From contig NW_015173122.1 in assembly GCF_001447785.1 (NCBI RefSeq), forward strand, positions 1,437,541-1,501,540: a DNA stretch of 64,000 bases, in the 5' to 3' direction. How positions within the stretch are numbered: the first letter of the stretch is position 1; every line of letters starts with the position of its first letter. The position numbers were made by a program, and so were the translations under genes. The DNA is from Gekko japonicus. Taxonomy: Eukaryota. Below are positions 1-64,000 of the stretch, in pieces. The notes beneath the pieces are model-generated. The model saw only the letters and a list, made by a program, of their open reading frames with translations. It searched no databases and was not told where the DNA came from.

Positions 1-878
1 CCCCCTTGTGGGTGGTAACAAAAGGTCAAGTGGGCTAGGCGGAAGAGGAAGGCAGCAGGCAGGTTCTGCTAAAGTCTTGTGGATGGGCCTGAGCGCAAGA
101 CACTCGAGCTAGAGGGGTCCGTGTGCAAGCCTGACGCCCCAGGGGCAGCTTCTGCTCTCGAGTGCTGGGAACGGCAGCCACCCTGAGCCGAGTGCTGTGT
201 GTCACGTCCCAAAGCCGGCAGAGCCGGGCATGTGGTTTTCGTGTCTAACCAGCCCAACTGCAGCCTGGCACCCGCGGCTTCCTCCCCAGAGAACTTCTCC
301 CTCGTTTAGAGGAAAGAGACGAAACCTCACGAGCTTGAAATGGAACAGTTTGAGTCAAAATAAAGCCCTGAAGTGGTTTTGGTGACCGGGGTCAAGCAGC
401 GTAGCGTGGGGTAGGAGAAAGAAGCAGTGCAAAGGTTGCCAGTCAAGATGCGAGCAACAGAACCCCAACCTGTGAACTCTTTCTGAAACAGAAAGGGGGG
501 GGGGACAACACCAGCGTGCAACTTTATTAAGCTCAGCCGCAGATCTTTGCGATACTCTCTGAGTGCAGCGCAGCAAGCCAGTGAGCAAAGTACGCAGTGA
601 CAGTGCTGGGGCTCCAAGCTTCTCTGCTGGCCTTTAACATCAGCAGGGTGAGCCAGATTGAGACGGAGCCCTGCATGAGGCCAGCTACCCGGCACTGACT
701 TCCCACCCCCAGTCAACAGCTTTTAAGGGGACTCACCCCTCTGAACAACTACTTTCCTTCTGGAAGCCACCATAGGCCAATCACAGGTGGAATTGGGCAG
801 ACCCTGCCAAATGCCACACCCCAAACCAATCCCTGTACAATGCCATATATCTTCTGCGATGTCATGGGTCCGCCATTG

Positions 879-1133
879 AAAAAGAAGAAGAGTTGAATTT
901 ATACCCCGCACTTCACTTAGGAGTCTCAGAGCGGCTTACAATCTCCTTCCCTTCCCCTCCCCACAACAGACACCCTGAGAGAGCTCTTTCGAGAACTGCT
1001 CCTGAGAGAACAGCTCTGACAGAACTATGGCTTGCCCAAGGTCATCCAGCAGCTGCAAGTGGAGGAGTGGGGAATCAAACCCGGTTCTCCCAGATCAGAG
1101 TCCGACGCCACTCTTAACCACTTCACCTGACTG
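879..1133 (-). mobile_element. tRNA-derived SINE (abundant family, TCT-repeat tail)
   Basis: Matches the copies at 11926, 26748 and 63480. Confidence 0.85.
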
Positions 1134-1853
1134 CAAGTGTCAGTCATGGGTCAGCACAGTCCTCTGATTCAGAGCAGGCAGCCCAAGATCCACATTGGCT
1201 CCTGCCAACTTTCCATCATTCTTGCCATGTACTTTCTTGGCTCGCAGAGCCCTAGTCCCAGTTGCCTGCATCCTTGAAAGTCTACACTGCATGTGTCCAG
1301 AGTCCGAAAGATAGCTCTTCCCTGGGCAGGAGATGCACACCTTCCCCCTGGGTGCCGTGCTTCACATTTAATTAGCGGCATCGCCCCTTCATCCCTCACT
1401 GGGAGCACAAGGCAGCGGGAGACATCTGATGCAGGGCGGCAAATGCAGCTGCCAGAAACACAACCGTCACAGCCCATGTGGGTCATTCTAACCATGCTGA
1501 AAACCTTCCTCCATCAGAAGTGGCAAACCTGCTCAGCTTGGGAGATAGAAGCTATCGGGGAGCCTGTTCTTGGCAGACTGAATCTGGGGCCTTGTACGTA
1601 TGTGGCGGCCCTGCTGCTGGAAAACGGGCTGGCCAGAAAGCTAGCAGCAAGAACAGCCACAACGCTGCCGCTACCGTGCCTGTCCTGGGCACGGAGGGCT
1701 GTCTCCGCACGGCAGCCTGTCTTGCATAACAAGAGGAACAGCACCACACAGTGGCAGAAGGGAACACTGCCCAACCACCCCCTCAGGCTGCCCAGAGGCC
1801 CTGTGAATAAAATCTCCAGAGAGAAAGCCGCCTCCTGTCACCATGAGACTCAC

Positions 1854-2048
1854 ATCGCTGGGGCTCAGGCTCCCAAGCCCGTTGTCTTGCTCAGAGTCTC
1901 GGCCAGACTCGTGGCCCTGGGAGGAGCGAGTGTGGGAAGGATGGATCCACAGCTCCAGGCGGGTGGCATCGTCACCAACGGGCCGGAATGCGGCGTTCTT
2001 CCCCTTCCCCCTCCGGCTGGGGCTTGGTTTCTGTTCCACCTGCTCAGC
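1854..2048 (-). CDS. SMG6: SMG6 exon 8
   Basis: AEQVEQK...GDDATRLELWIHPSH...DSEQDNGLGSLSPSD; GTGAGT donor. Confidence 0.93.
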
Positions 2049-5000
2049 CTACACCGAGGAGAGGAGAGACACAATCAGAGCAGGTGTCACCGAGGGAGAG
2101 GGCACTAACAGGGTCCCGGAAGGAGGTCGAGAAAGGTCCTTCTTCCCCTCACCTTCCGCTTGATCTCTTCAAAGAGGCTCATGAGGCTTTCCTTGGCAGT
2201 GAGGATGGGGTTGCTGGCAGCCAGGCTACGCATGTAGTAATACACGGCATCCAGCTTCCTCCTCTGCGGATAAAGAATCAGACAATTGTTACAAGAACTG
2301 GCAGAGTCTCACTCGGGACCCCTCCAGAGACGCCAGGCTCAGGGGACCTTGGGGCTCTCCACTCCAAAGAATCAACCACGCACACCCCTCCAGCACCAGT
2401 GGAGCAGAAGGGAATGGAGGGAAACCGGCAGGGAAAAGGGGGCTTTGATCTGGAAGGTTTTTTGACAAGCAACCTGCACATGCCGAGACGTCTCATTCAG
2501 AGCCACGCTTGTCACCCGACAGCAGGTCTAACCAATCACAACTTGACATATCTTTATAAATGCTATGGAGCTCAGGTAATTCAGGTTTCAACTGTGGCTA
2601 TTAGCCACAAGGTATAGATAGGGACTCCGGGGCAAGTGATGCTCTATATTCTTGGTGCTTGGGGGTGGGGGTCAATAGTGTGGGGGCTCCTAGTGTCCTG
2701 GCCCCACTGCTGGACCTCCTGATATCACCTGGTATTTTTGGCCACTGTGTGACAGAGTGTTGGACTGGATGGACTGTTGGCCTGATCCAACATTGGCTTC
2801 TCTTATGTTCTTACGTATCTTACCGTGTAGACAGCCAGGAGAGCCAACTGATTGTAGGGGCGTCCATTCTTGGGAGCAACATGCTGTGCCTTCAGGTACC
2901 AGCTGGGGAAGAAAGAGACTGTAGAACTGACCAACTGGCCTTTGTCAAGACTAGGGACAGGAAATTGTGGCTTGCAGGAATTAACTCCAGTCAGTAGGCT
3001 GGTACTCTTTGGGTCCACCCTGTGATAGCGCCTACAGGATGCCATCGCTCCCTTTTACACCTGCAACTACTACCATGGGTACCTAGATGGCGCTATCGTC
3101 CTCTTGGCTTTCAACTCCCATCTCAAAAACTGCCTTTTCCTTCACCCATCGGTTTAATCAATTACATTTACAGCATCCCAACTTTCTTCCACAACAGAAC
3201 TCAAGGCAGCATGCGGAAGGTTGCACGTCCAAGCACTGACCAGACCTTAGCCAGCTTAGAAAGGTCTAGAAAGGCAGCTGCGCCTTGGACCTTCCAACGG
3301 TGCCTTTGGCTTCCCCTTTTTCCTTGGCCACAGCTGTAATGAAGACTGGCAGTCCGTGTGACTGCATATGTTCACATTCATCCCTACAATCCCTCATCAC
3401 ACCCTTGTGACTTCCCTCTACTGCCTTCTATACTATTGAAATTGCAAATGCGTGCTCCTTGGGGCCAGGGGCCTCTCTTCTGTTGCTCATGAAAGCAGCA
3501 GACACATTCAAATGTGCCCACGTACAACTGATTGCTTGTAAATGCTGTCAAACTCCTAAGCCCAACTACTAAAGTCGATTTGCTGAGCAGTGCCCAGCTC
3601 CATTTAACCCTCTTGTTCTTCCTCGTGGCGCACAGACCTGTTACCCACGTTCTATCTCCTTTACAGCCTCCTGCCTGCCCAGTACGGCCAATCCCAGGAT
3701 CAGCTGGGGCCAAAACCACACCAAGATGCCTCCAGCCGCATTTTGCAAAGCAGCGGCCTTTCCCCTCACCTGCGTGCTTTCCCGTAGTTGGCCGTGTCGC
3801 TGCCTTGCTCCCTGTACCTGCAGATGTCCCCTTGGCAGATCAGGCTCCTCTGGGCGCTGATGAGGGCGTATTTCACCTAGCAAAGGCACAGACAAGAAGC
3901 CATTGTGGATGCCAGCGGGTGGTCGGCAACCAGATCACTGCTGATGGAAGGCTCAAACCAGACAGGGAGGTGGCCTCCGACAGAAACTCTCGCATGGTAA
4001 AGGGAGCAAAAAGATATGGAGGGTCCAAAAGGGTACAGGCAAAAAGACATTTGCACATTTATCTGGAAAGCACCTTGACTGTGCCACCTAGCAAACGTTA
4101 TCACTTGAGAAGAGGCAGAGCTCAGCACTAGACCTACAGATGGCCAGCTGGAGGAAACAAACAAACAAAAAGAGTAGCTGTCGCGGTGTGCTTGGCCTGA
4201 GGAAGAGAAGAAGAAGAAGAGATTGGATTTATACCCCACCCTTCACTACTCAAAGGAGTCTCAGAGCGGCTTACAAACTCCTTTCCCTTCCCCTCCCCAC
4301 AACAGACACCCTGTGAGGAAGGTGGGGCTGAGAGAGCTCTGACTGAGAACTGCTCCTGTGAGAATAGCTCTGAAAAAACTTGTGACTGACCCAAGGTCAT
4401 CCAGCAGGTGCGAGTGGAGGAGTGGGAAATCAAACTCGGTTCTCCAAGATTAGAGTCCACGCACTTAGCCACTACACCAAACTGGCCCTTCTCATGCGAC
4501 AAGGAAAGGTGTCGATTCCCCCAGGCAATCTGCCTTCTCCCAGGTGGGAGGTACAAGGCTGCCTCAGGAGAAAAACAGGTTGCTTACCTGTAACTGATGA
4601 TCTTCGAGTGGTCATCTGTGCAGTCCACACACCATGGGTTTTATGCCTACGTCAAACCTCCGTCGGGAAGCCTAATAAGCTTTAGCAACAGCTTCCAAGT
4701 GCGGAGTCCTCCACAGCAGTGTTCCCTCTAAGCTGAGTTAGTGTGAGCTAGCTCACAGTTTTTTAGCCTCCGGCTCACACATTTTTGTCTTAGCTCAGGA
4801 AAGATGGCTCCAGAGCAAACTAATTCATGCAGTAGCCAAATTGCTTGCTCACAGCTTTAAAGCTAATCGTTCACAAAGTAGAATTTTTGCTCACAAGACT
4901 CCACAGCTTAGGGGGAGCATTGCTCCACAGTCTCGTGCAGCACGCTCCATCTGAGCATGCTCAACAGCCCTGGCGGACTACGCCCCCACTCAGTTCTTTT

Positions 5001-8000
5001 TTAACCGCCTCCTGAGAAGAAGATTTTGAGTGCTTTTTGCCGGAGCAGGACGGTCTTTTAAGCGATTTGTCCGCTTTTTCCTTTTGCTGCCCGGTAACGG
5101 CCGCAGCACGTTGCGCCGAATCTCCCCTTTCTAACTGTGGGGGAGGCGGCGATTGCCCCTTTCCTGCTGTCTCGGCCATTGTAGGGGCGAGGGACTGCTC
5201 TAACAAAAACACTTTCAGGCAAGCCGCCCTATTCTTCCTCGCCTGACTAGTGAACCTCAGGCAGTGGTGACAGGAGCCGGGTCTGTCTTCCTCCCCCAAG
5301 CAGCGCAAGCAACAGCTGTGGCCATCCGTTAGGGGGAGATTCGCTGCACAGCGCAGACACCTCTTAAAATAAGGCGTGGGTCCCATCGACCAACCCTTGC
5401 CCAGGTTAATGACTGATATGTGAACAGACAATTAGCATTTACTTTGTTACAGTTGAGGAGGCTTCCCCGGAATGACGGGGAAAAAATGTCTTCTCAGGAG
5501 GCGGAGTCTGCCGGGGCTGTTGAGCATGCTCAGATGGAGCGTGCTGCACGAGACCGTGGAGGACTCCGCACTTGGAAAGCTGTCGCTGAAGCTTATTAGG
5601 CTTCCCGACGGAGGTTTGACGTAGGCGTAAAACCCATGGTGTGTGGCCTGCACAGAGACCACAAAGAAGATTTTGTTAGCTAGACTGCCATGTGGCTGAG
5701 CGGGCTGCTTTGGGCCCGGAACTCTCTATGCACACAAAGCTTTGGGGCTTACTTGGGTGACGTACCTAAGATGGTTTACTGGGGACAGATGCCCAAATCC
5801 GGGTCCTTTCCAAGTGTTGCCTTCTCACCCCGGCCTTCACCCTGTGCCACACTCTGCATCACCATCTTCTTGTGCTCTGCGCTTGCCACTCCCGTTCCCG
5901 TAGCCTCACAAACCCTCTCAGTCTTGCTGCCTGTCTCGTTTTGATCGCTCTTACAGACTCTACTGGATGCCCTGACCCCTGCCGCTGCAACAGGTACCTG
6001 CTGCTTGCTCTCCCCGGGCTTCTCACTTGAGTTTCTTTGGGTTCACCTTCCCAGTCCCAGTCCTTTGGTTTTTCATCTTGCAGCTGTTTTACATCCCCTC
6101 CAGGTCTCGCCCACTTCAGATTCACCTCTCGCTCTCTCTTCTGCTAAGCGAGCCTCTTTCATTCGCTTTTTCTCTCCTTTTAATTTACTTCTCCGTGCCC
6201 TCCCCCCTTCTTCCCCTTCAAGCTCCTGTAGCGCAACCTTATGGATATCTAGTCAGAAGTCAGTCCCACTATGCTCAACAGGGTTCACTCCCTCTTAAAT
6301 GCGCTCAGGACTGCAGATTTGGTCAGCTATTTGCAGATAAAATTTGGCTCTCACGGTCAATGCTCCCTCTAAGCTGTGGAGTCTTGTGAGCAAAAATTCT
6401 ACTTTGTGAGCTACTGGCATTAAAGTTGTGAGTGAGCCATTTGGCCGCTGCATCAATTAGTTTGCTCTGGAGCCATCCCCTTCCTGGGCCAAGACAAAAA
6501 TGCGTGAGCCGGGGGCTAAAAAACTGTGAGCTAGCTCACACTAACTCAGCTTAGAGGGAACACTGCTCACGGTCCTCATTTCCCTCCTTCTGCTGACTCC
6601 TCTGGACCACTGTTGTCCCCCTTTCTCCTTGTTCCCACATTCAATGATCCCTTTTCTGTCCACCTCATTCAAACATCTACTTCCTTCCTTCCTTCCTTTA
6701 TTTATTTATTACATTTGTATCCCGTCCTCCCCAGCGGGCTCAGGCACCACCCCCTATAGAGGGTGGTGGCTCAGGGCAGCTAACAGAGGCAGGTCGTTCG
6801 CCTTGCCATAAATAAGAACATATAAAAACATAATAAAAACATCCATACTAAAAGCACAGTACTCTATCCAGTTACTAGTATCCTAGATCCAAGATGGTAT
6901 CACCACAGTTCCAGATGGTACTCCCGTAGCGTACATATTCAGTGGCGACGGCTTGTCAGATCTTCTGTATTTTCTAAGTTCTTCCTCAGGCCTTGTCGAT
7001 GCATCCATTAAGATGTCTTGACGTTGGTGGTATAGTGGGGCGGCGGCTCCTACTCAAAAGCCTGGCGGAAGAGCTCCGTCTTGCAGGCCCTGTGGAACTG
7101 CACAAGGTCCCGCAGGGCCCGGATCTCCCCCGGGAGCTTGTTCCACCAGGTAGGAGCCGCCACCAAAAAAGCCTTGGCCCTGGTCACAGTTAGTTTGGCA
7201 TCCTTAGGGCCCGGGATGACCAATAAATTTTGGGCCCCCAACCGTAGTGCTCTTGGGGGAACATGTGGGGCAACGCGGTCCCTCAGGTAGGCTGGCCCCT
7301 GGCCATATAGGGCTTTATAGGTAATAACCAGCACTTTGAAGCAGATCCGGTACGCTATCGGCAGCCAGTGCAGCGCTTTCAACACAGGCTGAATATGGTC
7401 CCTCCTAGAGAGACCCATCAACAGCCTGGCTGCAGCATTCTGCACCAGCTGCAGCTTCCGGATCTGCGACAAAGGCAGCCCCATGTAGAGAGCATTGCAG
7501 TAGTCTAGCCTTGAGGTGACCGTCACATGGATCACTGTGGCCAGGTCATCGCAGTCAAGGTAGGGGACCAACTGCCGTGCCCACCGAAGGTGGTAAAAGG
7601 CTGACTTGACAGTGGCTGCCACCTGGGCTTCCATTGTCAATGTGGAGTCCAGGAGCACCCCCAAACTCCTAACCCCAGACCGGTCCGACTCAGGCCCAGG
7701 ACCTCTGTCTTCGCCGGATTTAGTTTCAATCGGCTCAGCCGGAGCCAACCAGCCACGGCCTCCAATCCCTGATGAAGGTCATTGGGACTCGAGTCCGACC
7801 GGCCACCCAGCATCAGACAGAGCTGGGTGTCATCTGCATACTGATGGCACCAAAGCCCATAACTCCGGGCAATCTGGGCAAGGGGGCGCATATAAATGTT
7901 AAATAGCATCGGGGACAACACCGCGCCCTGAGGCACCCCGCAATCAAGGGGGTACCTATGCGATCGCCGGTCCCCGACGGCCACCCTTTGTCCCCAATCT

Positions 8001-11000
8001 TGTAGGAAAGAGGCAAACCATTGAAGGGCAAGCCCCTGAATCCCCACGTCGGCGAGGTGGTGGGTCAGCAGTTGATGATCGACCGTATCGAACGCGGCCG
8101 ACAGATCTAACAACAGCAGTGCCGCCACACCTCCTCGATCCAGATGTCGTCGAAGATCATCAGTCAGGGCGACCAAAGCCGTCTCAGTCCCATGACCAGG
8201 GCGAAAACCGGACTGGAAGGGATCGAAGACTGAAGCGTCCTTCAGAAAGCTCTGTAGCTGTAGTGCCACCGCCCTCTCAATAAGTTTGCCCAAATAGGGC
8301 AAATTGGACACCGGCCGATAGTTAGCCAATTCGGCTGGGTCTAGAGATGGTTTTTTAAAGAGAGGGCGGACCATCGCCTCCTTGAGCGCACTCGAGAACT
8401 GCCCCTCCGAGAGGGACTTGTTGATAATCTCCCGTAGTGTGCCTCGTAACCCCTCGTGTCCTGCTTTAATGAGCCAGGAGGGGCACGGATCAAGGTCACA
8501 TGTGGTTGGGTGTACAGATACGAGCAGTCTGTCAACTTCGTCCAGACTGAGCGTATTGAAACACTCTAAACCTGGTACCGAAGACGTGCAAGGGGCCTCG
8601 AGTTCGCTCACTGTCTCAATTGTGGCGGGGAGGTTGCGGCGCAGCGCCAAGACTTTATCTGCGAAGAAGCTTGCAAAAGCCTCACAGCCAATATCCAATT
8701 CTCTAACGTTTCGCCTGCCCTGAGGCAGGTCTGTCAAAGTCCAAATTGTCCAAAATAGTTGGGCCGGGCGTGAGCTCGCAGATGCAATTTCGGCTGTAAA
8801 GAAATCCTTCTTAGCAGACTTAACTGCCATCTCATAGGATCTCATAAACGTCCTATAAGATGCTCTTGTCGCCTCGTCGCGAACGCGACGCCACCGTCTC
8901 TCTAGTCGTCTCAGTTCTCGTTTTAGCTGCCTCAACTCCTGGGTATACCAGGGTACGCGCCAAACAAGAGTGCGGAGAGGATGCCTGGGAGCGGTCTCGT
9001 TGATGGCCGTGGAGAGTCGGACATGCCAGTCCTCCACTAGCTCATCCAACGAGCCGCCAGGGGGCCTTGGATCCCGCAAGGCCATCTGGAACCGCACCGG
9101 GTCCATTTGGCTTTGCGGGCGAGCAAAAATCTGCTCACCGCCCAAACAGGGTTGAGGTGGAATGTTCAGACGGGCCTTCAGGGCCAGGTGGTCCGACCAT
9201 GGCCCTGCCTCTGCAGTGATCCGCCCCACCTCCCCCCCCGCCACAAAGATCAAATCGAGCATGTGACCGGCCCGATGCATGGGGGCCCATACAAACTGCG
9301 AGAGTCCCAGCGCCGCCATGGGTGACACCAGGCCCGTAGCCCGGCTGGAGGTCACGTCCTCAGCATGGATGTTGAAATCACCGAGGGTGATCCAACGCCC
9401 AGCCTGCTACGGCCTCCAGCAGGGACGGCAGACTATTGGCCGGTGCATTAGGCGGTCGTTACACTAGCCAAATCGCCAAACTCTCCTCAGCCCCCAGCAG
9501 CACGCCAATACATTCCACGCCCGCGATCTCCACAGCCGGGAGTGCCCAGAAGGAGTAAGCCACCCGAATGAAAACAGCCACCTCTCCCCCCCGCCCCCAA
9601 GTCCATGATTGGTGAAGGACCGAGTAACCCGGGGGGGGGGGGTAACTGGGTAAGAGCCAAGGTCTCCCCGTCCCTCCCCCAGGTCTCGGTCACGCACGCC
9701 AGGTCCGCCTGATGTTCAGTCACAAAGTCCCGTAGGGTTGTGACTTTGTTATTAATGGACCTGGCGTTGCGCAACACCAATGACGGAGGGGGGTCCATCC
9801 TGGCCCCACTGCCAGCCACCCTTGGGATGGGCCGTAGGCTGGAAGGGCACCGAGCTCTTCTGTGTCTCTGCATCCTTCCCTTATTACCCTGCCTACGCCC
9901 ACCGTTAAACTTACCCCGCCCCAAGAGCACCGGAATATGCTGGCCAGGCATTGCTACCGCCGTCAGTTTATGTAAAAACTTCAAACCACTGGTAGTCAGC
10001 AAATGCTAACCGTCACGAGCTGGCCACAACTACTCCAATGCTACCACTAACATAACACACACAATAACAACTCTCTACTCTGCTACAAAACCCTAAAGAT
10101 TGTACTAGAAATCTTCTACAATGTCACCTCAGCAGCTACCAGTCTCTCACCATGGTGACATAAACTAACTATCTTACAATCAAATATACATATACAAATT
10201 TAGCAGACAAAAATCCTCAATCTAACTCCCTGGCATCCACAGTTATAGTACTCCAGCTCTGTGAGAGGCAGCAGGATCCTAACGTCCTTCCCAGTAGAGC
10301 CTTCCTTCTCTATTACACCTTTTAACCCCTCTTTCCTGCTGCTTACGCTGCTTGTTTTGAATCTATTTTTGTTTCTCCCATCTTGAAACTCTCCCTCAGC
10401 CCCTCCCCCCTTCCCTGTCATTCTCTCTTGGCATGATCATTCCAACAGTTCTTGAACATTCTGTTTTCTTTTCATCACAATTTTCATTCTTGGCTTTCCA
10501 ACCAAGCTGCTCGTTTTGTTTCCTGCTTGTGAATTCATGGGGCTATTCTTGATTTTTCTGGAGCCCGTCCCCCTTCTGGTTAGGAGCACAGACTCTAATC
10601 TGGGAGAACTGGGGTCTGATTCTCCACTCCTCCCCATGCAGATGCTGGTGTGACCTTGGGTCAGTTACAAGTTCTCTCAGAGCTGTTCTCTAACAAGCAG
10701 TTCTCAAAAGAGCTCTCTCAGCCCCACCTACCTCACAGGGTGTCTATTGTGGGGAGGGGAAGGGAAAGGAGATTGTAAGCTGCTCTGAGACTCTTTTGTG
10801 TGGGCAAGGGTCAGCGATTAGGCACACCTATCCTGATTTTAACCCATATTTCCAGACTCTGTAAACATCTGGATTGATCAGTAACTCTGATCAATCCAGA
10901 GTCCTGACCTTTGCACATCCTGGACCTGTGGGCATGTTAAAGAAGGTAGCTCATTAATTATTGTACTATGTAAGCATCCTTAAGACGTCCTCCCTAAAAT

Positions 11001-14000
11001 ATCTGTTTTCCTGTTTCTGTACGTGCAAGTCCCAGCCTCACCTCCCGGTGGGTGGGTGGGGGCAGAGTGTGTATAAAATAAACTATTGCTGCCTTGAAAG
11101 GCAGACAGATTTCTCTGCCCTCAAGAGAGCTGTCTCGTGTGATTCCTTCACTTCTGAGTAGTGAAGGGCGGGATATAAATCCAATCTCTTTTTCTTCTTC
11201 TTCTTACCCATCTTGAAACCCTTCTCTCCTTATAACTGTTTAAGCAATACTTGAAAATGTGTCACTTCTTTCAAGCTTCTGGCCTCTAAACTCTGAAGCC
11301 AACCTTCTCCTCTCCCTCCACTCCCCTTTGCACCCCTTTCTGGCTGGTAAGCCTGCAGGCTATTTGTCCTTTGAATAGATGTTCAGACATGACACCACCG
11401 CCACCATCAAATAAACCCCAGTCTAAATAAGACACGGCCATACTTATTGCACCTGATACCTTCCCTTCCCTGGCCAAAATTTCTGATCCGTGATGCCATC
11501 CCGGCCGGAGGAGGAGGAGAAGAGATTTGATTTATACCCCGCCCTTCACTACCCAAAGGATTCTCAGAGCGGCTTACAAACTCCTTTCCCTTCCCCTCCC
11601 CACAACAGACGCCCTGTGAGGTAGGTAGGGCTGAGAGAGCCCTGACAGAAACTGATCTTTTTCAAGAACAGCCGTGCCAGAACTATGGCTTGCCCAAGGT
11701 CATCCAGCAGCTGCAAGTGGAGGAGTGGGGAATTAAACCCGGTTTTCCAAGATTAGAGTCAGCGCACTTAACCACTACACCAAACTGGAATCAACTCTAA
11801 GAGCAAAACTAGACATGATTGCTTCCTTGTGGCTGCCACAAGGCCACCGCTGCCACTTTTAAGTGATCTGAAATTGCTGCAAGAACCCATTCGTAATTCA
11901 GTCCAAAGGACAGGCCCCCCCATACCCAGTTTGGTGGAGTGGTTAAGTGCGCGGACTCTAATCTGGGAGAACCGGGTTTGATTCCCCACTCCTCCACTTG
12001 CACCTGGCTGGATGACCTTGGGCAAACCGTAGTTCTGATAAGAGATGTTATTCAAAAAGATCAGTTTCTGTCAAGAGCTCTCTCAGCCCCACCTACCTCA
12101 CAGGGTGTCTGTTGTGGGGAGGGGAGGGGAAAGGGGTTTGTAAGCCGCTCTGAGACACCTTTTGGTAGTGAAGGGCGGGGGATAAATCCAGTCTCTTCTT
12201 ATTCTTTCTGAGTGTCAAAACCACAGGGTGAACAAGGGTGCAAGGGAGAGCAAGATCGGGCCCTCATAACCTCTTTAAATCACTTTGAAATGGCAGCAGT
12301 GTCCCTACAGCAGCCACAAGTGTCCCTGTGCCATGTCAAGTAAACCCTCAGGAACAGCCCTGCAAGGGTCCTACTTGGCTGCCACCTAGGCAACTCCCCC
12401 CTCCCCCTGCCTGTAGCTGAAACAAGCCCTGCACCTCTTTTTCTGGCCAGGAATGGCCTCAGGACTCACCATCTTCCGCAGGGGCTTGCTGCGAACTGCC
12501 ATGCCGTCCATGTAGTCCTCCAACTTGAACTGGTATGATACTTGCAGCTTCTGCAGCAGGCCATCGAAGAAAAGTGTGCCCTGTGAAGGGGAGAAAGGCG
12601 TCAGGAAGAGAGGGAGACTCTCTGCACCTAGTTCAAGCGCCCCTGGTGGGTGATTAGTGTCCAAGACAGCCACGAGCATCTCCAGCTCAAAGGTCCTTAA
12701 TGCTCCTGATTTTTTGGGGGGTGGGTGGGATCAGAAGGCAGACCACTAACCAATTTACAGAGGACCGCTTCACCTCCGTTAAGATTCATGCCAAGAACAC
12801 TACTGTCGATCTGATCCGGCAAGGCACCTCTTACATCGTTCAGCATGAATGACAACATTCGCATGTTGAACTATTGACTGCCAAAAGAACCTGAACATGC
12901 TGTCTTGGTTTATACATCTGTAGAGAAATACATTGTCTCCTGGAAGGCTGGCAATGAGCAAGGCCTTCACGGTACAGTTTAACCATTTTTTCCCCTCTGA
13001 ACTAGGAACAAGCAGGAGGGGGAGGAAATTAGCCCATGGCCTTCCAGGCGCATTTCTTAAGATATGTTAATAGATCTAGCAGGAGAGACAACAGGGTGGG
13101 CCAGTTCTCCCTCCCTCCTCCTACCAGGGAACAGAGATTTGGAAGATTAGAATGCTAGATAATCTCCAGGGATATTCCCCAAGAAGGGGCTGGGAGAAAT
13201 ACTTCTCTGAACTGGCCTGACCAGGTCAAGTTGGAGGGACAAAGAGAGATAATAAAACTTCCTTGCCACCGAAAGTAGGCTCTCTTTCTTTGGGGTGCTG
13301 TGTGGAGGGGAACTCAGCTCTGGTCTGCAAGCAGGGAGCCACTGACCACATGGTCTCCTGGGAGAGTTGGAGCAAGCTTTGAGGTAATAGCAACTTTGTA
13401 GAGATTTTAACTAGCTATGCTTAAAAATCCTATAGAATCATAGAATCACAGAGTTGGATGAGACCTCCAGGGCCATCTAGTCCAACCCCCTGCACAATGC
13501 AGGAAATTCACAAATACCTCCCCCCCCTCCACATCCACAGTGACCCCTGTTCCATCTGTCCTATTTTAGCAGCTGGTAGGGCATGCGGTGGCTCAAGTGG
13601 TTAAGACGCTGAACTGCAGGCTGTGGAAGGTCAGTAGTTCAGCAGTTCAAGACCCGGGTGCCGCAAAACGGAGTGAGCTCCCGTCTCTAGTTCCAGCTCC
13701 TGCCAACCTAGCAGTTCGAAAGCAAGAAATTGCAAGTAGATAAATAGGGATCACTTCGGTGGGAAGGTAACAGCGTTCCGTGCGCCTTGGTGTTTAGTCA
13801 TGCCGGCCACATGACCACGGAAATGTCTTCGGACAGCGCTGGCTCTTCGGCTTTGAAACGGAGATGAGCACCGCAACCCTAGAGTCGGATTCGACTGGCT
13901 TTCGAGCAAGGGAACCTTTACCTTTACCTTAGGGCATGTATAAAGAGAGGGACAGAAGATTTCCACTTTTTACCAATTTCTTTTCTATCCCTTGCTCAAA

Positions 14001-17000
14001 TCTGGTGTTGTGCTAAAAGTATGCTTTTGAACATGTTCTTTTAAATAAATACTTCATAACTTTGGATACTGGTAGCGACTCTGTACCACACAGACCTCTG
14101 CCATTTTTAAAAGTGGGGTTTAAATGGGGCTACTTTAAAAGGGGCTCCAGGCGGGTTGGCAAGTGACTGTTCCCCCAGGGAGACCCAAGGCATTAATCTG
14201 TTCCCAGGCGCTGGGCAGTGGGAGACGCAGAGGCAAGGCCTCGGAAGGGGAGCTGGGGGTCCTGATCCTCCCAGCGGGAAGATCCCTACAACCATCAGGT
14301 GGTGGCGGCAGCTACCCTGAGAGTGAAAGAAAAGCCCCTCCAGGGAATTGGGAAGCCCTAGGAGGGCAGGGCAGAAGAAGGCCTGCAGGCCAGAGCAGGA
14401 ACGTTCTGCCACAACATCTAAAAAGCAGTGGTGGCCTTGTGAAAACGAAACCGTCTGTGCTAGACTGAAGTCAGTCTGGTGTAGTGGTTAGGAGCGGTTT
14501 GGTGTAGTGGTTAAGTGCGCAGACCCTAGTCTGGGAGACCGGGTTTGATTCCCCACTCCTCCACTTGCACCTGCTGGATGACTCCGGGCAAGCCATAGTT
14601 CTGGCACAGCTGGTCTTGAAAAAGAGCATTTTTTGTCAGAGCTCTCTCAGCCTCACCCGCTTCACAAAGGGCATCTGTTGTGAGGAGGGGAAGGGAGTTT
14701 GTAAGCTGCTCTGAGACTCCTTTAGATAGTGAAGGGCGGGGTATAAATCCAATCTCCTCCTCCTCCCTCTCTTAAGCCAGGCCTCCAGCCTTTGAGAGCA
14801 AAGGTGTCTGTGGAAAAGGGTTTCCAGATTCTTCCAGTTCCTAGCAGGGAAAAGGAAGCAAAGGCAAGCCATTCATTGTCCAGGGGATTGGGAATCCCTA
14901 GGAGGGCAGGGCAGAACAAGGCCTGCAGGCCAGAGCAGGAACGTTCTGCCACATCTAAAAAGCAGTGGTGGCTTTGTGAAAACGAAACAGTCTGTGCTAG
15001 ACTGAAGTCAGTCTGGTGTAGTGGTTAGGAGCGCGCCAGTTTAGTGTAGTGATAAGGAACACGGACTCTAATCTGGGAGAACTGGGTTTGATTCCCCACT
15101 CCTCCACTTGCACCTGCTGGATGACCTCGAGTAAGCCATAGTTCTATCAGGGCATTTCTTGAAAGAGCAGTCCTCTCAGAGCTCTCTTAGCCCCACCTAC
15201 CTCACAGGGTGTTTGTTGTGGGGAGGGGAAGGGAAAGGAGTTTGCAAGCCGCTCTGAGACTCCTCTGGGTAGTGAAGGGCAGGGTATAAATCCAATCTCC
15301 TCCTCCTCTTCTTCTTCCTCCCATGCTTAAGATGCTCAGGTCACAGCCAACAACCCCACTTTTGACACCATGGGGAAGCTGAAGCAATGCCGCCAAAGCC
15401 CAAGCAGCTCCCACAGATCAGGCAGGCCACGACTCAGGTTTCAACTGTGGGCTACCCCATTTTCTTATTTGATGGGTACCCTTGGAGAACTCCCAGACTC
15501 AAACTTAATCGCAGAGGTTGTCCTCCATGACCATGAGGGGATATGTGCGTGTGAGATGGTTTGGTTGCAGGCGCTTGCACGGCCGACTCAGCAAGCTGCT
15601 GCTTAGTTCTAAATAATAAACTGAAAAGCAAGTTATTTTTTCAGCTTGGGGCAGAAATTTTAAAGAAACCTGAGGCTTTTCAGCGTTCTCCTCTACAGAC
15701 TCGCTTAGTGGAACTGCCCCAATCAAGAACGGGAAGTGGGTGACACATGGAGACGCACTCAATTAGACTTCACCGGGGAATACCCTATTTGGGGGACACC
15801 CCTTTTTCTCCTTCCCCCTGCAGCCAAACCAGGCTGGAGGAATGGGCCTTGTATTACCTCATCCAGGATCTGGAGCAGTTTGCTGCGGAGCTCCTGGCTG
15901 TTCTCCGCAAGGGGATCCTTGAGTAGCTGCCGGAACTTTTCGATCACCTGGTAGAAGGCATTCTTCCACAGCAGCTGGTCCACGTTCTGGGTGTCAGCAA
16001 ACTCAATGTCGGTCAGGAGGCAATGCTCATAAAGCTGCAGCATCTCAGCTCTGGGGGGGGAAATCACACACCACAGTTGCTCCACAGGCACACACAGAGC
16101 AGCTCCAGCCCGGCTATGGCTGGGCCCACGGAAACACCTTCAAGACTTAATGCATCTGCACTCAGGAGACAGGATCCACATTTAAGTTCGCCATCAGCAG
16201 GAGGGAATTTTCATGCCACTCCCTTTCCTCTGCAGCCCCCCCCCCCCCCAAGGCCTCCCCGGGAAATAGGGGGGCCTTGAAACATGAATGGGGAGGTCTG
16301 CAGTGTGAAGGGGGAATTGGTGGAAACTGCCAGTTTAGTCTGGTTCCAACCCTTGAGTTCTCACTGGAGGAAAAACTGGGGGGGGGGGAGAGATATGGGA
16401 GCTCCTTTTCAAGGCAGGCACTCCTCCCCCCAGGGCCGTAGCCAGCGGTGAGGCGTGGAGGGCAGCACCCCTGTCGAATTTGAAGTGCCCCCGATCCCCC
16501 ATCCCAACAGTCCATGCTCAGCCTCTCTCGGCAGCACACAGAGTGCTGGGAAAGCCCCTCACCAACCCAGCTGTGAGTTGCAGCAAGGACGAGGCTGTGC
16601 AGCTCCCCGCTTCGGATTGCCCTTGCTCAGCAGAAGCTGCCGCATGAGAAGCGAGAGCTGGGTGAGCTGACCTGCCAGGATGGGCTGAGAGAGGGATGGA
16701 GGGGAGGCGGTGGCGAGTACATGAGAGGCGCTACCGCGCGGGGAGGCTATAGTTGGCACAGTGCAACGCCACGTGGCAGCCTTCAGGACTTGGTGGACAT
16801 GCTGAGAAGAGGAGCTGCGAGCGCACAACCAGGGCTGTCACGACACAAACTCCCCCTCCCCTCCCATGATAGCAGGGGAACAGGGGGGGGGGGGGGACAG
16901 TAGCAGGTTCTCACCCAGTGTGCCTGCGTGGTCATGTGACTTGTCATGTGACCCTCTCCCTCCCCTGCTCCGCTAATTTAATGTAAACAAAATACAATTT

Positions 17001-20000
17001 AATCAGCACCCCCAGGAAGCAGGCGCCCCCCAACAAAAAAAATCCTGGTTAAGGGGCTGCCTCCCTACAGCACCATGCCGAACAACATGTTCATATGAAC
17101 TTAGCCAGGAGGAGGTCCTGAAGTGGGAATCTGAGAGATGGGGGGGGGGAGAATGGGAGACCACCTTTAACCAAACCGCAGGGAAAGCAGAGAGACGTGT
17201 TACAGAAGTCTCTTTGCAGCAAGACACCTCCTGTCCCTGACTTCCTTGCTAGTCTTTCCAACAAAGAGACTGTCTGCCCTCTTTTGCTTGCTCCTTCTCT
17301 CAATCTTCCTTGAAGATTAATCTGGGACACAGCAAGTATCCCCTGCTCTCCCAAGAGAGGCCTCTGGGCAATGCAGAGAGTAGAACTGTTGGCCCTCTTC
17401 AGCAAAGAGTGTTGGAGGATTCCTGTCACCACCCTGAATAACATTATACTCTTCATATGCATGGACAGCATGTAAACAATACAGAAATGAAATACTCTTC
17501 TCCGCACGTGTAGTGTAGCAGGGACTGGATGAAGCCTGGGGAGACCTACATTCAAAAGCTCCTTAGTCATACACCTCACTGGGTGACTTTGAGCCAGGCA
17601 CACATACACGGAACGCTGTTGGGAGGATCAGGAACAGAGATCCCATGTGTGTCACCCTGAGCTCCTTGGAGAAAAACATTGTAGGCAAAACAGACAGGCA
17701 TGATGGAGAACAAGGAGGCAAGAGCCCACAGGTGGCAGAATGGACTTGCTGCATGCAGATTCCAGGACTATGTCCAAAAAAGTCATAGAAAACTCCCTGC
17801 AAATACAAAACTAGCATACCACGATTGTACCCCCCTCTACTTGCTTGCTGTCCTGGTTTTCTGTTTGCAGGGAGCTTTTTAACATAGGGGGTGTGTGTTC
17901 AAACATGTGACCATCCTTCTGTAGTCAAAGCGCTGCAGTCCATTCAACCTCCTCAGGGCTCTGCTACCTCCTTTCTATGAACGCCTGAACAAGTCCTAAG
18001 GCTCCCAATGTTGGAGTAACCCATCCAGGAGCCCTCGTTGCTTCCATGAGACTGTGCGGGCTGGATAAGAGTTCTTGTGCTGCTCCTTGCTGGCTAGCTT
18101 TAACACAGCACAACCAAACAGCCAGGCCGAGAAGCATCGGTCAGGATCCCAGAGCCCAGCCCTCCACCTCATTCCCAGCACATATTTTTGCCCTCACACC
18201 GGAAAGAAGCCTCAAACCTGAGCTGCCCCATCTTCTCCAGGCCCTCAGGACTGAGCCGGTCCCGAGAAAGGAGATTGCTCAGCTGCTGCTCCAAATTGCT
18301 GGCTTCACGAAGGACCTTCGTGAGCTCCTGCTGCTGTAGGCTCCGGACCTGCTGCTCCATCTCAGGGCTCAGAGGACTGGCCAGGAGGGGGATACAGAGA
18401 TAAGGCTCGGCTTGGTTCGGGTAGCCAGCAGGATAATAGGCACCTGGGAAAACCCCGTTGCTGGGACCCACTGGATACTGCAGTGAATATCCTGGGTAGG
18501 GGTAGGAGGAGGCCTGGCCCACGGGCCGCCCATAGTAGTAGGGGTTATCCGAGTTCTGGAACCTGTAGTAGGATGCCTGGGCCTGGCGGGTGTCACTCCG
18601 AGGCACAGGAGCCACCTCGTCATCCGTGTCTAGGAAGTGCAACTGGGTGGTCTGACTCTTCAGCGCTGGCTTCTGGTCTGGGTTATTAGGGTCCCAGAGT
18701 CGGCGGGCAGTGCCCCCTCGGCCCCTGCCCCGGGTCCCTTTGCTCCCACCTCCAAAGAGCAGCCTGGACCCTGTGTGGGGAGCCTCTGGAGAGCCAGCAC
18801 TACTAGAGGTAAAGTCCGTGTTAGCTGGGAGGACTAGGATGCCCCGGCCCCTCCCCGGGGGCTCCCTCCTCATGCCCCTCCCCTCTCCAGTCTCTGTGGA
18901 GTCACTCAAACTGGCTCCGGACAGCTTGCGCTTTTGCTGGTCCCCGTCCGTCATACACAGGAACTTCCTGTTTACGGCCCTGTCACCGTGCTGGGCTCCT
19001 TTGGTCTCCTTCCCATTGGTGGTCCTGGAAGCCCAGCTGTGCTCCGAGCACCGTTTGGTCTCTGAGTCCCTCCTGGGACCATGTGCCTCTGCCTCCGCAG
19101 TCCTGTCGTCATCAAAGGAGTCTGTGGAGGATGTAGAGAGCTGCTTCCGAGGATGAGGCCTTTCCTTTATCAGCTCCTGATGCCTCTTCCCCGCCTCTGC
19201 TTCCACCCGTACTCCATCTGTGCTGTTGTTGCTCCCAGCTGAACTGGTACTGCAGGTGCGGTATCGGTTCCGACGCTTGTCAGATCGCGAATAACGCTTC
19301 GGAGTGCTTAGCTTGCCATGGGCCGTATCCGAGCTACCTTTCCTGGCTTTGTCCGCTCGCTCGGCTCGCCTGCCTTTCTCCCCATGGGCAGGTTTGGTTC
19401 CCTCTTTGCTTAGGCTCCCTTCCCTCCCTTCTTGGGTTGCCTGATTTCTGCAGTTGTTATTGCGCTTTCCACTATCCCTTTCAGACTCTTCATCCCCCTC
19501 TCCCTTAATGGAAGGTTCCTTGGTAGCAGAGTGGCTGACGGCGGCCTCCTTGGGCAAGCTTTGCAGGCGTTTCCCAGGCTGGTAGATCTGCTGGTCAGGT
19601 TTCTTGACTCGCCTGACAATATTTGGACACGAGTCCTCAGGGGCATTCGTGTGGTCTTGAGGGGGTCCCATCCCAATGCCCTGTTCCGAAGGGCTGTTTG
19701 AATCCTGCTTGCTTCCTCCTTTTGGGCCTTGAGATTTGTGGGATGCCTCTTTGCTGGGAGTGGCAGAAGGGCCCCTGTCTTCAGCCACTCTGTCCTTGGC
19801 TTCTTCAGACCCGGAAGGCTCCTGCTTTTCTAAGACGTGCTTGTTACGCAGCCGGGAGAGGCCAGGTTTGTAGATTTCAAGGTCTGGGCGCCTATTGTCC
19901 TTGCGATGTCGGGGTTCCTTCCTGGTCTCTACAAAACAAAAAGCACATGCAAATGGTTGGTTGTACAGTGGACAAAGAAAAAGACCATGCAGAGGCAGAA

Positions 20001-23000
20001 CAGATTGGAAACTGGCAAGACATTACAAACACACATTTGCCTCTGAATGCATTCTTTATTTCATGATGGCTGCCCTATAGACCCTAAAGGACAAGAAATG
20101 GCAGCTGTTTGCACTTGGATTTCCTTCAGCTCTTTCCCACAAGGCTTAATTTGGGGGGTAAATCAGATATTGTGTATTGCTTTGAATCCTTTCAAGACAG
20201 AGAAGCCAACCAACAAATATCCCATATGTCTTTTAGGTCAATACAGCAAGACGTTTTCAGCTCCACAGATCTCTGCACAAGTAAAACTTCTGTGTTGTTT
20301 GAAAAGTCGCAAGCTGTAAGCCACCTCTTGAGCAGATCCCTGAAGAGGCAGCATATACATTTCCCCAAATAAATACAGATTCCTACACCAACCTAAGTCA
20401 GTCCAAGAACAGCCTTACTTGAATCTTGCTCCATTTCTACATCATCAAACACTTGATGATGCCCCAGACAACAAGAAGTAGAGCCTGCCAAGAGCCAAAG
20501 GCCAGGAAAGAGCCAGTCTGGGGCCTTCTGAGCTCCTTCTGCATGCCACAATTCCATGTAAATCCACAAGCTTGGCTCACAATTTTTCCATTTCATTGGT
20601 GAAACAACCAGGGATGTGTTTGCTGCTTGGACTCCCTCAAAGCTGGTGGCTGATTATTACTCTGAGGCTTGTTTTATGCAGACCTGTGAACAACAGGTGT
20701 CAAAAGTGTGATGCTGCCTATTTCTCCTTCTCAAGAAACCAAATGTATGCCTAGCTCTCCAGAACCACAGTGGCTGTGAACTGAACAGCCACTGCTTCTA
20801 CAGCCCCCCCCCCAATGTTTCTTGTTGGTTTCTCCCCACCCCTACATTTTATTTAATATTTTATCCTGCCCTTCCCTCTAAGAATTTCAAGACACACGTG
20901 GCTCTCCTTTCCCCATTTTATCCTCACAACCTACTGAGATAGGCTAGACTGAGAGTATGTGACCAGCCCGAGGGCACTAAAGCAAGCTTCACACCACAGC
21001 TGGGGTATCCCAGATACCACTGTAACGCTATACCACATCTGTCCAGAATCACTATGGCAGAGCTAGAACTGACCTTCCGCAGAAGAGAACATCCCAGCTG
21101 TGGCCAATACCTTCTGCTGGTTAAGCTCTGTGTGCCACTACCAACCCGCAGGATACAAGTAATGTCAGACACCTCCAACTGTTCTCAGCTCCCAGACATC
21201 AGAACACTGGGGGAAGCTGTGACCTTGGCAACAGAGCCCTGGCCATGGCAGAGTTCTGGAACAAACAAGGTGACTACTGGAACTAGTTTTGCTAGGGAAA
21301 GTTTCCTTAACTTCTGAGCAAGGCTTCAACGGAGCTAGAGGTCAGCCTCAAAACGTATTTTTAATGAATGTAAACAAGGGGTCCATTTAACTGTTACAGT
21401 AAACTGCAGTTACCAAGACTCAAATAGAAAACATGGTAAACTGTAACAAGCAAAGTACTTTTAAGAATATATAAAGTATCAACAAGTTACTCTACTTCCA
21501 AGGAGCAGCCTGCAAAGCCACCCAATTATTTTTAAAGCACTTATTGCTGAGACCCCCTCAAGGACCACCAGGCTGCTACACTAGCACATGGGGAGGGAGA
21601 AACCTGGGAGTTTTTCAGCCGCATATCTAGGATGGGGTGCAGCAAGCCATAGTTACTTGCTGGTGATGGGATACAGATGTTACTTGGGGTTCAGGATGTA
21701 TTTAGCATTTGAGGGAATTCTTCACCAAGGAGGCCACATACTGCAGAACTCAGAAAGAACACAGCTTAGAAACTGCAAGAGCAAAACTTCAAGGCCCACC
21801 TCCATACTAGAGTTACTGGCTTTGGGTAGACAAAGTATATCCAGAACAAAACTTTCTTGGTCTTAAAGGTGCAACTGGACTCTCAAACTTTGTTCTGCTC
21901 TATTTGTGGTAAGACAATATGGTTAGAGAAGAAGAGTTACGTTTGAGGAAATATTTCTACTGGATTGGCATCACTGAAAACACCTACAACCCAATGCAAG
22001 AGTTAAATGCACACTAAAATGTGTGGACTTCACACACATCTCTAGATCTTTATTGGCTAGTGGTCAAGAGTTCAAAATCAGAGGAGTTAGAGCCACGTTC
22101 ACTTTATACCCTTTGACACATCCTTCTCTTATCCTGTTTTTCCCAACAGCAAAATGAGAATTTATTACCAACATCCCAGGACTTTTGTGGGGGCAAAACA
22201 CAATAAAAGATCTTAAAAATAAACCACACCAACACAAACGTGTGTGTGCACTATGTCTTTTATATACCCGTGTAGCTGCATATATCACCAAAAAACTTTA
22301 TATATATAATGCATACAGCACTTCTATATGATGTGTACATTCTGAGAGAAGAAATACAACTAGAAATCACCAACCAATTCTACTTTTAAGAATATGAAAT
22401 ATTGCAGAAAAGATCATGTAACACAGTCCAGCATCTTCTCCCATACAGGGATCACCCTGTCCCAGGACTCCAATATGAGGTTAAGTTTCACGCCCCACGT
22501 CTCAGAGCATTAGATTTAAGGATTATGATAGTGTTATAAAGTAGATTCGATGGTTCTTGCATTGTGAAGTGACCCAAAGCGGCATATAAATGAAAACCAC
22601 AACAAGTTCTCCCTGTTTGACTATCGGAGCAAAGACAAAAAAACAGTTTCCATGATGTTTTGTGCTTTCATGCCAATAAAAGTTGTGTTTGTGTGTGTGG
22701 ACAAAAGCACAGCCTGGCAGTCCCAGAAACACTCGTTTAGGTTTTGCGGCCACAGTCCTACTGCTGGAAGAGAGAAAACGCGCGGTTTACGGAGCTCCAA
22801 AGGGGGCTTGTGACAGGGCGCAGCCAAACCAGCAGCCACCCTCAACTGAAAAGGCTAAAGTAGAAGAGAGGTATTGGGCCGCCAAATCTCCCAGTCCAGC
22901 ACCAGCGACGAAAGGCTCATAGTCGCTTCACGAGATGCTGCCTGGGCGGGCTCCGATTAAGGGGGATGATAAACGGCAGGCGCCCGCCCCGCTGTGTCCC

Positions 23001-23236
23001 CCCCCCCCTCCGGTGGAGTCTCGCCTCGCCACACCCCCGTCCCGCGCTAATAGAAGAGAGAAGCGGGATGAGCTCCGAGGAAAGAAGCAGGCCGCTCACA
23101 CGAGCACGGATGATCCCGACCCGCCCTCCCGGGCCTCACCTGGGCCGCCCCTCCCCAACGCCGCTTCCGCCGCCAGAATCCCCCTTCTCAACTCCGCAGC
23201 CGAAACACGGACCCTCTCCAGCTCCGTTGCCGCCAT
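1854..23236 (-). CDS. SMG6: SMG6 / EST1A nonsense-mediated decay endonuclease, exons 1-8 (3' part, including the PIN domain, lies left of the window)
   Basis: Exons 23140-23236, 18218-19928, 15858-16050, 12470-12580, 3770-3876, 2824-2902, 2153-2263, 1854-2048; all GT-AG and in phase. Motifs: EJC-binding RRPDLEIYKPG and KKPDQQIYQPGKR; 14-3-3-like domain QNVDQLLWKNAFYQVIE, WYLKAQHVAPKNGRPYNQLA, RRKLDAVYYYMRSLAASNP. Confidence 0.97.
2153..2263 (-). CDS. SMG6: SMG6 exon 7
   Basis: RRKLDAVYYYMRSLAASNPILTAKESLMSLFEEIKRK. Confidence 0.95.
2824..2902 (-). CDS. SMG6: SMG6 exon 6
   Basis: WYLKAQHVAPKNGRPYNQLALLAVYT. Confidence 0.95.
3770..3876 (-). CDS. SMG6: SMG6 exon 5
   Basis: VKYALISAQRSLICQGDICRYREQGSDTANYGKAR. 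Confidence 0.95.
4204..4486 (-). mobile_element. tRNA-derived SINE
   Basis: A-box TGGTGTAGTGG head and (TCT)n tail. Confidence 0.88.
4571..5670 (-). mobile_element. Internally deleted DIRS (tyrosine-recombinase) retrotransposon
   Basis: Inverted terminal repeats at about 4605-5020 and 5490-5670; 3' extension CAGTTACAGGTAAGCAACCTGTTTTT; Cys-rich gag N-terminus FKRCLRC...DGHSCCLRCLGE...CHHC...ARKNRAA (ORF 4961-5431). Confidence 0.82.
4717..4922 (+). mobile_element. hAT MITE (CAGTGTTCCCTCTAAG TIR) nested in the DIRS ITR
   Basis: 8-bp TSD CTCCACAG at 4709-4716 and 4923-4930. Confidence 0.9.
6358..6565 (-). mobile_element. hAT MITE, same family
   Basis: TIRs plus 8-bp TSD CTCACGGT. Confidence 0.9.
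6697..10000 (-). mobile_element. L2-clade LINE, near full-length, frameshifted
   Basis: APE motif NARSINNK...CVTETW; RT motifs NYRPVSNL, QSGFRPGH, LDLSAAFDT, GVPQG, YADD; C-terminal SRLDYCN; (TAAA)n tail near 6697. Confidence 0.92.
10577..11205 (+). mobile_element. tRNA-derived SINE split by a solo LTR
   Basis: SINE body 10577-10796 resumes at 11151 (GAGTAGTGAAGGGCGGG...). Confidence 0.85.
10797..11150 (+). mobile_element. Solo LTR (354 bp)
   Basis: TG...CA ends; TATAAAATAAA signal near 11072; 4-bp TSD CTTT/CTTC; cleanly interrupts a SINE. Confidence 0.72.
11508..11787 (-). mobile_element. tRNA-derived SINE
   Basis: Same family; head-to-head with the next copy. Confidence 0.88.
11926..12209 (+). 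mobile_element. tRNA-derived SINE
   Basis: CAGTTTGGTGGAGTGGTTAAG...GGTTTGATTCCCC (A and B boxes). Confidence 0.88.
12470..12580 (-). CDS. SMG6: SMG6 exon 4
   Basis: GTLFFDGLLQKLQVSYQFKLEDYMDGMAVRSKPLRKM. Confidence 0.95.
13430..13560 (-). mobile_element. CR1 LINE 3' end
   Basis: (ATTCTATG)n-type tail on the minus strand and TCTAGTCCAACCCC motif. Confidence 0.75.
13578..13931 (+). mobile_element. Sauria SINE (Squam1-type)
   Basis: CTGCCAACCTAGCAGTTCGAAAGC core; (ACCTTT)n tail; TSD TAGGGCATG. Confidence 0.9.
14469..14770 (+). mobile_element. tRNA-derived SINE with doubled 5' head
   Basis: TGGTGTAGTGGTTA occurs twice at the head. Confidence 0.85.
15007..15320 (+). mobile_element. tRNA-derived SINE with doubled 5' head
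   Basis: As above. Confidence 0.85.
15858..16050 (-). CDS. SMG6: SMG6 exon 3
   Basis: AEMLQLYEHCLLTDIEFADTQNVDQLLWKNAFYQVIEKFRQ. Confidence 0.95.
18218..19928 (-). CDS. SMG6: SMG6 exon 2 (large N-terminal exon)
   Basis: RKDNRRPDLEIYKPGLSRLRNK ... RRLWDPNNPDQKPAL ... LEKMGQLR; TTTGTAG acceptor. Confidence 0.95.
23140..23236 (-). CDS. SMG6: SMG6 exon 1 (coding part)
   Basis: MAATELERVRVSAAELRRGIL; GTGAGG donor; CpG-rich. Confidence 0.93.
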
Positions 23237-23520
23237 TTTACTTCCCGGCACTAGGGAAACGGACGGCGGCCGCGAAGGGCCAATCCCGTGCAAAGGAGCT
23301 TGGGAGTTTCTATAAGCACGCGCTGCGGCCCCACCCTTCTTTGGCGCTTCGCCGGAAGCGGAACAAAAGGCTATTGTGAAGGAGAGCCGGAGCCAGCCAT
23401 AGACGGCGAAAGCAGGCGTCAACGGGAACGCGCGGCCCGGCCTGGAAGCCCTTCTGCAAATAGCCGGGACTGTGGCATCTACGAAGCGGCGTAGAAGCCG
23501 AGCGAAGAACATGCATGCAT
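23225..23520 (-). promoter_or_regulatory. SMG6 CpG-island promoter
   Basis: CpG-rich; YY1-type AAAATGGCGGC over the start codon; ETS-type CCGGAAG near 23351. Confidence 0.7.
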
Positions 23521-23720
23521 GGATGGGTTGCTGCTGCGAGATTCGTCAGTAGTTCAGCAGCTCGAGACCCAAGTGTGCCGCATGACGGAGTGAGCTCCCG
23601 TCTCTAGTTCCAGTTCCTGCCAACCTAGCAGTTCGAAAGCAAGAAATTGCAAGTAGATAAATAGGTACCACTTCAGTGGGAAGGTAACAGCATTCCGTGC
23701 ACCTCAGCATAAATGCCGGC

Positions 23721-26047
23721 TGGGATGTACTAAAAGGAAGGACAGGATTGCCCATTGGAAACAATGGGAGACGCTGGAAGGCCCATTGGAAATACTGGGA
23801 GCCAGGAATGCAAATTGCCAATTGACTTCCATGGGCTCCATTGGAAAACATTAGAGTATAAGTAGAGTTCCAATAAAAATGCAGAATGGATTTTACATTA
23901 GGGTCTCTGGGCCCATAGACTACTCTGGGAATGGAATGAGAGACCACGGAGTGCAATGACAGCCCCTGGGAGCAACAGAAGTGTTCAGGCATTGGAATGA
24001 CAGGCCACAGAGTGGAATGACAGCCCCAGGGTGCAGCAGGAGTGTTCTGGAACTGGGATAACAAGACCAAGAGTGGATAGACAGCCCCAGGGTGGAGCAG
24101 GAGTGTTCTGGAACTGGGATGACAGGCCACAGAGTGGACAGACAGCCCCAGGGTGGAGCAGGAGTGTTCTGGAACTGGGATGACAACTCCAGGGTGGAGC
24201 AGGAGTGTTCTGGAACTGGGATGACAGGACCAAGAGTGGATAGACAGCCCCAGGGGGGAGCAGGAGTGTTCTGGAACTGGGATGACAGGCCACAGAGTGG
24301 ACAGACAGCCCCAGGGTGGACCAGGAGTGTTCAGGAACTGGGATAACAAGACCAAGAGTGGATAGACAGCCCCAGGGTGGAGCAGGAGTGTTCTGGAACT
24401 GGGATGACAGGCCACAGAGTGGACAGACAGCCCCAGGGTGGAGCAGGACTGTTCATGGACTGGGATGACAGGCCACAGAGTGGAATGACAGCCCCAGGGT
24501 GGACCAGGAGTGTTCAGGAACTAGGACGACAGGCCACGGAGGGCATGACAGCCCCAGGATGCTGCAGGAGTGTTCTGGAACTGGGAACTCCGTGGCCTGT
24601 CATCCCTGTTACAGAACACTCCTGGTACACCCTGGGGCTGTCATTCCAATCCGTGGCCTGTCATTCCAGTTCCTGAACACTCCTGCTCCAACCTGGGGCT
24701 GTCATTCGACTCCTTGGCCTGTCATCCCAGTCCATGAACACTCCTGCTCCACCCTGGGGCTGTCATTGCACTCCGTGGCCTGTCATTCCAGTTCCTGAAC
24801 ACTCCTGGTCCACCCTGGGGCTGTCATTGCACTCCGTGGCCTGTCATTCCAGTTCCTGAACACTCCTGGTCCACCCTGGGGCTGTCATTGCACTCCGTGG
24901 CCTGTCATTCCAGTTCCTGAACACTCCTGGTCCACCCTGGGGCTGTCATTGCACTCCGTGGCCTGTCATTCCAGTTCCTGAACACTCCTGTTCCCCCCTG
25001 GGGCTGTCATTCCGCTCCGTGGCCTGTCAACCCAGTGGCTGAGCACTGCTGCTCCACCGTGGGGCTGTCATTCCATTCCGTAGCCTGTCATCCCAGTTCC
25101 AGAACTCTCCTGCTCCACCCTGGGGCTGTCTATCCACTCTTGGTCCTGTTATCCCAGTTACAGAACTCTCCTGCTCCACCCTGGGGCCGTCATTCCACTC
25201 CGTGGCCTGTCATCCTAGTTCCAGAACACTCCTGCTCCACCCTGGGGCTGTCATTCCATTCCGTAGCCTGTCATCCCAGTTCCAGAACACTTCTGCTCCA
25301 CCCAGGGGCCGTCATTCCACTCCGTGGCCTGTCATCCTAGTTCCAGAACACTCCTGCTCCACCCTGGGGCTGTCATTCCATTCCGTAGCCTGTCATCCCA
25401 GTTCCAGAACACTTCTGCTCCACCCAGGGGCCGTCATTCCACTCCGTGGCCTGTCATCCTAGTTCCAGAACACTCCTGCTCCACCCTGGGGCTGTCATTC
25501 CATTCCGTAGCCTGTCATCCCAGTTCCAGAACACTTCTGCTCCACCCAGGGGCCGTCATTCCACTCCGTGGCCTGTCATCCTAGTTCCAGAACACTCCTG
25601 CTCCACCCTGGGGCTGTCATTCCATTCCGTAGCCTGTCATCCCAGTTCCAGAACACTTCTGCTCCACCCAGGGGCCGTCATTCCACTCCGTGGCCTGTCA
25701 TCCTAGTTCCAGAACACTCCTGCTCCACCCTGGGGCTGTCATTCCATTCCGTAGCCTGTCATCCCAGTTCCAGAACACTTCTGCTCCACCCAGGGGCCGT
25801 CATTCCACTCCGTGGCCTGTCATCCTAGTTCCAGAACACTCCTGCTCCACCCTGGGGCTGTCATTGCACTCCGTGGTCTCTCATACCATATTTCTATTGC
25901 AACTCTACTTGTACCCTAATGGTTTCCAATAGAGCCCATGCAAGTCAATTGGCATTCTTGGTTCCCATTATTTCCAATGGGCCTTCAAGTCTCTCCCATT
26001 GCTTCCAATGGGCAGTCCTGTCCTGTCCTTCCTTTTAGTACATTCCA
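23721..26047. mobile_element. Non-autonomous foldback DNA transposon with long TIRs and inverted 61-bp tandem arrays
   Basis: Termini TGGGATGTACTAAAAGGAAGGACAGG / CCTGTCCTTCCTTTTAGTACATTCCA; about 160-bp unique TIR; TSD TGCCGGC/TGCCAGC. Confidence 0.88.
23940..25880. repeat. 61-bp minisatellite in two head-to-head arrays (inversion point about 24586), with a 122-bp higher-order repeat
   Basis: Unit CACTCCGTGGCCTGTCATCCTAGTTCCAGAACACTCCTGCTCCACCCTGGGGCTGTCATTC; identical ORFs recur every 122 bp from 25202 to 25690. Confidence 0.95.
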
Positions 26048-26508
26048 TGCCAGCAACATGACCACGGAAATGTCTTCGGACAGCGCTGGCTCTTCGGCTT
26101 TGAAACGGAGATGACTCCTAGCTTTCGACTGGCTTTCGAGCAAGGGAACTGGCTTTTGAGCAAGGGAACCTTTACCTCCCGTCGCGGAACAGCAGGGAGC
26201 CTGGCTCCAGCATGTCCCTTGTTCCCCCTTCCCCCGGGGAGGGGGGAGAAGATCGAAGAGAGATTCTAACACAAAGCAGGCACATGAGTAATTTTTATTC
26301 ATTGAACAGGTGTTAAGGCAGCTGCACGAGGGACCCAGACCCTCAGAAGCACTGAACGTGAAGGAAAGAAAGGGACTTCTCCCCCCCACCCCCAGCTCTT
26401 CCAAGGGCAGAAGGTATAAGGCTCTAGCCCCCCTTAGGACTGCCAGACAACAACACTTCTTTCAAGCTTCCCTTCCTGATAAAAGGTGCAAATGAAGCCA
26501 GACTCCTT

Positions 26509-26678
26509 CTAGTCCATTTCCTCCCTTTCACAAAGGGTGCTCTCCCCAATCCTGCTCAGTCCTGGAACATGGGGCTCATATATCCATTTGGGGAAGACCC
26601 GCTTGTAGAGGGTCATCAGCACTGTGTCCTGGGACTTCAGCTGCCCGTCAAACTGGCATTTCATCAGGCCGTGGGTAC
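26509..26678 (-). CDS. TSR1: TSR1 exon 15 (last coding exon)
   Basis: [32 protein letters not shown]...EEMD*. Confidence 0.93.
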
Positions 26679-29600
26679 CTGGCAACAGAGGAGAGAAGTT
26701 ATAAACTGCCTGCCCAGTAACCCGGGGGTGGGGGGGAGAGATCTACTAGCCAGTTTGGTGTAGTGGTTAAGTGCGCGGACTCTAATCTGGGAGAACCGGG
26801 TTTGATTCCCCACTCCTCCGCTTGCACCTGACTGGATGACCTTGGGCAAGCCATAACTCTGGCACAGCTGTTCTTGAAAAAGAGCAGTTTCTGTCGAGCT
26901 CTCTCAGCCCCACCTGCCTCACAGGGTGTCTGTTGTGGGGAGGGGAAGGGAAAGGAGTTTGTAAGCCGTTCTGAGACACCTTTGGGTATTGAAGGGCAGG
27001 GTATAAATCCAATCTCCTCTTCTTCTTAAATCCACACCATTGGCCTCAATCCACTTACCCACAGGCTCTTTGATGTGCCCCCGCCGACCCCACTTGGTCC
27101 GGAGTGCTACTGGCTTAAACCACGACACGTCCTCTGTAGGCAGAGAGAAAAGAATGAGAGGGAAGCAGCTAACGCGCACATCACTAGGCACTGCCACGTG
27201 CCTGCCCCATTAGTGCATTCCAGAAGGCAGCTCTTCATGCCGTCCAGCTGCACAGGCTGTATACATGCCTGCATGAACAGAATCCGTTTCAGGGAGTAAC
27301 TTCATCCTTTCTGCAATCTACAGAGCCCCAGCACTTCTTCCAGAAAAGATAATAATGCTAAGAAATCTTGCTTTGTCATCAGCTTACCCAACCCCATAGG
27401 TACTCTCCCACCAGGACCCCACACTCCCGTGAACCACTGAAGGGTTGCATGAAGTTTCATTAGCATTATGCTAAAAGAACTGGCATTTTACTCCACAACT
27501 ACCTCTCAAAGGGGTGACAGGCTGGTGGGGGTGGATGGGGGTGGGGGGATGGATCTTGCTTCCACTGCTGCTTGAGGTCCATCAAGAGCAGCAAATGGTC
27601 GCACCCTGCCTGCTGACCAAAAGAGACTAAGACCTGTACCTCTGTTGAAGAACATGTAGCGCACAACAGCCATCTTCCTGTGGATCTTGAAAGGGTGGCC
27701 ACTGAGCACCACCCGCTTGAGGGTCACCCTGCTGGGGTCAACGCTGTGGAGAGAACCCGTGGCCAGGAGGTCATGTGATCCTAAGGAGAAAAACAGACGC
27801 TGCTAGAAAGTCATTTGACCAGCAGCAGGCTAGATCAGGGTGTTGCCTTTAGGTCCAGGTAGTCACCCTTTGTTCACTGCATGTGCAAGCTACTTTTTCG
27901 GCAGGCCCTTCGACATGGAAAGAGAGGTAGAACTAGCCAGCTACAATGCATGTTGTGAGTTCAAAAATTTCCCAGCCCAAATACGAAAGCAATTTTATAG
28001 AAGCTGAGGAATGATCAACTTTTTTGGCCCAAGGTACTGAAAATTGCAGTCTCTATCAGGTGAGAGTCTACGCCAGGGGAAAAAAAACTGATGGGGAGAG
28101 ACTGGTTGGATACACCTGGAAGCATGCCAAGTCACAGCAGCAAGATTTGCTGCCAGGGTCTCAGTTGGGTGGGTCCTGAGTGCCAAGCAAAATGGTTTGA
28201 TGTGCTGTTGCTGGCACAGACCAGGAGCCACCTAGTCCTCCTGTAGAAGATGCCAACACCACCAATAAAGGGAGGTACAAGCTTTGGTAACAAACAATGA
28301 CATGACAGACAGGCTTGTCTGGGGAGACTGTTCCACAGAATACCACCACTGAAAACACCCTGCTTTCTCTCACACACACACACACACACCCCACCAATGG
28401 ATCTGTTCAGTCATTAACAAAGGGAACACAGAGCTGAGTTCCACTGGACCACATAATGAGAAGGGAGGCTCCAGTAAAAGGCTCTCCTAGAAGTCTGCCA
28501 CAACCAGCAGCACAGTGATTACATTACACCCTCAAAAGAAGACCAGGGAGACACACTAGCTCCCCTGCACACACCCCTTTTTACTTCTTCAGCTGCCCCA
28601 TGAATTAATCGCAACTGGCCTCAGGTCATCTAGTACACTGGCCCCTCCACCATATGGGCTTTCAGTCCTCTGGCTTTGCAGCATGCTAAAGTCAGGAACG
28701 GTAATATCACCCTGTGGGAAAAGCCAAGCCTCAAATGTTCCTGACTCACCGTCACTCCTCTGCTTGAACAGCAACACGGAAGCTGGTGGGAAAGTGATGG
28801 GGCCATACATGGTAGCCATGGTGGGACCATCAGCTGGTAGAAACCGCACCAGCTTGTGCTTGGATGCTAAGGGAAGAAAATGACCTGTTTAGACCCTGCA
28901 GCCATCCTGCAAGCCGGAGCCCCCTTCTGAGAGCTTCAGGAAAGGGCTGTAAGAACGCTTGCACAGGTGGCCTTCAGTCAAACACACTGTGTTTGAGCGG
29001 CTTCTCCAGTGGCAGTGCAAACATGCCTTCAGCCACTGCCTTTGCTTCCAGACCATAATTCCTGACAGGCCAGCCTCCTATTCCTTTTTTTAAATTATTA
29101 TTATTATTATTGAAGTTTATATACATAATCTTACATTAAACCATTGTACAATCATTTTACCCCGCTCCCCCCTCCCTCCTTTATAGTATCTTCATATTTT
29201 TAACCATGTGCACAGATTCTTCATTCGTATTTGGATATTTGGATTGGCTTCCCCCCTTTCCACCCATTCCTTATATCCCACCCATTTATTTGTAATCTTT
29301 TGACATTTCTCCTCCCATGTCTCTTCAGTAGCCAGCCTCCTATTCCTGGAGCTGAAGTAGACCAAGCAGTCCGTTATGCCCTCAGACAGAGGTTCCCTCC
29401 TAGTCCTGCTACCCTATGACTAGAGATACCAAAGATCACGTCTGTGATCTTCGGCATTCTATGAGCTACAGGCCCTTTTATCACAGACACATTTCCCCTC
29501 CCTCCTAACTGCAGAGGCCTCCAACCAGAATCTTGGGCTACAGAGCAAAAGCTCCCCCACCTGAGCTGTGCTGGGAATAAAGTGGCGAGGTCTGGAAGCG

Positions 29601-32600
29601 GCGGAATCCACAATGAACGATCACCTCCTCCTTAGCCTGAACAGGCTCAGTGTAGCTTGCGAAGCGTCTGACCAGGAGATTCAGCACAGACATCTGCAAG
29701 TGGGAGGGAAAACCAGAAGGGAGCCTGAGCCACCAGCCAATTAGCACACTGGCCCAAACGCATACCTCTGCAGGGGAACCTCAGGTTACCTAAGGCTCGT
29801 CAGGATGCATCGGACAGGTTCAGACACTGCGGTGAAAACTCATCACTGGCTTCCCCCTCTCACGTGTAGAAAGGAGGCACAGTTTACCTCTCCATCCATG
29901 CCCCTCATCTCCCCAATTCACCTTTTGCTCATAAGGTAGCAGGACGTAGAGCACCAGAGGCAGCTGCTGTTGGAAACCCTCTGTTACGGAGACTGGAACA
30001 TTGCAAATGTGAAGCGTCACGTAGGTGCCAACCTGGGGAAAGGGCAGACAGGCAAAGGAGACAGGATGGCACCCGGGAAGGAAAGCTGCACTTAACTGCA
30101 GGAAGCAGCGAATACGGGGAAGGGAGGTAGTGTCTGTTTGAGAAGGTTTGCTGCCAACAGAGGAGGAGAAGTCAGAAAGTCTCTGCCCAGCAGCTGAAGG
30201 AAAAAACCCTCTTTTATTTCCCAAAGAAGTGGGTTTGATGTGTAAAGCGCCAGCCCAGGCACTTGGAGCCCTTCCCCTCCCTCTAAAAGATGCAAAGACA
30301 AGCACAGATGAGGAGGAGGCCCTGAAAGGTAGCACACCTCAAAAAGTTCTCTTCAAGTGCCTCATAGAACAAAAGGTTGATAATATGCTGAAGGCCCAAA
30401 GAGAGATTCTTTAACCTGAATTCTGCAGACGGGACATATTATGCCAGTTTACTTTTCCCATTCTGCATGACCTGCTCAGAGTTTCCTGGTCATGGGAGGA
30501 GCAAGGATTCCGCAGCCCCATCCCCTAGAAATCTCCTTCCACCTCTTCTCTGGCCCTCTGAGATTTCAGCAGGCATTGCACACAGGTGGCCAACCATATC
30601 TTTGTTACCAGTTGGTCAAGCAGGGAGCTGCATCCAAACTGAGCCGAATCCCTTTCCCCTCTTTTCAGCAAAGTGGTCAAGGCAGAACAACAGCTACCCT
30701 CTGTAGACCTGGGGAAGGGAAGGGACAGGTGTGCAATACAGCTGCAATGAGAAAGGAAGTGCCTACCGCCGCTCCATCCTCTTCCGCCTCCTTCAGCTGT
30801 CGGAAGACGTGCTTCCTGGTCTGGAAGAAATCCTGGAACTGGAAGATCCGGGCGTAGTCCCTGGGGAGATTCTCATTAGGGTCCCATGGGGATGTCCGGA
30901 AGCTTTTCAGTCCCCGGTATTTCTGGAAGCTGGAAGTCAGAGGGCATTAAGCTCATCCCATGCCTTACAGCACAATCTTGAAGCTCAGTCAACGAAAAAC
31001 TTGGATGTCAACTAAGCCCTACCTCAGTGTATCTCAATACTGTTGCAAACCTCATTTGCACAACACTGGTGTCACTCATATGCTGGGATCGAATCAGGAC
31101 AGTGTCAAGGGTGCGTCATGGAGCAGGGCTTCCAAGTGCTCCCCAGCCCCAGGCAGATCCCCAACATCAGCACTATATTACACCAGCAAGAACATCCCAG
31201 AAAGGGTCACGTGCAAGGAAAAAATCTTGTCGTCGTCATACCCCCCCCCCCGACCTTCAAGTATGAATGCATTTTAAGATATCAACTATGGCTGCACCCA
31301 ATCACAGTCCTACAAACCGCTACGCCAGCCTCAGCCAGGATACACTTTACTTATGTTTATTAGCTTCTATGACCAAGGGTCTTAAGCTCAATTATAAAAG
31401 ATGAATATGCAACATTAGCCTCATAATACGAACTTTACAATAAAAGTTTACAGTCGAAGTAATCAAATCTAAAAGATCTAAAATGTTAAAGCAGAAGTCA
31501 TTAATAAAACTATAATTGATTTAAATATTCATTTAAATCATAATAACTGGGTGCATACCAAATTCTGTTCCAGTTGGGCCAAGCCAGATTTTTGTCACTT
31601 TACAGATAAAACTATCATTAAAAATTTAGTAACAGAATAAGTGGTTTCAGGATTAGTATCTGCCAACAGATAGGGGACCACCCAGAGTTCAGTAGGTAAT
31701 CGGTATTTGGTATGAACTGGAGTGATCCTAATCGATCTAGGAATCGACCACTGATTACATAATAATAGAAGATGGCCGAGTGTTTCCACAGCTCCAGTCT
31801 CACAGTTACATAAGCGATCCGAGTATGGGACTTTAGAAAAGCGACCTGTTAACTCAGCAGTGGGAAAAGAGTTAAGCATAGCAAGAGTGAAAACACGTCT
31901 ATAACTAGGTATTTTTAGGGATCTAGTATATGGAGGAAGAGATTCCGGAGGAGGAATACCCAAGGCAAGAGTAGAACATACATGTCTTGCTCAAGCTAAA
32001 GTACTAGCCTGATCAAGATTAATCACCTTTATTCTGGTCTGCTTCAGGGCTTAGCCAGGATACATATGGCATGGGGATAGATCACTCTGGTGAGTGTCCT
32101 GCACACATGAAGCATGAACTGGGAAACATTGGTAACAGAGACCCCGCAGAAAGAGCACACTGTGCGTCAACACTACACATCTAACACTACTGCGCTTGAG
32201 ACCTTAAAGTAGTCCATCTCTTTTATTTTTTTTGTATTTTTTCGTGAGTGTGCATGCACCTGGAAGTCATGGTGACCTCTGGTGACTGACCCCTACTGGG
32301 GGCCTGGAGGATATTCAGAGAGGTGGCTGAATAAAGCCTGCCCTCACCTCCCAACTGCTGGTATTTCAATGATTCCAATTACTTGCCAGAGTCGACCCTG
32401 CTTAGCTTCTGAGATCTGACGAGATTGGGCTTGCCTGGGCTATCCAAGTCAGGAAAGTAGTCCATCTCAAGACACACTCACCTCACCCAATGGAGTGGGG
32501 GCAAGGACAATGCATCCTACACAGGTAAGAAAGGGAAGGGGGTCCCTGCTTCAACAAAGACTGCCACAACAGTTTGTCTTTGTCCTCCTCCATACCTAAT

Positions 32601-35600
32601 GTGTGTACTGCCTCAACACCCCCCCCCTCCATGAGGGCGCCGATCCCAGTGTCACAGGGAAGTAGCTACATCATCATACACCAGATGGCAGTCTCTGCCT
32701 GCCTGTCACAGCAGTGTTTGCATGCCACCCTCTGCTTGGTGAAGCAACCCGAGCTGCAGTGTTAGGAGAGTCTAGTAACAAATAAATATACACTGCAAAA
32801 ACCTTTTAGCAAACTAATCTATATATCTAATAGCCACGTCGCCCCCTGGTGTGCGGATACTTATTTCCGCACATCGGGGGCACCTGGGGGGGGGAGGGGG
32901 ATTTTTGTGCACACTTGGGATGGTCCCCAGGTGTGCACAAAAATCTTAAAACCTGAAAAAAAAATCGGGGGGAAACTGAAATCCCCCCAAAAGTCACAGA
33001 GCGTCCCCTGCGCATGCGCAGGGAACGCTCTGCGAACTGCCTTGGTTCGGGGGGGAGCGAGCGACCGGTGAGGCCCAGCGGCTGCAAGGAAGAGACTGCT
33101 GAGGCCCAGTGGCTGTAAGCCGCGCGGGCCTTGCTTCAGAGGGGGGGAAAAGAGAGAGATAGAGAGAGACTGGGGGGTGGGAGAGAACGGGGGGAAGAGA
33201 GAGACTGGGGGAGGCCGGCAAGCCGGGGGCGGTAGTTGAGGGGGGGTGCAGGAGACGGGGGAACCGACGGGAGGGGGGGAAGCTTACCTGCTTCTTCCAC
33301 CTCCGCTTGCTCTGTGTGGAGCTCCCCCGCGATTTTCGCGGGTCCCCTTTCTTGTGTGTTCTATTTATGGTCATTATTTAGTAAAGTGCATAGTGTATCA
33401 TTATTTCATCCTAGTCAGGTATAAATATTCATTACATTTAAAACACTGATGCAAAATTGTTTGGTAGTTAGGAATCTGTATGTATTGAATGTTATTGCTT
33501 ACTGAATGTAATGAATACTTATACCTGACTAGGATGAAATAATGATACACTATGCACTTTACTAAATGATGACCATAAATAGAACACATTAGTTTGCTAA
33601 AAGGTTTTTGCAGTGTATATTTATTTGTCACTAGGCCCTCTGCTTGGTAGCTTGCAGGAGGCTTGCTATGAGTTCCGGGGCAATCGCTATGCTTTCCGGT
33701 GCCTAGTTGGGAGGCCTCTGCCACCTACTTCCCCCCTCTGCAGAGTGGTCATGGGATACTGACTGCATCTCTTGCAACGTGCTCTTATGATTGGGTCTGC
33801 CCACTGTGTCAGCATTACTTATTTATTCAATTTTCATACCGCCCAATTCCTGGTAAACAGGGCTCAGGGCAGTGTACAACAATTGATAAAACAACTATCT
33901 CATATTAGTTAAAACATTAAGATTACAATAAAATTTCAGTATCAATCAGATGGCGATCAGACTTTCGATTATACTACCACCTTGCAGGTGGGAAGGGGTA
34001 AGTGTCAGCCGGACGGATGCCATCGCTGTCCTCAACCGGACGCCTGGCAGAACATCTCTGCTTTACAGGCCCTGCAGAACTGCGTCAAGTCCTGTAGGGC
34101 GTGGATGTTACTAGGCAGAGGGTTCCACCAGGTTGGGGCCAGGGCACTAAGAAGACAGCCAGATGTCAATCAATCAATCAATTTATTGTAGCAGTCAATG
34201 ACCAGCAGTACAGTACAGATTAAATTTTTTTAGCAGTGATAAAAAGAGATACGATTGAATCTTAGAAACATAATAAAATCATGCTGGCATATGGGATTTT
34301 CGATGCTTATAAACCTGAGCACAGAATTTAGCCACCTGACGAGTAGTCTGGTGATAATCAAGCTTGGTTTTATTTGATCTCCCAGGAAAGCTTTCTAGCA
34401 ACGGGCTAATACTTTCCAATCAGACCTCTGTAAAATTAGGACAGTTTAAAAAAAAAAACGTGTTCGATAGAATCAATTTCACCCAGGGAGCAAGAAAAGA
34501 GCCTTAAGGAATAAGGGATTGCTTTAAACCTCCCTTCCAGCACTGCCGAGGGCAAAGTCGAACTTCTGGCCAAACAGCCATATGTCTCTCGGGCCGGGGA
34601 CCACAAGTAAGTTCTTATCAGTGAAGCGTAGTGCATCCTACATCCACTTGCAGCACATCACCACAAACCATTCAAAGGAGGATGGGGAAGGAGCTCCCGT
34701 CCGCCAGGCTCTGCGCACCCAACAAGGGCTATCCTGGCTGCTTGATCAGGCATGATAAGACTTGCAAACGGCTGCAAGCTCTGTGCCCCCTTTGCAACTC
34801 CGCACCTTTCCCTTTCCAGAGGAAAGCAGTGCTCTTACCGGATCCTGGCTGCCACATCCTGGGGAGTATCCACTTCATCTGGAAACATCTCTTCCTGTCT
34901 CTCCCGCTGGTACTTCTCCAGCACCGCCTCCTCTTCCTCCATCTTCTCAACATCCTCTGGCAGCACCATGGACTCACACTCTTCATCCTCTGTAGCTGTC
35001 TCCTCCTCCTCGTCACTGCTGCTCCCATCCTGGGACACAAAAACAGTAACAGGGAGTGTACAGGGTCAGCTGGCACAGAATAGAGGGCCATCCCATGCTG
35101 ACGGCCAGGACAGAACTCCGGTCTCCTGCAAAGCCTCCCCTGTACTGCTGTGGCCTTTCCAAGGAAGGCTCTTCTGTGATGTCCCGCCACCACTTCGCTT
35201 TCTCTCAGGGCCCTTCCCCCAGTTGTGCTATCAATAGGAGTCATCTGCAGCACCCAGGGCAATGCCTCCTAGGCTTGGGGATGGTACCTAACCAAGCTAA
35301 CATCTGCCGCCTTCCCAGAGTTGGGAGCTTTGAGCGCTGGAAATTGAGTTTGTAGGCGTGGGTAAGCAAACCAAAATGATCTAGTGAACAGGATTCTCTA
35401 CCATTCTTTGCGGAACAATTGTATTTTGTGTGACCTTGCTGACTGCTTTGTCTTGTATGCTTTCTGATAGCTTCAATATAAGTCCAGTCTTGAGAAAGGA
35501 TTACCGAAAAGTTTGTGTAACCGGTACATCTTTGACTGTTTTATTTGTATCTTGGACTATAAATATACCTACAAGCAAGAATCTTGTGTTGATAATTTGT

Positions 35601-38600
35601 TCGGAAGCAGAAGGGGTCAGACGGCCGAACTGGGGGTGTTTTCCCTTTAAGAACGGCCTGGCAGAGAAACGGCATTTTTTTCTCCAGTGTTAAGTGAATG
35701 ACTGCCTTCCCAGAGCAGCACACTTGATTTGTGCCATGCCTCCAAGTTGGTTCGTCACAGGTCGTGCTTCTCCCTTGCTTTGTGCTCTCCTCGCCTCTAA
35801 AGCCCCCCCAGACAGCAATCGCAGCCACCTGACGACCTGCACACATTCTCGCCAGGCAGCCCTGAAACCAGCAGTTGTTTTCATCCACCAGTTCTGTTAC
35901 CTGGGAGATGGCCTCTTCCATAGATGTCTCTTCCTCCATCCCATTTGCCTCATCAAGCTCTTCGTCATCACTGCCGCTCTCACCTTCTCTCTCATCTACA
36001 ATCCAGGTAGCCTGGTAGGCAGAAGTGCCTTTGGGGACCCTCCTGGAGATCTTCTTGGTCTGCTTGAGGGATTCTAAAGGGGTATGGGGAAAGGCCAGTC
36101 AATATCAAACACAGAACACTCACCCATCAGGGCCAAGCCTCCTCTTTAACAGCAAAGAAGCAGAGCTAAGCCCTGGACCTACAGCATGGTAGGCTGCGTT
36201 CCCAAAAGGATGCAATACAAGTAGACATCCACAGACTTAAATGCCAGATCCAGAAGAATACTAATGCCTTGCATGGCACATGTATTGCTTCCACTTGCTA
36301 TCGGGAAGCCTTGGGGGAGAGTTGGGGGAGACACACACACAGACACCATGTCCCCAAATAGCACAGAGTTGGCCAAAACAGAAAAGGGAAGAGAACAGAG
36401 AAGGGTCATCCCTCCCAGCCACCCAGACTTCACCTGCTGCCTCACTCAGCTCTTCTTCGGTGGGCCAAGTCTGCTCTCCATCCATGGGATCAGGGACAAT
36501 CTCTGACTGCAGCGACTCCTGCTTGCTAGGATCAGCCCTCATTAAGACCTGCACATCTTCCTCCATCTCAGCCACTTTGCTGAAAGTGTTGTCCTAGGAA
36601 GCAAGAGACAGAAGCACCAGTGTTGCCACTCGTGGGCCAGAGGAAGGACTTTTCTAACTCACTGTTGGTGGCAGTTCTCCTCTGAACTTTCAGACACCTA
36701 ACTCCTCCCTCGGTCACAGCCTCCCAGCAAGGGAACAGAACCCACCCGTACCTGCACACCTTTGCCTCTTCTAGGTTGCCCTTTAGCAGCTCTCAGGTTC
36801 TGTCCAAATGGCTCTGGGGTGGCATCCACCTGGCTCATCTGAAAGTCCCCGTGGCCCACGATATGCACCAAACGGTTTACGTTCAGGCTCCGCCCTCTCA
36901 CGTAGCCAGACACTTTCAGAGTCCCCACCAAAGCACTGCCTGGCCCAGGAACAAATTCCACAGCTTCAGCCAGCAGGTGCGCTCGCCGGTCCCGGAATGC
37001 CAGGTGCCGCTGTTTCTGGGTGGCGAGGTGATGCAGCAGGAGCACAGACTCCTGCTCTGTGTTGAGGGGGAAGAGCTTGGCCTCGGGGAACCTCTTCTCA
37101 GTAATCTTCCTCAGTTTTTTCTGCAAGTCAATTTGCTTCTTCAGCGGTTGGTCAGCAAGACCTTGAACAGCAAGGCCTACAGGCAGCACAAAGGAGACAA
37201 GTTTGAGCCTTGACAAAGCAGCACTGAAGCCAAGGACACCTCGGTATGGCAGAAAATGCCCACAAAAGCTAACACTCTCACAGTGCTCCTTAGAAGTCCA
37301 CTACCTTCCCTTCTAATCATTCTGCATAAGACAACCAGTATAAAACAAGAACAGTCATGTTAGATCAGACCAAGTACTGCATGTAGCCTCTTGCTTTTAT
37401 TCCAGACGAGCCAAATTGGAAGTGCATAAACTGGTCTACTCTGTCTTCACTGTTTGGTGTTCAGAGCTATAGTGCCTCTGAATATGTTAGTTTTATTTAG
37501 CACTATTGGTGTAGAGCCAGCAATAGGCCTACTCCTCATAAAGGCCACTAACAAGTCTTTGGAGCTTTCCCAATTTGTCATAACTGCCCATCAAAAAGTC
37601 TACGCTGCAGGTGTTCTTCCTGGTCATCAAGGCTGACCCACCCTATTACATGCTACAAGCAATCCATGTTAACCAAAGCTCGCTAACCAATAAACTGGGA
37701 GGAGGGTTTTTTGGCTACACTCACCATAGCTGGGGAGCCCCTGTGCAAAGATGCAGGAAAGGCAGTAGTTGCCAACAGCATCCCAGCCTTCAAGTGGATC
37801 CAGCACAAAAAGAAGGGTGTCAGCGACTTTAGCGAGGTCCAGAACAGCAAAAAGGTTCCCTAGAGAAATAAAAAATGCACTAATGATTGAGCATACCCCA
37901 AGTATGTCTGTGAACAGCTGAAACGGTCTTTGAAGGCATCCTCACCTCTGTCAGCTACCACAAATTGCCATCGCAACTTAGATCGCGGGCACAGCAAGAC
38001 AAAACCCGGAAGACCCCTCTCGGCCTGGTGCACAACAGAAGCCTCGCTGCTCTGAAACTGCCGCAAGACACTTTGGCTGTCAACATTAGCGTGTAGTGGG
38101 ACCACAGCCACCAGGTGTGGTGGCGCATCCTTGTGGCCTAAGTTTCGCTTCTCTGCCAGCACCTGCGATCACAAGGAGAGAGAAAAAATGAGTCCTCTTC
38201 GCCCTTCCTCAAAGCAGCTTTAGCTCCCCTTGCCTTCTGTGCCCATGGCTAAGCTCACCGCCTCCTTGGACCGCTGACGGAGCTGCAGTGCCCGATGCTT
38301 GCGATCCAACTTGGCCAAGTTGCGGCGCTTTTGAGAGCTGAGAGTTTTGACAGACACCCCAACTAGGGAAGAAATAAAGCAGCTCAATACAGACTTATGC
38401 TGAACCAGAATATACATGTGCAGGCACACATTTGAAGACAGAAAATGCCATTTCAAAGCCATACAACTTTTCTGCCTTTTCCCCAAAAGGACTATTGAGA
38501 GACTTCACAGAACTACTGAACATGCTTGCATAACTGGGGCCCATGTCAGTCTGATGACCCTCTTCGTGAGTCTAAAAGCCCTTTACAAAACTTGATTGCA

Positions 38601-39799
38601 AGTTAGACAGGGAAACCTCCTTTTAGAGAAAGGGGGTGGGGGAGCAGCTTCATCGCTGTACCAAACTGAAAACCCCCCTGCCCCCGATCTTCTAGACACT
38701 CATAAAGTTGGGGCCACCGTTTTTTTTCATTTTGTTAGGCAAAATTTCTTTTTGTGGGACACCCATTATGCTTATAAAAAGAATAAATAACTGGGGATTT
38801 TGAGAATGGAGCCTGAGGAGCATGGGGTTTGGGGAGGGACTTCAATGGGATATAAGGCCATAGAGTCCACCTGGAGATCAGGTGTAATGCCAGGGGATCT
38901 CCAGCAACCACCTGGAGATTGGCAATCCCAGGAGAGAGAGATTGGCTTCCCCCACCATCAACCCCCCTGCGATGGAAAGTTATGGGGGAGAGAGAGAGAT
39001 GGACTTCCCCACCACCATCACCATGCATTCTCTCTCTCTTTCCTTACTCAGCCCCCCCTCCTGGTTTCATTCCTGGAGGAACAGCTGATAAGTGTGGCTC
39101 AAGTGGTTAAGACGCTGAACTGCTGACCGGAAGGTCAGAAGTTCAGCAGTTTGAGACCTGAGTGCCGCATGACGGAGTGAGCTCCTATCTCTGGTTCCAG
39201 CTCCTGCCAACCTAGCAGTTCGAAAGCAAGAAATTGCAAGTAGGTAAATAGGTACCGCTTTGGTGGGAAGGGAACAGCGTTCCGTGCGCCTTGGCGTTTA
39301 GTCATGCCGGCCACATGACCACGGAAACGTCTTCGGACAGCGCTGGCTCTTCGGCTTGGAAACGGAGATGAGCACCGCAACCGTAGAATCGGACTCGACT
39401 GGCTTTCGAGCAAGGGAACCTTTACCTTTAAGAGGGGACTGATATTGACCAAAAGCAACAGGGCAGCTTTCCTTTCGTTCCCCAGCATCCCGGCAGCGGT
39501 GGAGCACCCGTTATGCTTGGCGCCAACCGTGGTCCGTCTTTGCCACCCTCCGGGCCTCGACTAGCTCTGCACGGAGAGGCCCCATCATCTCCCCCCCTTC
39601 AGCGGCCCCAGCCTTCCCCCGGGAAAGGAGAAGCGAGAAGACACCGCTTGCACGCCCCACACATACACCCCACGGCGCGCTCACCGGCATGCCTTCGGGC
39701 GCTGTTCCGGCGGTGCCTGCCAGCTTTGTGCGGTTTGTTCTGCTGCTTCAGAGCCCCGGCCCGGTGGGCGCCGGCGCCGCCCGCCTTCGGGACAGCCAT
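26509..39799 (-). CDS. TSR1: TSR1 pre-40S ribosome maturation factor, complete 15-exon CDS
   Basis: Exons 39685-39799, 38259-38362, 37946-38162, 37725-37859, 36752-37176, 36434-36593, 35901-36073, 34839-35029, 30767-30929, 29922-30032, 29561-29693, 28750-28866, 27640-27780, 27059-27133, 26509-26678; GT-AG and in phase. Motifs [79 protein letters not shown]. Stop at 26509-26511; AATAAA at 26294-26299. Confidence 0.97.
26748..27027 (+). mobile_element. tRNA-derived SINE in TSR1 intron 14
   Basis: Same family as 11926. Confidence 0.88.
27059..27133 (-). CDS. TSR1: TSR1 exon 14
   Basis: [25 protein letters not shown]. Confidence 0.94.
27640..27780 (-). CDS. TSR1: TSR1 exon 13
   Basis: [27 protein letters not shown]. 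Confidence 0.94.
28750..28866 (-). CDS. TSR1: TSR1 exon 12
   Basis: KHKLVRFL...[16 protein letters not shown]. Confidence 0.94.
29086..29330 (-). mobile_element. 5'-truncated L1/Tx1-like 3' end
   Basis: A-rich tail on the minus strand; 17-bp TSD GCCAGCCTCCTATTCCT at 29069 and 29331. Confidence 0.7.
29561..29693 (-). CDS. TSR1: TSR1 exon 11
   Basis: [10 protein letters not shown]...[16 protein letters not shown]. Confidence 0.94.
29773..29856 (-). ncRNA. SNORD91: Box C/D snoRNA SNORD91 (HBII-296 family) in TSR1 intron 10
   Basis: Minus strand reads GGGGAAGCCA-GTGATGA (box C)...GTCTGAACCTGT (guide)-CCGA (D')...TGACGA (C')...CTGA (box D)-GGTTCCCC. Terminal stem GGGGAA/TTCCCC; box D about 87 nt from the 3' splice site. 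The guide matches recalled SNORD91, whose mammalian host is TSR1. Confidence 0.88.
29922..30032 (-). CDS. TSR1: TSR1 exon 10
   Basis: [16 protein letters not shown]...LLPYEQK. Confidence 0.94.
30767..30929 (-). CDS. TSR1: TSR1 exon 9
   Basis: [32 protein letters not shown]. Confidence 0.94.
31345..32052 (-). mobile_element. RTE-X-like LINE 3' fragment
   Basis: [13 protein letters not shown]...[15 protein letters not shown]...[10 protein letters not shown] zinc-knuckle; TSD AGCCAGGATACA. Confidence 0.7.
32221..32453 (-). mobile_element. 5S rRNA-derived SINE (SINE3)
   Basis: Head ATCTCGTCAGATCTCAGAAGCTAAGCAGGGTCG matches 5S; 15-bp TSD AAAGTAGTCCATCTC. Confidence 0.85.
32772..33634. mobile_element. 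AT-rich palindromic MITE (about 130-bp arms) interrupted by a Helitron
   Basis: 32772-32817 plus 33355-33440 is the reverse complement of about 33503-33634. Confidence 0.8.
32818..33354 (+). mobile_element. Non-autonomous Helitron
   Basis: 5' TCTATATATCTAA; 3' hairpin CCCGCGA-TTT-TCGCGGG about 12 nt before CTTG (CTRR variant); inserted at A|T with no TSD. Confidence 0.8.
33815..34150 (-). mobile_element. L2 LINE 3' fragment
   Basis: APTWWN-type region similar to the L2 at 7050-7200. Confidence 0.7.
34170..34630 (-). mobile_element. RTE-X-like fragment
   Basis: [15 protein letters not shown]...GEIDSIEHV; (ATTG)n tail. Confidence 0.65.
34839..35029 (-). CDS. TSR1: TSR1 exon 8
   Basis: [28 protein letters not shown]. 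Confidence 0.93.
35338..35686 (-). mobile_element. Possible solo LTR
   Basis: TGGA...TCCA ends; AATAAA on the minus strand near 35540; TSD weak (GCGC/GTGT). Confidence 0.4.
35901..36073 (-). CDS. TSR1: TSR1 exon 7
   Basis: [17 protein letters not shown] followed by an acidic tract. Confidence 0.92.
36434..36593 (-). CDS. TSR1: TSR1 exon 6
   Basis: [34 protein letters not shown]. Confidence 0.93.
36752..37176 (-). CDS. TSR1: TSR1 exon 5
   Basis: [11 protein letters not shown]...[30 protein letters not shown]. Confidence 0.93.
37725..37859 (-). CDS. TSR1: TSR1 exon 4
   Basis: [22 protein letters not shown]...CLSCIFAQG. Confidence 0.93.
37946..38162 (-). CDS. TSR1: TSR1 exon 3
   Basis: [24 protein letters not shown]. 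Confidence 0.93.
38259..38362 (-). CDS. TSR1: TSR1 exon 2
   Basis: [31 protein letters not shown]. Confidence 0.92.
39085..39430 (+). mobile_element. Sauria SINE in TSR1 intron 1
   Basis: Near-identical to the 13578 copy. Confidence 0.9.
39685..39799 (-). CDS. TSR1: TSR1 exon 1
   Basis: [30 protein letters not shown]. Confidence 0.92.
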
Positions 39800-39960
39800 G
39801 CTTCGCTCACAGGCCTTGCCTACACTTCCGGGTCACGAACCGGAAGGAGCCGCTGAACGCGGCAGGTGGTCCCGCGGGCGGAATTTCCTAGCGGCTCAGG
39901 CCACCCCTTGGCTGCCTCTTCGTTCGCGCCCTGAAAAGCAGGTGGAGCGGGGCACTGAGT
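39800..39960 (-). promoter_or_regulatory. TSR1 CpG promoter with paired ETS/GABPA sites
   Basis: ACTTCCGG-gtcacga-ACCGGAAG at about 39824-39847, just upstream of the ATG. Confidence 0.65.
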
Positions 39961-40527
39961 GGCAGAGCGGCCTTATGTAGTCCGGCCAGACGGCCCCAGA
40001 AAGGCCACAAGCAGGGCAAGGAGGCCGAAGCTGAAGACTTTGGCAGCCCCGGCATGGACGCCTCGCCCTCACATCCCCTCGGTGTGTGTGCGGGGGTTGC
40101 CCTCCAACCTCTCTGCGCTGCCCCAGCTCCAACTGCCAGGTGGGACCTGTAGATCTCCCGAAATGATAACTGGTCTTCAGACTAGAGATCAGCTCCCTTG
40201 TAGAAGATTGCAGCTTCTGAAGGCAAACTTTATGGTATTCTAGTACCCCAGTGAGGTCCATCCACAGGTTGCACCCCCATATCTCCGGGAATTCCCTAAC
40301 CGGGAGTTGGCAACCTTACACACAGTCCTGCTCTCCTTTTGCTCCCCTCAGGTGGCTCCCTCTTTTCAATCTTGTTGCTGCTACTTCAGTCTAGAATTCC
40401 TTCACAGGAGATCTATACCATTTATGTTGAATTCCTCCTCAAACACCACCTTATCCATGAAGTCCCCTCATGAAATGAAACCTAACGATTCATGTAACAG
40501 AATTCATGCTCTCCCACCTCATGTGAC

Positions 40528-40731
40528 CAATGCTCCCTCTAAGCTGTGGAGTCTTGTGAGCAAAAATTCTACCTTGTGAGTTACTGGCATTAAAGAGAGC
40601 GAGTGATTTGGCTGCTGCATACATTAGTTTGCTCTGGAGCCCTCCTTCCTGAGCTAAGACAAAAATGTGTGAGCTGGGAGGCTAAAAAACTGTGAGCTAG
40701 CTCACACTAACGCAGCTTAGAGGGAACACTG
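40528..40731 (-). mobile_element. hAT MITE, same family
   Basis: TIRs plus TSD CATGTGAC/CATGTGAA. Confidence 0.88.
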
Positions 40732-40741
40732 CATGTGAAAC

Positions 40742-41685
40742 ACATATAAAGTTGCCTTATACTAAATCAGACCCTTGATTCATGTCAGTATAATCTACTC
40801 AGGCTGCGGTCACACGGAGCATTAGCCACGCTACAGAGACGGAAGATAGGCGGATTTTCCGGGCGCGATCACACCGCAACATCCGGGAAGCGTATAGCTC
40901 CCGTGGCGACCCCGAGGCTTCCCGCCGAAGATGTGGCTTAAAAAAATAGTACCTCCGAGGTACTAGTTTCCGGAAACCGCGGGGCAAGGGCGGGCATCAG
41001 ATCGTGTTTCCGGTTCACACTTTTTTGTCTCAGCTCAGGAAGGGGTGTGGCTCCACAGCAAACTGATTGATGCAGCAGCCAAATGGCTCGCTCACCACTT
41101 TAATGCCAGGAGGCAGGAGCTCACCGGATTTTTGCTCACAAGACTCTGCAACGTAGAGGGCGCATTGGTGGCCACCCTAGGACGGCCATGGCTTGGCACG
41201 ACGACGCTCCCTATCTCCCGCGGTGCATGGCTTACTTCTAAGGAGACCTGGGGGGGGGGGCCTTTGCTCGGCCTGTTCGAAAGGAACTCTCTGCACCGGG
41301 CGGCAGAGGGGGAGGTGCAGGGGGGGGCGTGGAGGGAGGGCGGCCCGGCTGAAGCTCCTCCTGGAGGGGACCAGACGGAGGACACAGTTTGCATTCCTCT
41401 GCAGCAGGAAGGGGTTAAACCCGTGTGATTGGCACCTCCCCCCTAAGCACGGGACCTCGCCGGGACGTCTGATTGCGCAGCGTGCGTTATTTTGCTCCGG
41501 GGCAAACAGCCACGCTCCCCCCCCCCGCGCATTTTCCGGCCCGTGGGACCAGAGCCTCAGGCTGGCAGTGGCTCTCAAGGGTCTTTCACATTACCTACTG
41601 CTTGGTCCTTTTTAACTGGAGACCCTGGGGATTGAACCAGTGTACTTCTGCATGCAGAACAGATGTATTACCACTGAGCCACACC
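40742..41685 (-). mobile_element. Squam3-like tRNA SINE interrupted by a Harbinger MITE
   Basis: Halves ...TAATCTACTCA|GGCTGGCAGTGGCTCTC...; tRNA head GGGGATTGAACC...CCACTGAGCCAC. Confidence 0.7.
40802..41556. mobile_element. PIF/Harbinger-type non-autonomous element
   Basis: TIRs GGCTGCGGTCACACGG / CCGTGGGACCAGAGCC; 3-bp TSD TCA; contains a partial hAT MITE at about 41013-41167. Confidence 0.78.
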
Positions 41686-41881
41686 ATACAGGAATTTAAA
41701 GCTACCTCAGGCCAGTGAGAGCAGCCAGTATCTCCATTCACACCCGAGGACCTCCTTCACACATGTTTTAGATTCAGCATATGAGAGATGTCTCTGAAAA
41801 GCACTTGCACATTGGCACACCACAAAGAAAGAAATGGAATGAAGCCTTCAACACATGTTCACAGAATCCGTTTTCTTATCA

Positions 41882-41943
41882 CAGTGGCCAAACCATACCT
41901 GTTCTTCAATCAGTGGCCAAACCATACCTGTTCTTCAATCAGT
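41882..41943 (+). repeat. 29-bp tandem duplication
   Basis: CAGTGGCCAAACCATACCTGTTCTTCAAT x2. Confidence 0.9.
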
Positions 41944-43597
41944 TCAATCTGGTGGTCAGAGGAATCCGTAATATCAAGGCACGCAGGTTACTTCAACCAC
42001 ATTTATTGAAAGCGATCTTTTTTACAGTTATTTACATTATGAAGCCAGACTCTGCAAAAACCTCAGAGCTCCAATGTACTGTACGAGGGCTTGCCCCTTC
42101 CAGGGAAAATGGCCCACAAGAAGCATCTGAGAAAGCAACATACTCCCAGACCCACTCCCAAAGAGCCCTTCCCCATAGCTTTCCTTCTACAAATGCTCCC
42201 CCATTCCCACTGCTACCTTGCTCAATGACCAGAAACAAGATTAAGGAGAACACTTTCCCAGATGTGTAGTGTGCTACTCTTCCAATTCTGAAACCCAGCT
42301 TGTTTGGTGGTTCTTTGTTTTTTAAGGGCTACTGGCAGACACAGCAGCAGAGTGGAAACCTGGGGCGGAGGAACAGTGTTGCTACAGCCAACTTGCACCA
42401 CTGGGCAACGCCCTTGCCTGTTACAGCCACTTTGGCATTTGCAGTAGCTGCAACAGAATCAACAAAGAAACAGCTACATTGTTGGAGGTATCTGAATTGG
42501 ACTGCTTGAAAAAATATGTAATCTGGTAAGGAAAGGACTAGCTGAAGGCGCTCATCTCTTGCAAACCCAGCTCATCTGGCTCTCTGCTTACTTAGAGGCC
42601 AAACCACTGCTTGTGTTGTGAGCATCTTCTGTCTTTGCATCTTAAAGCAACTGCCCTTCCCCTAGATGGCACCATCCTGCCTTTTCCAGGAACCCACCAA
42701 ACGGGTGAGAGGGAAACAGTAACTCTGCACCTAGGGAGAGAACTCTGCCTTAGCAGCAAGACACTGTGCAACAGCAAACTGCCCCACACACATTGTATTC
42801 CAGTTTGTCTTAATCTCAACTCCTGCCTTATGTATTAAACTCCAAGTTATGCCCTATCTAAGGAGGCAAAAGCCAGTGAATGGACTGATACAACACTGAG
42901 ACAGGAGATGCCACACACTGACCCAGAGCTACCAAAGCAAGTGGCCCAGAGCTACCAAAGCAAGGTCAGGAGCTGACAGGGCCAGTCACTCTGGAAAAGA
43001 ACCAACCGTCAATATTCCAGCAGGAGGAACAACCCACCCAAAGTACCAGGGGACAACAGGCAAACACCCAACCAGGGGACAACAGCTAAAGTACCAGATG
43101 GGATGGAGCGGGGGGAGGGGAGTATTTCCCCACTCCTATCGCCCCGCCCCCCCGCCTCCAGCTTTGTGATGTGAGACAACTTCTGCCAGAGTGGGAGGAA
43201 GCTAGGAATGTTTTGGGACTAGGAAGGAAAATTGTCCTACAGCTGGGGAGGATGTCTTCTGGGGGGGGGGGGGGAGGATCACATTCCCAATGGTTCACAG
43301 CCAGCAGACCTTTAGGGGCTCTGTCAGCAGCAGCCTGGTTGACTAGGTACCCCAGCTTGCACTCTTACAGAGGTACTAAAAGGTGCAAAAAGGGTTAATG
43401 GTGCCAAGTAGCCCCAGTGGGTCAGATTTAAACGCTCCCAATGCTTCACCTCCCCACCCGGCCCATTCATCTCTCAGCAGCTGGTCAAAGAAAAAAAAAC
43501 AAGGGGAGGGGAGAATCAAAATGTTTTTAAAAACAATCCATTTCAGCCTTTGAAAGGGGGTGGGTGTCCTAGGGTGTCTGGTTTCCTGAGGATTGCT

Positions 43598-43712
43598 CTA
43601 CCAGTGGAGACCAGAAGGAGGCGTCTTCTCATCCTTGTTGCTTTCCAGAGAGAAGGGTGGGATTCGGACATCGAAGTGAGAGCCATCGGGCCGTTCAAAG
43701 CGGAAAGTGCCC
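43598..43712 (-). CDS. POLDIP2: POLDIP2 exon 11
   Basis: GTFRFERPDGSHFDVRIPPFSLESNKDEKTPPSGLHW*. Confidence 0.95.
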
Positions 43713-46700
43713 CTAGGAAGCCAAGCAGAAACCAGAGTGAAGGACTGGCAGTTTATATTTGTAAATATTCAAGAAACCAAGGGGAGCCGCAGCAACAGAG
43801 ATGATCTCTCCCGCCTCAAAACACCTCTTCCTTTTCACATTCTGAGAAAGAATGTGGAAATTTTCTCTCTCCTGACCACAGTGAGTCTTAATGGCAGGTG
43901 CCAGTGATTCTTAGCAACTTGATGATATGGAGGAGAAAGAAGGAAAGTTGCTCTTCCTGTGGACCCAAGGCACCAAAGAGCCAGCCCTGATCATATGCTC
44001 CCATCCCCCACCCCCCGGGAGGCTTATCTCCCAGGAAGCCTGCTTCCCACAGTTCCTAGGGGCTCTCTGGGGGAGGGGGGGGTATTCTCATTCACAAGTT
44101 CCTTACCACATGTGGCCACTGGATGCCTGTAAGGAGACATGGCTGCTGTACTGGAACGCTGGCTGCTCTTTGGACAGGACTGGCTCCTGTGGAGACAAAG
44201 CACAATCACAGCTGGGCAGAATGGATGGACACCACCTGGGAGCTTCCTGCCAACAGGCACGAGACACTGCTTTCAATCATCACCCTGCCCTCTCCACAGC
44301 CTCCCCAAAGCACAGAGGTCACTGCATGTATGAACAAATCCATTTCAAACCCTCGAAGGAGTTAAAAACAGTCCCTGCTAAGGAAGCCCCTGAGGGCTGC
44401 CAGGGCTTGGCTGATAATGAGAGGCACCAAGATACCGGCTGAGCCCTTACAAGGGGAGGAGGCCCTCTCCTTGCCACAGACAATCTGCTCTCTCTCACAC
44501 TTACTCGGCCCACTACACCCCGACCACGAACAGTCTCCAGTGTGCCGGACAAGCTGAATATCCGCCAGTGCCTTTCACGGAGCTGCACTACTTCGTTGTC
44601 CAGATTCTCCAGGCGGATACAGTAGCGCCACTGAAAGACGGAGAGGGAGGGAGGGGAATCACTATGGGAACCAGAGCCAAGGCTTCCCAGTGCAATGGCG
44701 GGGTGATGCTCGGGAGTCCTTTAAGGGAAGTGTCCTTCCCTGCTCCCCTTGGCCTGAGGTCACCACAGAAAGATTGTTAAGCAAGAAACTCACCCAGTAG
44801 ACATGGGAATTCTGGGCTTCCTGTAAAGAGAAAGGACTTTTGTCATACATGAATACCCAGGCCAGAATTCCTCAGCAGCTGAGACAAGGACTACCCCAGG
44901 CAGACTACGCTACACCCGAGGGACTCGCAAATCCCACATCTGTAAGGAGACATGCAGGAAATTAGTCTCTAGCCAGAACTGCAAAATTAGTCTCTAGCCA
45001 GAACTCCATGTACAGCACCTGAATGCCAGTAACAAGGAACCAATATGCTTCCAAGGTCACATACTGCCCTGTGAGAATCTCAGACTGTTACAAGCAAGAC
45101 AGTCCTTATCTTCTTGCAACCTTTGGCCAGGTAAGGGAAGATTCACTGCAGGCTCTCTGGCAGTGCAAGGAGACACAAAAATCCGTTTGAGCCCATCATT
45201 TTGCCAGCCTTGTCAGCCTGCCCAAACTGGAAACAGGCCAGTACCTTTAACCTCTCAGCAGCTGCAAAGTCTGCAAGAAGCTCTCCTCCCCATAATGCCT
45301 TTGCAAGCTAACTCTACCACCTGGCTGTGCCAGAGTGTTGGGTCCATGGCTGATAAGTTTGACGTGTCTTCAGTCTCAAATATATAAACTTTTATAATGA
45401 AGCCTGGAAGAAGAACCAACTGGTGTCAAGCCCAGCACTTACTCGCATGCCCATGTAGAAAGGGATGACCGTGACACGGATATTTTCAGTGGTTTCCCGG
45501 TGCACATCGGAGAGTTCCAGCCAGGGATGGTTTTTCTCCTGCCAAGCACACAGTGTATCCCTTGCCACAAAGGCTGGAACTGCAAAGGGTGTCCCAAGGA
45601 AAACTACAGTTCAGTATAGAAGATGTTATGGCATCCTGGAGACCCTCCCCCATGGGCATGACATCTATCTTCTAAACCAGGCATGTCCAACTTCAAACAG
45701 GTAGTGATCTATTTTTTCTGGCCAAAAGTGCCGGTGATCTACCACCATGAAAATAAAGTTTCAAATTACTTTCAAATTAGATTTTAACCCAATAAAGTTG
45801 GGTTCCACTGCACCCCCCCCCTTTTATAATGCACCTTCTGTCATTTACTGGTAAGCAAAATTAGCAAAAACAAAACAGAGAGACGAAGATCCAGAAAGAA
45901 CTGCGAACATTTTTTATTTTATACCAGGAGACCAAGTGGGGCTGGTGATCTACCTCTGACCCCAATGTACTGGTAGATCACGAGCTACCTGTTGAACATA
46001 CCTGTTCTAAACAGTGCAAGAGACTTTCAGCTGCTGTAAAGCTACTCTGCAAGGGTTTGCTATTCTGTCCTCCTCCAGTGGAAGAGGGTATCTCCTCCAG
46101 GGCAGGGTGGGGGACTAAGAGTTCCCCTCTTGGTTCTCATCTTTCCTTCACCAGTTTTTTATTACAATGTCTCTAGGAGGCAGCACCTGCAGAGCTGGGA
46201 CTTGGGGCTCAGCTTCTATCACTGCCTAGCACTATGCTGCATGTGAGCACAGCATCTTAACAGCAAATGTATCCAGAAAAACCCACCGAGGAAAAGACGG
46301 GGGGGCATCCCAATATCCTTTTCCAGGATATTTCCCTCCCCCCATTAAAAGGATATGGAACACAGGCCCTGCCCTGCAGTGAGTGTTCCATCTCTTCAGG
46401 AGAAAACGAAGACATTCTGTCTTTTGGGGGCTTTTTTTTGGGGGGGGCAGCATTTTCTTTATTCTTCCCTCCAGGGCTAAAGTCAGCTTTATGCCAAGAA
46501 AAGCCCTTACACTCTTGTCCTCTTGCTTTAGGTCAATTTTTGGCATAAAGTTAGCTGGCCAATTTTCAGAGCACCACAAGGACATTTCAAAGTCCCTGCG
46601 AGAAGAAAGAGGAAGTCTGCCCAGTTAGCCCTGCCTCCAGAAGCCACGGGGGGGGAGCTACCCCCTTCTTCCTGGAACGCACTGACAGCGTGTCCAGTGT

Positions 46701-49700
46701 CCTGTTGCTTTGGATCTCCACAGCTTTCCCCAGAGCAAGGACTTACCTTTTGTCTGATCATACAGGAGGAACCGTTCAAACAGCTCATGCTGGATGGGCA
46801 CTTGATCCGTGGATGTGTATGGAAGGATGTCTTCATGGCTTACATAGTCAAGTCCTGGGAGAAAAGCAGATCACACAAAAAATAAATAAATAAATAAAAA
46901 TAAACCTGTGTTTGATAACATAATCCACAGCATAATCTCATACAAAACCAATTCCCAGTTTGAGATTACTGTGGACTTGCACACCTGCACAAGAATCTTC
47001 TCTTACACAAGAATCTTCAGACTTGTTTCTACTTTCCTGTAAACCTATACCATGGAGGACAGATGGGTGTCCCTGAAAACAGCAGCTCTTTGTCTTGCAA
47101 ACTTGGGGCTTCCTTCACGTTTGTAGAGAAATACCCCCCACATTGTCCTAGCTCCATTTTGCAGATCTATTGATCCACAATCTACAGCTTGGTTTGGGAG
47201 TATATATACATAACGTTTTATGATACAGTGCCTTCAGGTATTTCATACTCAGCTACCCAGATCACATTATATTCATGTTATCAATGTCACTCTCCAAATA
47301 ACATTGGAATTATTTACCTCTTGTGTTTTAGAGACCTTTAATGTTCAGTGGTAGTGGTTAGGATCTTATTAAATTGTACAGGTCTGGATCATTGATTGAG
47401 CTCCTGGAGCAGGCCCATAGCCATGGTGGGGGCATTTGGGGCAGAGCCCCACTAGGGATGAGCCCTGCCCCATCCCGGATGTCAGGGGGGGCCCACCACC
47501 ACTGCACAGCGCTTCTTACTGCTACCTCTCTGCAGCCTTACTGGCTCTTCCAGGGAAGCTGCCCTGCCGCTTCTGGTCAGTTTTACTCCCCCTGATCAGC
47601 TGTTAGATTTAACAGCTGATGTCAGAAGTGAAACTGACCAGAAGCAGCAGGGGGGGTTCCCTTTCCTTCCCCAGCCTCTGCCCCCCTGGGAGGGAAGGCC
47701 CCTAAGTGACCTTCCCCAGGAACTAATCTAATCAAATTAGTAATCTGATTAAGTTCCCCGCTCCCCGGCCCCACCAACCAAAATTTTCTGGCTATGGGGC
47801 TGTCCTGGAGACAGCTTGAGGGAGCAGAAGCTTAAGCTAAAAGTGCAGAGGCACATCCCTGAGGCCCTCGTACCCAAAATGGCCACTTACCTGGTATTGC
47901 ATAGAGGGCTCTGCTATCATCATGGTTTGCTAAGAAAGTCACAGCTTCTGTCTGAGATCTCTGGGACTGAGGAACAAAAATGAGAACAGTGTTTACAAGG
48001 GACAAAACAGTCTTTGCTTATCTAACAGAAGAGTCTTTGATTAGCTAGTAATGGGCCGTATATCTCTCATGGTCTGGGTAGTATTGCTGACGTATATGAG
48101 TGGAATGTGCGATTGTAACTATATGCACCTTTCCCGCCTTCATACCCCAGTTCTGACAAGGAGTTCATTCTCTGAACGTCTCATATCTTCTAATAAAACT
48201 TTCAACCAAGAAAGTGTGTGTGAAGAGTGACTTGACTGGGACTCTGACAGATTTCAGCCCCTTGGCAAAGATTTTTTTTGTCCATGATCACACCAGTGCC
48301 ACTCCCATCTCTGTCCCATAACTCACGCAGTAGCAACTATTATTTTTTAATTGAATTCGATATTAAAAATGAATACACCATTCATAACAAGGGCACCAAA
48401 GAGTCTAACCAAAAAGGAACGTGGTCCAAAGGGGCAGGAGGGGGTAGAATTCTGAAGACTTCTCACAAGTACTTTCTGCAGATTGGGCAACTGAGTATTT
48501 CTATCCTGTAAGTGTACAGGACGGTTCACAAATAAACAAAAAATTACACCCACCCAAACCAGTCATATTTCCTAAAAGAAGTCACAGGGTATATCAATTA
48601 AATCAGAGACAGAGAAGGAGGAAACTCCTAGCAGAAAAGCAACCCCTCAACCATCTGTTCAAACCATCGCAAAATGTCAGCTCGGTAGAAGAGAAGTACT
48701 CACTATATGGGGGCAGTCACGAGCATCTATGAGCACTTGGTAGTAGGTATGTGTCTTCCCCTTCACTTCTTTGGATCCATGGCCAGCTGAATTCTCACCC
48801 CTGAGCAGAAAGACACCACAGCTGACAGGCTTCCCTGTGGATGCCCCTACAGCAGCCAGCTTCCTTTTCAAACTGTATGGCAAGTGGGGCCAGACAGTCA
48901 CTGGGTGGCAAAGAGCAGTGGCTCCACTTTTCTAGCAAAAGCGCCCTCTTTCTAAGAAGCTTCAGCTTCTCTCCTGAAAATGAGGTCTTCACCCACATTA
49001 ATCCCACATCCCCCAAAATATGTAGGCCAGATGTTCTGCTGACAGCACACCACTGTATCGCCTGGGTGGACCCTCAGACCGCACGCTTTGTCATCAGCAG
49101 GGCTGGTGAGCAAGTCCAAAATGCAAGACAAGCAGACCTTATGAAACTGAATAGCATCTTGCCTTTTCATTTGAAACAGGAGGTGGAAAATAACCACAGT
49201 ACAAAGCCACCCCAAAAATCTTAATAAAACTCAATAACTGTCATACACCTTAAAACAATGTACACCACTGAAAATTTTTAAAACTCATCAGCTGCTAAGA
49301 GTATATACATGCTTTCCCCCTACATTAAATAGGCATTTAATATATCCTACTTGTTATTTGTCAAGGTTTCGTTCTAAATGGTCCACTGAATAAACATTTT
49401 TGACCTCATGCCAACTGAGCATCTGCACAACTGTGGCAGCGTAAGCTGCCTTCCCCACTCTCTCCTCAAAGTTTCTACACTTTTGCAGAATTAAAGTACA
49501 TTGATGCATCTAACCCTTCCCCCAACACTTACTTTTCAGGCACAGGAGAAGTAACGTCTCGATCGTACAACCTAGCTTGCCAAGGAAACAGAACTATTCC
49601 CCGGTATCCAAATACACTGTGGAGGAATAACTGAAAGAGAGGGGGGGAGGGTCAGGGCAAGGTACACAGAAACCCCATGTGTTTCTGCTGCATGAAAAGA

Positions 49701-52676
49701 AAATCCAACATAGGTAAGGAGAAAGAAGACAGCTTCAGTGAAGTTTGCAAAGCAGCCCATGCAAGTAGTCCTCAAAAAGCCTCCTCGGACACTAGTCCTC
49801 AACTACTTCGGTGAATTACTGTTAGCACGTTGGTGGCACACCAAAACAACATGGTTTTGACTGATGAGACCTTCTCCACCTGACTGCTTAGAGGTAACTT
49901 TGAATTGCCACTATGATTTGTAAGTGCCTAGACACTGGCAGGGCACAGCTGAGGAGGACTTTGCCTCAAAATGCCAAGCGGGAAAGGGACAGCTAGCATC
50001 AAACAAAGGGATCCCCAGAGTACTACTAGGAATCATGGCCAGAGACCACAAATATTTGCAAGACACACATCCAGCAATACCCCCCCCCCCAATCTCATTT
50101 TGGAGTCTATTTGTTCACCACGGCCCCTTACCTGCCCAGTTTCATATTTGCCATTTTGTTTTGGCAATTCAAATACACCCACTGTCTCAAGTACTTTGCC
50201 TTCAGGACGGTTCCTGGGAGGGGGACACACAGAAAAGATACACATGAGTGTCACTAGGTGGTCAAGGAGAGAAGAGTCTGAACATCTGTTCAAGGTTCAA
50301 ATACAACTTTCATTCTACTGTCCAGTCATGAACCTAGCAGGCAGCCTTCTCCCTTTTAAAGGCTCCATTCCCTCCCAAAAGAGGAGGCCATGTAGAATGA
50401 AGCCAGCTATTTAGCCACAGTTCATCACAGGGACCACTAGCTTTGATGCCTTTTTAAAAGGAGCAGGTAAATTCACCAGAAAGGCTAGGCCTATCGACAG
50501 ATATCTACCACAAGAGCCAAATAGCTCCTTCAAGCTCAGAGGCACCCTAAGTGTCAGGAGCTGGTGACCAACAATATGGAGGGATGTGCCCTTTCTTCCC
50601 TGTATGCAGGTGTTCCCAGTGGGCATCTAAGTGATCACTACTGAAAGCAAGGCACTAGGCATAGCCAGGCTATTTATTTATTTATATTTATTTATTGAAC
50701 TTATTAACCACCCTCCCCAGTAGGACCGGGCTTAAGTGGTGTACAACATAATCAGATAAAACATTGCATAAAACAATAAAAGGTCAGGCTAAAAAGCCCT
50801 GACCTGGATAGACCAGGCAAGCCTGATCTCATCAGATCTTGGAAGCAAAGCAGGGTCGACTCTGGCAAGTACTTGGATGGGAGACCTCCTTGAAATACCA
50901 CAGGCAGAAGGTGGAGGCAGGCTTTATTCAGCCACCTTTCTGAATACCCTCCAGGCCCCCAGTAGGGGTCAGTCACCAGAGGTCGCCATGACCTCCAGGT
51001 GCACACACGCTCACACACACACATGAAAAAATACAAGACAAGGGGGAAAAATATCAGGTTAAAACAGTAAAACATCATAACCAATCTGATTAATCTAGTA
51101 ACCTATTTAGCTATAGGTAAAGGTTTCCCTTGCTCGAAAGCCTGTCGCTAAAATCCTAATAGTGCCGCTGTCTCATGGGGGAAGGAGCAGGTGGGAAGAG
51201 GAGGATGGGAGTGCCAAGACAGGACCATCGCTGTCCTCAACCAAAGGCCTGGTGGAACATCTCTGCCTTGCACACTCCGCGGAATTGTAGTACATCCAGC
51301 AGGGCGCAAATGTTACTTGGCAAAGAGTTCCACCAGGTAGGAGCCAGGGCAGAGAAATCTCTGGTGCTGGTTGAGAACAGCCAGACGTTTCTCAGGCCAG
51401 GGACCACCAATAAATTCTGATCACTCAAGTGTAACATTTTTTGAGGTTATACCAAGGGAGGCGATCCTGAAGGTACATAGGTCCCTGCCAATGAAGGGCC
51501 TTAAAGGTCAACACCATAACCTTGAATCTGTTTTAGTACTCCACCAGAAACCAAAGCAGCTCACGCAACACCAGATTGATATGTGCTGTGTGCGGCAGCC
51601 CCGTAAGGACCCGGGCTGCTGCATTTTGTACCAGTTGGAGTTTCCGGGTCAGCCTCAAGGGTAGGCCCATGTACGATGAGTTACAGTAATCAAATCTGGA
51701 GGTGTCCATTGCATGGATTACAGTGCCTAGGTCAGGGCAACACAGGTACAGGGCTTAAGCCAGCAGGTGGTCCTTACACAAGAACCTTGCTGAATTAGAC
51801 CACTGGTCCATCCAGTCCAGCATCCTGTCTCATACAGCTGCCAACCAGTTCCTCTAGACATCCAATAACAGGGCATGGAGGCCAAGGCCTTCCCCTGATG
51901 TTGCCTCCTGGCTCTGGGATTCAGAGGTTTAGTGCCTCTGAATGTGACAGTTCCTCAGTCATCTGGGCTAGAAGCCGGTGAATCTACCTGTTCCACTTTT
52001 AAAGCTGTCTATGCCTATAGCCATCAATACATCCTCTGACAGCAAATTCCACATTTTAATCACCCTCTGTGTAAAGTAGTATTTCCTTTTCCCCTATGTA
52101 AGCCGCCCTGAGCCCGCATTGCGGGGAGGGCGGGGTATAAATTGAATTAAATAAATAAATAAATTTTGTCTGTCCTGAGCCTACTGCCCATTAGCTTCAT
52201 CAGATGCCTTCGACTTCTAGTATTTTGGGAGAGGAAGAAAAAGTTGTCAACTCTTTCCGATCCATGCAAAGTTTTATAAACCTCTATCTCTCACACACAA
52301 ACCCGTTGCAGTCATAGTCCTTGGCCTACAGTTGACCAGTAGGAACGGCTTTCTTTTATAGGTTCCAAACGAAGTGCATGACAGCGGACCCCACAATTAC
52401 ACGAAGGAAGGGACGGTTCAGAAAAGCGCCCCCCGCCAGTCCCCAGACAATACCAACGGGGCACAGCAGCGGTCTCCGCAGGAGGCGAAGCCAGGCCACT
52501 CACCGAGAAGACAGGAAGCGCCTAGGGGCGAACCCCGCCCACAGCCCTGTCGCCCCCACCGCCGTGCGGAGACCCCCCCAGGGTAGCGAGGAAGCCGAGG
52601 CGGCCCTGGCCCGGCTTAGCGCCGCCGCTGCCAAATAGCGTCCTCGCGCGGCAGCCGCCACCGCGCAGGCCGACAT
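43598..52676 (-). CDS. POLDIP2: POLDIP2 (PDIP38; YccV-like plus ApaG domains), complete 11-exon CDS
   Basis: Exons 52504-52676, 50132-50213, 49533-49630, 48704-48800, 47891-47966, 46747-46854, 45443-45579, 44794-44820, 44505-44630, 44107-44186, 43598-43712; GT-AG and in phase. Motifs RNRPEGKVLETVGVFE, THTYYQVLIDARDCPH, QLRERHWRIFSLSGTLETVRGRGVVG; ends PSGLHW*. Likely AATAAA at 42002-42007. Confidence 0.97.
44107..44186 (-). CDS. POLDIP2: POLDIP2 exon 10
   Basis: EPVLSKEQPAFQYSSHVSLQASSGHMW. Confidence 0.95.
44505..44630 (-). CDS. POLDIP2: POLDIP2 exon 9
   Basis: WRYCIRLENLDNEVVQLRERHWRIFSLSGTLETVRGRGVVGR. Confidence 0.95.
44794..44820 (-). CDS. POLDIP2: POLDIP2 exon 8 (27-nt microexon)
   Basis: EAQNSHVYW flanked by CAG and GTGAGT. 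Confidence 0.93.
45443..45579 (-). CDS. POLDIP2: POLDIP2 exon 7
   Basis: AWQEKNHPWLELSDVHRETTENIRVTVIPFYMGMR. Confidence 0.95.
45678..46004. mobile_element. hAT (Charlie-like) MITE
   Basis: CAGGCATGTCCAAC / GTTGAACATACCTG; TSD TTCTAAAC. Confidence 0.85.
46747..46854 (-). CDS. POLDIP2: POLDIP2 exon 6
   Basis: LDYVSHEDILPYTSTDQVPIQHELFERFLLYDQTK. Confidence 0.95.
47410..47802. mobile_element. hAT (Tip100-like) MITE
   Basis: CAGGCCCATAGCCA / TGGCTATGGGGCTG; TSD TCCTGGAG. Confidence 0.82.
47891..47966 (-). CDS. POLDIP2: POLDIP2 exon 5
   Basis: SQRSQTEAVTFLANHDDSRALYAIP. Confidence 0.95.
48704..48800 (-). CDS. POLDIP2: POLDIP2 exon 4
   Basis: GHGSKEVKGKTHTYYQVLIDARDCPHI. Confidence 0.95.
49533..49630 (-). 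CDS. POLDIP2: POLDIP2 exon 3
   Basis: LFLHSVFGYRGIVLFPWQARLYDRDV. Confidence 0.95.
50132..50213 (-). CDS. POLDIP2: POLDIP2 exon 2
   Basis: NRPEGKVLETVGVFELPKQNGKYETGQ. Confidence 0.95.
50670..51750 (-). mobile_element. L2 LINE 3' fragment
   Basis: (TAAA)n tail; LAPTWWNSLP...FHQAF. Confidence 0.75.
50796..51050 (+). mobile_element. 5S rRNA-derived SINE inside an L2 fragment
   Basis: GATCTCATCAGATCTTGGAAGCAAAGCAGGGTCG...GTACTTGGATGGGAGACC; (CA)n/A tail. Confidence 0.85.
52504..52676 (-). CDS. POLDIP2: POLDIP2 exon 1 (mitochondrial-targeting-like, Arg/Ala-rich)
   Basis: MSACAVAAAARGRY...PRRFLSSR; GTGAGT donor. Confidence 0.9.
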
Positions 52677-52679
52677 CGA

Positions 52680-52960
52680 CTTTTGCCGCCGAGCCGGTCG
52701 CGGCTCTGAAGGAACGAAGCGAGCCGGAGAGACTGCAAGGCCACAGCGGCCGTGGCCACCCACAATCCTCCGCGCGGAGCCCCCCCGGTTCCCGCCGTCC
52801 TTTGCGCGTCCGCTCTAGGCGCGGGGGGTGGGCCACAGAGACAGAGCGACTATCGCCGTGCGCGTGCGCAGTTCTTTAGTGTCCCTCCTCGGCCGCTACA
52901 TGGAGAGGCAGATGGCAGGCGGGACTGGGAACCGGGGGCGGGCACAAGGCAGGAGGCAAG
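52680..52960 (-). promoter_or_regulatory. POLDIP2 CpG promoter
   Basis: CpG-rich; NRF1-like GTGCGCGTGCGCA at about 52858-52870; GC box GGGGCGGG near 52934. Confidence 0.6.
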
Positions 52961-54189
52961 CCCTTTAAACTTGGCTGGAACCAGCAGAATCCAGACTGAT
53001 TGCTTCCCTGGCTGACTTTCTGTAAGCATGCACAGGAATAGGGTTCCAACGTTTCGCAGTAAGCGCCTAGGCGGACCTTAAGACCCTGGCGCCAAAGGCT
53101 GCTCTCTTCTTCCTTAAGGGAGGCGAGATCCTTGCCTGCCAGAGTGTCTTCGAGCGTAGCCCCATCGTTGTGGAAGGGGCTGCCGGTTGAAGACAGGGCG
53201 ATCTCTTCTCTCACCTAGTTGAGACACCAGGATGCGCCTGTATTGTTTAGGCGGGCTTCTTCCTTATTTGCTTTCAATGGTGTTTAACTTATTCATTTCC
53301 GTGATTTATAGTCCGTCTTTCTCAGTTGGACTAAAGGCGGATTACACAGAGTGAGTCACTACAATCAACAAGATGGGGCATTCAGTAAATAATACAATGG
53401 GGTCAGGGTTGTATAGAACCAGCCATAAGTCTAAAAACACAACTGAAGCAAAGCATAAGTATTAATACGACACATTAAATGATGCAAAATATTACACAGG
53501 AGGATCCTAGTTTCAGCAAGCTAAACACAGCAGTTGACTATAGTGTCTAATCATTTAGTACAGTGCAACTCTATTGCCTACACTGAAAAATCCTCTTGAA
53601 TAATAATTGTGTCTAATTTTGTCTTTCTTTATTTCATTTGTAACCTGCCTATCTCCCTAGTGGGGACCAAAAGCAGCTTACATCCTTTTCTTCTCTTCCA
53701 TGTTATCCTCACAACAACCCTGCGAGGTAGATTAGGCTGAGAGAGCCGTGACTGGCCCAAGGTCACCCAGCGAGCTTCCATGGCATAGTATCAGGTCTCT
53801 GAATCGCTTTTTAACAAGCTTGTTTGACCGTAAACCACTTTAACCAAACGGGGGGGGGGGGAGATGTATAGTATGTCTAAATGACGCTTGCCACACATTG
53901 CTGTGGGCCCTCAGGGGCAGAGCAGTTGCCTCCAGAAGTCTCCCGGTTCAACCCCGCCCCCGGGGGCACTTGCCTTCAAAGAAAAAGAGCTGGGCGTATA
54001 GACATGAATGACCCTGGGGAGAACTGAGCCTGACAGAAGAGCCAGGAGTGTCCTGCTCCTGCACAAGCCAGGGAGAAGGCTGCCTTTTGCTCGGCTCCGA
54101 CTTGAGGCTTCCCCCCGGGACTTCCACTGATCAAGTCCAGCGCCTCCCGCTAGGTCCCTCTTGCCTTCGCACGGAAGACTTATTCGCTC

Positions 54190-54290
54190 GTCTGCCACCC
54201 GGAAATGGGTCTCTCTCGCCTGTAGGTGATGCTCTTTCATCTTCGCCCAGGCACGATCATGTGACTCGCGGGGCAAGATGGCGGCCTCTC
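54190..54290 (+). promoter_or_regulatory. TMEM199 proximal promoter (ETS, M-box/CLEAR-like E-box, YY1)
   Basis: CCGGAAAT near 54199; TCATGTGAC at 54257-54265; CAAGATGGCGGC over the ATG. Confidence 0.6.
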
Positions 54291-54446
54291 TGCGGGCTGG
54301 AGCGCGCCTGCGGCGGGCTTCGGCTGACCCTGAGCTGAGGCGGCTGGATTCAGAGTTGCTGGCTGAAGTCGAAGCGGCGTCGGCGGCCGGTCCCGGCCTT
54401 CCCTTCGCTCTGGTCCGGAGGCTTCATCAAGCTCTGCGAGATACGG
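54278..54446 (+). CDS. TMEM199: TMEM199 exon 1
   Basis: [14 protein letters not shown]...[14 protein letters not shown]; GTGAGT donor. Confidence 0.92.
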
Positions 54447-57400
54447 GTGAGTTTTGCCCGCGCGGTGGCCCTTAACCTTGAGGGGAACAGGCAACGAGAC
54501 CCCTGCTCTCGCCGGATCTGGGAGAAAGCCTATTGAACGTAATGGGTCTTACTCTCAGGTAAGTGGGTATACCCCCTTGGAGGAAGCCCCAATGAATGGT
54601 GACGACTTTTCCTGTCGTTCTAGAATATATATCTCTGTATACAATTATGAATGAATGAATTAGAAACAAAGTATCATTAACTTATGCAAGCCATTGTCAC
54701 GCAATTCGGTCATGGCAACTTCTTTTAAAGGTTTAACAGGAGGATTGGGCACAAATGAGTCAGTGTGGTGTACTGGTGTGTTGGGTTAAGATGGGAGTCC
54801 CAGGTTTGAATCCCTGTGCCGCTGTGAGAACATGCTGATTGACCTTGGGCCTGTCACACACATTTAGCTGAACCTACCTCACAGGGTTCTTGCAAGTATA
54901 AAATGAAGGAAAGGGAAATGATGTGAGCTATTTTGGGTCCACACTGAGGAAAAAGATGGGGAATAAATGAAGAAATTAAGTAAATAGTTACATTGGCTAA
55001 ATGTATCTGCCATTTTCCTTGGTAGTGTGTATCCGAATGCCAGTTGCAAGGGAGGGATGCAACAACAAGAGGAAACTCTGGCATCTGTACTTCTGCTTTT
55101 GAGCCTTCTAAGAGGTCTGTCTTGCCACTGTTGCCTGGTTGCTGTGAGTGAACAAATTGAAACTAAACCCTGAAAAGCCAGAAGTAATGCTGGTTGGGAA
55201 GGCAGAGGTATTGAAAGACATTGTTCTCCACACTTTTGATGGAGTTCAACTGACACTTGATGACTCAGTTAAAAGCCATGGGGTTATATGGGATCCAGCT
55301 TTGTTATTGGAGAAGCAAGGTAATGCAGTTGCAAAAAAAAAAATGCTTTCTGCCAACAGCTTTGCCTGTATGATGGCCCCTTACCTTGATACAGCTGACC
55401 TGACCACCTGGATCCACACCATAGTAACATCGAGACTAGACTACTGTAATGCACTGTACATTGGTCTTCCCTCAAAATCTACTCAGAAACTCCATCTGGT
55501 ACAGGAGCTAGACAGAGCGTGCATATTACTCCCATTCTGCAGACACTCTGTTGGCTGCCCATTTGTTACTGGACTCAGTTTAAAGTATTGGCTGTTGCGT
55601 ACAAAGCCCTCCATGGTCTTGGTCCCTCTTATTTGTGGGACCGCCTCTCCCCCATACTCCGCCACAATAATTTCATTTATGTCAGCAGGGGCTTCTGTGG
55701 GTGCCAACCTGCAAATGGCAAAATCAGCCCCTGCCTGTACACATGCTTTCTTTGGTGTAGCTCCCTCCTTATGGAATAGCCTGCCTGAGGAGGTAAGGAA
55801 AGCTTCCACTCTTCTGGCTTTCCCCAAACCATGTAAAACTGAACCGTTCGAGAGGGCTTTTCTGTGCAGCTAATAGGGTTGCACCATGCAAAATGGTTGA
55901 CAAACTTACTTGGATAAATGATTAGAGATTGTGGTCTGTACTGCTGTGTGTAGCTTCCTGACAGTAGGATCTTCTTACGTAATTTTTGTACTGCTTAAGG
56001 TGCCATATCAGTACTTTTGCTGTGCCTCAGTTCTTTCTGGTGGTTCCAGACTTCTAAAGTCCTAGTGGATTGATAATTGAAAGTCCTGTTCCATTGATTG
56101 TACTGACTCACTATGTGTAATCTGCCCTGAGTCTTTGTGAGAAAGGTGGAGTATAAATAACATAAATAAATAAATGCTGCACAAAACAGGATGCTTGACT
56201 AGATGGGAACCCCCATGGTCTATTCCTGCAGAGGTTCTCTTATATTCTTACTATTTCTAATTCTGCATCTCACCATACAGTTGCAAAATTAGCTGGCAGG
56301 CATGGCGGGTTTTATTTTTCATCACATAAATTATTTGTCCCAACATTGATAATATTGGTACCCCAAATTCTTATGTAAGCAGTACCCCCCTGCTGTTTTC
56401 CTGTTCTCACATTTCAGTCTCTGTTTTCTTTCCTCCCTGTGTTCACTGTGTCCTTGCTTGACCGCTAACATATTCCATCTCTGGCAATCAACAGACTCTG
56501 ACTCTTGAGAGGCTTTTATTTTAATCTCATCCATTTTATTCCTAGGTTCTCAAGTGTATCTTCATGAACTTCTCGAAGGTAGTGAGATCTTTCTTCCTGA
56601 AGTGAAAAGACCTCCCAGGGTGTGTATTAACGGCTATTTTCTATGTACAAAGTGGCTGAAAATTGAGTGCTCTTTGGGGTGTAAAGGCCTTGCTCAAGGG
56701 AGTCATTTCCCCCTCTTGAATATATTAATTTCTACTTAAACATATCCCTTGAAAGGGATTTGAAGAGGTCAGTTAAAAAAAAAAAAGAATGGCGTAGCAT
56801 TTTCACTGTTTGTCTTTCTGCCCTTTTCAGAACCCAGAGTTAGTGGCCCGTCTGGAGACACTCAAGGCTAAGCTAGCCAATGAAGAGTACAAGCGGATGA
56901 CAAGAAATGTCAACAGCCAGGTTAGGAGAAAATGCAGGGGTGGTGTGAAAATGAGCTGGCCCCTTAATTTGCTTGGATGCATGTTATGTTCTTAAGCCAA
57001 CAGTGATTATTAACATGGTGTGATTCTTCCTTTGAGGGAGTCACAGAAGATGGCTCATATGCAGAGAAGAACAGGTAGTCTGTCTTAACAATTCAACACA
57101 TTGCCAGAGCCACTAGTTCAGGGGTGTCAAACATGCAGCCCAGGGGCCAGATCAGGCCCCCAGAGGGCTTCTGTCAGGCCCGCAAGGGACTGGCTGTCTC
57201 CTGCTTCTTCCTCCAGTTCTGCTGCTGCATCATAGCTTGCTTTCCCAGACTCTCTCAGTCGCTCAGGAGATTCTTCTGCTTCTGCTACCTGCACTGGGAT
57301 GAGGCTCCTCCCCTTCCCCCTCCCAGATTGCTACAGCACAGACATTTTGATGCAATAATTCGGAGCAAGAAGTGTCAGTTATCAGAGACTGTTAAATAAA

Positions 57401-60400
57401 CAAAATATTGCAAGAATGCTAATGTTTTGAGCATGTTTTTATTTTAAGTAAAAACAATCTTTGTGTTTGTGTCCTTTATTAAGTTTATATCTCCGCTCCC
57501 TGGCATTACATTTTATGACACACATGGCCCGGCCCGACAAAGTCCAATTTATGTCAAATCCGCCCCTCCATAACAAATGAGTTCAACACCCCTGCACTAG
57601 TTGGTATGCTATGTCCATTCTGCTGATGGGAAGTAATTGACAGGAACAAAGTGCTGAGAACACAGCAATTGCGTTGGAGTCTATAACGAACCTGCCATAA
57701 ACTGCCAATCACAGCAGAATTCTGAAAAACAGTTACAGTAGTTGAGAACTGAGCAACTTTGTGGTGGAAAGGAAAGCCTGTTTCCTCTGCGTAGGGTAAA
57801 GCATGCATGCTAAAACGGGATAGCATGAGCTCAGTTCTTTTGCTGCTAGTAAGCAGGGCTGGTAGTAAAAGTTGCACCCTTTTTCATATATTCCCGTAAG
57901 TAAAAAAGGTAGGAGATCTTCTGTTAATCTTGGGACTGAAGCACAACAGAGGGCAGAACTGTACAACGCTACCATATTTACCTCCTTTTCCCTTCTAGGA
58001 ACTGAACCGATATGGCACTCTGGCTGACCTCGGAAGACAAGGTACATTACTATCATGGGCATGGAGTTGTCAGGTAGCCTGAGCATAGCAACTAGGAGAG
58101 GGGCCCTAGTTCAGTGTGTAAGGACCAGCTTCAGTATGTGTGGGGCATCTCTAATTAAATGATCCCAGATAGCTGGTGTCCAGAAAAGCTCTTCTCTTAC
58201 TGATACCCAGGAGAGCTGCTGCCAGAGGAGACAATGCAGAGCTAGGTAGATCAATAGTCTGTCTTGCTATAAGACAACATCATAAATAAGAAGGGTAATC
58301 ATAAAGTCTGGATGAAGTAGAACAGCTGCCTGATCTTTGAGAGAGGCTCTCCTCTTTGAGGAAATGAAGTGCTCCAGAGTCCATACCTGCCCTGTTGACA
58401 TTCACCAATCATGCAGTGGCAGCTAGATTTGTACTGGTCTCTGGAGCTGTTGGTCACATAGGCTGAGTGGATGGTTGGCACTCTACTGGGCATGGAGTCC
58501 TTCCTGACCTTTCCTCCTGCCCATAGAGGCCCAAGGACCATGCGGAGTTGCAATAGCATGGAGCACGTGTGCTTCACAGGTCTGCACATCAGTCGTGCAG
58601 AGTCTGCATGTCTGTCTCCCCCCTTGGGGGTTCCCACAAACTGAGCTGCCCTGTGGGGTGGGCATAGTATAACCATTCAGGCAACAGAGCAAAGTTGGAG
58701 TCCCGTGGCACCTTTAAGACGAGCAAGTTTTATTCTGGGTATAAGCTTTCATGTGCAAGCACACTTCTTCAGATAGATTGAAAAAGAAAGTTTCATTGAG
58801 GCAACACTGACCATTCCTTGTATGGAGTTGAATTGGAAGTGCTTGTTTGGTCTGTTGGGACTACTTTATGGGACTGTGATCCTCCAGGGCAACAGGCATC
58901 CTAGGCATTTGGTCAACAGTAGCACAGGTTAGGTGGAATGGCTGGTAGCCAGCCTGGACTGTAGCTGTGTCCCCCACTTGGAATCCCCAGTTGTTGCGCC
59001 CTGTGAACTCCTACAAGTTCTGATTGCTGTTATCTCAAAAATATATATTTTAAAGCTATGAAAAAGTTTAGAAGGGCAACCTTTAGCAACTTTCATATGT
59101 GGAAAAGCTAAGGACTTTAGGGAAGTACTCTATTTGGGAGGAAAAGGAGAATAAGGGAGGACATAATAGAAGTTTATAAAACTGTGCCTGATGTGGAGAA
59201 AGGGGAGATAACTTTTTCTCCCTTTCCCATCATACTAAAATTTGGGGGCACCCAATGAAGTGTTTGAGAAATGATTTCAGTGAGACAAAAGGGAATGCTT
59301 CTTTGAAGGTAAAGGTTCCTTTGCTCGAAAGCCAATCGAATCCGACTCTAGGGTTGCGGTGCTCATCTCCGTTTCAAAGCCGAAGAGCCAGCGCTGTCCG
59401 AAGACGTTTCTGTGGTCATGTGGCCGGCATGACTAAACACCAAGGCTCACGGAACGCTGTGACCTTCCCACCGAAGTGGTACCTATTTATTTGCTTTCGA
59501 AATGCTAGGTTCGCAGGAGCTGGAACTAGAGACAGGAGCTCACTCCGTAATGCGGCACACTCGGGTCTCGAACTGCTGAACTACCGACCTTCCACAGTCT
59601 GCAGTTCAGCATCTTAACGACTTGAGCCACCGCAGCTTCTTTACTCAGCGATTAATTAAAATATGCAGTTTACTGCCAGTGGATGTAGTGGTGGCTATGA
59701 GCATAGATGGCTTTAAAAGGAGGTTCTAAGATTCATAGTCCATCAGTGACTTCTAGCCGTGATATACAAAAGCACCAAACCTTTAAAGCCCAATGATAGG
59801 AGACAACATATAGGGAAGGCCTCAGCCTCTCTGCCTGGTTTGCTGGCCCACCCAGCCAACTGGTTGGCCAATGTGTGAAAAAGGATGCTGGACTAGATGG
59901 GCTGCTGGTCTGATCCAGCAGGGCTCTTCTTATGAAAGCAGGCAGTCCTTCAGAAATCTCGGTCCCCAACACACATAAAAGCTTGTACTTTGGATTAGGG
60001 TGAATGAGCTAGGTCACAGAGCATTGGCCAAACAAACAGCACGTCTGACAATTTGTTTTAGTTTTCAGATTTGCAAAACGTGTACAAGCTCAACTTTCTC
60101 AGCTCCATCCTTGGAAAAAAAGATAACTTTGACTAGATGGACGGATGCCCAGAAAAAAATCCCTGAAACAAGTTGATCTGATAGTTCACAATTTCGATGC
60201 ATATATTTCTATGGGAAATTTCTTTCAAGAAGAAAGACGCACTCACATACCATCAAAAGAAATGAATTGGAAGTTTTGGTATGGTCATGTGGATTGGACG
60301 TAATTGGGCCTATTTAAGATAGCCATACCAAAAGACCCCTGAATCTCTGAGATGTGGGTTGTGTGAGTGTCTAATCTTTCTAAAAGTACTTTGGTGTGAA

Positions 60401-61468
60401 TCTCAGAAATTGTATCTGTAATTTTTAAATAGGATAATGAATCAGAAATCGCATGTATGTATTTCTGTTTTGATTTCATTTACATAGGCAAGTATATTTT
60501 GTGTCACAGTGATTCTTTCATATGCACTCATTTCAAGAATAATTAGATTGATTTTAAATAAAAATCTTAAGATAAACCTGAGTGATCTTTGGCTGGGATA
60601 CAAGTTTTTCACTTGACACCTGGAAATAAACTTCTGACCTTTTCAGACAGAGGGCTATAATAATAGAGATTGGGCATCAAAGAGAGTAGCCATCTCAGTA
60701 TGGCCCAGTGATTTAGTGGTTAAGGCATCACTTTGGAACAGGCAAAGAAACCCTTCATTTCCATGTGTTTTAAAAGGCATGCTTCCCTTAGTTGGGGGGG
60801 AGGGGGACACAGTTCACCTGTTGCAGGCTAGTTGCAGTGCCAGCAAAAGTATCTTGATAGTTGTTCACAGCTTTCGGAAGATAAAAGTGTTACTCTTTGA
60901 GGATTTGCAGGGGTGATGTTGGGCTGGTAGGCTCCCATCCTGTGTCTCCCTTCCCCAGTTAGGTCCACTAAAGCTGTGGTCGTCACCATATTCAACTTCC
61001 TTGTGACTGTGGGAGCAACATTTGCCTGCACCTATCTGGGCAGCCAGTATATCTTTACAGAAATGGCAGCGGTGAGTGATGATGCGGGGGGGGGGGGGGT
61101 GATGGGGGGGGGGGGGGGGGGGGTGATGCACGAGCACCTTTTTATTGCCAGTAATTTCTACCCACAAAGCTCAGAAATCCTGTAATGTCCCCGCTGAGTC
61201 TCATTTCTATAAATAAAAGAGAAACTGACATAGATGCTGAGCGATGGGGCATGTGCTTCTTTGACAGCTTGCAAAAGCCAGGCATACTCTCTGTGCCGGG
61301 CCAGAGCTGTGACTGTGGCTCGCCCAGTGGAAATGCACAAGGCAGAACTGACTCGTCTTCCCTCTTTNNNNNNNNNNNNNNNNNNNNNNNNNNNNNNNNT
61401 CAGTGGTGGGTTTGGCAGAGCTATACGTGATGGTGAGGACTCTGGAAGGGGAACTTGGAGAGCTGTGA
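54278..61468 (+). CDS. TMEM199: TMEM199 (Vma12 homologue, V-ATPase assembly factor), 6 exons
   Basis: Exons 54278-54446, 56546-56619, 56831-56920, 57999-58041, 60959-61071, about 61373-61468 (start in N gap). Motifs [21 protein letters not shown]...[37 protein letters not shown]...LGEL*. AATAAA at 61991. Confidence 0.95.
55090..56172 (+). mobile_element. Degenerate L2 LINE 3' part
   Basis: [12 protein letters not shown]...[11 protein letters not shown]...APSLWNSLP; ATAA tail. Confidence 0.8.
56546..56619 (+). CDS. TMEM199: TMEM199 exon 2
   Basis: [24 protein letters not shown]. Confidence 0.93.
56831..56920 (+). CDS. TMEM199: TMEM199 exon 3
   Basis: [30 protein letters not shown]. Confidence 0.94.
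57119..57594. mobile_element. hAT (Charlie-like) MITE
   Basis: CAGGGGTGTCAAAC / GTTCAACACCCCTG; TSD CACTAGTT. Confidence 0.88.
57999..58041 (+). CDS. TMEM199: TMEM199 exon 4
   Basis: [14 protein letters not shown]; pyrimidine tract plus TAG acceptor, GT donor. Confidence 0.88.
59305..59633 (-). mobile_element. Sauria SINE inside a CR1 fragment (about 59040-59935)
   Basis: Reverse complement of the 13578 family; TSD GCTTCTTT. Confidence 0.88.
60959..61071 (+). CDS. TMEM199: TMEM199 exon 5
   Basis: [38 protein letters not shown]. Confidence 0.93.
61368..61399. other. 32-N gap
   Basis: Run of N overlapping the TMEM199 exon 6 acceptor. Confidence 0.99.
61373..61468 (+). CDS. TMEM199: TMEM199 exon 6 (5' end inferred within N gap)
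   Basis: After the gap: [22 protein letters not shown]. Confidence 0.85.
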   Translation, partial: XXXXXXXXXSVVGLAELYVMVRTLEGELGEL

Positions 61469-62353
61469 CCTGAGTGGACTCCTGAATTCTTTCCAACCCT
61501 GATTCTTCAGCGTATCAGACTTTCCCCAAAAAAGCAGTCAGAGATCTCCTGCATATCCCAGAAGGGGCCACCTCTCTAACTTCCTCAGCAGCTGCTGGCT
61601 GTGGACAAATTCAAGACTTTTGCCCTCTGATGCAAGAAGCTACCTGAGACAAGGTCTTTCGTGTGCCCCTCCTTTCTTCCAACAAGCTCGCTCAGGCTCA
61701 CCGGTCTTTTCTCCATGCAAGTGCTGTCGTTCACAGCTGTTGGGTGTGAGTGGGGCCTCCCTACAGCTGTTGACAAGAAAAGCAGTTTCCCGCCAGCACT
61801 GAAAGATACATGGTCGTCTCACATCTTGATACCACTTCTGTGGGCTGTGACACCTCCACGGACAGGGACAGAGGGACCAGTCTTTTCTCTATTGTGATAA
61901 ACCTGTGAAATGCAATGCCTTATTTCTGGCTGTTTAGGTTCTGTAAAGTTGGTGTCTTGCCTTGTTTAGAAGTGGATTTCTACTGTGTGCAATAAACTCA
62001 CTAATGAAAGCGGTTCATGAGTTACAGGTCAGCCTCAAGAGCTGGGACCAAGTCTGCGTTTCTCCTGAATTCGGCTCCCTCTCTGCGCTATTCCTAGAGA
62101 AGGTGGGACTGGGTCTTCTCTGAGTATTCATCCTTGTTTTTCACTTAACTCCAGATAGGTAGCTTCCTTTAAGCAGTTGGGCCTCCGACCTGTATGCTTT
62201 GAGCTGGGTGCTGTTAAATTTGGTCTAATACGTTTAGAACAAAGATAAGGCTGTGGTTTGTAAGAGGATGGAAGCAGCTCTAAAGTGGGGGGGGGGGCTC
62301 TTCCCCCAGTGGCCTCAGGCTCCCACCTTTTCAGCCAGATGCTGTTTTGCTTA

Positions 62354-63060
62354 TCATAGAATGTTAGCATTGGAAGGGACCTCGCAGGTCATCTAGTCCA
62401 ACCCCCTGCCCTCTGCAGGAGCATAGCCGAAAGATAGCCCTACATACCTACAACGTACCCGAAAGATGGTCGTCCAGCCTTCGCTTGAAAACGTCCAGCA
62501 AAGGAGCATTCACCACCTCCCGAGGCAGACTGTTCCACTGCTCAACCACTCTTACAGTTAGGAAGTTTCTCCGGATATTTAGCCGGTAACGGCTCCCTTG
62601 TAATTTCCACCCATTAGATCTAGTCTTGCAATCCGGAGCAAGAGAGAATAGATCCGCTCCATCTTCTACATGACAGCCCTTCAAATACTTGAAGACTGCA
62701 ATCATGTCCCCTCTAAGCCTTCTCTTTCCCAGGCTAAACATACCCAACTCGTTCAGCCTTTCCTCATAAGACTTGGATTCCAACCCTCTCACCATCCTGG
62801 TTGCCCTCTTCCGGACACGCTCGAGCTTGTCAACATCCTTCCTAAAATGTGGTGCCCAAAACTGGACACAGTACTCCAGGTGAGGCCTGACCGTAGCAGA
62901 ATAGAGCGGAACTACCACCTCCCGCGATCTGGACACAATGCTTCCGTTAATGCATCCTAAGATTGCATTAGCTTTCTTCACAGCCACATCGCACTGCAGG
63001 CTCATGTTTAGCTTGTGATCAACCAGAACACCCAGATCCCTTTCACATGTGCTCCTGCTT
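62354..63060 (-). mobile_element. CR1 LINE 3' fragment
   Basis: ERDLGVLVD...RPHLEYCVQFWAP...RLRGDMI...WNSLP; ATTCTATGA terminus. Confidence 0.9.
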
Positions 63061-63479
63061 GTCCCCTTGCTTCTATGTCTGCTGTCACTCACACACATGC
63101 CCCAGGGAACATTATCAGGATGAGCAGTTGGGAATGAGAAGTGTGCTGAAGAGCACAGCCTGCCTCTTAGCTGTTGATTAGCCTTTTCTTCTGGGATTTG
63201 CTTGATCCTTCTGAAAAGCTGTGCACAGCCCTTGTGCCGTGACGTCATCCCGTTTGCACTGAGTTCCCCAAGGGGGCGGCATGAAGATGCGCTTCTTCCA
63301 TCCTGAAGCCTGCTTCTCATCAGAGTCACTAGAGAATCCCTGAATCATGGGGTTGGGAAGAGTAATTTGATTTGCTCTTCCCTGCTTGTATCTCTTCCAG
63401 TAAGTACCTCGCTGAGGCTGTGGATGGCCCAGGGTAGTCAGATCTCGGAAGCTAAACAGAGTCAGCCCTGGTTAAATAC

Positions 63480-63764
63480 AGCCAGTTTGGTGTAGTGGTT
63501 AAGTGCGCGGACTCTAATCTGGGAGAACCGGGTTTGATTCCCCACTCCTCCACTTGCACCTGGCTGGGTGACCTTGGGCAAGCCGTAGCTCTGATAAGAG
63601 CTGTTCTTGAAAAAGAGCCGTTTCTGTCAAGAGCTCTCTCAGCCCCACCCACCTCACAGGGTGTCTGTTGTGGGGAGGGGAAGGGAAAGGAGTTTGTCAG
63701 CCGCTCTGAGACACCTTTGGGTAGTGAAGGGCCATGGGGTATAAATCCAACCTCTTCTCCTTCT
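63480..63764 (+). mobile_element. tRNA-derived SINE inserted into a 5S-derived SINE (about 63420-63781)
   Basis: TSD TAAATAC; the 5S sequence resumes as TTGGATGGGAG after the insert. Confidence 0.85.
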
Positions 63765-63782
63765 AAATACTTGGATGGGAGT

Positions 63783-64000
63783 CAGTGTTCCCTCCAAGCT
63801 GAGTTAGTGTGAGCTAGCTCACAGTTTTTTAGCCTCTGGCTCACACATTTTTGTCTTAGCTCAGGAAGGATGGCTCCAGAGCAATGTACCCTCTAAGCTG
63901 TGGAGTCTTGTGAGCAAAAAAATCTACTTTGTGAGCTACTGGCATTCAAGTTGTGAGCGAGCAATTTTGGCTGCTGCATAAATCAGTTTGCTCTGGAGTC
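63783..64000. mobile_element. hAT MITE with an opposite-orientation copy starting at 63882 (self-nested; runs off the window)
   Basis: CAGTGTTCCCTC start at 63783; opposite terminus CAATGTACCCTCTAAG at 63882. Confidence 0.75.

Follow-up and report, generated by a model that had tools for sequence, protein, structure and literature searches.

The window analysed here is the whole 64,000-nucleotide stretch of Gekko japonicus contig NW_015173122.1 from position 1,437,541 to 1,501,540 (G000:C13412), taken from an assembly of 2.49 Gb in 191,500 contigs. On its minus strand lie, in this order, SMG6, TSR1 and an ApaG-domain gene; beyond these comes a gene on the plus strand that resembles TMEM199. 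In human and mouse the serine racemase gene SRR lies head-to-head with SMG6 and tail-to-tail with TSR1; mammalian SRR starts on the SMG6 promoter side and a CpG promoter is common to both genes. The SRR enzyme forms D-serine, which serves as a signal in the mammalian brain. At the gecko locus SRR is absent, which we regard as practically certain. The SMG6 ATG (23236) and the TSR1 polyA signal (26294-26299) are 3.05 kb apart, with both genes on the minus strand, and a SINE together with a 2.3-kb foldback element occupies all but about 0.42 kb of the interval. An earlier note, made from the sequence alone, had reported SRR as missing here and had explained the roughly 3 kb by the promoter, a split SINE and the foldback element; dissection of the interval confirms this. 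The boundaries it had chosen, the SMG6 ATG and the TSR1 polyA signal, stand, apart from an offset of one base that puts the ATG at 23236. The features are as follows.

18172-20022, minus strand: open frame that contains the large second exon of SMG6, with a match to EST1A/SMG6 chain 4um2 (E 3.4e-08)
23140-23236, minus strand: first coding exon of SMG6, ATG at 23236-23234 and donor after 23140, from the sequence
23237-23544, no strand: CpG-island promoter of SMG6, 308 nt, GC 0.60-0.69, CpG o/e 0.91-1.05
23527-26183, no strand: stretch replaced by 47 nt in organism B, a second lizard species (795-nt contig of run X13), the empty SRR site
23545-23721, plus strand: 5' half of a SINE, presumably of Sauria-SINE type, 177 nt, 84-92% to the copies at 13630, 39134 and 59588
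23713-23721, plus strand: left copy of the target site duplication (TSD) of the foldback element, 9 bp, 7/9 identical to the right copy
23722-26046, no strand: non-coding foldback-type DNA element, 2325 nt, with terminal inverted repeats (TIRs) of about 170 nt
26047-26055, plus strand: right TSD copy, 9 bp, at the start of the SINE 3' half
26047-26177, plus strand: SINE 3' half, beginning with the right TSD copy, 131 nt, 79-83% to the SINE copies at 13630, 39134 and 59588
Between the SINE 3' half and the TSR1 polyA signal: spacer of 116 nt
26294-26299, minus strand: predicted TSR1 polyA signal AATAAA, from the sequence, with no difference in organism B
26509-39799, minus strand: span of the TSR1 coding sequence, to which tblastn aligns a named gecko TSR1 in 14 pieces between 39751 and 26512, putative start codon at 39799

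A contig of RNA type from organism A (run X3) leaves its genome match at 23140, which is the donor of SMG6 exon 1, and continues elsewhere; raw RNA reads of run X22 lie over the same exon at 23114-23266. TSR1 is identified by its AARP2CN domain and by the TSR1 of Euleptes, which is 89% identical. The interval contains no N, the sole N run of the window being at 61368-61399. The promoter (23237-23544) is about 89% identical in organism B, and no SRR remnant was found in it with the SRR HMM described below. On the far side of TSR1 (39800-54400) there follow a minus-strand gene with its ApaG domain at 44319-44717 and a plus-strand gene from about 54280, which by their likeness are probably POLDIP2 and TMEM199. 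The human neighbour on this side is SGSM2, which places a synteny break beyond TSR1. Open frames resembling LINE-type reverse transcriptase were seen by eye at 7050-9406 (minus), 55148-55873 (plus) and 62448-63344 (minus).

The foldback element sits within the SINE, the halves of which are contiguous apart from the 9-bp duplication and are 79-92% identical to the three uninterrupted copies of the window. Its ends show 83% inverted identity over 173 nt and enclose two opposed arrays of a 61-nt unit (23924-24586 and 24587-25888). The family is high-copy, with 2677 candidates in the genome of which 40 were scored, and a 9-bp TSD is found in five of five other two-ended copies (9/9, 8/9, 8/9, 7/9 and 7/9 identical). 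The copy at the locus has a degenerate TSD with seven of nine positions identical, not the intact one that had been described. In the two-ended copies that were seen the ends are conserved and the length varies between about 370 nt and 4.8 kb. In its long TIRs, internal tandem units, ends starting with G and 9-bp TSD the element is like foldback-type non-autonomous DNA transposons; candidate superfamilies are Mutator/Foldback or Merlin.

Contigs of read runs were compared on the two flanks of the interval, the repeat-filled centre lying outside the comparison. On both flanks, runs X1 and X2 of organism A agree with the assembly as far as the SINE. For organism B, a 795-nt contig of run X13 (depth 4.72, plus strand) places letters 12-529 on 23016-23526 and letters 577-794 on 26184-26393, leaving 47 nt in place of 2657 nt of the window, with neither SINE nor foldback element. 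The reading of the two flank alignments as one contig rests on their equal length, depth and strand and on their complementary record coordinates, and it is the only contig seen on both flanks in this organism. A loose end at 26184 occurs in two further runs of organism B, X18 (2780-nt contig) and X14 (1413-nt contig), the latter contig being spliced at the last TSR1 intron. Reckoned from contig coordinates, the SMG6 ATG and the TSR1 polyA of organism B are about 0.46 kb apart, whereas the coding sequence of an SRR of 337 aa takes up at least 1011 nt. Since organism B is free of both insertions and yet has no room for SRR, the gene was gone before either of them arrived, which agrees with the earlier claim that the foldback insertion did not itself delete SRR. 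The SINE and the foldback element are passengers, later than the short interval.

The spliced TSR1 contig of run X14, which matches the window at 26184-26679, extends 440 nt beyond 26184, to about the donor of SMG6 exon 1, and the SMG6 contig of RNA type from organism A (run X3) reaches into the SINE (23140-23585). Such RNA-type contigs over the SMG6 promoter give a hint of TSR1 read-through, a contig being no proof of one transcript. A look-up of RNA records for the promoter came back empty. In 3% of one raw RNA run there was no read of either strand at 23267-23521, a sample too thin to judge a divergent transcript.

Queries for SRR were obtained by scanning metagenome contigs with a short degenerate motif, which led to an animal-type SRR (L025, 293 bits to human SRR) and from there to vertebrate SRRs. 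An HMM of 97 vertebrate SRR proteins gave a best domain of -2.6 bits (iE 34) in the six frames of the window and at best -1.5 bits once 70 kb of flanking sequence was added to it (134 kb in all); as a control, paralog exons in control loci were recovered at up to 37.5 bits. The earlier impression that no SRR-like open frame or exon remnant is present is thus borne out in all six frames. With tblastn of 120 proteins from the SRR search, the best E-value on the window was 0.04 and none of the best 25 matches lay in the interval.

The tBLASTn search of the assembly that had been proposed as a check was run with turtle, emu and echidna SRR, and it returned paralogs or chance matches only. Turtle SRR gave three matches, all of them paralog exons (best 30.9 bits, 42-53% identity), emu SRR two (best 32.2 bits) and echidna SRR four, all paralogs. 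The best matches of the three queries (30-32 bits) are on contig C10712, and the remaining ones either fall on the serine dehydratase-like locus C5677 or are no better than chance; the second emu match (C5530, E 1.1) contains a stop and was judged chance. A 70-aa SRR-specific piece gave five matches with stops (E of at least 1.4), likewise judged chance, and the degenerate SRR-motif pattern matched five times with one mismatch, against once in a reversed control, never in an SRR-like frame, and was dismissed as chance too. L025, which is of invertebrate type, had no match in the gecko genome, but as a weak query it shows little. The PALP profile found ten matches, namely CBS-like (C5524) and SDS/SDSL-like (C5677, C56227) loci and the gene on C10712, and the BhcB and PRK07048 profiles found four each at these same loci, for which the names CBS and SDS are presumed from likeness. 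Two CBS-like genes lie 70 kb apart on C5524, two serine dehydratase-like genes stand in opposite orientation on C5677, and a further exon is on C56227.

To measure sensitivity, 45-aa pieces were taken from the SRR of shark, frog and coelacanth and scored against the turtle query; 21 of 21 reached 33-67 bits, above the best genome match; orthologous SRR exons present in the assembly should therefore have outranked the paralogs. The genome search scores only the best candidates, and its scope is this fragmented assembly of 191,500 contigs. Within that scope four SRR queries and three family profiles detected no SRR exon, which speaks against the relocation that had been offered as one option. 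A second option, loss, is supported by the lack of SRR both at the site and in the assembly, and loss of SRR in G. japonicus is in our judgement highly probable.

The nearest SRR paralog in the gecko genome is the gene on C10712. Its coding exons, from 59487 to 14238, match a Paroedura protein mostly at 84-95% (91% for one exon), not every exon being recovered. Its orthologues, which among the matches listed include those of the geckos Paroedura, Eublepharis and Sphaerodactylus, are named 'L-threonine ammonia-lyase-like', and at least 10 of 120 listed rows bear the name 'SRR racemase' or 'serine racemase-like'. Genes of this type are conserved from fish to platypus, with no marsupial or placental among the 120 matches listed. 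In a quick tree of 61 rows they form a clade separate from vertebrate SRR (100% SH-aLRT), and a Polypterus entry named SRR is placed with the paralog type. As a relocated SRR the C10712 gene was rejected, the same gene being also present where true SRR exists (Xenopus, platypus, turtles).

The paralog shares with SRR the PALP fold and the PLP lysine motif (its PALP domain and K56 are kept). It differs in a C-terminal extension of its own, in an Asp at the column of Ser84, found in the gecko exon and in six of six aligned orthologues, and in the four-glycine phosphate loop (185-188), which is degenerate and absent from six of six aligned proteins of this type. According to the available part of PMC6424897, which also defines the four-glycine loop, S84 of human SRR is the re-face base and the S84D mutant loses racemization but keeps serine elimination. 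Since S84D loses racemization, the paralog is predicted to be at most an eliminase and would not replace the racemase. Among other D-serine genes, an exon of D-serine dehydratase is kept (C83:216322-216453); chicken has this enzyme, and mammals are reported to lack it (PMC8071972). The first exon of D-amino-acid oxidase is on C7816 and D-aspartate oxidase is on C5608, only exons having been examined.

The distribution of SRR was assessed with two homolog lists. The first comprises the best 120 of 7,996 matches, 97 of the 120 being vertebrate SRR; grouped by name, the matches listed include 49 bird, 23 amphibian, 15 mammal, 8 shark/ray and 2 turtle clusters, the remainder being tunicates, protists and unnamed rows. 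The second, made with turtle residues 1-60, where birds are diverged, comprises the best 120 of 1,781 matches (107 of them vertebrate SRR) and runs down to non-vertebrate proteins at its end; it is without most birds, and since both lists depend on shared words, a squamate SRR that evolves fast might have escaped them. Together they contain at least 172 distinct vertebrate SRR clusters. SRR is present in sharks, coelacanth, amphibians, turtles, birds and mammals by these lists and the tree, and for that reason a derived mammalian position, the third option of the earlier note, cannot explain a genome-wide absence. Chicken SRR presumably adjoins SMG6 and TSR1; an accession-neighbour look-up found no adjacent SRR-TSR1 pair in turtles or birds, and the papers searched yielded nothing on the position of SRR in outgroup reptiles.

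Among the 172 vertebrate SRR clusters listed none bears the name of a lizard, a snake, the tuatara, a crocodilian or a ray-finned fish, and the matches listed hold no caecilian or lungfish SRR either. The tree or the cluster names assign the unnamed vertebrate SRR rows to eutherians or frogs. In a control with the paralog query on the same database, 22 of 120 listed rows were squamate (19 species), a gecko-exon query favouring squamates. With no squamate among the 172 clusters listed but 19 squamate species for the paralog, the lists point to SRR having been lost squamate-wide; they also point to a separate loss in ray-finned fishes. That SRR has been lost in all squamates we consider likely.

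It is unlikely, by comparison, that SRR was lost only in geckos or in a subset of squamates and is kept, possibly in diverged form, by other lizards and snakes. Such a restricted loss would fit the fact that the DNA evidence comes from two species and the homolog evidence from the best 120 of 7,996 and the best 120 of 1,781 matches, and it would fit a squamate gene-loss screen (PMC13005343, 2026) in which, as far as its accessible part goes, 53 genes are unannotated in all 30 squamates and SRR is not one of them, appearing only in the list of all human genes. The same source, however, required an intact gene in five outgroups, alligator included, and if its alligator model is missing or of low quality, that by itself would exclude SRR from the screen; no crocodilian SRR is among the matches listed here. 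The omission may therefore have either cause, an annotated SRR in some squamate or the lack of an intact SRR in one of the five outgroups, and the count of no squamate SRR against 19 squamate species for the paralog tells against a restricted loss.

Somewhat less likely still is that SRR has moved to, or was always at, a different locus, one that is rich in GC and not captured by this short-read assembly. Assemblies are known to miss GC-rich genes (PMC13005343, in its accessible part), and the present one is in 191,500 contigs. Against this, no named gecko SRR protein is among the matches listed, though geckos do appear for the paralog, and the retrieved vertebrate SRRs contain no unnamed Logan row outside mammals and frogs. 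All of the SRR coding exons, of which we assume about seven, would also have to be missing while exons of a distant paralog are found; the position of SRR outside mammals, which is presumed, leaves this explanation some room. That SRR is hidden by a collapse of the assembly at the foldback repeat, or that the foldback insertion deleted it, is barely credible: although 61-nt units repeated in tandem and inverted make up 2 kb of the interval and the read comparison covered the flanks, the element is inside a SINE with contiguous halves and a 9-bp duplication, runs X1 and X2 match the assembly on either side as far as the SINE, and organism B, bridged by 47 nt without either insertion, already refutes both as the cause of the absence, including the collapsed segment that the earlier note had put forward as its own refutation.

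We therefore favour, as quite probable, one old and clean deletion that removed the whole of SRR, probably in the squamate ancestor, the gene being absent at the site in two lizard species. The site was only about 0.45 kb long before the insertion of the SINE and then of the foldback element. The deletion would have begun just behind the CpG promoter, which in mammals is shared with SMG6, and reached as far as the TSR1 polyA site. Both neighbours, which are essential, would have been left intact, and TSR1 would since then end a few hundred bases upstream of SMG6. The SINE would have inserted first and the foldback element second, in the G. japonicus lineage and after SRR had gone.

The consequence of such a deletion would be the lack of a dedicated serine racemase and a low level of endogenous D-serine, an effect on D-serine supply that we infer from the gene content. 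Glycine would then be the main co-agonist of the NMDA receptor, and the retained D-amino-acid oxidase and D-serine dehydratase would clear D-serine from food and gut microbes. Brains of fish, frog and chick reportedly contain little D-serine. The function of D-serine outside mammals is described as unclear, its forebrain co-agonist role resting on mammalian evidence, in the part of PMC8916719 available. If the deletion is as proposed, lizards and snakes are natural SRR knockouts, and an amniote radiation without SRR beside turtles and birds with it offers a comparative test of the need for D-serine in NMDA-dependent plasticity; the alternative in such a test is that D-serine is a mammalian emphasis and glycine suffices elsewhere.

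A wider reading, which we put forward tentatively and which may well fail, is that true SRR was lost in all lizards and snakes, independently in ray-finned fishes and perhaps in crocodilians, and that this went unnoticed as the Asp84 paralog is annotated 'SRR'. On that tentative reading, NMDA-receptor signalling would proceed with no D-serine synthesis in well over half of all vertebrate species. Annotation calls for caution, as many bird, fish and reptile annotations use the name 'SRR' for a different enzyme. A literature search, with subscription papers and the supplements of bioRxiv preprints outside its scope, brought up neither a report that reptiles have lost SRR nor a measurement of D-serine or of the enzyme in these animals, and 12 of the 19 supplementary files of PMC5901865 contain no mention of such a loss.

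As an event, the deletion of one dispensable enzyme is ordinary, and the loss of SRR is a new case of a known kind, the lineage-specific deletion of a single gene. It can be compared with the losses of IL34, PLAAT1 and SLC24A1 in the accessible part of PMC13005343: in each case the gene is gone between kept neighbours with neither remnant nor gap, and it is present in turtles, birds, mammals and frogs. It differs from the segmental losses described there in that the SRR deletion is one gene wide, with its neighbours about 0.45 kb apart, and SRR is outside the list given by that source. The closest functional counterpart is the Srr knockout mouse, which, in the available parts of PMC6770864 and PMC4021815, is viable with about 90% less forebrain D-serine and shows disturbed NMDA-receptor plasticity and skin-barrier changes; its viability makes a tolerated natural loss of SRR plausible. 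Both animals are without an SRR gene, but the gecko keeps the non-mammalian D-serine dehydratase (PMC8071972, as far as available), and its loss is a natural one that has been tolerated over evolutionary time.

What the first reader, a model, noticed from the sequence alone, without database searches (positions are those of the whole stretch)
23721..26047. 2.3-kb foldback transposon: TG..CA TIRs, 7-bp TSD, head-to-head 61-bp arrays
Seen: the element splits a Sauria SINE whose halves rejoin cleanly, which fixes the boundaries. It is flanked by TGCCGGC/TGCCAGC. About 160 bp of unique TIR with repeated CCATTGGAAA motifs leads into tandem 61-bp units, and the two arrays meet inverted at about 24586 with no spacer. 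Almost the whole element is therefore a palindrome, with no transposase. Established: long TIRs with internal tandem repeats define foldback elements (Drosophila FB; Galileo, a P-superfamily element with 7-bp TSDs), whereas typical hAT elements make 8-bp TSDs. Inference: this may be an uncharacterised squamate foldback family mobilised in trans. I cannot assign the TG..CA plus 7-bp TSD combination to a superfamily with confidence.
Basis: partly seen in the sequence, partly recalled or inferred. Interest (0 to 1): 0.8.

Follow-up and report, generated by a model that had tools for sequence, protein, structure and literature searches.

The report
Gecko foldback transposon inside a SINE
A 2.3-kb non-coding "foldback" jumping gene, one old copy of a family present several hundred times in this gecko-type genome, sits inside a SINE; it is real and tidy, but it is a known kind of element, and the enzyme family that moves it could not be settled.

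Summary
The described structure is there. Window 23721-26047 is bounded by inverted ends of about 160-230 bp that are 90% alike. It is filled by two opposed 61-bp arrays, about 11 units on the left and 21 on the right, which meet at 24586/24587 around a 16-nt loop. It has no coding capacity. It interrupts a high-copy SINE, and three intact SINE copies in the window carry the target sequence only once.

Raw reads at about 1x depth cover the right end 600-1,300-fold. That points to a few hundred elements. Contigs of two related species also hold the end sequence.

The SINE does not fix the boundaries to the base. It reads CA before TGCCGGC, so target duplications of 7, 8 or 9 bp all fit this copy. 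Three weak lines favour 7 bp with TG..CA ends, at roughly 70%:
- the symmetry of the two ends;
- one foreign contig that aligns exactly to 26047;
- the terminal heptamer TGGRATG, which recurs 37 times in the arrays.

The arms are not mirror images unit by unit. The right arm holds five identical 122-bp dimers, so the arrays grew after insertion.

The best reading is a non-autonomous foldback-type cut-and-paste transposon, Galileo-like in shape, with its superfamily unproven. This scan had already noted foldback elements on other DNA of this genome (23 notes). No long-read check of the centre was possible.

The parts
23545..23713 (+). Left part of the interrupted high-copy SINE
   Evidence: Aligns with three other SINE copies in the window (13630-13923, 39134-39419, 59307-59588 reverse) and continues across the junction.
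23714..23720 (.). Left target-site duplication, TGCCGGC in the 7-bp register. The 8-bp register starts at 23713. The 9-bp register is 23713-23721.
   Evidence: Intact SINE copies carry ATGCCGGCC once. The consensus of 36,950 SINE reads with a loose end at 26046 reads ...GTTTAGT before CATGCC.
23721..23949 (+). Left inverted end, the unique outer domain. It starts TGGGATGTAC and carries the subterminal motif CCATTGGAA at 23752, 23783 and 23838. The first of these is a 7-bp palindrome around GAAA.
   Evidence: It carries about 50 extra bases (about 23866-23915) relative to the right end.
23950..24586 (+). Left 61-bp array of 11 units. One unit is cut to 41 bp and the last to 48 bp.
   Evidence: TRF; monomer map.
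24587..24602 (.). Centre of the palindrome: a 16-nt unpaired loop that is the remainder of the innermost right-arm monomer.
   Evidence: Monomer map; DNA fold of 24287-24886.
24587..25870 (-). Right 61-bp array of 21 units, in the opposite orientation to the left array.
   Evidence: TRF gives 21.3 copies with 89% matches; monomer map.
25200..25809 (-). Five identical 122-bp dimers (units R02-R11), a post-insertion local amplification.
   Evidence: R02=R04=R06=R08=R10 and R03=R05=R07=R09=R11. At period 122, 486 of 488 bases are identical over 25260-25869.
24773..24955 (-). Three identical 61-bp units (R16-R18), a second local amplification.
25871..26047 (-). Right inverted end, the unique outer domain. 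Its reverse complement starts TGGAATGTAC. The CCATTGGAA motif lies on the minus strand at 26003-26011 and 25972-25980, and a one-mismatch copy lies near 25925.
   Evidence: Read depth is 630-1,270 against about 1 on unique flank. The family's majority letter differs from this copy at 25894, 25922, 25923, 25958, 25962 and 26002.
26048..26054 (.). Right target-site duplication, TGCCAGC. It has one mismatch to the left copy, a CpG-type G>A change.
26055..26183 (+). Right part of the interrupted SINE
   Evidence: Read depth is about 36,000-44,000.

Best explanation
Window 23721-26047 is one old copy of a non-autonomous, foldback-type cut-and-paste DNA transposon.

Each arm has an outer unique domain of about 160-230 bp. 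That domain starts with TGGRATGTAC and carries two or three subterminal CCATTGGAA(A) sites. Behind it lies a tandem array of 61-bp units. The two arms face each other and meet with no middle domain.

The element inserted into a SINE and duplicated a short target, most likely the 7 bp TGCCGGC. It encodes nothing, so a transposase made elsewhere must have moved it (inferred). That transposase would recognise the terminal heptamer and the subterminal sites. The heptamer TGGRATG is repeated twice in every 61-bp unit, so the arrays probably act as banks of secondary binding sites, as was shown for Galileo (inferred by analogy).

After insertion the two arrays evolved separately by slippage or unequal exchange. 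Evidence: different unit numbers, different unit order, blocks of identical units, and a CpG lost throughout the left array only.

The superfamily is not established. A 7-bp duplication with long, internally repetitive ends is closest to Galileo and 1360 of the P superfamily.
For: - Inverted ends, arrays and hairpin.
- Insertion into a SINE with a duplicated target: plus the SINE-read loose-end consensus.
- No coding capacity. No known RNA family.
- Multi-copy family: raw reads (X21, about 1.1x on unique flank) give depths of 629, 1,268 and 882 over the three 50-bp bins of the right end. That is roughly 570-1,150 ends, or about 300-600 elements.
- The end also lies in contigs of organisms B and C in unrelated flanks. 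X5 record 16 aligns up to exactly 26047 and then runs on for 168 unrelated letters.
- At six places in the right end the reads' majority letter differs from this copy, and at several of them it agrees with the left arm. So a family consensus exists and this copy has drifted from it.
- The terminal heptamer TGGRATG occurs 11 times in the left arm and 26 times in the right arm, always in arm orientation. That is 16 per kb against about 0.2 per kb outside.
- Independent array turnover.
- Literature: unequal repeat numbers in the two TIRs, and secondary transposase sites in such repeats, are documented for Galileo (PMC3573991, PMC3688188). Galileo and 1360 make 7-bp duplications (PMC3698922).
Against: - Only one copy could be read base by base. 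The duplication can equally be written as 8 bp (ATGCCGGC/ATGCCAGC) or 9 bp (ATGCCGGCT/ATGCCAGCA, with ends GGG..CCC), because the SINE has CA in front of TGCCGGC.
- No autonomous copy, transposase or excision (empty) site was seen.
- The ends start TG..CA, which from my own knowledge is not the usual CA..TG of P-superfamily ends.
- The depth estimate counts everything at least 80% alike, and its baseline rests on about ten reads.
- The centre and the blocks of identical units were not checked against long reads.
Confidence: 0.8

Rival explanations
1. It is a Mutator/Foldback-superfamily element, like Drosophila FB, Tetris or Tm1. The duplication is 9 bp, ATGCCGGCC in the original SINE, and the element runs 23722-26046 with GGG..CCC-type ends.
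For: - The 9-bp register exists: ATGCCGGCT on the left and ATGCCAGCA on the right, 7 of 9 matching, against a SINE consensus of ATGCCGGCC.
- Foldback families with tandem-repeat TIRs and 8-10 bp duplications are assigned to Mutator (PMC3169594, PMC4079207).
- Unchecked notes of this scan report several foldback elements with 9-bp duplications in this genome.
Against: - The ninth base would have to have changed in both copies (T on the left, A on the right, C in the consensus).
- The T at 23721 and the A at 26047 are complementary, as expected of terminal inverted bases.
- A foreign contig aligns through 26047.
- T precedes GGRATG in 37 of 47 internal copies of the terminal motif.
- My rough combined odds are about 10:1 against, after allowing a prior in its favour.
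Confidence: 0.1
2. It is a non-autonomous hAT element with an 8-bp duplication (ATGCCGGC/ATGCCAGC) that picked up and expanded an internal satellite.
For: - The 8-bp register fits this copy as well as the 7-bp one.
- hAT is the most abundant and most structurally diverse DNA-transposon superfamily in the one lizard studied in detail (PMC3014272).
Against: - The ends would be unequal by one base: T GGGATG... on the left against GGAATG... on the right.
- The termini do not fit the hAT YARNG pattern (established knowledge, not a tool result).
- The arrays are part of the inverted ends on both sides and are not a central cargo.
- A foreign contig aligns through 26047.
Confidence: 0.08
3. The element is real, but its centre and array lengths are partly an assembly product: a collapsed or chimeric junction at 24586/24587, with the blocks of identical units created by consensus polishing.
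For: - Long palindromes and identical tandem units are hard to assemble.
- Five dimers are 100% identical while neighbouring units differ by 5-15%.
- No run that could span the centre was available. All runs listed were short-read contigs or 100-nt reads.
Against: - Both arrays are joined to their own unique end through the same transition sequence and in the orientation that an inverted repeat requires. The opposed orientation is therefore a property of the element and not of one junction.
- Reads show array-to-array joints of 61 bp, as expected of real arrays.
- Foldback elements without a middle domain are well known.
Confidence: 0.1
4. It is not a transposon. It is a local palindromic duplication of a satellite block that happens to lie in a SINE.
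For: Palindromic amplification of tandem arrays does occur.
Against: - The unique ends are present hundreds of times in the genome and also in other species, in other flanks.
- The target is duplicated and the SINE rejoins.
- There is no other copy of the units or the ends anywhere nearby in 64 kb.
Confidence: 0.02

Closest known systems
Galileo (with Kepler and Newton) of Drosophila, P superfamily
   Same: - Long, internally repetitive inverted ends.
- Most copies consist of the two ends only.
- The two ends of a copy can hold different numbers of tandem repeats.
- The duplication is 7 bp.
- The repeats carry secondary transposase-binding sites (PMC3573991, PMC3688188, PMC3698922).
   Different: - The host is a gecko and not a fly.
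- The repeat unit is 61 bp against about 210 bp.
- No THAP-type transposase copy is known for this family.
- The ends start TG..CA.
- The 7-bp duplication here is only the favoured reading of a single copy.
Drosophila FB, Tetris (D. virilis) and Tm1 (root-knot nematodes): Mutator/Foldback elements
   Same: - The arm layout matches: an outer flanking domain, then tandem repeats.
- There is little or no middle domain, and the copies are non-coding.
- The repeats appear to derive from part of the outer end.
- The arrays can expand (PMC4079207, PMC3169594).
   Different: Those families make duplications of 8-10 bp, mostly 9. Here 9 bp is possible but disfavoured. No MULE-type transposase was seen.
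Non-autonomous hAT families of lizards (Anolis survey)
   Same: They are non-coding, trans-mobilised DNA transposons of very diverse structure, abundant in squamates (PMC3014272).
   Different: That survey found no P, Mutator or foldback elements. The termini here are not hAT-like, and the whole body is an inverted repeat.
Dada transposons (6-7 bp duplications)
   Same: The duplication length overlaps, and the target lies in a small-RNA-derived repeat.
   Different: Dada elements have no terminal inverted repeats and hit one fixed site in small RNA genes (PMC3706591). This element has long inverted ends.

Membership tests
Foldback-type transposons (structural class) | Long terminal inverted repeats that make up most of the element and contain tandem repeats | tested here: met
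   The arms are 866 and 1,461 bp of a 2,327-bp element, with 61-bp arrays of 11 and 21 units.
Foldback-type transposons (structural class) | Flanked by a target-site duplication and present as a dispersed multi-copy family | tested here: met
   The target is duplicated in a SINE that carries it once elsewhere. End depth is about 600-1,300x against about 1x, and copies lie in other flanks and other species.
Mutator/Foldback superfamily (FB, Tetris, Tm1) | Target duplication of 8-10 bp, mostly 9 | tested here: inconclusive
   A 9-bp register with 7 of 9 matches exists but needs extra coincidences. The 7-bp register is favoured.
Mutator/Foldback superfamily (FB, Tetris, Tm1) | An autonomous copy encoding a MULE-type transposase | not testable with these tools
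   No other copy of the family could be fetched.
P superfamily (Galileo / 1360 type) | 7-bp target duplication | tested here: inconclusive
   TGCCGGC/TGCCAGC gives symmetric TG..CA ends, which makes 7 bp the favoured register at roughly 70%. It rests on a single copy, and 8 or 9 bp are not excluded.
P superfamily (Galileo / 1360 type) | An autonomous copy encoding a THAP-domain P-type transposase, with THAP sites in the ends | not testable with these tools
   No autonomous copy could be reached. The repeated CCATTGGAA and TGGRATG motifs are only candidate binding sites.
hAT superfamily | 8-bp target duplication | tested here: inconclusive
   ATGCCGGC/ATGCCAGC fits, but it leaves ends that are unequal by one base.
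hAT superfamily | Termini of the YARNG type | tested here: not met
   The ends read TGGGA and TGGAA. The YARNG pattern itself is from established knowledge and not from a tool.
Dada superfamily | No terminal inverted repeats; a fixed target in small RNA genes | tested here: not met
   Long inverted ends are present. The Dada features are taken from PMC3706591.

The most novel reading that the evidence does not exclude
The family is a Galileo-like, P-superfamily foldback transposon that amplified to several hundred copies in geckos. It would have a 7-bp duplication and TGGRATG and CCATTGGAA transposase sites multiplied by the arrays. That would be an amplified P-type family in an amniote, a group in which (from my own knowledge) P-type genes are known mainly as domesticated THAP9-type genes. 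The one detailed lizard survey found no P or Mutator elements (PMC3014272).
Probability: 0.2. Interest if true: 0.6.

Novelty: new member of a known kind. Interest (0 to 1): 0.35.

Why it matters
Foldback elements are well studied in flies, nematodes and plants. There they seed satellite DNA and cause inversions and fragile sites. I found no paper describing them in geckos or lizards, and the only detailed lizard survey lists neither P nor Mutator elements.

A family of a few hundred long palindromes in a gecko genome would be:
- a source of hairpin-prone, recombination-prone DNA;
- a source of new tandem repeats, since this copy shows arrays growing in place;
- a possible marker for a DNA-transposon superfamily not yet recorded in squamates.

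The value lies in the family and not in this copy. The scan has already met other foldback-type elements in this genome, so this copy adds one more family, or family member, with a possibly different duplication length (7 bp).

Tried and rejected
- Other copies in the window: none. The terminal 21-mer occurs only at the two ends, and neither ends nor units match anything else in 64 kb.
- Other copies elsewhere: exact-pattern scans of metagenome contigs and prokaryote genome contigs found nothing, as expected for lizard DNA.
- Reads: I laid reads only on the right end and flank (25828-27300), because the tool turns away stretches with a long repeat. I therefore did not send the arrays or the palindrome centre, and the centre is unverified.
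- The loose-end table was swamped by SINE reads. The family's own end positions were not listed, so the decisive last-base test gave only one usable contig.
- A THAP-type core (TxxGGGx[A/T], recalled from memory) was looked for by eye in the subterminal motifs and was not present. I give this no weight.
- Origin of the 61-bp unit from a SINE: rejected, no similarity.
- Known RNA families: none.
- Coding capacity: none.
- Dada was considered because of its 6-7 bp duplications and rejected because it lacks inverted ends.

Full report
**Observation.** The outer 229 bp on the left (23721-23949) align with the reverse complement of the outer 177 bp on the right (25871-26047). They match at 155 of 172 aligned positions (90.1%, K2P 0.107), with three indel events, one of about 50 bp present only on the left. 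A 21-nt terminal word occurs exactly twice in 64 kb, once at each end on opposite strands, where chance predicts none. Tandem Repeats Finder reports 61-bp arrays at 23924-24586 and at 24587-25888 (21.3 copies, 89% matches), and they lie in opposite orientation. The central 600 nt fold as a single DNA hairpin of -309 kcal/mol against -114 +/- 5 for shuffles (z = -39). The 16-nt loop at 24587-24602 is simply the rest of the innermost right-arm unit. The only ORFs are artefacts of the repeats and match no Pfam family. No Rfam family matches.

**The host SINE and the boundaries.** The flanks belong to a SINE with three other copies in the window. The rejoined flanks align across the junction at 78-84%. 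Intact copies read ...TTTAGTC ATGCCGGC CACATGACC, with the target present once. In this copy, ATGCCGGC lies to the left of the element and TGCCAGC to the right.

The SINE has CA in front of TGCCGGC and the element ends ...CCA. In the read data, 36,950 SINE reads begin to match at 26046. Three registers therefore fit:
- 7 bp: TGCCGGC/TGCCAGC, with ends TG..CA.
- 8 bp: ATGCCGGC/ATGCCAGC, with ends unequal by one base.
- 9 bp: ATGCCGGCT/ATGCCAGCA, with ends GGG..CCC.

I favour 7 bp, at roughly 70%, for four reasons:
- The T at 23721 and the A at 26047 are complementary, as terminal inverted bases should be.
- The 9-bp register needs the ninth base to have changed in both copies away from the SINE's C.
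- A contig from another species that carries a different copy aligns exactly up to 26047 and then runs on for 168 unrelated letters (X5 record 16).
- The terminal heptamer TGGRATG, including its T, recurs 11 times in the left arm and 26 times in the right arm, always in arm orientation. That is 16 per kb against about 0.2 per kb outside the element.

Each argument is worth only about 3-4 fold. None replaces a table of many copies.

**Internal anatomy.** Read from the outside inwards, each arm has four parts:
- the terminus, TGGGATGTAC on the left and TGGAATGTAC on the right;
- two or three subterminal CCATTGGAA(A) sites;
- a common transition sequence;
- the 61-bp units.

The first subterminal site forms a 7-bp palindrome around GAAA. 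At 26002 the reads' majority letter restores that form in the right arm too. Each 61-bp unit is itself made of three degenerate sub-repeats of about 20 bp.

The arms are not mirror images unit by unit. The left has 11 units, with one cut to 41 bp and the last to 48 bp. The right has 21. Units R02-R11 are five identical 122-bp dimers, and R16-R18 are three identical units. The left array has lost a CpG (CACGG to CACAG) in almost every unit, while the right array keeps it. Mean identity is 0.855 within the left array, 0.892 within the right and 0.844 between them. So the arrays turned over independently after the arms separated, and parts of the right arm expanded recently.

**Family evidence.** Only the right end and its flank were laid against reads (25828-27300), because the tool refuses stretches with a long repeat. 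In raw 100-nt reads of the same species (X21), unique flank has a depth of about 1.1. The three 50-bp bins of the end have 629, 1,268 and 882, and the one array unit included has about 2,650. That means roughly 570-1,150 ends at least 80% alike, or about 300-600 two-ended elements. The baseline rests on about ten reads, and related families may be counted.

The unit-to-end depth ratio is only about 2-4. This copy's 11 and 21 units would then be well above the family average, which agrees with local expansion. Partial alignment of array reads makes this rough.

At 25894, 25922, 25923, 25958, 25962 and 26002 the reads' majority letter differs from this copy. At several of these places it agrees with the left arm, so the copy has drifted from a family consensus. 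Contigs of two other species hold the end sequence in other contexts. Their unique flanks differ from the window by about 5% (organism B) and about 8% (organism C).

**What it is and how it works.** The best reading is a non-autonomous foldback-type cut-and-paste transposon.
- Shown: inverted ends, arrays, a duplicated target in a SINE, no coding capacity, a multi-copy family, and independent array turnover.
- Inferred: mobilisation in trans by a transposase encoded elsewhere; recognition of the terminal heptamer and the subterminal sites; and the arrays acting as banks of secondary binding sites.

The last point rests on analogy with Galileo. There, THAP-domain binding sites were demonstrated within the long, internally repetitive ends (PMC3688188), and the two ends of one copy often hold different repeat numbers (PMC3573991).

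**Comparison with known families.** In shape this is a classic foldback element. In Tetris the arms have an outer flanking domain followed by tandem repeats thought to derive from it, with duplications of 8-10 bp and a suggested Mutator affinity (PMC4079207). Tm1 has tandem-repeat ends and 9-bp duplications (PMC3169594). Galileo and 1360 of the P superfamily make 7-bp duplications, and P itself makes 8 bp (PMC3698922).

With a 7-bp duplication the closest match is Galileo/1360. Membership cannot be claimed, because there is no transposase, the duplication comes from a single copy, and TG..CA ends are not what I recall for P-type ends. hAT fits only in the 8-bp register and fails on termini. 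Dada makes 6-7 bp duplications but lacks inverted ends (PMC3706591).

**Novelty.** The Anolis survey found hAT, Tc1/Mariner, Helitron, Chapaev, PIF/Harbinger and Polinton, but no P, Mutator or foldback elements (PMC3014272). My searches found no paper on foldback transposons in geckos or lizards. Dfam and Repbase could not be consulted.

The scan's own notes are unchecked. They list 23 foldback-type findings on other DNA of this genome, several with 9-bp duplications. One follow-up reports a family of several hundred copies, and one title reads 'Galileo-like P candidate'. They also identify the genome as gecko-like.

I therefore rate this a new member of a known kind, of moderate interest. The open and testable point is whether a 7-bp (P-like) foldback family coexists with 9-bp (Mutator-like) ones in this genome.

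**Limits.**
- No other copy could be read base by base.
- The palindrome centre and the identical blocks were not checked with long reads. None were offered, and the arrays could not be sent to the read tool.
- The orthologous locus in the related species was not resolved. A contig of organism B stops matching exactly at the SINE's 3' edge, 26184 (X4 record 10). That could mean the SINE and its nested element are absent there, but the left flank was outside the stretch laid.

Noticed in passing
window 26729-27027: A tRNA-headed SINE (about 26748-27027, ending in a TCT-rich tail) is by far the most abundant repeat in the reads, at a depth of up to about 125,000. It is missing from the orthologous contigs of organisms B and C, which join 26728 to 27025 with about 13 other letters between. 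It is therefore a lineage-specific, young insertion (X4 record 11 and X5 record 17).
   Followed up: partly
window 26184 (3' edge of the host SINE): A 795-nt contig of organism B matches 26184-26393 and then runs on for 576 letters that do not match the SINE's right half or the element's end. The host SINE, and the foldback nested in it, may be absent at this locus in organism B. The left flank was not in the stretch laid, so this is untested (X4 record 10).
   Followed up: no
window 23700-23713: Just 5' of the left target duplication, this SINE copy reads CAGCATAA where three other copies and the read consensus have TGGTGTTTAGTC. That is 4 bases shorter with about 6 substitutions, much more change than in the rest of the SINE. 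It could be a subfamily difference or damage linked to the insertion.
   Followed up: no
window 13630-13923, 39134-39419, 59307-59588 (reverse): Three further copies of the host SINE, 78-84% identical to the interrupted one. Read depth suggests tens of thousands of copies in the genome.
   Followed up: partly
window 26128-26169: A 20-bp unit (ACTGGCTTTCGAGCAAGGGA) is duplicated in tandem in the tail of this SINE copy. The other three copies have it once.
   Followed up: no
window 61368-61399: A run of 32 N, either an assembly gap or masked.
   Followed up: no
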